Shown here in pieces: positions 1 to 64,000 of a stretch of DNA of 64,000 nt. Position numbers and translations under genes: made by a program. This DNA comes from Trichoplax adhaerens (Eukaryota; Animalia; Placozoa), in contig NW_002060952.1 of the NCBI RefSeq assembly GCF_000150275.1, forward strand, positions 332,482-396,481. The letters are read 5' to 3'. Position 1 is the stretch's first letter; each line of letters begins with the position of its first letter. Under the pieces are notes generated by a model. It saw only the letters and a list, made by a program, of their open reading frames with translations, did not search any database and was not told where the DNA came from.

Positions 1-1
1 G

Positions 2-205
2 CAATTTGATGTGATGGGAAAATTTGAATTTTCTACTTCCAATCTGATGGAAAAATTTTCTTCAATTGAAGAGAGAGAGTGTGATAAAAAACAGGTTATG
101 CAGTCTGGAGCTACGTCCAAGACTGGTAGAATGTTCAGTAGGGGAAATGCTAGGCGATCTGCCGCAATAATTTCAGCTATTAAAGCAGAGCAATTCCTTC
201 TTACA
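2..205 (+). CDS. Possible coding exon fragment of a gene truncated by the window edge; product unknown
   Basis: The frame is open from the window start (QFDVMGKFEF...KAEQFLLT) and ends at a plausible donor ACA|GTAATT. No family was recognised and no convincing downstream exon was found. Confidence 0.15.
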
Positions 206-2414
206 GTAATTTTCGATTCTAATAATGCAGTAATATCAACATATCTCAAGACTAAAGATATACATAGGTTAAAAACAATTTATCATTGTTATTGACTATC
301 CAGTGATTAAAGAGAAGAATATTCACGACATGGCCTATCTTCTACACTTTATTGTGCATGCTATTAGAAATACAGTTAGAATCTTTTTCCAGTAGCTATG
401 TTGCACACTACGCATCATCGTGGACCTTTTGAAGTACATAAAACAATTTATGCAATGAGAGAGAAGACTATGATCACGACTTGTGGCCTAATGTGCCATA
501 CGGAATTCAAGTACAGATTATAGTAGGAGTGTACCTGTGTTAGATGATTTTTAATATTGGTTGTGTCTCTAATACTAACAGATTATCATTCCCTAGCTTA
601 TGGAAGGAGAGTAACCGTAATTTATGGTCTATGATGGGTTATCACGTTGCACTACGATCGAGAAGGGCGTTTAGTAACTACAAGAAATATGTGACCAATA
701 GATCAGTCTAAGCACTTCTTGCGTTAAAAAATTGGACAAACGCACAACTCGTTTATTTACAAATGAGCTACGCTTGCCCACCTCGTTAAAGAAGAGCCAT
801 CGTAGTTTACGATCCTTTTACAAGTATATGATCAATATAGTATCCTCACCCAAAGCATTTTTCTCGGTGAAAAAGGTATAATCGATCAATTCGTTTGTTG
901 ATCAATTACGAAATGAAAACTTATACCCTAATATTATCTCTATTCCACAATTTGACAAGACAGTAATTTAAAGAATACAAAATTATTTTGATCGTCGTCT
1001 ATGATCAGCTTCAAATTTTAGCGATATTTCTCATCGTCTACTTAAGAATGATAGAAATTGGATAGCGATTATCCAAGGTTTCTTCTAAAAGTATCATCGG
1101 AGGATGCTATCATTAGTTGCTATTACCCTTTCGCGTTTCTTTCTCCTGCTGATACATAGAATACGTCAATACTTCATTTATACAATCAATTAACATATAG
1201 TGCAATCGTTACAGCGGAGATGCTAGGACTCCTACAGCTTAAAAAGTAAAATTTCCATGATACTTAGGCGCTTTACTTACTAAGAATAGAGTGTACACTG
1301 TAAATAAACAAAAAAAAGATGTTATATTCTATGCATGCTGTCTTGATCAACAAAATATCGCACAATAGCGACGCGGCTATTGGTAAACCGAAAGTAACTT
1401 ATCCTAGATTTGAAGACAAAAGTGGGGCGGAGTAATGCTTAACTATTTCAAATGGAAATGCTCGTCTTAACGCCAATCAATCATAATGATATGCAAAACA
1501 GTAGTGAGACATCTTAGATTATGTTACATCTTGTCAATATTACACAAACGCAATGACGGCTGTTTATCCATTTGAGACCGATTTATTTGTTGTAGATACC
1601 GTCAATCGATCAAATTTACTATAGCTGCAGGAATAACAGGAAGTCCCTGCTAATTACTACTATCAACTACACCTGTAAACATGTTGTATTTGTGCTCGTA
1701 TATAAATATAATATATAACAATTCAATCTTCAATATAATTATATTGAAAAACAACCTAGCTGACTACACTGTAAAAGCTATACTTTAGTGATGCAATACC
1801 GGCATTAGTTACATACGCGTATCATTCGACTATATTGTCGAGTAAAATTAAATAATATTTATGCACATTGCAGCCCCATTGGCGTACTCAAATTGACTGA
1901 GCCGATTCACTTATCGACTGCATGTCTAAAAGTGTAATAGCTAAGCACTATGTACCTAACGCATTTGTGTAAGCCTTAACATGTATAATTTACAGTCGTC
2001 ATTTTGGCTCATATAATAGACAGTATCTGACGTTACTTAATTTGATCAGTTAAAACTATTAAATTATTACGTCAACCAGAATAGGCATAAAAACTTTTTA
2101 TGGGTCAAAAAATAATTGCAATTATGAGGTGCTAATGCTGCAACTAGTACGGTAGTAAATATAATTGTTGTCATGGAGTAGGATTCATTCATGATTGAAA
2201 ATAAAATACATGAAATTTTTTCGCAAGTGTAAAACTTCTAAGAACGAATACACCAATAGATTTACTATGCTGATTTACAACGGTCATCCTAGATATTTTT
2301 CTATAACATATATAATAACGGAATAAACTAATATTGCTAGTATTTTTGTAATATCTGTATATTAATAAAGTTCGACCTGAAACCTCATGTACTACTATGC
2401 TGTTGTCATTAATC

Positions 2415-5400
2415 TTACAGACCCACTTCTGAGCAATCTTCGGGATAACGCTTATGCATTTGCTCATTCGGTTCGTAAATCTTTGAACTAAATGAGTTAA
2501 AGTAACGACCAAGTTCCGGGTGTTGAATTAATTCAGTTCGATCAGTGGTTTCTAAATTTTCTATTTTAAACAAGTACAATACGTAAACTTACTAATTACA
2601 ACATATCATCTTATGATTACATATATAGCAATTCGTATGTATGCTAAAACATCTGGTTATGAAAGGATAGAATATATGCTATAGATAATGACTAAAAAAT
2701 AATATTTGTATACCTTGGGCAACATATCGTTCCGAACTATCGGCACCAAGTACGTTGTAGAATGGCTGATTCTTGCCTTGACTTAGTTGATTAATACCAT
2801 TTTGAAGGATCCATGCTTCCCCCTTGTCACACACCGAATCCCAACCACAAACAATACATTGAAAATTATATCTAGTGAAAAAATAATTTCAAAAATTGTA
2901 CAATTATTCCATGATCCATTCGAATAACAAAATCAACGATTTGAAAAGTGATTAACTTACGATTAATACGAAGCATAAACTTATTACATAACTGACCTCT
3001 TATGAAGTAAAATGTCGCCTATCTTAAACTTCACTTGTGGATATTCAGAACGTAATTTAATCTGTATCCAACAGAACCGTATCGTTATAAAATCTAATAT
3101 TGCATCTACTAAAACGTTACTATTTTAGAAGAACTAACTATTTCCATCGTATTGTCTTTCTCATATTTCTTCTTTACTAGGGTCTTCAAATATCTCTGGT
3201 GCTGCGGTGTCATTTGAAAAAATCCATGATTTCCCTTTTCGAAAGTATCTCTTATGATCTACCCATTTACAGTTATGTTCAACATAATATTTACTATAAT
3301 TAATAATTGCTCACTTCTATAGGCAAAAATAAAGTAATCTTCATAACTTATACACTATTTTACCTTAATGTCATAAGCTTTTACCCGAGCTAACAGATAT
3401 AAGTACATAAATCGAATGGACTGATCATTTGGATTCAATATTAGATCTAAATTTAAAGCATGGACCAGCTGTAGTAAGCTATCAAGAAATAGAAATAAAA
3501 ATATGAAGTTAATATATGACATAATCTACACGGAGCTTAATCTTTAACAGACTATTCGTTTAACACAAACACATTTGATTTACCTATCACGGTAAGGGAT
3601 GGACCTGTGCAGTTCATTGACCCAATTACCAATAGCAACACACAATAGCTGAAAATATTAACGAAACTAACTCAGGTCATAACAAATTTTGAGAAGTACT
3701 ATTCATAAATTCATTATATGTCCAGCAGATATTTTGACTTTCTAGTTACCTCCTTAGTTGAAACATGTTCTAATGTACGATGTAGTCGAAATGATATCAT
3801 CTGCAGACACTCTTCTCGAGTTTTCAATTTTCCATTCTCCAGGACATCAATATATTTAAATCTTTCTGTTTCATTAGTACTACTTAATTATATTAATAAA
3901 AATTATAATGGATCTTATTTATTATGCATAGGACATAGTGATACAATGTAAATTTATTATTATTGTACCTTGAGTTGCAAGGCCATCTTAACATGAAGTG
4001 ACTTAGAAAGCTAACCTATTGCGAAAAATTCAAGCAGTAACTACAATTAAAAGGCATTATCAGCTCTCATTTACTAATATTAAGAAGTCTTATATATAAT
4101 AGCTTACAAATTATATCTAATATACCATGATAAAAATTGATATCGCAAAAAATCTTAGAATTTATGCTAAGGCAAAAACACACGTGTTAAACGTACAAAT
4201 TCAAGATGAACACCTAGTCTAGCTGCGATAGCAAGATATATAGCACACATAGTTAGAGGAATTCCATATCCGCTCTCCAATACCTAAAGACAGAGGCGAA
4301 AAAGAGCAGATAAATTTATTTGCAGTATAATAAAATACCTATATTATGTCAACGATGCTTTTACACTTATGGAAAAAAGTATCGGATATTATCACCTTAT
4401 CAATAGAAACATTTTTTTCATCATAATAGTTGTCGCAATTACAATGATAATTTAATTCCGTGAAGAGTACTTTATTAATAGTGAGCAGTATTCTTTCCGC
4501 TTCGGTATGATCTGTAACTATTGTAGAATATAATACAATCAGTCATGAGAAAATATTGATACCAGAATAGTTTAATTCGTCAGTGCATAATTAGAATAGT
4601 TTCAGATATAAAATGACTTTAAGAAGAAAAAAATTACTCCAGTCATCTCTGCCAAATGATAAATGTGTAAGACGAATTTGGATTTGGCTAGGCTGCAATA
4701 ACTGTAAAACTCTCATGGCTATTCGATCAATGCGCTGACCGGTATCATTCACTATGTCAACTTTGTAAGATGAAGTCATCCAATAGGCCAGTAACGAAAA
4801 ACCTAAAATGTCAGAGGTCCTATTTTTAATTCAAATATAGAAGTGCATGCTAGAAATATTTTGGTAGACGATACCTAATTACGGATATTATAAATCGGAC
4901 AAATTAAAATCTCTATAAAAATAACTCTATTGATAAGCATAATTACCTAGCTCTGGCGACTGCTTCCAATCAGGTAAGGCCAAAAATGCTTGAATTTCAT
5001 CCTGAAGCCGACAATGAGATAAATATTTAACAACCAATCTAGCATAATATCTCATTGTCAGCTTATTCCATCTGCCAGAATATCCACGGAAATAAATGTA
5101 GATTAACATTATGCGAAAAACAATTCTTTTAACATTATAATAATTTAATCTACTTAAGAATCTCGTGCATGAGAAAATATTTCGACCTATAAGTACTATA
5201 CTGGATAATGTAACGAACTGCTCCTAGAACGCAAGTGTTTTCTGCAATTACTTATTAGCATCAAGAAATTCTTCCAGACATTCGATCGCTGATGGAACTA
5301 TTACTGTTGAATCAGCTCCTGTAACGATCCGATCGATTCCATCGTAGCGATCATTTGTAATGATTTGCTCATCATGACACTTGTAAGCAATTAAATTAAT

Positions 5401-6496
5401 TTCCTTCCTTAACAACTCTTCAAGTTGATGCCTTTTCTTATATATTTCATACCAGTCACATTGATCATCCGATGCATTATGCCAGTGAGACCATCTAGTT
5501 TAAAATACGTACATTTTCAACATGATTAGAGTGCCATAGCTCGATTACTTCATCAACATATAGTATAGAGGTATTCAAACTTGTCAATGATTGCCATGTC
5601 TAACATAATACACGTAATGGCTATCTTTGTACTTTACACGATTGGATTCTGTCCTTGATGGCAGTAAACTATCGCTAGGAAAGTTACTGTCTTATAACAG
5701 TGATCTATGATTGGAATTGGTAAATATTCGTACACATTATGCAAATCAACAGTACTGTATTGAGGATAAAACTTTCGATTAGTTCGGTATATATCATTAG
5801 AAATACAACACTACCTTCATTTGCAAATAGTACAAAGATTAATAATTATAATTGAGTGACATAAATTATCTCAGACTATGCTATCTTACTTCATTACTAG
5901 ACGGTTTACACAACAGTTGTAAAGTTGATAAGTAGATGGTATAGTAAAATGTAATGATTATTTATCTAGTCGTATAAATTATAAATTCATCATTTGATAG
6001 AATTAGCTTGATTTAGCATCATCCATGCCAAGATTTTACGATGGATATAACATTGATGAAATGATGACTAAAAGTTGAAAACCAGAATTTGATTTTTTAA
6101 ACAAGCGTATGATTAACGTGGCTGCTGATCTGGTCACTTCGTATAATGGCTGCATCTACAGTACTGTAGCAATGTTCTGTTTCATTTAGTACAATGGCTA
6201 CATGGATAGTAGAAATGGTCCGTTTTAATTATTCTCGTATCTTCGATAGGACCTGTTGGCTTTCAACGCGTATAATAGCAATAACCCTAAGCCACTGGTG
6301 TCTATACAATCATGCAAGGTACATACCTTGTCAAAGCTTTCCTTTTCCATAATTTACTACTCATGCATATCGAATACAGCCTTCGTGATGTTGACCGTAC
6401 GGCTAATAGATGACGATGATCAAGACTATCATCTGCTAATATCACTTCTAGTAATTCGTTGGCTAACGTTAGGAGATTGGGATGACATTCATTCAT
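2415..6496 (-). CDS. FBXO21: F-box only protein 21 (F-box + transglutaminase-like/SirB1-type core + YccV/HspQ-like C-terminal domain), ~14 exons
   Basis: Exon 1 has an F-box (LLTLANELLEVIL...STSRRLYSICMSSKLW). GT-AG spliced exons give LTMRYYARLVVKYL, VLESGYGIPLTMCAIYLAIAARLGVHLEFVSFLSHFMLRW, YIDVLENGK, FKIGDILLHKRYNFQCIVCGWDSVC, QPFYNVLGADSSERYVAQENLE and HPELGRYF...RYPED. These match the motif order of vertebrate FBXO21. Stop TAA is at 2415-2417. Confidence 0.93.
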
Positions 6497-6744
6497 TCTC
6501 TTTCTTCTTATTCAATCAGTAAGTAACTTTGTCAACATCATGCAAAATACGTCGAAGTCATCTCGTATGGATCAATTTTCTAGACATTCAGTAGAACATT
6601 AAGAGTGGATAACATCTGTCATTGCATTTCCCATATGAATAACACTGTCTACGCTAGCGGATAAGGTGTGCAGATTTTCTACTGTCCTGCTCAATTATTG
6701 ATCAACATTTGGACTTGGCGTAGCGATGGAAATGGAGTAGATCG

Positions 6745-6870
6745 CTGACTACAGTACCAGTCCGTACTGTAGATTGACTCTCGTACAGTACTAGTAACTG
6801 TACCGTATTGTACCGTACAGTCTTAACGATGCCACCCTCTACAGTGCAATGTACAGCACTGTGCACTGTC
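6745..6870. promoter_or_regulatory. Cluster of TACAGTAC/TACTGTA-like motifs upstream of the FBXO21 start
   Basis: About 8 copies of (T/C)ACAGT/ACTGT(A) lie within ~125 bp, 250-370 bp upstream of the ATG. Similar clusters occur near the SBNO and RNF25 starts. Confidence 0.35.
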
Positions 6871-7492
6871 GATTTTTCACGGGAAAAATTTTAAAAAGGG
6901 GGAAAAAAAAGAAATTTTTTCGTTTCTTGAACTAATTTTATATCAATGGATAGGGAAATAGTTAAGTTACAAGATTCTGTCCTTAAAATTGATGTTAAAT
7001 GTCGAATTGGGGAGTAGATGATAAGTTAAAGTACCCCAACTGCTACAGTGCAATACTATACACCGTGTACAGTACAGTATAGTGTCAGGGACCTATAAAA
7101 AGAGAATTTTTCTCTTCAGTAAACTATTATACAATATACAGTACAGTACTGCAATCAGTGTGCTCTCCTCTACTGAACAGTGAACAGCCTCTTCCATTTC
7201 GTTTTAGATACTTTCACTGGGAAAAAATGGAATTCAAATTAAGGCGCGAGTAAAGTAGTTTATACCGCTATCTAGCATATGAACAGATTTTTCTTAATTT
7301 ACAGATAGAATCTTTGAGTTTACTGTATGTATAGAAATGGTTGTTTCGATAGCAATCAATTTCATTGATACTTTTATTAAAATATCTGATACGAAAATAA
7401 ACATGGCTGTCCTGTAGATACGTAGTATAGTACTATATAAGATAAAGAGGTAAAATAGACACAAATCATAACATACTGTATAATCGTAACGA

Positions 7493-8420
7493 GCTTGAAT
7501 GCAATTAATGCAATTAGTGCCATACCTTACTCTTTAAGGTTAAAAAAATAGGCATCAAATTTGCTGAAAGCCCATTTTAACTGCCATTCTAGCGTTTCGA
7601 GTGAACTTTGAAACAAATTTTCAAAAATAGAGTTTGCTAAGAACGTATCTCAAAAGTTCGGTGTCAACTTCTGCTCAATATGCAGATATTGCGTATAACG
7701 ACGCGTTTACTATCGATGTATGAGTATTTCCGCTATCAGGGGACTTCTAAAAATGGCCGGTCAATGTCTGGCGTGGACCGATTGCTCGGGACATTGCCAG
7801 GCAATTTGATATTTCTAGGATTGAGCTCAATATATGGATTTACAACGTAGTACAGTACTATAAGAAAAAAAAGAGGTAAAATGCACACAAATCTCCGTAT
7901 GCTGTATAACCAGAAACTACTCAACTAGGAATTCTCCCTCAAAAGCTGTCACTAAAAATGTTTTCCCACTGTACTCAACTAAGAATTCTCCATCAAAAGC
8001 CATAACTAAAAAAATTTCCCCCTCCCCTATACTAAAAATACACGGGACTCGTATATTTTTTAGTATAGAGAGAAATTTTTCTAGTTACGGCTTTTGATGG
8101 AGAATTCTTGGTAGAGTAGTCCTTGGTATAACCATAACTAACTTGAATGCGTTGATACAATATTTTACTCTTTAAGATTAAAATTGGGCATCAAATCTGA
8201 TGAAAGCCTATTTTAGCTGTCACTTTTAGCGTATTGAGTGAACTTTTAAACAAATTTTCGAAAATACGAGTTTGCCAAGAAGATGTCTCAAAAGTTCGTT
8301 ATAAAACTTCAATTCGATATACACAGTACAGTACGTCGTTTCGTATGGCGACGCATTTTCTATGCACATATGTCTCTGCTATCGATAGTATACAGGACTG
8401 TAAGTCGGGACTTTTTAAGG
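7493..8420. repeat. Pair of diverged ~260-280 bp direct repeats (7493-7752 and 8141-8420)
   Basis: Both copies share, in order, cttgaatgc, ttactctttaag, ggcatcaaat, gaaagcc, gagtgaacttt, aaacaaattttc, tctcaaaagttcg, gacgc and gggactt. Confidence 0.8.
7916..8120. mobile_element. Long palindromic (foldback/MITE-like) element with a tandemly duplicated left arm
   Basis: The arm tactcaactaagaattctccatcaaaagcc...tatactaaaaatacacg (7972-8044) is the near reverse complement of cgtatattttttagtata...ggcttttgatggagaattcttggtagagta (8050-8118), with a 5-nt loop. An extra copy of the outer arm lies at 7916-7970. Confidence 0.65.
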
Positions 8421-8518
8421 GATGGCAGGAAAGCGTGTTGGATAATACAAAAAATATTCAAATCTTACCAAGTGATTACCCTTATTTACCCGTATAGCAC
8501 CCTATGCGGTGGAAAATG

Positions 8519-8586
8519 CGGATCAATCCCATTTTACGGCGTTACGTTGTAGAATCTAGCTTGATCTGTGAAATGGAATTGATCCG
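8519..8586. repeat. Short inverted repeat/hairpin (~19-21 bp stem, ~28 nt loop)
   Basis: cggatcaatcccattttac pairs with gtgaaatggaattgatccg. Confidence 0.6.
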
Positions 8587-9269
8587 AAAATCCTACTTCT
8601 AATGGTGTGGCTTTCATTTTAAGACCTACATTATAGTGATATTAAAAATAGAGATTTTGAGTGGGCAAAAATGATTAAAATGCAATGAATCTCTCCTTCA
8701 CTGAAAAAATTTTGTGGCTCAAATAGTACTTCTTTCTCAATCAGATTGACCACAATATTCGTACAGTATGTAGTCCTGGATGAGCATTAGTGGAACTGTA
8801 GAGATAGCCTTTAGCAAAGTCATGTTGCTAGCGAGATGAGCGATTTCAATCGCGAGCAATAAACAATATCACCATTCCATGCTAGATTCAATATGATGCT
8901 TGGAAGAGCTAAGACCGTTTAGATTGTATCTATTAATATTCAGTAGGATAACGTTTATTTATTATATACCAGGCAGTAGTAGTTTCGACTAGGTCAACGA
9001 AAAATCAATCTTGAATTGATTGAGCTCTGCACTGTACGTGATTCCATCTTAAATTGACAGCTAAATTGCAATGCTAGGATATAGGCGCATTGAATTTGGC
9101 GCGATTCCGTAGCACAACATGATGCTCTAGTGCGGCTAGATCCAGATAATCTATAAGCTACTACCCACAACATTGACTAATTCTCCACTATGAGCAAAAA
9201 ATGCGAATACATGCATTAAAGCTACGATCCGGTCAGAAATGAATAACACAGCACAGTATACGGATGCAG

Positions 9270-9600
9270 TGAGTCCTAAATCACTTCTAGCTATTACCTA
9301 TACTATTAATATCAACTGAATCTGCTTCTGTACCAGGAGAAAATTGAAATTAATTTAACGTCTTTTTTGCATTAATAAGCCACGCCACGATTAGATACGA
9401 ATATTGATGTTAGTGGTAGTATACGAGTACAGAGCCATCCCATGTGGTCGGTGCAATATCATGATGTACTTAGTAAAGCTAGTCCTAAATCACTTCAAGA
9501 TATTACCCAAAATACAAATGTGAATATTGATGGTCATGGCAATATACGAGTACAGATCCTTCATATGATCAGCACAATATCATGTGAGAGTAAAGCTACT
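9270..9600. repeat. Local patchwork duplication
   Basis: agtcctaaatcacttc..g.tattacc occurs at ~9272 and ~9481. gaatattgatg...atatacgagtacaga...atatcatg...agtaaagcta occurs at ~9399 and ~9522. Confidence 0.6.
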
Positions 9601-10926
9601 TCTTGGCCACTTTCACGCCACTACCTATAACATGGACCAATTCTGTTTATGCACTAGGATAATATTGAAATACCTCTACCATAGCAATCAAAGATAGAAC
9701 CTACGATGCTATCGTCGAGATTAACTAAATTTGAGCTAGAAATCAATCCATTGGAAGTACGAACATGATGACAAGCATACCATACCAAAATTCGCCAATT
9801 TTTTTCCGTACGCTAATTCCTAATACAGTATCAGTATTAACATCCGCTACAATGACTGTAAAATATTGCCATCATTTATAGCTACTTCGCCGAGGATTTC
9901 CCTAACTTCCAGATAATAATTTTAAATTTGCAAAATTTTACCATCATAAGCAAATGCTTTTAATTTTCGGTAGATATGAAATTCTATAGATTCATTAGAT
10001 TAATCGGCCCAATTACACCTTTGCTACATGGAGACAATCATACTGTATTTTCGATATACGAAATAAATTTACGTAGTTTAGAAATTGTTTCTGCATTTCA
10101 ATTTTTAATATTGCTACTAAATTCTCCGGTACAATTAAAAATAAAAAACATACGAATACGGATTAACGGTTTATTTTTATATTTATTTTTATAATGACAT
10201 TAACTCATTTTTTTAATCGAATAGAATTTATCATAATAACTGTTGGAAAATAAAATTTTAGAATATATACTCGTACCACACTAGAGCATGCTGTATGTAT
10301 ACGATGATATATCGTAAAACGGAATTAATTTTAGGCCTAACCGAAATATTGCGGCGGCTATACCAGTAGTGTAGTTCACGATCTGGAGTCCGATAGTAAG
10401 ACATGACATTCGCGTATACCGATATCTTTATGACATGGCAATAAAATCATCTATAGATTCCATAGTTAAAAACAGATGCTGGCTGCAATTTCATTACAAC
10501 GTGTCGAAATAGAGCTCTTTACGGATGACCACTTGGCGTTGCTAGAAGTTATTATCTAACATTACCCCTAATGCTGTGATAGTTCACTACATTATATGCT
10601 CCAAATTTAAATTTAGATACGTCAAAGTCCAATTTTAATCATTTCTCATATTTCCTTACTTCAGCGTAGAATTGCGCCCGTCGTGGGAAATATAAACACT
10701 AGAACAGTGTTTAAAAAAGCTTATAAAGTAGCTAGACAATCATCTGATATCAAAGTCGTACTTTGAAAGATAATAGCCATGATAAATGTTCTAAAGTTTA
10801 GACTTGGGAAGCTCTTCTGTTATCCTCTTTAGTTACATAATACACGTAGTTATAAAGCGATAGTTTTAAAACCATTATCGATCTGCTTATGAATTCGATA
10901 GGGAAAGTATCTCGCCACCAACATCG

Positions 10927-11190
10927 CTAATAAACATATAAAACGAAATCATCACGAGCTCGATAATATCGTCGACGAGGGCAGCAACAGTCGTACATAT
11001 CATGATAGCGATTTCTCATCCACCTTCTTCCTTTAAAGGCTACGAGGATAGCACAATTGATGATTGCAGCTATCGCTAAGATAGCAAAAACGATAATCAT
11101 TGCCAGAATGTCCGTCGGTAAGTTTAAAAAATTTCGAATGTCATATCCAGCTTCGGTCGATGGCATGGTAGTGGTATTTCTCGAACTCAT
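10927..11190 (-). CDS. Orphan single-exon small membrane protein (87 aa, one TM helix, Cys cluster, basic tail)
   Basis: ATG at 11190. The protein has an N-terminal N-x-T sequon (RNTTT), a ~25-aa hydrophobic helix (ILAMIIVFAILAIAAIINCAILVAF), positive-inside KGRRWMRNR and CCCPRRRYYR. GC content is higher than the flanks. Confidence 0.6.
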   Translation of the reverse strand: MSSRNTTTMPSTEAGYDIRNFLNLPTDILAMIIVFAILAIAAIINCAILVAFKGRRWMRNRYHDMYDCCCPRRRYYRARDDFVLYVY

Positions 11191-12570
11191 CTTCAAAATT
11201 AACGTGAAATAATTTAAATATTTACAGAGACGATCTCCTTCCTGATAGTGCTCTTATCTTTCTAGGAGAAATATTAAGCCTAGAGATGCCCACGACAACG
11301 CTGATAAGCGATTCAGCTCACGCCGGTTATCAAACATATGACAGCAGCCCTAGCTACGTTAATTAAATTACCATTACCCTATTAAAGAAACAGTTCAAAC
11401 TGACTTTGTTATGAAATTAAACATTCAAAGTTTGCGAGGTCTATGGTATCAATCATAAGGCCATTAATAATAGATTATACTAGAAGGCGAGATGCCAATC
11501 TAACAGGGCAGTTTTCTACAATTTTGAGCATAATAAATTTACCTATAATAATTCTCATCAATAAAATTTGCAACTATTTTACTTTTAATGTTTCTCCGCT
11601 TCCTAATTACAGTTATGCGCTTCAAATACTTGTACCGTACATAGGAATGTTACTGCAATATTGCAACTAATCGATTTGAGACATGAGATACAATTAGTAA
11701 GGTATCGATTTAACATTGAATTTATCGTCAGTTGTACTAGTTGTACTTTTGAAATGTTCCGAAAAGGTTTAAATTTATAAGGTGAATAACAGCATTATCA
11801 ATGAGAACATGCGCTGAATATACTAAAAAATTGCAATTTAGCTTAATTAATACTCGTATGTTTTCGTAACGCCGTTATCGACAATCATACTTCTTATATG
11901 ATAGTGATAATTCTATTTACTGTCGGTTATATTCGATCATAATATTGTGATAAAAAGGTCGTAGTCTATATGTTTCATAACATCTATACTATTGGATGAC
12001 AATTTATGAAGAATTTGGTAGTCATTGCGATATTTGTCGCATTCAATAAATTAAGGCCTAAAGTTTTATTTTACGCTAGTAAAACGGCAAGCGCTAATGT
12101 TAGCATTCAGCGTTTCTAATATATAACAGTAAAAATTAGATAATAATACTTTATTTCTTGATTAACAAGATCAACTTTTACAGAGAGTTTGAGTACACTT
12201 ACGGCTTATAAATATATGTATCCGTTTCCGAATAGAACAGTTGGAAGATCTGATTGTCGAATGCAATACAGCATAATATATATATAAACAAGTTGAAAAA
12301 TAGCACTTTAAGTATTACCGCTTTCATTAAATGAAGTCAGCAATATAGAACAAGACAAATCAATCACGATATTCCTGGATTTGCTTTATAAGGAATCCTT
12401 GAAATAACCAATTCGATAATAATTCATGACTCTCAACAGCTATAAAATCAACAAACATGATGTCTTAAGCACACAAAATAAATTACGTATTATGTGTTAA
12501 ATAGTAACGGAAACAATACAATTAAACTATCTTTGACACAACGTATTATTAATTTGCAATCAGCAATCTC

Positions 12571-15500
12571 CTATGATTCTTTCTTAACACGACTCAACAA
12601 CTGTTGCAAAGCCATGACGCATTGATTCGGAATTAATACTCCTAGTATCAACAAGAAAGATAAATTAATACCTAACGTCGTGTATGATTACTCTAGTTAA
12701 TCAAGTTTGATACTCACCAACAATTTTTTCGTCTTCTTTCGTTGTGAGACGCACGATTTGAACTTTACTTTGCTGTGATTGACCAAGTAAGACACTCTCG
12801 ATACAATTCCAAACACTAAATACAGATCCACTAAAAACGTGATAAGTCCGACATCTTAAGCCAACTTCACATGCTAAACCAGCAGCTACTTTTTTACAGT
12901 TACCTTTCCTAAAATCGCAGATCAATTAAAATAATTATCATTTAATAAGATATCATTACTCATTTTGTAATAGTATAAATTAAATTACCAGAAAGCGTGA
13001 CTACATAAGGTTAGTGAGGCTTCGTATTGATCAATCCATACAGACTTTGCGGCAGTTTTCGAAGACTACAAAAAAATTTATTTCGTTGTGCTAAATAGAG
13101 TAAAAGTCATATGGCAACAGGCGTGTAATTTAAAAGATCAAATTTTACCTTACGATACTTTTTTAAAATATCCGTAAATCTTTCAAATTTTTTCTGTATT
13201 CCAGTATTTGGTCGATATATCTGGAAATTATCTTCCGCCCCCGAATTGGTGATAACTTGTTTAATGAACACAGCCACTCTTTTATAATTTCTTGTCTTAA
13301 GATCAAAATAGAGAAGCAATTTCGTTAAGAAGGTTGCCAATACCTATACAATCTTATTATTATTAACCTGCACAGACAGATAAAAACCATCCTTTTCTTC
13401 ACTTGTTCCATCTGCGATCTCGACTACTTTCTCCCAAGATAAGCCTCGCGTTAATTTCAACTGTTACAAGAGAAAATACTCTAGTAAACTCTCACAATAT
13501 AGATTCAAAAAACAAAAACTGTTCAAATTTTATCGCTGTTAAAGATAAGATTTTACGCAAAAGGTATACCGTGTGCAATTTAACCATTGCTCCTGAATGA
13601 CGCGAAGAAACATCAAATTGAATGCTCTGCACTTTTTCAACAGTCATATCATCAGTGCCGAAATCTAGTATACCGCTTTCCCATCTTCCAGTTTTTTTTG
13701 ATTCCTGAATTATTTTATTCAATGTATCACTAAAATATGCAAACAGCTTATTTTGCAACACTACAGGAATACCTAAAATTCTATTTAAGAATTTGGGTAT
13801 ACTATTATAGTCTTTCTCGTATACATAATATGGCCATCGATTTTGCTTGTTTAATAATCCAACGTCTGCCATCGCTTCCGAAATGTCATTGAAAAAATCT
13901 CCCTCATAATTCTCTGGTGCTGGTACTATTGCTTTTTGTTGTCCAGTTACGCTATTAAAGACGGCTTCGAGAGCCGTACGACCGTATCGATTATCAAAGT
14001 TATATTTACTAAAATCACGAGTTTCAGTAGCCCGTCTATCACCATGTGTTAAAGCTCCTAAACTTTCTAATCTCCTTGCAATTATAGATGCAAATCTTTG
14101 TTCTCCAGCCAGCTCAGATATTAAGTAAAGGTAATCGGGAGCACTAACTTGATTTGAACGATGAGATCGACCAAATTGTTGAATAGCCCTATCAGCACTC
14201 CATGGTAGCTCTAATGTTATGTGGACGCGACGACGCCGATTTGCTACTCGTTTATCCGCATGAAGAGATATACCTGAACTAGCTGCTTCAGAAATAACGG
14301 CGATTAATTTTTCACCGTCCATAAATCTTTTCTTTTCTATTAGATTTAGGACTTCTAATGGTATATCTGATTCACAACGCGATTGATAGCTAATAGTCCC
14401 ATCGGCATTACATACAACTCTACCTTTTCTACCAGTCATCTGAAATAATATATCAAATCGATTTACATTACTACAATAATTTTTTGAATATTAAAAAAAT
14501 TTTGTGCACAAATCCACAAACGTTAACCTCAGCAACATTTTTAGGCCCGCCCAATGAATCAATCAGTTCATCCAATGTATTCGGTGGCAACTTTGGAGCA
14601 AGTTCTTCAAAACTACTTAGTAGCTGCTCTTTTAATTGGTTAGCTGATTCACCCGGCGTAGATACACTCCTGCTTGCATTGTGAGAAGGCGGCCTAACAT
14701 TCCCAACAGCACGAGCTAAGCAAAAAAGAAGGTAATTGGAGCTGTCATAGATTTGTCACGTAAAGGTTGAAATAAATAATTGAATAAACGAATCTTAAAG
14801 AACCTCGATCTGCTTTTGAAGAGTCTTCCTTTTGCCATGATCGAGTAGATGAGTCAATTCCAGATGCACGAAGAATATCATTCAAAGTAAGTCCAGCATC
14901 TTGACGCACTTTTTTACTCGCCTTCGATTTCTTGTCACGGGAAGCATCTAAAAGTAACAGTTGATGTAATTACAGAAATTAGTTTTGAAATTTAGTTTAA
15001 ATTACCAGTACGTCAATTGATACAAATTCCTATACCTAAATAGAAATGCATAGTATGAAGATGGTAAAAATCAGTAAATAAGACGCACTTGCGATGTATA
15101 TACCTTTTGCCTTTGATTTACGAGAAACGCCATTGTCGCTAGAATCACTGCTGTTGAAAAGTTTATTGATGTCTTCTTCAGACTCTGAATTAGAGTCTGA
15201 TTTAATTATTTCACTATCGTTATCACTATCACTATCATCACTATTGCTGCTATGATTCTCTTCATCCTTGCAAGCTCTTTTCTCTGTATCGCTATCTGAA
15301 CCATTTTCCTCTAACAAAGGCATGATTCAAAGTTACCATAGTTATACAGCAAAAAATATAAATATAGCATATCATTCAGAGTAATAGCGTCTACATAAAA
15401 TTTATCATGAAATACCTCGTTTACGTTTCCGATCGTAACTGTCGCTTTTATTATTGCCTTTATTGTTAGAGTAATCGAAACCCATCAATTTGGCAAGTCG

Positions 15501-18500
15501 CTGCATGTTAGGAGCCGGAAAATGCTTCTCTATCAAAGCCGTAAATACCCCCCTACCATACATAGCAACGAAATAATTATTCATTAACATCTACACAACC
15601 AATAAATGATCCAAATAATTTGTTTTTATAAGCATCTTACTTAGCGGTAGAGATAAAGTCATCAATCTCTCCGTTTGATTCCCCTAGCTGCTCCATCATT
15701 TGGGCTTCACCTGTTGACTGCAATCCGATTATGACGCACTAATGAAGAAAGACAATTTCATATTGAATACTATACAATCATAGCAAAAATACACTGTACA
15801 CATCATGTTCTGTTGTACCTTCCCATTCGCAACGGCATCTTTTGCTATGTCTACAGCGACCTTAACTTTGGCAGCTATGCATAAATATTTGAAGAACCTC
15901 TACCGGTTCATACCAAATCAATTTAGCGAAGTTATAATTTACCGAGATTCAAAGCTTAATATAATCTCTACGGATAAATCATTAATATCGAAAGCAGACC
16001 TGATGAGCAGACCAAAATTGACCCCACATGTTTTTATGCAATTTACTATCTGCCCCCATTATTGTAGCAGCCTGGCTAAATTTTTGACGAGCCTCCACCC
16101 ACTAGGGAAAAATGGCATAACTATTCGTTATCAATTATTCATAAAGTTAAATTAGAAATTGTACCTTGTAGTTACGTACTAGTTTAACTGATTTGTTGTA
16201 CATTTCTTTAAAATCATGAGATAGAGGAATCTCTTGAATATTGAAGGTAACTCCTGTAAAGCTTAATTGTCTTGCCATATAGACGCCACTCATCTAAAGA
16301 TGTTATCATAACCAATATACGAACAATTCACTACTTATTAGCATTCGTTGGTTTGTGTAGAAGTAACAAATTGTACTGCATCAACATTTAAACCATTTAT
16401 TGTTTACCTTCATGTCCATAGCAACAAGTTCCATGGCACTAACTCCTCTATTAATAAAGTAGCCTATAAATTACTAGTTCACATCATGTAATCATCAGTT
16501 GCATAAGCTACACACCCTTTATCGATAGCGTGAATAAAATTTTCAAATTCTTGAAAAGGCGTTCCTTTCCCCCATATTCCTAAACGATTCATATAAGCCA
16601 TGTTGCGCGGTTCGGAAGCGCCTAATTGTGTAGGAAAACAGCAATTACTTTAAAATGATAAAACGAGTAGAATGCCAATAACAATTTTTATGCGTATTTA
16701 AACTTTATGACAAAGAATACCAGTTGCACTAGCATATACAATTCTGGCTTTTGGCAGTTTATTTTGCAAGGCCAAAACAGTTTTTCCAGTTTTTGTTGGC
16801 TTTGATGAAGCAGAGCGATAGAGATTTTTTGCTTTATGGCACTCATCGAAAATTATCTGTTAACGAAAACGAAGAGTATTTTCAATGAGTAACTCGGCTT
16901 GCTACCGCAGGTTTTTAAAACGAAGTTACTGTAAGAATATAAAGAGCTATACCACGCCGTCAAAGCTTTCGCCGAGCCAACGAATTATCTGCGATAGCCG
17001 GGTACGGTACTTAGCCTTCCCTTGGCTTTCACTGATTAACGAAGAATAAGTGGCAAAAATAACACCCTTTCTAACGCAACCGTTTTCCTTTGATGAGATC
17101 TTTCCATATTTAAACTGAAATATAATTTAAATAACTGTATATAAGATGTCCATAATTACATTATAATAAATCCAGAGCAATTGCACGTAAAACTGACATA
17201 ACTCCACAGCCTACCTTGTTTAAGGAATAAATTTTTATCCTTTCAGCTCCAATATCCTTTAGATCTCTATGAATTAATTTTTTTTTAAAGTTATTATGAT
17301 TACATGGTACGCGACTCAATCGTTAGTATGAAAACGACTGACAACAACAAACCTTGCAGAATCATATTTTAGATCATTCGATACACTCAACCTAGAACCA
17401 AGTTGAAAACGGCAATTAATTATTATAATACGAATATATATATCGTATACTTAATTGTATTCCCATTTCGAACTTATAAGACCGTAACGGCTATACAAAA
17501 TATAAGAGATAGCGTTATCAATGAGTGCACGAATAGTACCATAATGCACGTTTCCTTCCTTCGATGTAATTTTCATAAATGATAGCTAAAATTGACAGAT
17601 AGAGGAGTACGATTACTGAATAAATAACAAAAGTTCACGACACGGTGTGCCAATTTAAATTATTTTAATATCACCTTACCTGCAAGAGTCCGACCTTTAC
17701 CAACACCTGCGCCATCGCCTGCAAATAACAAGAAGGTAATCAATGAGCCAGTTAACAATTTAAAAATTAATACAGAGCATTTCAATCTTGCCCATATCGA
17801 TTTACTATCCGTGGCGAGTGAAATTCTCGGTACAAGTAGCTATACAAAAGTGAAACGAATCCTATACCGATGAGAAATCCAGCCCTTCTTCCATCAGCTA
17901 ACCATGTATTATGTTGTTGGCATGCGTACACAACGGCTTCTAATTGTAGTGATGATAACATTCCATTCGCAATAACGGATTTAGGTAAATTTAAATTGTA
18001 AGTAATGTCTGGAGGAAGTACACTTGAAAGAGAACTATAAATATAAAAAAAACGTAATTGGTTCATTCCTATCCTTGCAAAAGGTAACCCATTAAGAAAA
18101 GGTAAATATTAATAATTTACTTTTACTATACCTGGTTTCGACGACCGGATCGGGATGTCTTTTGCCACTTTTGACTGTAAAGTGATAGTAGTAGGCATCT
18201 TTTCAAAATTATTGTTGAATAAAATCAATTAAATGATAGAAAGAGCTTACACTTGCTAGGAACGTATTGAGAATATGTTTCAGTTCGGTGCTGCTCATCT
18301 TCATCCTCAGAATCAGATTCAGCAGCAGTGGTCTGTTTATCTGCTCGGGAATTTTCGGGATCAGGTAGTAACCACGAACGCGTAACAGCCGGATTACTAA
18401 AAGCACAATATAATAAATATCACAGATTAATGCATGTTAACTTTAATTAAGCGTAATAAAAACATGAAACACTATGATAGCTACGCTTCTATTAGTATTA

Positions 18501-21118
18501 TTTAATTACTGAAACAACAGTTAACAGACTTTAAATTTTTCCATTTATTCTTGGACAATTTGCTCATGATATAATTATGGGCTTGAGCGATAATTATAAT
18601 TTTCTAACGCGGCGATTGTAAATGTAGGTACAAAATATCAAGCCTAAGCTATGATTGGTGTTAATTAACAATTATCTGCAGAAAGACAATGTCTTCGTAA
18701 ACGTTATATGTCGAATTCGATGGGTCAGTGAATTACTATAACATCTAGTTAGCAATATAATGATTAAAGAAAACTGTAAAAGTATTCCCTTGATTTCTTT
18801 CTCGAAAATGTAGAAGCTTTCACCACGGATAACTAACTAATTTTTAAATTATTAATATATACGAGATATTCATGATGCGAATAAAAGGGGATACTAAAGG
18901 GGATATAACAAGTCCTCTAATTTCTATACACAAGATTACTCCAAGCATTGTGCAGACTTTTACCCTGCTATTATTTCAGCAATATCCTGCAACATTATTT
19001 AATATAAACAATTAATTAACATAGACTTTGGCACCAGTCCCAATATTAATAATTAATAAATAATAATTATATCTTTAGTATACGCAAGAACAAGATTTTA
19101 GTTCATGGAAACCGTATTGGAAATTAATTTCACTGTAATGAAAAGCACGAATTGCTAGCCAAATATAGACAATAAAATGAAGTCTGTCCTTACAGGTCAA
19201 TAAGAACGTATCAAAATAGCTGCAAAACATTAAAATTCCTTTTGGTGCAGCACTATGACCCAGAATCAAAACCAATAAAGAAATAATTTGAATTACCAGA
19301 TCGTATATTAGTTGATGATTACAATTAGAATGGATAAAAATCACTTAATGCGTATTTATCATACATTTGCTACCTTGTCATGGCGCCAATCGAATAATAG
19401 AAACGGAGTATAAAACTACTGGTAGATTAGCAAAATTACTATTATCGCTTTCACTTGAAATAGATAACTTCTACCTTGGAGCAATTTTAAATATGCATGA
19501 CCAACTGTTGGTTGTCTATATTTAGCTTAGACGATAATACTTGGTAGTGCAAGTTGTAGCTGCAAGAATTACCAAAAACAAGAAATAAAACCAATACCAA
19601 ATAACTCGCTGATAGTAAGACTTTGATCAACAAAGTACAGTACAAGAATAATTTCAGAAAGGCAGCAATAGCTTCTACGACGGGCTACTAACCACTGGCA
19701 ATCTGCCCGAAATTGAGCTATTTTATATAACTAGAAGTCTAGTACGCCAAGGTGAGCTCTATTATCCATGAGACGTGTAATTGCGACATTATGAACTATA
19801 CAAACTGGACGAATTGTTGGTCGGCTAATTGCTAATACCCTCTATGAGATGTGTAACTGCGACTTTATGAACTATACAAGCTGGACGAATTGTTGGTCGG
19901 CTAATTACTAATACCATCTATGAGACGTGTAATTACGACTTTATGAACTATACAAACTGGAGGAATTGTTGGTCGGCTAATTACTAATACCATCCATGAG
20001 ATGGATGGTACACCTTCAGGATCATTGGCGACTTTATAATTAATTTATACGAAATGGAGAATTGTTGGTCGGCTAATTACTAATACCATCCATGAGATGG
20101 GTGGTACACCTTCAGTATCATTGGCGACATTATAATTAATTTATACGAAATGGAGAATTGTTGGTCAGCCGATTGCTAAGGACTTTTAGAGGACTGATGG
20201 TATCCATAGCACCGTAGATTGTAACAGACGATAATTCTGAACTGCTCAATGTTCATGCCCATGGATAACAAGACAGTAGAATCTGTTTGTATTGAGAGCA
20301 TCGTTACTGATACAAAATACTTGTTAATCAACGCCTACATTTACTGTTCCATTCTTATCATTAATGGTGTCTGCAAGAGCCAATTGCTTACACTACAGCA
20401 ATTGCAGATGAATAATAATTGACCTATTATGAAATTTTTGCGTCATGACCATTTATCAGATCTATATGATTGAGCAACAATTCAAATTGGCAAGTGGATG
20501 AAATGGATTCGATGAGTTTGATTTAATGAATGCTTACCGAGTAAAGGAAGAAAACTGTGTATATGCTCCTTGAATAAAATTTTGAACAAATTCGCTGGAG
20601 CCAGACGGCAAAGGTGGCAACGATACGTTGGCTATGAAGGGAACGTTACTGGCAATAGAGTCAGGAAGGCTATTGGCGTAATTGGTAGGAAGACCAACAG
20701 GAGTCTGATAAGTATAATTGTCGTTCCTATAAAATTGGTTTTGCTGTTGATTGATTGTATCCACTTGTAATACCATGGAAGCTTGATGATCAACGTCATA
20801 TTGGCTATCATTGACATTGCCAGGTGGATAACTAGAAGTGTTATTGTCTTGATCAATAATGTCATGATGGATGGAGTCATGACCATGATCAACGCCAGGA
20901 TAATTAAATTGCTGTTGATTGAGTGATAGGGATAAACCACTCTCTGCTAGAGCAAATGACAATAAATCTGTATCCAATCCATTCAGTAAGGGTAAAGAAG
21001 TGGTTGCATCAGTTTTAGTCGATGATTCATAATGAGTTTGTTGCATGCCGTTTCCATCCTCTGTTGTTAAACTGTGGTGATCCATTGGATCGTGATCATG
21101 ATATTCTTGCCTACTCAT
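12571..21118 (-). CDS. SBNO: Strawberry notch homolog (SF2 helicase-like nuclear protein), ~26 exons
   Basis: Spliced exons give [170 protein letters not shown] and [17 protein letters not shown]. Exon 1 (21118-20538) splices in phase 2 to the exon near 18397. Stop TAG is at 12571-12573. Confidence 0.96.
19765..20180. repeat. Intronic minisatellite in SBNO intron 1 (three 76-bp units followed by two ~96-bp units)
   Basis: The core aattgttggtcggctaatt(a/g)ctaatacc.tc.atgag is repeated. The atgag anchors are at 19768, 19844, 19920, 19996 and 20092. Confidence 0.9.
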
Positions 21119-21644
21119 GATAATAATAATAATAATGCTGTACGTAATTCTTCTTCCAAATGAATTGACCTCCTGTGTAGTACAGTATATATACAACTGT
21201 ACTCAGTCTACTGCTTGTCAGCACAAGTGTATGATTAATTGGCATAGGCAGCAATGAGTCCCATGCAGAGTATTTAAAATGAATCAATCACCATTGACAT
21301 GTATATCTCGATGTTATACTATCCTCGAGCGCACTGCAATCTACTGCACTGTCGACCAATGGCCATGCAAAGCAAACCACTCGCCTGCATGTGCCAGGGA
21401 ATGAAATACGACTATGACAAATTGTCCTTCTCCTACAAATGAGAACAACAATCTCGATATGATGACTTGGACCCACAGCAAAGCACTACATTACCGCAAT
21501 ATCCCTTGTACAATCTTATACCTGGTCACTGGATGGAAAAGATTGAAAATCAATCTTGATGTTGATGCAGTCTAAATGATCTTGCGGTCTCGAGTAGAAA
21601 ATGCCTTGAGAGAAAATTTCATCACGATGTTGGAGATGGTGATG

Positions 21645-21715
21645 GAAGCTACAGTACAGCATGAGTACCATGTACTGTAAGCCGTGTACTGTACACTGTA
21701 CGGTACTGTACGTCA
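21645..21715. promoter_or_regulatory. Cluster of TACAGTAC/TACTGTA motifs upstream of SBNO
   Basis: ctacagtacagc...gtactgtaagccgtgtactgtacactgtacggtactgtacg. Confidence 0.35.
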
Positions 21716-21797
21716 ATAGACAAACTGGCCAATGGAAGTGCAATCCAGGCTTTTTGGGCAGCCATTTTTGCAATCAAATCAACTCCATTTTTTAGTA

Positions 21798-22612
21798 TGT
21801 AGAGTTCCAATTTAATAGCTTAAACATGGTCAAAAATTGCTTAAAATGCGTAGAAAAATAGAGAAATATCTAAAATTTGCATATCCAAACAATTTAGTGC
21901 TAATAAAGCTTTACTGATCGTAAAAGGAAATTTTTATAATAAAACATTGAAGTGAGCATAGGAATTAGACTGGAAAAAAATGATGGCGTCAGTCAATAAA
22001 ATGTAGAGTTCCATTTTAATTGCTTTAACATGGTCAAAAATTGTTTAAAATACGTAAAAAAATAGAGAAATATCTAAAATTTGCACATCCAAATAGTTTA
22101 GTAATAATAAAGCTTTCTTGACCGTAAATAGAAATTTTTAAAATAAACCATTGAAGTGAGCATAGGAATTAGACTGGAAAAAATGATGGCGTCAGTCAAT
22201 AAAAATGTAGAGTTCCATTTTAATTGCTTAAAAATGGTCAAAAATCATTTAAAATGTGTAGAAAAATAAAGAAATATCTAAAATTTGCATATCCAAACAG
22301 TTTAGAGCTAATAAAGCTTTACTGACCGTAAATGGAAATTTTTATAATAAAATATTCAAGTGAGTATAGGAATTAGACTGGAAAAAAATGATGGCGTCAG
22401 TCAATAAAAATATAGAGTTCCATTTTAATTGCTTAAACATAGTCAAAAATTGTTTAAAATGCGTAGAAAAATAGAGAAATATCTAAAATTTGCATATCCA
22501 AACAGTTTAGTAATAATAAAGCTTTCTTGGTCGTAAATGGAAATTTTTATAATAAAACATTGAAGTGAGCATAGGAATTAGGCTGGTAAAAAATGATGGC
22601 GTCAGTCAAAAA
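21798..22612. repeat. Tandem array, 4 x ~204 bp, high identity, between divergent SBNO and RNF25
   Basis: The agagttcca anchors are at 21801, 22005, 22209 and 22414. Each unit contains gaaatatctaaaatttgca and ggaattag.ctgg.aaaaaatgatggcgtcagtcaa. Confidence 0.95.
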
Positions 22613-23710
22613 AAAGCATTAGTCGATTGAAGAGCGTGCTGTTACGAATTCAAAACGGGCAACAGCTAAATAGCCCACTCTATAGCTTGTTAAATATCTT
22701 CATATGTCATAGAAACAGGATAAGAAAGTTTACTAATGGAGAATTTCTTTCTATGGATACGAAATAAGAAGTACTCCATTTTTAGGTTTTAACAGCTTTT
22801 AGACTAGGATTTTAGATATTCAATTTTCTTTGTTGCACTTTTATTGGCCATTACTTGTACTAGACACTGTGGACAGTACAGAAACCATAGGCTAAAATGG
22901 GTGAACCACCTTGTGGCGTCTTTGCTTGTGTACCACAGTACAGTGTATAGTGCTGTAGTAAATCATAGTTATTTACTATGAAGTTTTGAAGGGCATACAG
23001 CACTGTATTGAGTCGATACTGTGAGCATATTAGTGTCTCTGTATTACTGTAGAATCATATAATCAAGATGTTTCCTGTGATGCATCATAGTGACATTACT
23101 TTTGCTAAGCCGATCCAATGCAATTTGTATTGCACACTGTCCTGGACTGGACCGGTCACGGTGGTCCATGACCATAGACAGTGTATAGTACTACACGGTA
23201 GTGATGATTGATCGCTTGCTGCAGACTAAAAACAGATGTCACCCCTTGGCAAAGAGCATCAGACAGTCCAAAACCTGTAAATAAAAGGAAAAATGGAGAC
23301 GGGAAATGACGATTCTTGTACTTTAGGTACTGCCAACGACACAAATACAGGGCTAGTAATTGATTATCAAGAAAATTGAATAAGATTGCGTCTTTTTTGA
23401 TTGGCTTTGAGTTTGTGGTATACTATAAAAGGTGCTATTAATTACGCTAATCGAAATCCTAATCATTTATTCCGTTCTATGTCAGGTCAAGATCTCTGTC
23501 TGGTCTCGTACACTATAACGATTGTGTCGAGATGATCAATTTGCTGTACTGTACCAGCGACTACTAAAGGAAAAATGGCACCCCTCCGTTGTACGTCCCG
23601 ATCTTTTTGAGACGGTAGGGAAATTTTGAGAAGGAAAATAGGGGGAAGGAGGGTTGCAATTTTCTCTCTAGTAGCCCCTGGCTATATATACCCTAGACTA
23701 CGAGAAAAAA

Positions 23711-24036
23711 TACCTGGACTAGATGCTCTCTTCGGATGGACGGACTACTTTTCATACCAGATGAGGCAGAAAATGTGGAAAAATAGTTACTCAGGATGGA
23801 TCTTCCGTGTGTATTCATTTGAATAACAGTCATAATCAAAAATTGACTGCTTCCAAGCAAAGTTGAGTAACAAGCAATGAAATACAATGGAATATTACTT
23901 AATTTGGAAAAAAGAAAGTCCATCAGAATGAACTATCTGCATACTAAAGTAATTTCATAATGCAGTATTTGGACATCATTGATTGACTTAAGTAGGCCCA
24001 ATGTCTGTCCGTCCAAAGGAGTGTCCAGTCCAGGTA
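23711..24036. mobile_element. MITE-like element with ~33-bp imperfect terminal inverted repeats flanked by TA
   Basis: TA-cctggactagatgctctcttcggatggacggac ... gtctgtccgtccaaaggagtgtccagtccagg-TA, with no internal transposase ORF. Confidence 0.5.
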
Positions 24037-24367
24037 TCTTGCAGTCCATGACTTTGCATACTGTAGTGTATAGTATACAGTATACCAACTGCCAGGTTGG
24101 TTTTAGACACTACTGTGTACCATTTCAGTGGCAGAGTTATAGTAGAATGACCAGAACAAGGATAAACCTCGACCGGCTCAACCTTCTCCTCCTCCTGTCC
24201 AGCTCCTTCCGTCTTTCTGTCTATATGTCATCGAAATGTCCTCGTCGCTAGGTACTGGATTCAGGGAACTCTAGCAAGGATTTGCCAACCCATTTTCTCT
24301 AACCAGAAGTCGCTGATATTGGCGAGCTATCGATTGCATTCGATCAGCAATCCAACAATCCGCTAAC

Positions 24368-27300
24368 ATGAGTGAAAATACGGAGGAAAGTGATGAAATC
24401 GACAGCGAAAGGTAATGCTACAAAGGACATCCATCAGTAAGAGTAGTCTCGATCGATTGACACTGTTGCTTTCAAATAAATATTGACTTGTATAGACAGT
24501 AGACGATTATAAAGAAACGCCCTTGAAGACTAGGCTAGAGTAGAATGAATTAAACTCTTCTCCACCGAGCTGACTTGATGGACTATTCTATTTTACAGTA
24601 GAGAGAGAGAGATACAAGCACACTACTGACCTTCTCCACTACTCTACGCATATTTTCAACCTAGTCACTATATAGGCACTGCATAATATGAAAGTCGACA
24701 ACAACTATAATACTATTTTACTCATATTTCTTGTTACTGTAATAAGAGAGAAATTTATACAACTCTACGACTTGGACGTGTACTTCATATTAAGCCATCA
24801 AAATTATTTTCGATAGTTTCAAGTCCTAGCATGATTTGATTAATACTAATAAATAGGACAGGATTCAGATAGACTGATGGATTGAGGTTGAAAAGTGATA
24901 TACAGTATACGGTGCCGTAGGTTATTATTGTTGATTTCAGGTATACAAATGAATGCTTGCTTGCTTTCTGATCAATTCTAACTTGAATACTGTACTACTC
25001 CACTTGTATACAGCAAATGATCTCACTTCGTCGACTAGTATTGTAGGACTCATCAATCAACAATCTTACTGCATACAATCTAAGGCATGGATCTATAGGC
25101 TAGCAATTGCTTACTCAATGTAATCATGTTACCGTATAGTGCAATAGATATACAGTAGCAATGATTAATCTCGTCAGTACTCTACCGTATACCATCAATG
25201 TCCACCAGTAAATGAACTTTTTTGATGATAAATTAAAATGCAGCACTGATAGATTAAATTATCTACTACCCATTGCGCGATAATACCACGGCAATACCTT
25301 ACTTGCTGTCTACATCATGCAAAAATTCAGATAGTCCAGTCCATAAAACTAACAGACAGTTGTACCTTGTGCAAGAAAACTATGTACAAATTATATTATA
25401 GTATAATACTGTATATCGATAATCTACTGATAAAAAGGTTCAGCATATGAACCTTGAGACACCTTGGGACATGTGTAGAACTAGAACAGGATAGATATAG
25501 ATTGATTAATGTTGATATTAACTTTAAGAGAACGTTGCATCTTGAATAATCCTACATGTCTAATATACATAGTGTAGAGCTGGAACTGGAAATGCTAAAG
25601 GAGATTTATATAAATGAATTACAAGTGGAACAGCAATGCTCAAAGTAAGACATTATAAATAATATGCTACCAAAAACAAGCAAACATGTGAATAATATCA
25701 ATTGAACAATACAATTAATATACAAGAGTTTTCAACGTAATCATCATACACTTATTGCAGTCAGGTCGCCATAAGATTAATATTCCAACTTAATCCTGGT
25801 ACTGGTGATGATGCCTCAAAGCAATACGTCCGCTTAAAATTAGTAATTGATATTCCATTAAAGGTAACTAAAATGATAAATTAAGACTATATCTTTTTGC
25901 CATCTATGGATGATCATTGATCAAAAGTTTCTCGTCAAGTTCTTAAAAGTTTAAATAAAATAAATGGAATAGAGTCTTACTAGTCCATCTCGTAGAAGGT
26001 AATAAGGCTTTTTTTATAAACCTAATAACATGAACTAACACTCGCAGTTAAAAGCAATACTTTTTTGGTTGAACATTGAATTATACTCGTGTAGCTTTAT
26101 GATACCTATAATACATGAAACTGTAGTGATAAGAGTACTGAATTGATTTTACCCATACAAATCTTGCATGAGAAATTTTTAATCTCGACAGAATTTAATA
26201 CTCGAAATAATTATAATGCTGGTAATCTAGCCACATCTTACAGTACTAAGAACTGTTGACAAATTATCTTTCAAAAGTACCCTATAGAATCTCCCATTTT
26301 CAAAATTGAAAACCCACGAGGACTGTCAGAAGCTCACATTGCAAGGTAATATTTTCAGCTTTAATTTTTTGATAAATAACGTCATAAAACTGCTCATATA
26401 CGACGCAAGCACATCGATGAATTTCATTATGATAATCATGTTTAAAGCTATCGAACTTAAACTAATAACTCAGTATTTACTATCTGATTAATAGCATCTT
26501 GGCTAATTGTACAGAACTTGCGAAAAGCAGGGAAGGAGAATTAATCCTATTAGAATTAGTTGAGGTTATTCAATCACAGCTTTGTAATAACATTTCAAAA
26601 CCTACTTGAAATAATTATTCGAATACTTTATAAAATAAAATATGGTTTCATTCATTGCTGATTTTAGTACGTCAAAGACAGCTTAACTGCCAATAATATC
26701 CCTATATGCAAATGTGCCATTTGTTTACGCCATTTTATGGTAAAAGTAATATTTATACGTTCGCTTTTGAAAACTTTCTCGTATACTAAGATGATGAACT
26801 AACTCTAAACAAAATTTAATGTCAGGACGCTAGCAACTTTATTAAAACGGATTGCTACCATTACTTTCACAATGCATGCATTATGCGATACAAAAGGCAT
26901 CAAGATGATAATAATGAAGAGGTAAATTGACGTTGTCTTGTTTTAAGATTTTGGTCACGATTTTTCATCTGTATCTATAGGTAATTGAATGGACAACATA
27001 TATCACCTGATCTTTGCTCTTGTTCGTGATAGTTACTGTGTCCAATATGTAGGGAGCCATTAGATAACATTGATCTTGATGCATTCAAAAATTTATCACT
27101 TAAGGACGGCGATCAGACCGAAGTAAGTGGATCATCAAATATAAATGTATCTCGATGATATTACTGCAATTGCCTACAGTCTTCTATGCCTATTCTCTTA
27201 TACAAGACATTTATAATAATGTAGGAGGATGACAGCGAATATGTTCATAGTAAAGATTTTAAGTTATGGCAACAAGAAACCGCTAAAATTTATCAGAAAC

Positions 27301-27917
27301 AATTAGAAAATGGTGGTATAATTGACTTGGAAAAGGAAAAAAAGAGATTCTTAGTAACTGAAGCTACGGTAAGATGATCGTTGTTAAATGGATATCTATC
27401 GATCTGATTCTAATATCGAATTTAAATTTTATCACCATGCTATAAATTGAAATTATTTACAATCAAGACTTTATCACCAACAAGCAAACAAGTAGTAAAA
27501 TCAGGGGATGATTCAAGAGCTGAACTTAATACATCTTATGATCGTGTGTATGAAACTCCACGTAAGGAAGATTTTAAGGTGGAAGATAGAATTAGTAAAA
27601 CGCTTCCTCGCAAGAATATAACCGAATCGCACTCGTATCAATCTTTTAATCGATCACATAAACGGCACTATCGGTGGACATCTAAGAATGATTATGTTCG
27701 CTCAGAAGCAGAAGTGAATCGTGACAACAACTTAACAAGAAGCGAATTTCATACGCCTTCTAAACATAATTCTCCTCCAGCTCGGTCTGGTCAAGCTACA
27801 AATCGTGTATTTGATGATCATTCAAGCAAATCTAGTCGTTATCGTGGAAACAAAGGCGATAAAAAACACTACAGGTCACCAAATCATTCGAATGAATCAA
27901 AAGATCAGAACTTATGA
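24368..27917 (+). CDS. RNF25: E3 ubiquitin ligase RNF25/AO7 (RWD + RING-H2), 10 exons
   Basis: Spliced exons give ELEMLKEIYINEL, LNPGTGDDASKQYVRLKL, YPIESPIFKIENPRGLSE, LLELVE, LTANNIPICKCAICL, FIKTDCYHYFHNACIMRY, CPICREPL and YQKQLENGGIIDLEKEKKRF (the UbcH5-binding segment typical of RNF25). A basic low-complexity terminal exon ends at 27917. Confidence 0.92.
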
Positions 27918-29034
27918 TACTTAGCTAGTACAGGATATATATTGCAAAACGGTAAAATTTTTTTCATGTTATTTGCGTAGGTAACATTGATTAATTGTAG
28001 ATAATACTAGTACAGTCTCGCTGATGTAACATACGTGTATGTACGTGTAAGGAATGATTGTAAATATAAAGAAAATATCTAAATTTTTATATAAATTAAT
28101 TCCACCGACTTAGCTACTGACAGGCAATGTGTATTCAGTGTGAGTTTTAAGCCATCTCAGGTGGATATATTCTAATTGATAATGAATCACAACGTTGAAA
28201 CTTGAGTTATTATTTGTTTATACCTATTTCTGCAGATTGCTATAGTGTCATAATAGCTATAAAAGGGAATATCATTATCTTATTCACTTAGTAATATAGG
28301 TAGCATAGCATTGAAGCGTAGAATACAGTAACCAATTTTATTTTACACAAAGCAACAAAATTCATAATTATAATGTACAAAACATATATATTTGTTATAT
28401 ATGTCGTATATATATAAATTCGAATTTGTAGCACAAAAAATTCGGACAATATCTTAAAACTATACACTCACGATAGTGAATGACTGGTGATGCAGTTTAG
28501 TCGTCCATCTTTATTTTAAGTTGCTGCTATTATTACGCAGCACATCTGTGACAATAAAGTGATATCCTCAACACAAATGATATATAGATAAATGCTGATA
28601 TATTTTACAGAAATATCATATACAGCAAAAGATGGTCACTATTTACGTTATGAGAAACGAAATGACGCCATAGCAAAATCATGGCATCATTATACTACTT
28701 CTAATTAAGACTTATACGAGGTATATTATGCATGATTTATCAGGAGCAAAATAAATAAAAGATATGAAATATAACCGGTGATCTTTCTGAGCATTCGATG
28801 TGATGCGACAGTAAGAAGTCAAAATGATTATCAACTTTGGACTAGTGCAATTATTGACAATTCTTATGATATAACAATACAAAATCATGACATTGCTGAT
28901 CACATTTTTAAATACAGCACACAATTAATTCTTGTTATCATAAAAATTTAGTTTGATGCTAGATTAATTCCTAATCTTACAAAAAAGTTTGTAATAATGG
29001 AATAAATAATACGTTGTAAAATTTTCTATAAATG

Positions 29035-32000
29035 TTAAAAATTTGTAATTTCACTAAATGGATTCAAATATATCCGTTGCTCTTCAACACTTGGTTCCAC
29101 AACTTGAATGCAGTACCAGATTTTCTGAGAATGTAATAGTGAATGCGAATTGTCTAGTTCTAGGGTATCTATGATATTAAGAAATAGCACAACATTAGTT
29201 AATAAAATGGAGCAACTTTTTACGACTACAAGCTTACAATAACCGGGAAAGATACAGAAGCACCCATCACACGTTGGAGTACATTTAGCCTTCATAGTCT
29301 TTTGAGCAATCTATATTACATTGAAATTTTTAAAGCTATAAGTATAACACCTTAGATAATCATAGAAATATTTTGATAGACTAAATGCAAGTTATAAAAA
29401 GTAATAATTCGCAGAAGCTCATAAAAATAAATCGATAAGGATAATAGTTAGCTATAAGTGTTTATTAACAAAGTATTACAAGAGTGAAAACCATGTAACA
29501 ATTATTGATAAGATTTTAAAACTACAAATTCAAACTTACTACAGCGTCCTCATCTTTCTTGATAGGATTAGTCTTATCAGTGCCTTTATAGTATAATCCA
29601 ACGTTTATATAATTTGATTGGAATACGATTTCCCATCTGTAATATGATGTAGCATACTATCAATTATTTTATTTTCAAGCATTGCTACAAGATTACTAAA
29701 TAATACAATAGTTATCAGCTATCAAAAATTTATCCTCTGTTAAATTAGCACTATATGATTTATTTGATAGCAATTAATATACGGCATAAAGCAATCGTTA
29801 ATTTCCAGAAATGAAAACTATTAGCATTATGACCTAAGCATACATATTTAGTATGCCTTTTATCTTCACGCACAGTATATTTAAACACTCTTATATCGAT
29901 GAATTGCAAATACTTATATATGTATTAAAAGCAATCATAAACAGTTAGCAAATTAACAATAGCGTATAATTTCGATACAATATATACTTTTGCATGATTT
30001 AGATACGAGAAACTGCTAGAAATAATTTCTTCTTATCTAAAGCCTATATACTAATGCTATTCGTAGTAATTTATTAAATCCGTGAAAAAAGTAATGTATT
30101 TGTTATTGCCAAAGTTATTACTTATTGTGTATTATACAGCTTGTAAATTACATAATATCTGCTTAATAAAATATGGATATTAAAAAATAATAATAACTAA
30201 TTAGAGAATATTTCATTAACTTTAATATGTGAATTGTTTTAGACAGCTTTCAAAATTTCATATAACGGTAGCGCAACAAATGATTGTATAGCCTTAATCA
30301 CGTCTTAATCATTAAAAGATATTTTTCATAGGTTTGATGAAACATAAGCTGTTATATTATAATCTTTCGTATCATTAAAAATGAAACCAATAAGAAAAAA
30401 CAGGGTACATCGTTCAACCTTAATGTACTGCCAGCAACTGATATCTCCACGTCAATATCATAAACAGATTTTCTCCCAACACTGCATTCCTTCCACGTGC
30501 CAAAATGAAGCGATGGCAAAGCCTTACCATATAAATATTTGGGAATCTTATGCGGGTAAGCCAACTAGTTTATTAATATTGAATTATATTAAAAGTAAAA
30601 ATTAGGTATTGAAATATTAGACTGTATTGTGCCTACACTATAAGAAATTTTACCCAGCATCTACGTGTATTTTATATTTTACCCATTCCGAACAATTTGG
30701 ATCTTCATTAGTATCGGTTAAATTACCTCCATAGCAAGCTGGTACTACCTCAGCGCCAAGTTCATCTACAAGAACACTTTGATAATGATAATCTACTGGA
30801 CACAAATAATTATATCAGTTTGTAGTTAAATATCTATGTATTAATTATGCAGATATTTGTATCTATCATTCACTAGGACTGTTAAAGATCATCCAATTTA
30901 AATACTAAGTAGCATATGTTGGCACAAACGTACTTGGTAATATAACAGCCTTTTTCCGAAATTCCTTTATGAATAAGCTCTTATACGTCCAATAAAAGAT
31001 GTGAAAACTTTTAGGACATCGAATGATATAAATTTTCTCTATCATTCCCGGCCATATTTTCATGAATGCGTTACAGATCTGTCAATTTGAAAATTTTATC
31101 GTTCTATCAGCAATGTTATATTTGCTTTTCTTACTTCAGGATAATTATGATTGGATAAGATTGAACTTCACCTACCTGACTAAAGAAACTGTTGCCTACA
31201 AAATATAGCCAAAAAAATCGGAGAAATTATTAGTTTTAAATTTCGAAAGAAATAAAAGTATTTGAAATCATGATATCTGTGCACGAACGTTTATTATTCT
31301 TGTCATGCTTTACAACTTTAAATGATTCAATAGTAAAAAGGGATTCAAATAAATTAAAGTCTCGTAATAAATCTTTAAAATTCAATTTAACTGTATTCTA
31401 TCCTCTGATAGGGAATTAAGGATCAATATTTAATTGAAGGATGATCAATTACGAAATCTCTTATAATCTATATTAAAATGTTAAGCATGAACAATATCTG
31501 CACTAAATTACGCCATACATGCAAATAAGAAACAGCTACTGTTTTCTAAGATTTCTTATCCGCAACAATCCATCATTAGGATCGTTTTATATTTTGCGAC
31601 CTATCGATATGGTAGTACCAAAAATAAGCTTTCTCTAATTGTATGAAAATAATTTTCGTAGCGTTACAAATCGAAATTTATAACAAGGAAGATTAAAACT
31701 ATTACAGAAACTACACACAATGAGTCTACTATCAGGTTTATCCTTCCTGACATTTGCCCATTAAACGACTCTAAATACTGAAGATCTCCTATTGTCTATA
31801 GGAACGGTAATACAACGCTAGTCTCTCTCAGACGCAACTGAACCCAAACTTTATTGAAAAGTCAGATAATTTGTAGAAAATCAATACAAACATTAGTTAT
31901 CAGTACTTGGATAATATTATAAAACTAAGCAGCTATCCATTAAAAGAATGTATAATGTCATAGATAAATTAATTCTATGAAATGTAGTAATATCATGTTT

Positions 32001-32774
32001 GATTTACTCACCCATTTTTAAAGCGTTCCATAAGAATTTCATATCGAACAGGAACATATCAATGATAATAACAATTTTTTCCGGTAGGACGCATGGCTAC
32101 ATTTGTAGGAAAGGGAGCCATTAAAATAAATAATATAACACATTAAGTAACGACTTATAGAATTCTTATGTTATTTCAAATTGATATCTGAATACGAGAA
32201 AGTATCTATGACGACCCACTGTTAGATTGAGAAATCAAAAATGAACTACTTTAAAATACTCTTGAAGTAGACTCTTGGAAATTGTAGCGTAGCGTGCCTA
32301 ATACAGGATTATCGGCATAAGATCAAAGTCAATTTGTATTAATTTACCTGTTGACCAGATAGCTGGCTATTCTCAATATTTCTTTGAGTTCGTAGAAGAT
32401 AAGCTTGAAGATCACTTTCTGTAACTGCATTTGCCATACCGAAAACGTCTATATTTCCCAGTAATTCAACACGAACACGGTAATTATTCTTGCTCAATTT
32501 AGGCAGCCAACCTCCCGGATAGTAACTATCCAGAATCTATGAGTAAAATAGAATATCAGATTTAATTATCATTGTAAATCATTGTTATAAAAGTTAAAGT
32601 CTATCTAAGGCTATAATATACTTGCTTAGTGAGTTACAATAATAGTATAATCATTAGCTAAGCTGCAACGAAGTTCAAATAAGATGTGAGTACGCATACC
32701 TCTGATGATTTGATTGATGTTGATTGTTGATGATTTTGAGAATTTCCCAATTCTATAGGAGTTTTCCATGGCAG
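29035..32774 (-). CDS. SEC14L2/3/4-like CRAL-TRIO + GOLD lipid-transfer protein, 5'-incomplete model (10 exons found)
   Basis: In-frame exons: LPWKTP...SSE, ILDSYYPGGWLP...VELLGNIDVFG, IVIIIDM...FLW, a 20-nt microexon at 31176-31195, IWPGMIEKIYIIRCP, VPACYGGNLTD...CSEW, and GOLD exons GSTLRWEIV...VGLYY and GYYTLELDNSHSLL...WYCIQV. Stop is at 29035. No start or CRAL-TRIO_N exons were located. Confidence 0.85.
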
Positions 32775-32869
32775 CTAGTCAAGAACAGCGAGAATAGTCG
32801 TTATATACGGACATACAATTAAACTCATATCTCATAAGTACCAAACACGGCTAGACTTATATAACGTAA

Positions 32870-33790
32870 AATAAACCGACTATATTTAATGTATGAAAAG
32901 TTTATACCTAGCTAAATGTTTTAATTATCTTATCAATATTTAAACTGCCGTATTTAATACATGATAAGTTGATTCCTAACTAAATATGTTAGCATAGCTT
33001 ATCAATATTTAAGCCGGTTTTATTGAATACGTTTATGTCTCAGTAAATATTTTAATGTATCTCGTCAACGTTTAAAATTTGCTATATTGAATAATTGATA
33101 GCTTATATCTAACAAACAATATCAATGTGTCTTATAAACATTCAGCTACACTATTAGGAGATATTATAAACTTTTGTAACTATTAATTCATCAGACTTTG
33201 ATTAGCTCTTTCTTGTACACTTAAATGCATATGCTATCGAAAATATCAGTAGAAGAGATTTATCTATAAATTCGAAATACATGTCTTTAGAAGGCAATTT
33301 TATATACACCTTTTAGCAAATGTGTAGACCCTAATATTATATCTATATTTTCGAATGTATATTACATAAAGTATTTCTATCTACAAAGCTTAGTATATGA
33401 ATAGAGACCTAAAGATTCTAATAATCATTTCTCTGTGCACTTATTTTCTCTTGCTCATAAAAATTGATATTGTCATCTGGATGTTATAGTAGATCTAAGT
33501 TAACTTATTCAATACTAGATAATAAATTCATATCCACTAAAATGTTAATATGTCTTATAAATATTCAGCTTTATCACTAGATACGGCAATATTATAGACT
33601 TTTATAACTGAATATCCTATATATATAGTTTACGTAGAAGAAATATTAAAAATGATCCTATCTATAAATTCTAAATATAGTTCCTTCTAAAGCATTTCTA
33701 CCTACTTCATTTAGTGAATATGTAGATCTAAATATTCTTGAAATAATTAAATGTGTCTATCTTCTCCTAATCCTATAGATTACTATTCTT
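32870..33790. repeat. Degenerate AT-rich local repeats
   Basis: ttatcaatatttaa.ccg..tttatt.aatac units recur. A ~400-bp-offset duplication is seen at tgtcttataaa.attcagct (33128 vs 33551) and tatctataaattc.aaata (33260 vs 33659). Confidence 0.6.
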
Positions 33791-36749
33791 ATTCGTAAGC
33801 TATAAAAGTTCTAATCCTATAGTAACTATTTGCTGTGAATCATTTGAAATTACATTATCGTATAAATTGGCTAAATTCAAGTTATAGAAGTCATCAAAAT
33901 TAGTCTAGTTATATACTTCGAGTACTCACTGAATTAATAAGACTTCCAGGGATTGATATTTTCCTTAGTCCATTAACTAAGGATAATAAAAGAAAAAAAT
34001 TACTTTATTTTCGCATTTTAAAGAATACAGGTTAATGCGATATATATCAATTTTATTTTATGAGAACTTAAAAATAAGAATGGATAAATTCTTCTCCATA
34101 CTAATTTGCTAGACTATTTATACTATAATTATTTCAATCAAATCCGAAATCCCTTTCACCCAACCTATTATTCAAATTGAACTAGTTTAAAATAGTAATT
34201 ATAACAAACAATTAATCAAATCACATCCATCTAGGGATCACTGCTAAAGTAGTCTACGGGACATCATAAAAGTTATAGAACGCATCCTCAGTTAAAATAG
34301 CTAAGGCTATACGTAGTTATGATACATTAAATGCTGCAGAAAAGCGTTAGCTAGAATACATTAAGGATACCCCAAAAAAACTTCCATCATAATAAGTAGC
34401 AGAAATAAATAAAAAAGAAGAAGGATTTGCTTAGTTTTCTACGTCAGAAACGATCAATCTTAGGGCTATTTCCATTTCAAGAGTAGCTATTTAGGATTTA
34501 ATCACGGTACATATAATTTATAAATGTTTATCGTTCACGTCAAAATCATACTATGACATGGTACTAAAAATGGTTGTAGAGTTGTAAAATTCTAGAATCT
34601 CTATTCTATTACTGTATTTGCTGCAGTTAAGTTTGGCAATCCTATATATAACCTATTTTATTTAATGTGCAGAAATGGCGATTAATAAGTTTTTCCTTGT
34701 ATTAATATTCAGTCTAGATACGAAAGTTAATGAATCTACGATAGTCAAAGTGAAAACCTTAGTGATTTCATGCAGGTTCTGCAGTTTAAGGTTTCATTGC
34801 ATACTAACATATATTTAAAAAGCTTTGCAAAAGTTAATTCTTTAATAGAAAAGTATTACTTTTACACTGGTATCTACGTATTGCTCCATCATTCATGTGG
34901 CTATAATTGTATACAGCATCAAGACGTATTATAATGTAAGATTAGCTAAAAAATACTTTTGTACAATGTTTGAATATCTGGATAACATTTTTGATTACTA
35001 TTGTCCATAATGACACATTAAAAGAACATTGCATACTGCAACCTTAATCCAGTCGATTATCGAGTGAATAAGATATTAATGAATATTAGCACAACAGAAG
35101 AAAATAGTTTCATCAAAATCTGTCCAATTGAGCGACGCTACCTCACGAAAGTAAATCTGATCATTAATTTTTTATTCTATATGTATGTAGGTGAAGATCC
35201 AGTTTTGTATAGGTAATAGTTATTTCACCCATTTATACCGGTAAACTTTCTTTTACAGTATTAATCTTAAGTAAGGTATTATGAAGGAAATAGTTGCTAT
35301 ACCCTATTCATAAATGTGGAAAACGAGTCATGAAGTACTAATCTATTATAGAAATTACCCCCTTTCTGACAGAAAATTTTTGTTCTGCCATTTACTACTA
35401 GAATTGTATCGGCAGTACTTATAATATACTATTAGAAGGATGTAATTAGAGATTTTAAAAATAAAAAACTTTGGTCAAAAAATCTGCCCAGCATTTTCTC
35501 CATCTATTATAGTGGAATATGATCAGTAGAAGCTCTCGTTAAATGCTATAAAATGGTATCATCTAGACTCTACCTTCTATTCGCGGTATAGGATGGTTAT
35601 TTGATTGATGCAGCATGGATTTCTTGTCTTTTAAGCTAGAATTAGGTTGCCAAACGGTCGATACAAGAAATAACGAGCGAATCGTCATGATGATATTCAA
35701 GAAATGATAATAATACTTTGTAGTAGTAATGGATATTTGGTGTAATTATACGGATTTTAAAAGCTGCTTGTTTATTCATAAAAGTAGAATACACTGAATA
35801 GATGATAATAAGTGTAGTGATATATAAACTAGCACTAGCTAGCTATGTTTTTGCTAATTACTACGCTAATAGCAGTACGTCAAAAAATCACGGTTGGAAT
35901 GTTTTTATAGGATTGAGAATTTCAAAGAGCTATTATATAATATTACTCACCGTAAAGTATGTGTCTTGATAAATGATGCCCAGTGAAGTTAAAAGCTTTA
36001 TGTCTTGTTTGTGAATATAGCAATAGATCAATATGGCTATCAACACTATAATAGTGTTGTTAAGATGATTAAAGTTAATAGAAAGTACCGTTACTGTTGT
36101 TGGCAGGTGTATAATTCAGGGATTGCAAAAAGTTGAAATAAATTGATTAAAAGTAGTGATTTCTTAGATCGATGACTACAGTAGAGGAAAACACTGTTGA
36201 CTAGCAAGCGATAAATACATAATAATAAAATCTGTAAAATATATCCATGCAGATGTTGAAATAGGAGTGATTAATCATTAATAGCTAAATCGATTATCTC
36301 GCGCGATATATATATATATATATACATATATTGTATAGGCTGTACAGCTATTGCGCGCATATCAGTAGCCTTAACATACCGTATATAGAAAAATTTCGGA
36401 GTAAAGTAATAGAAAAAGGGCATGTACCTTATTATGTAAAGGACATGAATCATTTTCTATTTGTTACAAAATGTAGAATAGATTATTGTCGTTTTTATAA
36501 ATACAGAAAGATGATTCTTTAAGGAAATGTTATTTTCTCTCTATTAAAAGTTTATCGATACTCTCTAATCTAATTCATTTTAGAGGCAAAAGTAGATGTA
36601 TTAGCTCAGTAACTTATTGATAAAACTAGCGGTAAATCTTCACTTTAAAGCAGGTCAGGAAAATAATCAATTAGTACAACATGCTATCATTTTGCTAGCA
36701 CATCATCAAATATTACTGAAGCTTATTGTTTTACATCTATAGAGATAAG

Positions 36750-37034
36750 AATTTCCCACGATAAACGGCGAATCAGTAATCTAAATTTAATATCTGTATT
36801 GCAATACAATGTATACAAAAGTCATATGCCAATGACAGCAATTATTGCTCCAGCCATTTGCAATAATAGGAACCCTAGGGTAGAGATATTCTGTAATAGT
36901 AATAGGCATAAACAATAATTTAATATCTCTTATTGTAAATGGACATTTGACCGAATTTTATCTCCCTATGACTCCTAGACATCACGTCTCCACCAGTAAA
37001 TTTGTATCGGTTGATCTCTATTTCTTAATACAAT
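36750..37034 (-). pseudogene. Stop-riddled fragment resembling the linker/TM1 region of a class C (GABA-B-like) GPCR
   Basis: After an AG acceptor the frame reads IVLRNRDQPIQIYWWRRDV*ES*GDKIRS...ISTLGFLLLQMAGAIIAVIGI*LLYTLYCNTDIKFRLLIRRLS. This is a hydrophobic helix followed by a basic stretch, with in-frame stops. Confidence 0.3.
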
Positions 37035-37919
37035 CTGATTTATGTTTTCGAAAAATTTTTTTAATTATTTTTTTATAAGGAAATTAGATAGTATTTTATA
37101 CTATCAAAGACTCACTCTCAATTTTGATCATCATTTTAGCGGCCTTTGTATTTGATGTTGTAGTAAATAGATGGAGAATACGTTAATATAAAGCGGACGA
37201 ATACAAGAAAGAAAAGAAAGCATCAATTAAAAAATCGCAATTTGTAAGAATAGTAAAAAATAATCATCCTTTTGCTTTATGGCGTACGTTATAATGGAAG
37301 CAATGCTTGCGAAATATTCTAATCGAATTATCTATCATAAACAACATAAACCGATTATACGTAATTATTCTTTGTATAGACTTTAAGATTAGACATGTAC
37401 CATAGCATCCCTCAATCATGGACCATAAGTTGTTTTACAACTAGTTGTATCAAATAATCTATCTTTATTTTTATATTATTAATAACAGGTTGCCCCAATT
37501 GGCACCGATATTAAGCACGATATTTAAATATAGATAAATATGTTACAAAATATGCATATAGCTTAATCGAATTTTTAATGATGGTTTATTCAGTGATCTT
37601 CGTTGATTATAAACTGAAACATGTATCATATCATTTCTCAATCATTTTCATAATTCGCATTTATAGTTAATTGCATCATATCATTTATCTTTTTTGTATT
37701 ATTTAATAGCAGCTTGCTACAATTCACTACGATAGTAGGCAAGGTATACAAATAAATGCAGATATAAATTCATAGTGCACCTTCATAATTCTAACGATAT
37801 ATGTTCAGTAATCTTTATTATCTAATACAGACGTAAATTTACGGTTTAATTTACTTTAAAAGAACTATATTTGCAGTAATCAATAAAGAGTTTATATATT
37901 TTAATACGGAAAAAATGAT

Positions 37920-38610
37920 GGCATAAATCATGAAGAAGGCCTTTATATAAACATATCATATATATATAAATATAGCCGTTTATGTTCTCCTTTAGTTATT
38001 AATGATAACTACGAACGTCTATATCCATACCCTAGGCGTTGTAATATTAATCATTGTTGTTTATGGAAGAACTGACGTCTTAAAATGCCATAGTGGTGCA
38101 AATTGTAAAGAATACCTGTATACAAATGTATCATATATATAAATAATCGGTCAAGTTCTCCATTGGCTATTTATAATAACTACGAACGCCTTTATCCACA
38201 CCCTAGATATTATAATATTAATCATTGCTGCCTATAGGAAGACTGGTATCTTTGAATGCCGTGGCGGTGCAAACTATAAAAGAATGCCCTTATGAAAACG
38301 TATCATATATATAAAAAGCCGGTTATATGTTCGATTAGTTAATCATACTAACTACGAACGCCAATATCCACACCCTATGCGTTGTAACCTGTAATATTAA
38401 TCATTGCTGCTCATAGATGGAATATTATCTTAAAATGCTTTAGTGGTGAAAATTATGAAGAACGCCCATATATAAATGTATCATATGTATAAATAGCCTG
38501 TTGTTTTCGGTTAGTATTCATAATAACTAAGAACACCTAAATCCACACCCTAGGGCATTGTAATATTTATCATTGCTGTTTATAGAAGGAATAGTACTTT
38601 TAAAATGCTC
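37920..38610. repeat. Diverged tandem array, 4 x ~172 bp
   Basis: The aactacgaacg..atcca.acccta.g anchors are at 38007, 38178, 38350 and 38525. Confidence 0.9.
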
Positions 38611-39339
38611 ACTTTCTTGTAAGCTTAATTTTTGTCAAGTGATGAGTATTTGCAGTAAATATTACACGACTATCTTAATGATATCTTGCCCATAACGTTT
38701 CGTTTTATATCCCATTTTTACTACTTTAAGATCGCTCTTTTATGGAACTTTAGTAGATGTATTCGATTATTTCAAGATCTTTATGAGCTATTTAAAACTA
38801 TGATGTCAAATTTAGCTAATTCGGTAATATAATAATCGATTGTTGATAAAAATAGTAATATTGATCAAATAAACAATTTTAAGAAATATCAATATATGCC
38901 ACTTTATGACCAGATGAGAGTTCAAAACTAACTATGCTTGTAAGATAGCCCGAAACAGTAACTCTTAGAGTAAAATATTGCTAAAGAGTGTATCGATATT
39001 TGTCCTACGTAAAGATTCAATTTATTTTAATGAAATAATTTTCTTACCAACAAGTATGCAGATAATATACGGTATTAAATCAGGCAAAGTAAGATCCCAA
39101 AATTATTACTGATGCAATACGAAGCAACAACAATTTTTGCATAAAGTACTATATTACAGAAATATCGATATACACCTTATATAGTACATAAAATTTTAAC
39201 CAAATAATTCACTCAGTAACCTTGTAGATGATCTACAAATAATAAACAACATTACTTCCTGAACTTAGTCCAATTTAGTGAATATTAAAACTACTACACA
39301 CATCGTAAGCCATTTGATACTTAGAGCCCTATATAAGCA

Positions 39340-42300
39340 ATGTTTACCATTAAATAGAAGTTTATAATCTAAAGTTATGAATGATATCCAATTATTTAAC
39401 TTCTGGCCAACACCAAAGATTCTCAGCTGGAGATTGTAAATCTGGAATAGCTATAATCCTCTGACGTCATAATAAATTAGACTTGAATCGACGTGAATTT
39501 TGATATAGTTCTTCCATTTTTTTCGATAATGATAACATTATCTAAAAATCAATCACGTATTATTTGTACTCAAATTACTGATAATAAAAAATAGCGTTGT
39601 GATATGATTATCATGTTAGTATAGAAGCTATACACATATCTTGAAACCATAACTATCGCAATACTTTACTCACCTCGTATGAAAAGTCTCCAACTACATG
39701 CAGAAGCATATTGATAACTTTAATTAATATTGCAACGTTTGTACAGAACAGCAACTTAGATAGGAAATTTAATCCTATTTGAATCAGCTTTACTGGAAGT
39801 TTTTGACAACGAAATAGCAAAATAAAAACAGTAATTACCCATATTGACGTTAAAATTTGATATAATGCATCTTAAAGCAGTTCATTTATTGCAGTTTAAA
39901 TCATCATTAACTCTCATGTAATTTAAAAATAAAACTGGGCCTTGTCTTATAGCATTAGTATCTTGAGCTAGGTATTTAATTGTAATTTGAATTATGAATC
40001 CCTTCAAATATTAATCAGCATTACAAATCAGTTGTAGTCTATTTCAGATCATTAAATCAAATAAACAGACAAAATGATATATCCGATCAATATGCTAGTA
40101 CATTGTTATTGAAGCATTTTACCAGTGGGATAGACTGATAATATAGAATCAAAAGCAATGAGTCATAATATCGCCTTTCAATCCAAACATTATTCAGTCC
40201 ATTAATCCAGCAAAAGGTTATCGTTTCGTAGCTGTAGATGATAAATCAATCAAGTAATTATATCGTTATAAATTACCGATAAAAGATCGTATTTAAGAGT
40301 TTCAAATTTAAAAATGAGTGAACCAATATCCCGGAATTAAAGGTTTTCATATAAGATTGTGCAAAGGTTAACGTGCAAACATTAGCCCATACATTGATAA
40401 ATCGAAGCAATAATAATGAAGTTTACGTCAGATATACATCGTGCGGAATATAAAGACTTCATACAGTGATTACTAAAATTTACCGAGCAACGTTATATGG
40501 TATCCTAAGTTTATTAAGCAATAAATACCAACTTAATAAAAACTATACAAGGATAAGGATATTTCCTGAAAGGAGGAATGCTTCAATTGGCGTAGAATAC
40601 CGGATAACTTTGACATAGTTTGGTACGTAATATTACAGCTTTCAGAAGCTAAATTAAATAAGAATGCTGCAACATGCTTCAATTTTAAATTGTAGAAATT
40701 AAACTAAACTCTATTATTTATGTTCTATAGATAAGTACTGTATCTGTTCCCTAGTGGATGATTCAATATATTTATCCTATGTAATAAACAAGGACTGATT
40801 CATAGCACTTTGCATGCCGTAATCGTTCATATTCCTTACGCAGCATTGCACATATTCTCCTTCCAATGTATTAAATATGTTAGGCGTAAAGAGCTCATAG
40901 CTTTCATGAAGACTACCATCGAGAAAGCTACTATCTACACAATAGCAAGTATATTGTAGTAATAATAGTAAAATATGTATAACAGCTGCTATTCATATTC
41001 AAAAGCTAGAAAAATCTGTTCGAATCTTGCTAGAATTGCAGCAATTCCATGAAATGACTGTCTAGTTAGTATAAATTTGTACTGATTCCACATTCTTTTT
41101 CTATTCCAATTTCGTTTGTACTCTATCAGAACAATTTCCCATATGATGCATATTATTTTGTGTGAATACTGAGTCCAGCTACTACTGTACTAGCTAGTTA
41201 CTATCCTATCATGAAAGGTAATAGAGTAAATGAGTCTGATTTTAGTGTAAAGTTATTAGTTTATGTTCAAAAATTAGCATTTTAAACATAATTTAAGATA
41301 GTAAGACTTGCAATCCATACCAATAGAATCATATACTTTGTTTACTTACTCCTCTACAGAGATTTTACAGCCTGATATACTGTGCATTCAAGATAAGAAG
41401 CGCAAACAACATAACTAACCACAATTCATTAATTATATATGCATAGGGGGTCATTTTTAATAGCAGCCTGTAGGCCAAAGGGCCTGACATTTTACATAAT
41501 CTAAGAATGCTATGTCAACAAAATTGTTGTTATTTTTCGTATCCTGAGTAATTACCTCTTGTTAAATTGAAGTCTAAACCAATGAATAAGTCAATAAGTA
41601 TTCTTCCTAAACAAACAAATTAACATCATAATATCAGTAATAAACTCTTTTGTTCAGTATTCCATTAAATTTCCATCATCTGTATGAGTCTAATTTATTC
41701 AGCCATTAATTTAAAGTAATGAAGCTGTTTACTGCATATAATAATTATGCATGAATGTTCTTGGTAGAAGGAGCAATCAATATTTTTTATATCATCCAAT
41801 TTAATAGTAAACATTTCAATACAAAAACAAGTGATAAAACTATTTTAGAAGTGATCATTAAGGAAATAACTTAGCCCGTCATAATGCCATATGTTAACAG
41901 CATTTGAGAGTGATTCAAATAATCTACCAGCAGTTCAATATAGCACTCAAATAGAATGATGAACAGCTAATATGAAGGAATCTTAATTAATATAAACATA
42001 GTAATTATAAATGAGGAGAATGTAAAGCTAGATTGCCAAAATGAATCATATTGAAATGGCATTGCATTCCGCTTGGCATCATCTTTAACCATTCTTCTAA
42101 TACAATCTGCCTTTGAAAGATCTTAGAGTACTGGTTATCCACCATCTACTGTGACTATTGCAATCTTTCATTAAAGTTATAATATATCCCAATTTTAATG
42201 CTGACTTACTTCCTCAAAGCTTGTTTTTCACAAAACCACTGCTAATCAGTAGTATAAAGAACGTAGAATATATCAAGATCGATATTATGTAGAAAGTTCA

Positions 42301-42405
42301 GTCCTTTTTACAAAAATGTTATTGCAACCAAGAGACAACATAGCAAATGTTATCATATCATAGTGATTTCATCGCTGAGCAGCACAATCTTGCGTGTGTA
42401 TACTG
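39340..42405 (-). pseudogene. Decayed multi-exon gene, probably a class C GPCR (GABA-B-like Venus flytrap + 7TM)
   Basis: GT-AG-bounded exon remnants occur in GABA-B order: YTRKIVLL...LLCCLL, AMPFQYDSFW (cf. AxxAYDAIW), LSNAVNIWHYDGLS/GRIL (cf. MNxTxFxGxSGxVxF), KVIRYSTPIEAFLLSGNILILV*FLL (cf. LIKMSSP...TM2), YETITFCWI, and a further hydrophobic exon. In-frame stops and phase mismatches are present. Confidence 0.4.
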
Positions 42406-43529
42406 TAGAAGGATTATCGCAAAAATTTGCAGCTCTAAGATTAATTTAGATAGCTACGGTTTATATGTAAAAATTTCTATATCTGCACAATGAGAGTTAA
42501 TCAAATTTTATGGCTACAGATTGTTACTGCTTTAAGTTTGTAGCGTGGTTAGCATTGATCATTAATCTTCTATATTTTAAATTATCATAATAATGGTTGC
42601 AATCCCAACTCGATTAGTGCATAACTGAGGATTGATTTGCAAATATTTCTAAGTCCAAAGATTATTGAAAAGATCTACTAAATCAACTGACATAAGTATA
42701 ATGTTATTTCCGAGATTGAGCAGCAAGATATCGATCATTAGTCATGGATATCGCTGATAACTAATTTTGTATTCTGTAGAAAAAAATATTAAAAAGCTGT
42801 AAATTCTAGCTTAGCCTTGAATAGCTACGATCGATTTAAAAAAAATTTCTCATATCCAAATAACACTGAAGAGTATTACTAAATCAAATTGTATAGCCAC
42901 AGATTGCTAAGGTTCAAAATTAACATCGTGATAACGATAATTACAATTTGTCGTGGACAGCATGATAATTGTATTATAAATAATCTTATATGCTCGTATT
43001 GTATTCTAGAACGATCACAGCAAATGTAGCAATTCTAATTCGGTAAATGGATAATTATAGCTAATGTGCAAAAGTTTTCATATCTAATAGCATTAAAGAG
43101 AATGATTAAGTCGAATAGGATAGCTGCAAATTATTACAGGTCAAGTTTAGTAGCATGATTACGATAATTTATGGTGGGTAACACGGCTAATCAAAGTTAA
43201 ATTTATACGCTATGCTTAAAAAAGATCATAAAATAGGAAAAAATTTCAATTTGGTAAATAGACGACAACACTCAATTTGTAGAAGCTTTTACTTGTAAAT
43301 AACATTAAGAAGAATTACCAGATTAAACTGTATGGTTGTAGATCGTAATTTCTTGAGCTAATAGCATGCTTGTAATAATATAGAGGTAGATAATTAATTA
43401 ACCTTACATATTTTAGAAGGATTATAGTAAAGGCTGTAATTCTATCTGATCTAGTGGATTACTATGGTTAATTTGCAAAAATTGTCATACTCAAGCAACA
43501 TTAGGCAGAATTACTAGTGATAAAATTAT

Positions 43530-44780
43530 AATGTATACTTGCAGAATGTTAGTACTGTAATGTTTAATCATAAAGAATGCCGATAAATGTTCTTCTATAC
43601 TTTAAAGTGATCATAGCAAAAGCTGCAATTTAATACTAACTCTGTCAGCTATAGCTTATTTATCAAAGTTTTCATATTTTAATTACGCTAAACAGAATTA
43701 CTGAGTATCCAATTGTATGTCTATAAAACATTAGAGCTCCAATTAGTAGCACAAAAATACTGATTAACAGTGGATGATGGTGATAAATAATTTTATGAAT
43801 ATTTTAAAATGATCATTGCAAAGGCTACATTTCAACATTAACTTTTTCAATTATGGCTTATTTACCAAAATTTTCATACCTTAATAATACTAAAATAGAA
43901 CTACTCAGAATCCAATTGCATGTCTATAAAATGTTAGTACTGTAGTTATTAGTACGAAAATACTGATTAATAATAGATAACGCTAATAAATAATCTTTTA
44001 TACTTTCAAAAGATTATTGCAAAGGCTATAATTCAGCGTTAACTCTTTCAGCTATGGTATATTTACCAAAATTTTCATATCTTAAATTAATTAATAATAC
44101 TAAATACAACTACTCCAATCAAATTATATATCTGAAAAATGTTAGTACTGTAGTTAGTAGCATGAGAATATTGATTAACCAAGGATAATGTTAATAACCT
44201 TTTATACTTTTAATGATTATTGCAAAGGTTACAATTCAATGCTAACTCTTTTCACTATGACCTATTTTACCAAATTTCATATCTTAATAATACTAAATAG
44301 AACTACTCAGAATCCAATTTTGTATGTGTAAAATGTTAGTGCTGCAGTTAGTAGCACGAAAGTATTGATTACCCATGGATAACGCTAATGAATAATCTTT
44401 TCTATGTTCAAGTAATTATTGTAAAGGCTGCAATTTAACGTTAACTCATTCAACTATGGCTTATTTATCCAAATTTTCATATCTTAATAATACTAAATAG
44501 AACTACTCAAAATCCAATTGTATATCTGCAAAATGTTAGTACTCTAGTTAATAGCGCGAAAATATTGATCAACCATGGATAAAGCTAATCAATAATCTCT
44601 ATACTTTCCAATGATCATTGTAAAGGCTGCAATTCAACGTTATTTTATCGGTTGGAGCTGATTTGCAAAAGTTTTCATAACTTAATGATACTAAACAAAA
44701 TTATTCAGGTGCAAATTGTCTATCTACAGAATATTAGTGCTCCACTCAGTAGTACGATCATAATAATTAACCATGAGGCA
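43530..44780. repeat. Diverged tandem array, ~6 x 190-210 bp
   Basis: taatactaaatagaactactcagaatccaatt...aaaatgttagtact...tgcaaaggctacaatt...ttaactct recurs near 43686, 43886, 44096, 44289, 44479 and 44689. Confidence 0.9.
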
Positions 44781-45678
44781 ACGTGGATAACTAATTATTG
44801 AATAAGTGAAAATAATGCCTAGTTTTAGTTAGACTACAAAGTTGCAAAGCTACTCCAACTGCTATTTAACACCATGAAAGATTTACTTTTCAAGGTGCAA
44901 TTATTGTCAAATTTAGCAAACTATCTATCACCTATTCCTCTCTATTTGGAGTAGCATGGCTATTCCTGTCTAGCTAAGAGCAGATAGAATGCTTGCTTTG
45001 TCCTTTTTCTTCTGTGTATAGATCCTCTATCATCTCTATTGGTCCTATGCAGGAAGCTAGAATAGAATTAGTAGGAGGTCTACGTTATTTATTGTCTTAA
45101 TTAAATCAACTTGGAGCCATCCTCCATATTCAATGCTATTCCATATTGTAAATAGCCTAATGAATTGTCATTCAAGTAATTCTTTATTGTCCATCATGAT
45201 GGTCGGCATAAACTAGCAAATGTCTGCCAAAGTAATAATATTCATTATTCTAGAGGGCACCAAGTCGACCAGGCGGATCTTACTCATTGAATTAACGTGT
45301 TTACACAAATATATGACGAGAAGATGTTGCAACTGTATATTGTTAGCAAATGATGACTGTATTTAATTATGAATTAGCGATAAATTTTCCCATCGGCTAC
45401 TTGGTTATACTGGCTTAATAAATATTTTAAACATCGATTAGTTATACAGTATAAAATGAACTCCATATTATCATTTTCCTAGCTAGCTTACAACATTGCC
45501 TTGATTCAGTTGATATTTATATTATTGGCCAAATAAGTTCGAAAGCGTTTACTGACTACTCTATTACTACATTTTTTTCTCCCACTGCTGTTAGTCCTAG
45601 TAACATAGTTAATCCCATCTTTATTCAACGTTATTCATCTATTGTAAGGATACATGTCCATCCATTAGCACGATCATC

Positions 45679-48600
45679 ATGTTGAGTAAATTGGATGTTG
45701 CTCAAAACGAAGCATTGATCGAGGTAAGTTTATTTTTCCTATTGATTTAATTCTAAAATTAAATTATTTGCCGTCGTCATAGGGTAAAAATCTTAAGCAG
45801 CAATAAAATCAATTTTATCAAATTTCTATGCAATAGTAGTTAGCAGAGTAAGTAGTCTTTCTACTTCACGTTGACATTGTGAATGGATGACGGTAGCCAT
45901 AACTGCAAAGATCGTCGAGATTCAGCCATAACTAGGAATCGTTCTACGACATTTTTGTTAAAGATCTCGCTAGTATGATGACTTGTCTAATGTTACTGAT
46001 AGACATTGGATATTTAGATTTATGGATATCGATGTTAGGACAAATCCTTTACTTTCTATACAAGCATGTGCACCCCCAAAAAGTCGCCATTAAGCACAAT
46101 TTTGCATTAGTTCACCCTTTAAAAATGGCTACTTTTCCAGCAAAATTAACGCTCTTCCTTCGTATAACACTACTAGCGATCGTATAATAAATGCCCATCA
46201 CTTTCTACTTGCAAAATCAAGGCTTCTAATACGAAGAGAAAATCGTTCAATTACACTAGCACTGTTTGATATTAGAAAGAAGCAAGTGTAGTTATTTATA
46301 ACATCCATAGAAATATCTGCAAAAAAGTGATCATCAAGCCCAATCTTGTAGTGATTTAACTTTTCAAAATGGCTCTAGATTTCCAGCAAAATTGCCTTCT
46401 TCTTTCATACAACACCGTTCGTGATCAATTATCATCAATATCTATCCCTTTCAATTTAAAAAAAGCAAGGTTGCATTACGAAAGAAAATTTGCTTGATGG
46501 CACAATCAATATTTAGTATTAGAAATGAACGAGTGTAGTCATTCTTTTTGTTAAGTGTAATTATTGCCACCTTTCAAGAAAATCACTATACCAATTCAGG
46601 AGGTTATGTTGCTAATGAGTCAACGCAACTAGAGAAACTAGTCCGTAAATATCTATCAATAATTCTAATGTCTATTTCTGTATTGAACTTTCAAGATATT
46701 TCGAGTCTATTTAATAAGTAGGGACAAAATGAACGATGCCTTCTGTCCTCATCAATGCAGTCGAAACATGATTTTCTTTTATTAATCTCTTCCTTACTTA
46801 GCATTAATCCAGCCCTAATGCGACTCTCTGAAGTTAGTCTCTTTCTTGCTTGGTGCAAATCCAGTCAAAATACGATTCTCTGTGTATATAGTCTTCCTTG
46901 TTTGGCGCAATGCCTTCGATGATTATTATTTTAATGATAAATTGGGATAAAAATGAACTACGCCTTCCTGGCTGGTCAAGGCGGTCAAAATACATTCTGT
47001 GATATCTACTTTCTTCCCTGCTCGGCGTCGATGTAGTCTAAATACTATTCTCTGTTATTTTAGTGTATTCGTTACTTGGCGCAAGACCTTCTACAATTAT
47101 TAATTTGTTCGTCAATAGGGGTAAAAGTGAACTATCTCTTTTAGGCTTGCCAAGGTAGTCAAAACGCTATTCTCTGTCATTAATTTCTTCCTTCTTAGCT
47201 CGTCAACGCAGTCCAAATACTATTCTCTGTGATTTAGTTTCTTCTTTGCTTGACGCAATACTTTCTGTAACTATTACTTTATTAATAATAATTATTAGTA
47301 GGGATAAAAATGAACTATTTCCTCTTGGTATGTCAACATGGTCAAAACTACTATTTTCTGTTATTTAGTCTCTTCCTTGCTTGGTATGCTATCTCCTATA
47401 AATAATAACCTTTTTTCTGTGGATTAAGATCATAGAATACTGATTAAAATTTGTGTATTAGTAAGATCGAAAATTTCCTATCATTACTACTCTATCTATT
47501 CGTATCTTTCTACCTACATTAGGTTAGGATAGCCTTTCTAAACTATCCCAACCGTAATAATTTGAGAATTGGCTTCATGTAGCCTCTCTATCTTTCCTCG
47601 ATAATGGAAGTAAATGCACTCGTGTTTATTGTAGCTCCCAACATCACCACATGTTTTCCTTCTTTCTTTACAATGTCAGCCTATTCGATGAGTGCTTCAT
47701 CATTTTACTCTAAGAAGAACTGAAAAGGACAGCATAAAATGATCCATCGCGGCAATCGGCTATTGCTGTGATATGATCTATATAATTTATTTGACATGAT
47801 TATCAAAATGGTTCCCCTTCTGTAGACACCAATACTCTCTCTTGGCTAACGAATTTATCGACCTATTTTGACTTTTAAATAACTTTTAATTTAAGAATGA
47901 AGAAAGTCTAGTAGAGTAGGCACATAAAATAACATATCGAGCAAGTGGATAAACTTGATCAAAAGCTCTTTAGAGCTTTCTTTATCCTCTGTGATAATGT
48001 CCGAAAGGCTTAAGATTACCATTAGCCCGAATCAAGACCATTAGGATATTATAACAGGGGTTACCATCACTGATTTATACCTGTCTTTTGAACTAGGATT
48101 ATACGATATCCCTTTTTGATTAAGCAAGAAAGTTCAACATTCAATCTAATTGTTGTTGTTTAATTTATTTTGTTGTCTGTAATAGTTCCGCGACAATGTT
48201 AAATCACTACTGGATAAGCCAGAACAAGACTTGCACTTTCTACTGCGATTTTTACAAGGTAAGCTAAACTTTTATAGCTAAGGATAAAACTATTCCTTAT
48301 AAAGTAAATGAAAGAGCCATTTGGATAATCATCATATCATCGATGTCGTAAATAGCAAAAGGATGCCGATGGCATTGATATTGTACTTCTTTTTACGGAG
48401 ATTTGCACTTTTACTCTATTACTATCCTACTCACTTGCGCCCTCTACTTCTTCAACAAGTGGATAGAAATGCAATGGATAGAGTCCTTAAAGATACATTT
48501 GAATGCCAAATTTATCCCATTACAAATTTCTTATTGGATAACGAGGGGTAATTAGCAATACCTTGCATCATTCCTATGAAGTAAATTGATTATAGCCAGG

Positions 48601-51600
48601 CCTTGACAAACAGAAAAGCCATCAAACGAGCAATCCATAACAACTGCACGTAAAAATTTTCTAGGCTAAATAGCTTAAATCGATCAAGCTTTATAATTTA
48701 GCAACATCAATTTTATTTGAGTTCCATCTAAAATCAAGAGATGATTATTATCGTAAACCTCTAGTGCATTACTGACTTCCGTATAAAATATAGATGCTAT
48801 ATTGAGTGTATCTCAGTTTAATGAAAATGTCAATCTATTAATCCTAAACTTGCATACTGAATTACCAGTTTATTCCTTCTCTGGTAAAACTAATTCAACA
48901 GTATTTTATCACCCAAGGGCAATACCTTCTTCTAGCTTATTCTAGCACATCATTGAATCTATTCTAAAATTATTAGCGAATCCTTGAGTTAAGAAAACAT
49001 AGATGATCAACTGTTCAAAAGTATGCTAATGTTCTATTAGGAAAATATGATCTTGCCTACAAGTAGGCTAATGCTCACTTTTGCGATGGATTAATTCAGT
49101 AAAGCCATTACCCTCTGGATGATATTTGTAAACTAATAGTAAGCTCAGAAAATATGAAATACTACTTTACTACATGGATATCCATGCAAGATTATTCCAC
49201 TTATCATCAATAGTTTCTCATAGATCATTGTTGATATCAGATTACTTTTTTCTCATCATTATTCGGTAAAATCGTGAACTGTAGATCGATATACATTCAG
49301 AATTCGATACTACTGTACATAGAAGCAATCCATAGATGGGCGGTTGCATCTTTCAAGAAATAATCCCAAATTATCGGCCATGAAGTACTTCAAAGGTTCA
49401 TGAGATTTTTTGTGCTTCAAGTTAATATGATTTCTTTCAGCATGCGGTTGTGATGATCTACGGTTCAAACTATTAATATGTAGACATCGAACTCCTCCAT
49501 GTGAGAAATCAATGCCTTCAGTAGATCGTTAGAAACTCCATTTTAGTTGTATTAGTGATGCTTATGTAAATACTGCAGTCTATTTTTCTAAATAAACACT
49601 GACATAACATTGATATAATGAGTTAATTTCCCTCATTTGCATGTCTTTGAATGAATGCTTCAAATGGGGCTTTCCCTAAACTGATTATAGAATATCATTA
49701 GGATTGTAATTTAAATTTTACATATAGGTTTGCTATAACAGAAAATTACCTTGATGTACATCTAATTAAATCATTCTTCCCAACAATGAAGGATCAATAG
49801 TGATATTGACTTAACCGCTGATGCTAATGGCTGTTTTTTGGGCAAATCAATTAAATTCATTAACGAAACCCGTTAGCTTAGCACATGGGGTTATTTAAAA
49901 AATTATAGCCTATTGAATCAGATTTATATCTAAATTGATATCTTCATTTATACCTATGATTGCATATAACAGGTATAAGTATCTATCGAGACTCATGGCC
50001 AAATATCCGATTGTTGCTCACGATAAATCAAAATAATATGTTGCCTAGTCTAGAGTAAATGAATGTATCTTGCATTATACACTACCAAATCAGACTCAAT
50101 GAATTTATTCTTAGGGCTCTAAAAGTACATTTTAAATCATTAACTCCAGCATCATTAATTTCACTTTGTAAATATCCTTGCCGTATTTGTGTTATGAGCG
50201 TTATGTACGCTATCGCAACACTAGATCAATCATGCTAGCCAAGGTTAGAGACGTTATAGCAGTCTTAAATGCATAATCCACTTTTTATTTTGAATTACTT
50301 TCTCATCAGTAACATCTATATTCGCATTTTTATCGAATGGTGGGTAGAATGTTATGAATTAGACCTGTTGAGCTTAATTTTCATAGTTAAATATGGGGCG
50401 ATAAAAGGGACAGTATAGTAGGATACCCGTAAATGGTGCTAGAGGAATGTTAGCATAAGTTATAATAGTTGCAAATAGACTCAGAAACAAGTTAGAATAG
50501 CCACATTGAGCTTAATTAGTCTAATTCATTCTTGATTCTATTTGAGACTATTTGCAATTTACGCTAATATGACTCTACCATCATTTATTTCCTTCCATAA
50601 ATATTTTTTTGCTACAGAATGGTAGCATAAGCTGTAACAGACGTTAATAGACTCAGAAAAAAGTTAGAATAGCTATGTGGAGCTTAACTAATCTAATTCA
50701 TTCTTGAGCTTATTTAAGTCTACTTGCAATTTACGCTGACATGACTCTAGTATCATTCATTCCGCTCTATAAGTATCTTTACTATATCTAGACTTTGCAT
50801 ACCATTTCATCTCATATCTTACATGTATATCTCTGCTTGCTATAGAATGTTAGTATAGCCTATCATCGACGCAAATAGACTCAAAAATAAGTTAGAATAC
50901 TAGTAAATAATTTAATTAATGCAGTATGAGCTGCACATCATATTGTAGACTGAAATATCCTACTCAGTAAACCGGTATATGTAGTATCACGAGCGAGGAA
51001 ATATACTAGTGCATTTGCTATAAAATGTTATTATAACCTATGATAGACGCTAATAAACTCAAAAATAAGTTATAATAGCCATATTGAACTTAACTAGTCT
51101 AACTCATTCATATCCCATCAGTTAGATAATTGCTTGATAAGGTTATATTAAATTTGATTTATCATTGCTTGCTCATTATAATTACCTGAATATCTTCTCT
51201 AATCATTTTCTCTGACTAATCTTGATTAATCTTTACTTTCATTCATTTTCCCTGTGGTGCTTAATTCAAGCTAATAATTTCGATTTATCTAAGGCAACGG
51301 AAATGCTTAGAGAGGTAATTTTAGCTTTCAATGTCACTGTTTTTACTTGCTTATAAAATTTGCTTCAACAAAGATTGAATACTATCTATCGTAAAATTTG
51401 CCACACCAGAACTTAATTTTCCTACAAAAGTCTAATTATAAATCACTTTTATATCCAGCATGCACTAAAAGAATGGATTAAAATAGCTTTAGCAATAATT
51501 TAGAACTAAGCATAGAATAGGTCGGATTGAAACTGGCTATAGAGGCAGTTCTAATTCGACATGCGCACTATTTATCTTCTTAGTATGTCATTAGTCAAAA

Positions 51601-54600
51601 TTTTATATCGATTAAATCAATTATATGCGAGTAAAATAAAATATTGTACCAACACGGTAATATTACTCTGCATCAGTGAGGGAAAAGCCACTGTTTTTCA
51701 AAATAAGGCTGATTTTGTTTCGAATAATTTAGAGCCTTCGATTTCGTCGTCTATGGCGTTTAGGCGATAATCTTAGTCAATGGAACCCACCAGAGGTGAG
51801 ATCTTAGACAGCATGGAAATTTAAATGCCATAGCATCTTTCTCTCTGCTCTATCCAGTATAAAGGGCTGTAAACCGTCATAATACTCAAAATTTAACTAA
51901 TGTCATTCATTGTTCTATAATCTTTACAAAATATTACAAGTTAATCATGATTAAATTTAACCTTTTATTTCCTTCATCTCTTGAATACTGGTTAGGTGCT
52001 AAGAAATTATTTTCCAGGCGGTTGGCTTCCAGGATGTGATAAAGATGGCCATCCGATACGAATCGAGCCAATGGGAAAAGTTGACATGCCCGGAATTATA
52101 AAATCGTGCCAATACAGTGAATTAATCAAGTTCCATGCTGCTATTTCTGAAAAAGGTTTATTATTGTGTCGCGAGTTTGGCGATAAGGCAAGAGATTCAT
52201 AAGAACTATACATTCTCTCTGTGCTCAATATACTAATTTTAAATACTATGCTTTATTTTTACATTATTGCTTGAAATAGCAATATTAATTTCAAGCTCAG
52301 ATACTATATACTTGCTTTTTAATAGTTAGCTTGCAATACAAAATGTCAGTTTAAAATTGAAATATACTATGCTTAATTTTGATCATTTTATTTAAAATAT
52401 AAAATATCAATTCGTAATTTAGGTGTAAAATGTTTAATTTTTAAAACTTTATCCAGAATAGAAATATCAATTTCGAGTTTAGAACTCTGGGACTCAAGTT
52501 AGCTTAAAATACAAAATATCAATTTCGAATTGAAATACACGGTGCTTAATTTTGATCATTTTGCTTGAAATGTAAAACCTCGATTCGGAATTTAGATATG
52601 AAGTGCTCAATTTTTAAAACTTAACCCAGAATAGGAAGATCAATTTCAAATTTAGATATATTGTGCTTAATTTTTATCGTTTTGCTTAACATAACAATAT
52701 CAAATTCCAAATTTAGATAATACTTAATGAACAGTAAAATAATACTAATCCTTCAATATTAATTTCGGACATTATAGCTGAGAAAGTATATACATTCCTT
52801 TACACTTATTATCGATTTGGAAGGTCTAGGCTTGGATTTTCTGTGGAAGCCGGGTAAGAAACAATTTTTCTAGATTATCTATCTCTATTACATCTAACAA
52901 CCTACCCTAATTCTTTATTGAATTCCTAATTATGTCTTACAAACAAATATTCAACATGAATTTTCTAATCTTAGGCATTAATATATATACCGAAATGATC
53001 AGCGTGCAAGAACAAAATTATCCTGCACTTTTTAATAATATTTTCATTATCAACCCTCCCATGTTCTTTTCGCAAATATTCAGCATTGTCAAGCCGTTTC
53101 TACATAGTAGTGCTGATAAAATTATTATTTTAAAAGGTAAGCATAGCGTGAAATTAGTCATAAAATAGACAAATTTTGTGATTATAATATGGCATTGTTA
53201 CTCTATTAATAGACGATTACAGAGAAGAATTGCGAAAATATATTCCTGTCGAAAATATACCAGCATGCTACGGTGGTAGCTTGGTAGATGCTGATGGCGA
53301 CGAACACTGCCGTCAATGGGTATGAATTCTAGAATTCAAGAAGATTTCTTTCATACTTTACTGTATCTTAACTATTTACTATTCGAATCTATGGACTTTC
53401 CTATTCATCAACCTTTTCAAATAATATTAGCAACCTTCTGTCTTAGTCATAATTACATTAGATAGTAGTAGTAAATTAGCTTTATATAGGCAATTTGACA
53501 AGGTAGAACTCGCTTCTGTAAGATAACTCCTATCCTTACAAGCGCCTTTTAGCCATCTTCTAGTCAAGTCGCTATTAGATTGCAAGAAGTTATAATTTTA
53601 CCTTGTGCAAGGAATCTATTAAGCTATTAACAAATTGCGCTTTAATCATGCTGTGCCAGTGATCATCTACAACATTCTAGACAAGCATAATTGGGACAAA
53701 CTATTTAGTAAAGATAGCAAATTAATCACCAAAATATATATCAATTGGTTTATTACTTTTCAAATGCACTAGCAAATGATTTAAGTAATGTTCTACTCCG
53801 CATTTTATAACAGCGATTTATTTCTAGCTTGATATATGAACAAGCACTTTTATTTCAGAATGGAAAGCTGCAGTATCATATTATGCGATCAAAAATCATT
53901 TATCATTTCACACTTTTATTTAAAGTGTCTTGTATATTCAATATGCTACAATTTTTTAACCGATTTCAGGACTCACAGCAAACTTCATATTGAACGAATA
54001 GTTTTTGATAAAAACTGAAAGGATACGCTATTCCACTAAATAGAACTATAATTTTATACTCAATAGAAGCGGCTGATACAGCGAACATATCTCAATTTCA
54101 TAACTAACTTTTAGGATTTTTTAACTCGATGCTAGCGTGTAACTTTGAGATGAAAGCAGAAAAAATACTGCACGATTAAATATGATTGCAGTCTTTTATT
54201 TTACTCTTACCAGAAGTATTTTATGAAACAATTCCATGATCAAATATGATTGTGAACCCAAATCTTATTCTTATTATTAAGAACTTACAAAGCCCCTATA
54301 GAATAATTCTATAATCAACTTTTACGGTAGAAATTGTAAATTAATTATGATTAAATTATTGTATAGCTAAAATTTAAGTACTTTTACGCGTAAGATAATA
54401 ATTATACTTTATCCTGCTCATAGATAACCTATGGAAACCAAGTTCCGCAAAACTACTATATAAGCGATGATAGTGCCATCATCAGCGCTATGAAGAGTAA
54501 ACATCCGCCATTGAATTTAATTCTAGATGAGGTTAATGGATGGAATAGAAATGCAATCACTGATACAATTAATGAGTGTTTTAAATTCATCTTTCATCCA

Positions 54601-57600
54601 AAATCAAATGATGAACTGCGGTACCTTCCGTCCATAAACAACTAATTCCTTTCTAACATTCACTATTCCATCTCTAGTTCAAGGAAAGAATCAATGATTT
54701 AATGCTGCAAGATAATTACGATAATGAAACTTGTATGAAATGGCTGAAATGTTCGTTTTAGTAGCTTATATTAATAGCTTTACTTACTTTCCTGAATATT
54801 GGATCTCGTCAAGATGGACTTCTAATAACGACTAATTGTTAATCCATTTATATTAGGTTACGATTTTGATTTAATACAAGCTGAAGAAATGTTTCGCAGG
54901 GTTAGTTGATCCTATTTAAACAGGAATTAGTTCACCTTTTTAGTTATTAAATTACAATATGCCTTTACAAACTAAAATTAAAATCTTTGAAAAATTCGTA
55001 GAATGTAGAATTTAAGCAAATTTGGCGTCTAGATGATTCAATTCTTCATTGGATACCTCCGCTGGTAAGATAGATTCGACACTACGCAGACTATAATTGA
55101 GTATCAGGACTGATAATTAAAATGTTTAATTAGATATATGTTCTGTCTTTGGACTCTAGGTGTTACAAAAGTACTTTCCTGGAGGATGGCTACCTGGAGT
55201 TGACAGAGATGGTCATCCAGTTAGATTAGAACCACTTGGGAACATTGATTTTCGAGGAATTATGCATTCGTGTACATTTAGCGATTTATTACGCTTTCAC
55301 GTAAAAGTTGCTGAAGAAAACATTAATAAATGTAAAAAGCTAAGTTCAAAGGTAAGTATTGGAGTCTTAATTCTTACCAGCAGTAACCTACATCTATTCA
55401 AATCATCAATTTTCGAGAAATTATACTAACCAGAACCTTGAAAAGTTATAAACATCCTCAACACTCTAATTATTACAGCATTTACATTGTTTGTTGATAA
55501 TATAAGTCATTATAAATTCTGCATACGTAAAATAAAGTAGAGTCTTAATATTGATATCTAATCCCTAAGAAAGTAATTGTTTAATTTCATAACTAAAAGC
55601 TCTATAAATCAGCTGTACTTATATTAGTTAAAGATATTGACAAATAGAAAACGATTACAATTTCTTGGCATAAATTATCTGTACCTTATTTCGGAAAAAT
55701 TTCAAATCCTCGCGATAAAATTAAAAATTTATAATAAGTAGTCAATATAACTGTATCTTATAGTACCGGATTAATCTATAATTTTGATATTATTCATTGA
55801 AATAATCTTATTCTTTCCTTTAAATGTCTTTCAATCTTAAAAATTAGGCGGGGAGATCTATTGAAGGATATACGCTAATTGTCGATCTAAAAGGACTTAA
55901 TCGAAGTTTCTTATGGGGTCCAGGTAATAATTGAATTGATAATGTATTTGAAATGACTTCCTATACTTCAAAGGGTAAATTTTGCTAAATAAACATCTTG
56001 TGGAGGATACATTAGAACTAATACTTTTTATCTGATGTATTGATTTTTAGGTATCACCGTATTTAATGAGGTATTACAAATTAAGTACCTTAATCTATTT
56101 AATAAATAGCGTAATGTCTGTGTAATAAAATTCAAATTCAAAGAAGACGTCAATGGATAGTAATAGCTTTATTACAATTTATTGGGAGTCTAATGTGAAC
56201 GCTGGATAATAACTAACTATTAACAGAAGACCTCGCTTTATATGCAACTGGCAAACATCATCTGCCATTTTACAAGTTACTATAGCTTCCTAATTAATAC
56301 AATAGGAACTTCTGCTAACACCATCGTTTCTTATATTATCGTCTATCTTTCCAAATACGGCATAGATAATAACTGATTACATTGTTCATATACTTTCAGT
56401 TGCCAACACTATTATAATCATCATAATAGATAAGATATCTCTACTAATATAGGATCTCCTATATTAACGTCAACAGCTATTTTACTTAAGTTAGTTAATC
56501 ACTCTAATGTTACAGTCTGAAACTATTTTCTATCACTAAAACAACATTTCCACAGTGTTATCCTAATATTTTGACATTTTTTTCTACAGATGCTTAGTTT
56601 GATAGCCAATAACTATCCATCTAGCCTGAAAGTAATCTATCTCATCAGAAGTCCTCCAATATTTCCGGTCATCTATAACTTATGTAAATCATTCTTAGGA
56701 CGAGATACCGCCAAAGTTAAATTACTAGGATGTAAGTTTTACAAATGCATATAAGAATTTTAACGCAAGGGATAAAAACCTTTTGATTTTAATCAGCATC
56801 CTAATATATAGCTAATAAATTTAACATTTACCTTAAAAGTATATATCATAACTAGCATAAATACTTAACATCAAGTAAAATTGCTTTATAACTACATTTT
56901 TGATTATCTCAACTGATTATTACTCTGTCTACTTTAATATAATAATAATTACTAGCCGATTACAAAGAAACCTTGCTCAAAGTTATTAATCCAAATACAT
57001 TACCAAAATATTATGGTGGAAATTTAAAAGATTCAGACAGTGATGAGAAATGCTCCGAGTGGGTACGAATATTTTATTTTAGCAATACTATATATTTACT
57101 CAATAGGTGTCAATTAAAACAAGTGAAATATTTCAATTCTTCAAGCTTAGGATATTAAACTTATGAATAGTTTTTGCATTCCTACACGAAATAAAACTAA
57201 GTCTTTATAAGCTTTGGTAATTTATTAATTACTATTAACAATGTGTTTTTTACCAACGTTAGATTTGTTACGGCGGAGAGGTACCACACTCTTACTATAT
57301 TAATCAAAATGCCAGTTTACAAGACGATTTAAATTGGCAAAATGTAGTTATTTCAGCTGGGCTCTCATTTAAAGCTGAATATCCTGTTGATGTCAAAGGT
57401 AGCATCTTTCGGTAAGCTACGCTACTCTATTAGAATTAACCATCGATATATTCATTTTCAATCGATTCTCATATGATACCAGTCTTACTAGAGAGCAGTG
57501 GCTTAAAATTTTAATAATTTGGTAGCTTTTATACTACAATGTCCAAGAATAATATTAAATTTTTAAATTTAATGGTCATATTATTCCCCTGCAGGTGGAA

Positions 57601-59172
57601 ATTTCGATGTAAAAAGCACGACATAGGCTTTGGTGTATATTTTAAGAAAAATCTGAAAATTAACACCCTGCAAAATATGAAAAACCTCGTAAGAAAGACT
57701 GCTTATTGTTGAATTAGGACAACTTTAGTAATCTATCTGTCGCAAAACAGCTTTGCAACAAGATAGCGTAATGTACGATCAATAAGTCAATTCCTTGAAC
57801 TACGTATCAAGGAACGATATCTGCACTATCAGAAACACTTTTGCTCTACTAGCAGACTACACAAAGACTTAAACGCCTCGTATTTTACGTTAAACACTAA
57901 GTTTGAGAATCCTCTTTATTACACGATATACTGCATTTATATACTCTTCCTCAATAGTTCATGAGTCATAGTTAGTACGATTAACTTTGGAATCATTTAC
58001 TGAATTAGATATTAATTATAGCTACTGCTCCCTTAATGCAGACAACAGTATTTACGAACATAGATATCTGATGACTAATACAGAATAGTCAGATTACGAT
58101 ATGTCCTATCACGGAACATTTCCACGATAATTTACAATCTACCATAAGTAAGTTACAATCACAATGATTCGAACTGTAAGTAGATGATTTGCATTCCCTA
58201 TTATAACTACTAGTCCAAACTCCCGACGCTCTGCTGACGGGATACGATAATGTTCCCATTTGTTCATAATTAACAGATAGTATTACCATTCGAGGTTTTA
58301 TATATCCCAGTAATAGCCGGGTACTACTATATTTAAAGGAGATTGATTTAATGTACGTACTGATCGTGCATTTTCACATTGTTCACTTCGCTTTCGCCTA
58401 TCAGATCGCTGACTAACTGACATTATCCTCTTAGAAACACTTTTTGTTATATTATATATAGCAATCAAAAATAACCGGGACAGGGGAACTACAGTAGGGT
58501 GTCATAAAAAGTCAATGCTATATTAAAACACACCATATCCAAATTAGAAGTTAATTAAATAAGGATAGGCTAACAGAATTATCCTAATATAACACTATCA
58601 CAATATCCTAGATAATATATTCATCATTTCAATCTCAAGAAAAGAAATTTGTGTAACGCTAACCAGTTTTATATAATAATAAAAATCACGATCATATGAC
58701 GATTAATTCTCGAAAAATAAGGTTTTATTAGTTGTTACATGAAATCTGTATTTGATAATATTAAAAATTGCATAATCTACCTTTCTCTATTTTGTACAGT
58801 CTTAAGCCTTATTTATACCATTTATTTATCGTATAGATTCCTGTTGAACGACATTCTTGCCGAGTTATACCAGAAAGAGGTAGCTTATATTGTGAAGACG
58901 TCGGCATTTGTAAGTCTTAACAATTAGTTAACTTTGAAAGCATATATATAATCACTAAAACTATCATGCAATACTACGAGATATGCTTTCGCTATTAACT
59001 TATAAATATATATTTATTTTAATTTAAAATCATTATAGATGCGCTGGTTTTCGACAATTCTTATAGCTACTTTAATTGGAAAGATGTTAGCTATCAAATA
59101 GAAATTATAGAACCTAGAGTAACTGAAGATAATGATAGTAAACTGACTTCCGATAGTTATACTCTCGGCTGA
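45679..59172 (+). CDS. Tandem double-Sec14 protein: (CRAL-TRIO_N + CRAL-TRIO) x2 + GOLD, 21 exons, ~678 aa, SEC14L2-family
   Basis: Exons 45679-45723, 48186-48258, 51271-51314, 51733-51795, 51996-52187, 52778-52853, 52975-53136, 53213-53319, 54424-54531, 54678-54750, 54857-54900, 55002-55064, 55160-55351, 55848-55923, 56051-56070, 56590-56731 and 56956-57062, then GOLD exons near 57263, 57595, 58836 and 59039-59172, all splice in frame. Motifs FLLRFLQANNFDL/CMKWLKCYDFDL, YFPGGWLPGxDxDGHP, IxDLxGL, NYP and YGGxLxD each occur twice. Confidence 0.88.
46715..47400. repeat. Diverged tandem array (~4 units of ~175-225 bp with internal subrepeats) in intron 1 of the double-Sec14 gene
   Basis: ggataaaaatgaact-like anchors lie near 46721, 46945, 47119 and 47302, with recurrent gtcaaaata...attctctgt and cttggcgcaa. 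Confidence 0.8.
50440..51110. repeat. Four diverged repeats in intron 2
   Basis: gaatgttag.ata...aatagactca.aaa.aagttagaatagc occurs near 50445, 50617, 50844 and 51021. Confidence 0.8.
52225..52720. repeat. Degenerate ~55-60 bp minisatellite filling the GC-AG intron
   Basis: gcttaattttgatcattt..ctt.aaat..aaaatatcaatttc.aatttag recurs. Confidence 0.75.
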
Positions 59173-61079
59173 GAATCAGAACAATCACAACGTTATTACC
59201 AATTTTTATTATTCCACAACAAGAAGTATCGATATATTAAATTCAAATAATAATCACTTATTACTCATCCAATCACCTGGTTATGCCACTCACTATATTA
59301 ACTACTATGTTACCTGTTACCTACTATATTCAATGATGTCAAATTTTAATTCTGTAAGTATTTAATGTCACAAATATCATATAATGCTTTAGATCCAATA
59401 GATATTGCATGACTAATTTATTCGAATATCTTACTCGATTTTTGACTGTAATCAATAAGCATGTGCGGTATATGACCCCCAATATCGCTCTAAGATGATT
59501 AAGTAAACTAAGAACTGATGCAATAATGTGGCATCTAAAATTTCAATTATACGAGTATTAATAAAATTATTAATAAGTCTCGTAAATTTCAACATATTTC
59601 AGGTTTTTGTATCTATGCCAGTAGTTACAGTGACAAAATAAAATATGGTGGCACCTAGAAAGTAAAGTGTTTAGCAATATATAATTGTTGCTTCATGTTC
59701 ATAATTTTCGAGGTCTAGTAACCGGTAATATCGAGCAGTTTCTTAGCAATTGGTTGAATACCGGTCAATGAACTTGTAATTTATGCAGCAGTGGATCCTA
59801 GCAGGTTAAACATCTAATGCGAAACTTTGCGATCGATACTGTGAAATATCCGAAAAATCATTGCTATGAAACATTACGCGATATATTTACAATAATATTT
59901 TTAAATACGATATAAATCAACTGATTTAACTCTTTGATATTGTTCAATTATACTTCTAATAATCAATTACAAAGTTCATACTTGTAATTTATTATTTTGA
60001 CCCTAGAAGTACAAAGCATTTCTGTTTAGATGATTGCGTATTGATATGACCGAAAAAGCAAGGTCCGTTGCATGTAAGAGGACCTTATTAATCGATACAC
60101 AATATTTAATTGAGATCAGACGCTATAACTGATGAACTATTATATTGGGCAATATATACATTCTAGGAATTTATTAACAAAATAACTATCGAAGCCCTAT
60201 TGATCTATTTGTATTGTTAAGGCTTAAGCCGATCACGAATAATTACATTTATCTTATTTTTCATATCCATATCAGTTATCATAGGATATAATGATGTTTT
60301 TGTCAATAATTTATCTTGTTTACATATCTCCTTATCTTGTTGCTGATAAACAAGAATTCTAATGCTAAAACCCATTCTATGAAATTTCCATAAATAGTAA
60401 GATCAAGCAAATAAATTTAATCTAATATTGATCGTTGTTGATATCAAAACACGGTAAAATGCCTCCACATGATGTAAAAAGATGCCAAAAGAATCAATAG
60501 CATTATGCTAAGGCTTAAATCAAAAATTAAATGATATCATTCACTGAAATAACTAAGCGTTGTTTCTTTAACAATAGAGAAATCTTCTAAACTTGTATAA
60601 AATAATACTTTGGTAGAGGTATATCTCAAAATAATGAAGTCTAGAAATTCATCTATGCCGTGCAGACAAAAGCACTTCTAAATTGATAACTTAATTGAGT
60701 TGTGTGTCATAAATGGAAACATCCGCAAAGATGTTTATCAGTAATGGCATCAAAATTATTCGTTAAAGACATTGCTTTAACTGACTAGTACTGCTTTATC
60801 TTGTTGAAGTAAGTATAATTCTGTAAGCTTTAAATTATATTTAGCTTTAGTAGCAATAAATTGTCATATTTATTAAAAATAAATAGTATACAGCAGTGGC
60901 AATCATAGTCCTCCAGCAAATTCTTCATTTCGTGGAACAATTTTTATACTTATAAATATTTACAGCGCGTACCGATAGTTAATATTCGACTAAATAATAC
61001 GATAAAATAGTAGTGAATTCTGGCTTCAATCTATGCATTGAAGCAGTGCCATGAGCTTATCATTGAGCATACATTCTTG

Positions 61080-61575
61080 CTTAGTATCGGAATTACTAAT
61101 ATACGCTATAGCAGAATACAATGATTACGTTGTTCAATATAATTATTTGCCCGTGACTGGGCATGATAGAATATTCTAATTACTAATATGCGCGACAGTG
61201 GAATGTAATACTTACGTAGTTTAATATGATAACCTGTCCGTACTCCGGTAGGATATAGTGTTATATGCGCTATAATAGAAAGCTATGGTCACGTCATTTA
61301 ATGTGATTATTTGCCCGTACCCTAGAAGGATATAGCATTCCAATTACTAATATGCTACGGTAGAATGCAGTGGTTATGCAGTTTAATACGATTACTTGTC
61401 TGTGCCCCCAGTACAGTAGAATGCAAAACTTAAGTAGTTTAATACGATTATTTTCCCGTGCTTCTACAGGATAAAGTATTCCAGTCATTAATATGTACTA
61501 CCGTAGAATGCGATGCTTGCGTAGTTTTATATGATTACTTGTCCGCGCCCCAGTAGAATATAGTATTCTAATTCT
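61080..61575. repeat. Degenerate ~70-bp tandem repeat (~7 units)
   Basis: aattactaatat....agaatgca....tacgtagtttaatatgattatttgcccgt recurs. Confidence 0.8.
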
Positions 61576-64000
61576 TGGGCTTAACGCGTGAAAGCGTAAC
61601 CATATACATTGGGTGTAATAGTAATACTGCTACTGTTATTTAATAGGCCAAAAAAAGGATTACAAGTGAATACATCGGGCAAGTAGAGATCTTTTTGCTA
61701 ATAGCTTGTTATAGATACTGTTATACTTTGGGTTTTACTGTAATAAAGTTTAATTTGATTTTAACAATCCTGTCAGTTGAATATATTGTAAACCTTGTTG
61801 GCTTTGCGGTAACTTAATATTAGTATATAGCATAAAGATAATTTTTTAACAAGCTTTTTTATATAATAGCAAATATTATGGATCTACAAAGGGTTTTGAA
61901 GAAATGAAAAGATCATTAATTTATTACGCTGTATTAAATAATTTCGATCGAGGTCATTAACTGTAAGATGTAAGTAGAGACTACTAAAGGAAAAATACAA
62001 GTATGCCAGTTTTTAGAAATGCAAATACTCGCACAGTACTGTATGATCTCGTACTTATAGGTGTGGCTGCTCATCGCTCTATCCTTCATTCAAGCTGAAT
62101 ACTGTGGTTGCCTTATTTATGAGATTAGCAACTCAACCAGGATTAGCTAATAATAAAAATAAAATTAATAGCTAGACCGTAAGATTGAAATTTCTCTTCG
62201 TTGTGATTGCTAAAGAAATATCTTATAAATATAGTCAACAGTATCGAGTTAACACAGTAATGATTACAGAAAATCTTAAAAGTATCACTTTTTCAAATTA
62301 TGACCCGATGCAGATTTTAAGGTCATCTACCGTAAATACGCTATCGAGATATTACTTTATTAAATACTGAAGGTTCTGTTGGTATAAATCTAGATTGACA
62401 CATAATGACATACTCTGTACTTTATAACGGTATACTCTATCTGAAAATTTTATTACTGCTGCTACTTTCAGTAACAAGGACGTAATTATTTATCAATGAC
62501 TTTTTACCATACATCAGATCTGTCTTACCTTACAAATAAATAGCCTAAATCAGATTTTAACCGATAGATCTATATACTCTGTAAACATCATCAAGGGAAT
62601 TAATATATGACATTAATAAAAATAATAGAAAGGTAGGCAAGTCTATGATATAGTTTATGTTTGTTTGACACGTTTCCAGGTAATTTGAACAAGAGATAAA
62701 TACTTTACCTAGAAAAAACTATCTCTAAAAGAAATTTATTAGCCAATGACAGTCAGATTCTATGCTTTTTCGTCTAATAAGAATTATTACTAATTTTAAG
62801 AAATGTAAAGAACTATTTATACCGGAAGTAATGGAGAACACATCACTAGCACATTAACTAGTATGACATATCGAATTAATCTAATTTTCTTTTCTCAATG
62901 GTTGCTAAAGATACCCTTTATATTTAATTAAAAATTGAAAATGTAACTGAAGTAATAGGCTACTATTCATAAATGTAAGACACTATTTGATACCTGATTT
63001 CACAAAATATTTATTGCTTCAAAAATGCTCTTTTCTATAAACACAGTAAAACACACATCACAAGAGGTAAACCTGAGTTTTCTTCTATTAATCTAAGAGT
63101 ATAATAATAATCATTGTATACCTTTCAGCCAAAAGCGATGAATTAACTACCAATTATAGGAGTTCAGCTGATTACTCAGCATAAACATTATTTCATGTGC
63201 ATAATTATTTTTACCCATAATTCCCATATAATCTCGATTTAAACTGATTTATAAGTCAAAATTGAACGAAATGTGAATATCTAGTTCATTAATAACTTCA
63301 TCATATTAACCCTGGCAACCTAAGATAGTCCAATATCTCTCATTAATTTTAATTACTAAAAATTCGCAGTGACGGTTGGAGATCAACGTAGGAAGTTACG
63401 CCTATGAGCTGTATCAAACATTGCTTTCCTTAAAAAAGAAGCACTTCCCCAGCTATTTTTAGTTATATCATTTTAATTCTAAATACCTGGTACTGTATAA
63501 GTAGTACTTCTCATCGGAGACATAATATACGTAAATTAGTTTAAAGAAATTACCCAAAAATTTAATTAACAATATATTGAACGCAATCTCACCGATCTCG
63601 AGAAATTTTAAACATACTTTCTCCTTTAACTTGTATTCTAGTATAAACAGAATCTGAATCAACTCATACTATTGTTATAAACAAGACAAAATCAGAAACA
63701 TCCTGCTTACTGTCAACTGTTAATATAGCGCGGTTAGTCCTTCCAAAGTAGATTTAATTGCACTACAATAAGGTTATAGATTGTGAAATTAATTTATTTT
63801 CCAGTAAGGCAAGTGAATTAGTTAGACATATAATTTAGACGAGAGCTCAAAAGTCAGATCGAGTTCTAATCATGACTGTCTCTATTAGAAGATCTTACAA
63901 TGGACAGGTATCGTCAGAAATTCACTATACAATTGCTGTATTTTCGATATTTGGTGACGAACCGGCCACTAAAACATTACAGACTTCACTATTATATAAT

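What the first reader, a model, noticed from the sequence alone, without database searches (positions are those of the whole stretch)
45679..59172. Fused double-Sec14 lipid-transfer protein: two tandem CRAL-TRIO pockets and one GOLD domain
Seen in sequence: the exons splice in one uninterrupted frame (~678 aa) holding two full CRAL-TRIO_N+CRAL-TRIO modules. Their exon sizes match exactly (73/73, 44/44, 63/63, 192/192, 76/76, 162 vs 20+142, 107/107 nt), and one GOLD domain follows. The first module has no GOLD exons of its own. The two modules are strongly diverged at protein level yet both are intact, which suggests an old, selected fusion. Established: SEC14L2/3/4-type proteins have a single lipid pocket plus GOLD. 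Inference: this is a two-pocket lipid carrier or exchanger that could hold two ligands or channel between them. I do not recognise this architecture as described in animals, and automated annotation would probably split it into two genes.
Basis: partly seen in the sequence, partly recalled or inferred. Interest (0 to 1): 0.85.

Follow-up and report, generated by a model that had tools for sequence, protein, structure and literature searches.

The report
Placozoan double-Sec14 plus GOLD gene
A Trichoplax gene really does encode one 678-residue protein with two diverged Sec14-type lipid-binding modules and one GOLD domain, made as a single mRNA; the layout is rare and undescribed, but public annotation already models the gene as one unit.

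Summary
Twenty-one + strand exons (45679-59172) splice into one open 2037-nt frame of 678 aa.

The 108-nt bridge exon (54424-54531) is chimeric. Its 5' 66 nt resemble the start of the GOLD-linker exon. Its 3' 42 nt are an ATG-led copy of exon 1.

Assembled RNA contigs from three studies each carry every joint laid, from exon 4 to exon 18, on one contig. That includes 53319>54424 and 54531>54678. Intron 9 has almost no coverage.

The genome is Trichoplax adhaerens or a near-identical strain. Public models XP_002115228.1 (608 aa) and Trichoplax sp. H2 RDD46460.1 (592 aa) already join both modules in one gene. They mis-splice module 1, so the claim that annotation would split the gene is wrong.

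Module 2 plus GOLD aligns end to end with human SEC14L2. The modules are 41% identical over 245 residues without a gap. Synonymous sites are saturated and pN is 0.39, so the duplication is old and constrained.

Multi-Sec14 proteins were rare in the searches, and no paper found describes one. A two-pocket function is inference only. This is a new variant of a known family, of moderate interest.

The parts
45679..45723 (+). E1, start codon and first 15 residues (MLSKLDVAQNEALIE)
   Evidence: Identical to the N-terminus of the H2 public model P0001. The length of the X5 contig upstream of E5 (331 nt) fits E1-E4 plus about 106 nt of UTR.
48186..48258 (+). E2, 73 nt, N-terminal helical region of module 1
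   Evidence: AG acceptor, GT donor, phase matches E10. Missing from both public models.
51271..51314 (+). E3, 44 nt, module 1
   Evidence: Its 3' end appears as the loose end before 51731 in RNA contigs of X4, X5 and X6 (table 7).
51733..51795 (+). E4, 63 nt, module 1
   Evidence: Joint 51795>51996 in three runs.
51996..52187 (+). E5, 192 nt, start of CRAL_TRIO of module 1; GC donor
   Evidence: CRAL_TRIO 14.1 bits. 50% identical to E13. The RNA joint fits 52187>52778 after the tool's 2-base shift, giving GC..AG.
52778..52853 (+). E6, 76 nt, module 1
   Evidence: joints in three runs.
52975..53136 (+). E7, 162 nt, core of CRAL_TRIO of module 1
   Evidence: CRAL_TRIO 34.7 bits, E 1.9e-8. Matches SEC14L2 residues 169-220. 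RNA joints.
53213..53319 (+). E8, 107 nt, end of module 1
   Evidence: Joint 53319>54424 (skips 1104) in X4, X5 and X6 with 107 letters on the shorter side.
54424..54531 (+). E9, 108-nt chimeric bridge exon. The 5' 66 nt are like the start of E18 (I.YG..VP..YYI). The 3' 42 nt are an ATG-led copy of E1 (MKSKHPPLNLILDE).
   Evidence: Spliced on both sides in three runs. 100% identical in both public models.
54678..54750 (+). E10, 73 nt, module 2 counterpart of E2
   Evidence: Joint 54531>54678 in three runs.
54857..54900 (+). E11, 44 nt, module 2
55002..55064 (+). E12, 63 nt, module 2
55160..55351 (+). E13, 192 nt, start of CRAL_TRIO of module 2
55848..55923 (+). E14, 76 nt, module 2
56051..56070 (+). 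E15, 20-nt microexon (first part of the E7 counterpart)
   Evidence: the only AG/GT candidate whose peptide (GITVFNE) resembles module 1 (GINIYTE). Its letters lie between the two sides of joint 55926>56588 in three runs (table 5c).
56590..56731 (+). E16, 142 nt, core of CRAL_TRIO of module 2
   Evidence: CRAL_TRIO 34.1 bits; joints.
56956..57062 (+). E17, 107 nt, end of module 2
57263..57411 (+). E18, 149 nt, linker and start of GOLD
   Evidence: Aligns to SEC14L2.
57595..57688 (+). E19, 94 nt, GOLD
   Evidence: GOLD_2 16.5 bits on the exon alone. Its start is the loose end behind 57413 in X4, X5 and X6.
58837..58909 (+). E20, 73 nt, GOLD
   Evidence: Identical in both public models.
59039..59172 (+). 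E21, 134 nt, end of GOLD and stop codon
   Evidence: GOLD_2 37.5 bits on the public model P0151, residues 536-585.

Best explanation
This is one real Trichoplax gene encoding a 678-aa cytosolic SEC14L-type protein. A second complete Sec14 lipid-binding module (N-terminal helices plus CRAL-TRIO) sits in front of a canonical SEC14L2-like unit (helices, CRAL-TRIO, GOLD).

It arose in the placozoan lineage in one of two ways. Either one partial tandem duplication ran from about the start codon to 66 nt into the GOLD-linker exon. Or a whole-gene duplication was followed by a deletion that removed the first copy's GOLD exons and the intergenic DNA. Either way the breakpoint is frozen in the chimeric exon E9.

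Shown: the gene structure, the single spliced mRNA, homology of both modules to Sec14 domains, the great age of the duplication, and purifying selection.

Inferred: both modules still bind a hydrophobic ligand. Because they share only 41% identity, they probably prefer different ligands. The protein would then act as a covalent hetero-dimer of lipid-transfer domains, with the single GOLD domain as the shared docking part.
For: The open 678-aa frame has matching exon sizes and phases. In X4, X5 and X6 (three studies), one contig of 2251, 1968 or 3233 nt at depth 39-137 carries all joints laid; in X4 the E4>E5 and E5>E6 joints lie on a second contig of similar depth, 56.4.

Intron 9 is essentially uncovered. 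In bin 54580-54771 the depths are 20.0, 15.2 and 53.5, against 19.5, 14.8 and 52.1 expected from E10 alone. So E9 is neither a terminal exon nor read through (my arithmetic). There is no + strand AATAAA between 51640 and 55325.

Both independent public assemblies and annotations, H1 and H2, contain the same E9 and join the modules. Pfam finds two CRAL_TRIO stretches (151 bits) and GOLD_2 (37.5 bits) on the H1 model. Module 2 plus GOLD matches SEC14L2 (1OLM) residues 15-391, E 6e-87. Module 1 exon E7 matches SEC14L2 at E 3e-5.

The two modules are 41% identical with no gap. pS is 0.83 (saturated) against pN 0.385. Seven of the 8 listed exonic strain differences are synonymous, including the one in E9. 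Module 1, module 2 and the neighbouring paralogue form one starred clade, 99/98.
Against: Contigs are not single molecules. E9 is 108 nt, longer than the assembler's word, so a minor transcript that starts in intron 8 and uses E9's internal ATG cannot be excluded; it would give a plain SEC14L2-like protein. Intron 8 has low but consistent coverage (depth 3-7).

No ligand, pocket geometry or lipid-binding test exists for either module. The full 678-aa chain could not be folded or searched as one piece.

No placozoan outside the near-identical H1/H2 pair could be checked, so conservation of the fusion itself is unproven.

Between H1 and H2, the two residue differences seen lie in module 1 (2 in about 124 comparable residues) and none in the 424 residues from E9 on. 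This hints at weaker constraint on module 1.
Confidence: 0.85

Rival explanations
1. These are two functionally separate genes. Module 2 plus GOLD would be mainly made from its own promoter in intron 8, starting translation at the ATG inside E9 (54490). The joined mRNA would be a read-through by-product.
For: E9 keeps an in-frame ATG-led copy of exon 1. Intron 8 shows low coverage in all three RNA runs, depth 3-7. Contigs cannot show transcript starts.
Against: In each of three runs the assembler ran one unbranched contig through E8-E9-E10 at full depth. No extra coverage lies just upstream of E9: bin 54388-54579 has 28.5, 21.7 and 76.3, against 28.8, 21.9 and 77.0 expected from E9 alone. Module 1 has stayed open, gapless relative to module 2 and with pN far below pS, although it has no stop or GOLD of its own before E9.
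Confidence: 0.07
2. It is one fused protein, but module 1 no longer carries lipid. It would be a degenerate Sec14-fold domain used for regulation, membrane targeting or protein contact, as BCH domains are. The protein would then work as an ordinary one-pocket SEC14L2 with an N-terminal appendage.
For: In the conserved stretch that reads FL..DT.KK in SEC14L2, module 1 has Ala where SEC14L2 and module 2 have Thr. My recollection that this Thr is part of the yeast Sec14 phosphoinositide-binding set is a lead, not a test. The only H1/H2 residue differences seen lie in module 1. Module 1 exon E5 reaches only 14 bits on CRAL_TRIO.
Against: Module 1's core exon scores as high on CRAL_TRIO as module 2's, 34.7 against 34.1 bits. 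Its branch in the tree is shorter than module 2's, 0.53 against 0.80. There is no indel relative to module 2 over 245 residues.
Confidence: 0.2
3. It is an assembly or annotation artefact: a mis-join of two tandem paralogues.
For: Tandem paralogues are often merged by gene predictors. One other double in the hit list (Brassica cretica, P0007) has two modules that match the query identically and looks like such a merge.
Against: The same structure occurs in two independent assemblies, H1 and H2. Spliced RNA contigs of three studies show it, including the junctions on both sides of E9.
Confidence: 0.01

Closest known systems
Human SEC14L2 (supernatant protein factor / TAP; PDB 1OLM, 1O6U, 4OMJ) and SEC14L3/4
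   Same: Module 2 plus GOLD aligns over SEC14L2 residues 15-391 of 403, E 6e-87. The order is the same: N-terminal helices, CRAL-TRIO pocket domain, linker (I.YGG..P..YY), jelly-roll GOLD domain.
   Different: An extra complete Sec14 module of about 254 residues, plus a 36-residue chimeric linker, precedes it. SEC14L2-type proteins have one pocket.
SEC14L1-type proteins (PRELI/MSF1 + CRAL-TRIO + GOLD, about 600-720 aa)
   Same: They have a similar length and also carry a second lipid-binding domain N-terminal to CRAL-TRIO plus GOLD. Several hits of that length were of this type (P0112, P0116, P0133).
   Different: Their N-terminal domain is PRELI, an unrelated fold. Here it is a second Sec14 module derived from the same gene.
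Lipid-transfer proteins with internally duplicated transfer domains (from my own knowledge: yeast Lam2/Ysp2 and Lam4 with two StART-like domains; BPI/CETP pseudo-dimers)
   Same: Two paralogous lipid-binding modules lie on one chain, produced by internal duplication.
   Different: The folds and families are different. This is only an analogy for how the protein might work, not a membership claim.
Other multi-CRAL_TRIO database proteins: P0004 (1172 aa, three CRAL_TRIO stretches, environmental eukaryote contig) and P0007 (Brassica cretica, 636 aa)
   Same: They have more than one CRAL_TRIO domain on one predicted chain.
   Different: They have no GOLD domain and are not close relatives, at 23-32% identity. 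P0007's two copies match identically and may be a merge of tandem genes. Neither has transcript support that was examined here.

Membership tests
SEC14L2-type (CRAL_TRIO_N + CRAL_TRIO + GOLD) lipid-binding proteins | CRAL_TRIO (PF00650) domain above the Pfam gathering score | tested here: met
   Public model P0151 scores 151.3 bits with 2 stretches, against a cut-off of 22.6. Single exons E7 and E16 score 34.7 and 34.1 bits.
SEC14L2-type (CRAL_TRIO_N + CRAL_TRIO + GOLD) lipid-binding proteins | C-terminal GOLD domain | tested here: met
   GOLD_2 (PF13897) scores 37.5 bits against a cut-off of 28.4 on P0151. The alignment runs through the whole GOLD domain of 1OLM. There is only one GOLD, after module 2.
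SEC14L2-type (CRAL_TRIO_N + CRAL_TRIO + GOLD) lipid-binding proteins | CRAL_TRIO_N (PF03765) N-terminal helical domain | tested here: inconclusive
   There is no PF03765 hit on the exons or on P0151, even at E up to 5. Even so, module 2 aligns with SEC14L2 from residue 15, which covers that region, and module 1 aligns with module 2 from residue 10.
SEC14L2-type (CRAL_TRIO_N + CRAL_TRIO + GOLD) lipid-binding proteins | End-to-end sequence homology to a solved family member | tested here: met
   Module 2 plus GOLD against 1OLM gives E 6.4e-87 over residues 15-391. Module 1 was tested exon by exon only: E7 against SEC14L2 gives E 2.9e-5, and E5 against Sfh5 gives E 2.5e-3.
SEC14L2-type (CRAL_TRIO_N + CRAL_TRIO + GOLD) lipid-binding proteins | Binding of a hydrophobic ligand in the pocket | not testable with these tools
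   This needs recombinant protein and lipid-binding or transfer assays, or a structure.
Single-pocket architecture of animal SEC14L proteins | One Sec14 module per chain | tested here: not met
   There are two modules on one mRNA. This is the respect in which the protein departs from the family.

The most novel reading that the evidence does not exclude
The fusion is as old as the duplication and is conserved across Placozoa. The two pockets have diverged to hold different lipids. The protein would then work as a built-in hetero-dimer that couples binding or release of one lipid to the other (exchange, hand-over or coincidence sensing), with the GOLD domain docking it to a partner. That would be a natural single-chain test case for heterotypic exchange ideas in Sec14 biology.
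Probability: 0.2. Interest if true: 0.7.

Novelty: new variant of a known kind. Interest (0 to 1): 0.45.

Why it matters
Sec14-superfamily proteins are thought to work through one pocket that senses or swaps lipids. A natural protein with two diverged pockets on one chain, kept open long after synonymous sites saturated, would be a ready-made system for asking whether two Sec14 pockets can cooperate.

It is also a clean textbook example of a gene-fusion breakpoint preserved inside an exon, with the old start codon now read as an internal methionine.

On the practical side, both public gene models are wrong in module 1. They miss a GC-AG intron and lack exons E2-E3; the H1 model also lacks E1, and the H2 model also lacks most of E6. 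The RNA-supported 678-aa model corrects them.

The gene is lineage-restricted and its function is untested, so the wider impact is moderate.

Tried and rejected
1. Exon-level search for fragments from other placozoans, using search for homologous proteins with E13, found no candidate. The tool's length window and word index make this blank uninformative.

2. The whole-protein search with the public model P0151 found only the H2 orthologue and two distant single-module proteins.

3. I tried to order the three Trichoplax copies to tell a one-step internal duplication from duplication plus deletion. The best tree pairs module 1 with the very long-branched neighbour (94/82), but AU tests do not reject the alternatives (p 0.27 and 0.25). 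The order is unresolved.

4. dN/dS between the modules is not usable: synonymous sites are saturated (pS 0.83), so only pN < pS can be stated.

5. Literature searches for the gene's accessions, for Trichoplax with Sec14 or CRAL-TRIO, and for phrases such as "two CRAL-TRIO domains" found nothing relevant. The one phrase hit (PMC9919377, on Chlamydomonas CPSFL1) is a review sentence that I did not check against the protein; it may mean the N-terminal and main CRAL-TRIO domains of one module.

6. A poly(A) hexamer scan is weak evidence only. There is no + strand AATAAA in or around introns 8 and 9, but variant signals were not tested.

7. Steps left out. The joined 678-aa model has no reference, so it was not sent to any search, family, fold or structure tool. 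Database work was done exon by exon by reference, or with database proteins. The joined frame and the two module peptides were built only inside local scripts: for the frame check, for pairwise comparison with the proteins the tools had fetched, for pN/pS and for the tree. AlphaFold was not run, neither on the full chain (no reference) nor on the public model P0151, which I chose not to fold because its module 1 is mis-spliced. The only structural figure is the ESM Atlas's own model of the imperfect 608-aa public protein (pTM 0.51, pLDDT 0.71).

Full report
**What is in the sequence**

Three-frame reading of 45500-59400 showed two sets of Sec14-like coding pieces on the + strand. I fixed exon borders by hand and by script. 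The model has 21 exons from 45679 to 59172, with a 2037-nt coding sequence of 678 aa and no internal stop.

- Exon 1 is 45 nt.
- Module 1 is exons 2-8, of 73, 44, 63, 192, 76, 162 and 107 nt.
- Module 2 is exons 10-17, of 73, 44, 63, 192, 76, 20+142 and 107 nt.
- The intron phases are the same in both modules.
- GOLD is exons 18-21, of 149, 94, 73 and 134 nt.
- Every intron is GT-AG except intron 5, which has a GC donor at 52188.
- The 20-nt microexon is 56051-56070. It was the only AG/GT candidate whose peptide resembles the matching part of module 1.

**The bridge exon**

E9 (54424-54531, 108 nt, 36 codons) is chimeric. Its first 22 codons resemble the first codons of E18, the linker that leads into GOLD; both share the pattern I.YG..VP..YYI. 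Its last 14 codons begin with ATG and resemble exon 1: MKSKHPPLNLILDE against MLSKLDVAQNEALIE.

The breakpoint of the event that joined the two copies therefore lies inside this exon. The second copy's start codon is now an internal methionine.

**Is it one transcript?**

One call each of the look-up of sequencing runs and read laying was available. I laid 51700-57450 on Logan contigs of four runs from four studies.

In X4, X5 and X6, one contig per run (2251, 1968 and 3233 nt, at depth 51, 39 and 137) carries the joints. In X5 and X6 the contig runs from E4>E5 to E17>E18. In X4 the first two joints lie on a second contig of similar depth. Specific points:

- The joints include 53319>54424 (skips 1104) and 54531>54678 (skips 146).
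- The GC-AG intron joint is present.
- The letters of the microexon lie between the two sides of its joint.
- Loose ends continue into E3 upstream and E19 downstream.
- X8 shows only unspliced short pieces and looks like DNA.

Contigs are not molecules, and E9 is longer than the assembler's word. So I also looked at depth, which the tool itself warns is one flat figure per contig.

- The bin holding E9 has 28.5, 21.7 and 76.3, against 28.8, 21.9 and 77.0 expected from E9 alone.
- The bin holding intron 9 and E10 has 20.0, 15.2 and 53.5, against 19.5, 14.8 and 52.1 expected from E10 alone.

Practically nothing starts just upstream of E9 or reads past its donor into the stop at 54643. Intron 8 has low coverage (depth 3-7). 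That fits pre-mRNA, but a minor internal start cannot be excluded. There is no + strand AATAAA between 51640 and 55325. The joined mRNA is the only assembled form in three independent studies.

**Whose genome, and what is already on record**

A profile of E5+E13 was searched against 1.84 billion representative proteins. It gave one strong hit, P0001, with two matched stretches.

Cluster look-up names P0001 as SEC14-like protein 2 of Trichoplax sp. H2 (RDD46460.1, 592 aa). Its cluster mate P0151 is Trichoplax adhaerens TRIADDRAFT_59198 (XP_002115228.1, UniRef B3S552, 608 aa). The window's genome has 105.6 Mb in 1414 contigs. Exons E8-E21 are 100% identical to P0151. So this is T. adhaerens or a near-identical strain.

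Both public models already run through module 1, E9, module 2 and GOLD as one gene. Automated annotation therefore did not split it. Both models are wrong in module 1:

- The H1 model lacks E1-E3, misses the GC donor, and reads into intron 7.
- The H2 model lacks E2, E3 and most of E6.

No 678-aa version was found.

**Domain and family tests**

Exon by exon, by reference:

- E7 and E16 pass the CRAL_TRIO cut-off, at 34.7 and 34.1 bits.
- E5 and E8 give weak CRAL_TRIO hits.
- E19 gives a weak GOLD_2 hit.

On the public H1 model, Pfam finds CRAL_TRIO with two stretches (151 bits) and GOLD_2 (37.5 bits). On the H2 model only one stretch survives the mis-splicing. The Pfam CRAL_TRIO_N model is not matched anywhere.

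Module 2 plus GOLD aligns with human SEC14L2 (1OLM) over residues 15-391, E 6e-87. So module 2 plus GOLD is a canonical SEC14L2-type unit, including its N-terminal helices. Module 1 exon E7 matches SEC14L2 residues 169-220, and E5 matches yeast Sfh5.

**Age and constraint**

- Module 1 and module 2 are 41% identical over 245 residues with no gap.
- Over the same codons pS is 0.83, which is saturated, and pN is 0.385.
- Among the strain differences listed by read laying, 7 of the 8 in exons are synonymous, including the one in E9. Intron 8 carries far more differences.
- Between the H1 and H2 proteins, the two differences I could place lie in module 1. There are none in the 424 residues from E9 on.

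A tree was built of the two modules, the neighbouring paralogue and 23 single-module relatives from sponges, oyster, crinoid, amphioxus and unnamed sources. It puts module 1, module 2 and the neighbour (P0105, window minus strand, about 29.0-35.7 kb) in one starred clade (99/98). The copies therefore arose within the placozoan lineage.

The order inside that clade is unresolved (AU p 0.27 and 0.25). I cannot tell a one-step partial tandem duplication from a whole-gene duplication followed by deletion.

**How rare is the layout?**

Of the 170 proteins at E up to 0.001, three clusters proved to hold more than one module when checked:

- the Trichoplax cluster itself;
- P0004, with three CRAL_TRIO stretches, from an environmental eukaryote contig;
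- P0007, from Brassica cretica, whose two copies match identically and which is probably a merge.

Six more rows list two or more matched stretches. Of these, P0002 showed no similarity to the model, P0014 and P0094 are of single-module length, and three were not examined. The other 570-730-aa hits that I scanned with Pfam are SEC14L1-type (PRELI + CRAL-TRIO) or otherwise single-module. The ESM Atlas's nearest large clusters are all single-module.

No paper in the library names this gene or describes a true double Sec14 protein.

**How it most likely works**

Shown: one mRNA and one open frame, two homologous Sec14 modules, one GOLD domain, and long-term constraint.

Inferred: the protein is a soluble lipid-binding or lipid-transfer protein of the SEC14L2 kind with a second pocket. 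Because the pockets share only 41% identity, they probably prefer different ligands.

In the conserved stretch after the core strand, SEC14L2 and module 2 have Thr where module 1 has Ala. From memory this Thr belongs to the phosphoinositide-contacting set of yeast Sec14. That is a lead, not a test.

The main functional rival, which I put at about 0.2, is that module 1 has become a non-carrying regulatory or docking domain.

The joined 678-aa model has no reference. I sent it to no search, family or fold tool, and it was handled only inside local scripts.

**Verdict**

This is a new variant of a known family, already present but unremarked in databases. Interest 0.45.

Noticed in passing
window about 29000-35700, minus strand: A third SEC14L-type gene with one module plus GOLD lies here. 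It is 100% identical to database protein P0105 (411 aa). It groups with the two modules of the fused gene but has a very long branch (2.98). Its domain scores are weak: CRAL_TRIO 39 bits, partial, and GOLD_2 12.6 bits. It is a fast-evolving paralogue in the same small cluster.
   Followed up: partly
window 52188-52777 (intron 5): This is a GC-AG intron, confirmed by RNA joints in three runs. Both public gene models avoid it and so mis-splice module 1.
   Followed up: yes
window 56051-56070: A 20-nt microexon splits in module 2 what is a single 162-nt exon in module 1. That means an intron gain or loss since the duplication. RNA contigs confirm it.
   Followed up: yes
window 53320-54423 (intron 8): Reading past the E8 donor gives a stop after one codon (GTA TGA). 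Intron retention would therefore yield a module-1-only protein of 255 aa. Intron 8 has low but consistent coverage (depth 3-7) in all three RNA runs, a little more than the other introns.
   Followed up: partly
window 50437-50761 (intron 2): A 172-bp unit is repeated 1.9 times at 81% match.
   Followed up: no
window about 21900-22560, + strand: AATAAA hits recur in a regular pattern (spacings of about 36, 57 and 111 nt, repeated three times). This suggests a tandem repeat of roughly 200 bp.
   Followed up: no
database protein P0004 (1172 aa, JGI/IMG contig of 13 kb): This predicted protein from an unnamed environmental eukaryote has three CRAL_TRIO stretches (221 bits). Multi-Sec14 chains therefore exist outside Placozoa.
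   Followed up: partly
G000:C1389:792646-792747: There is a weak fourth match to the E13 exon elsewhere in the genome (E 1e-3, 41% identity), possibly another Sec14-family gene. An earlier scan note (s1-756288) reports a SEC14 plus spectrin-repeat giant on another piece of this genome.
   Followed up: no
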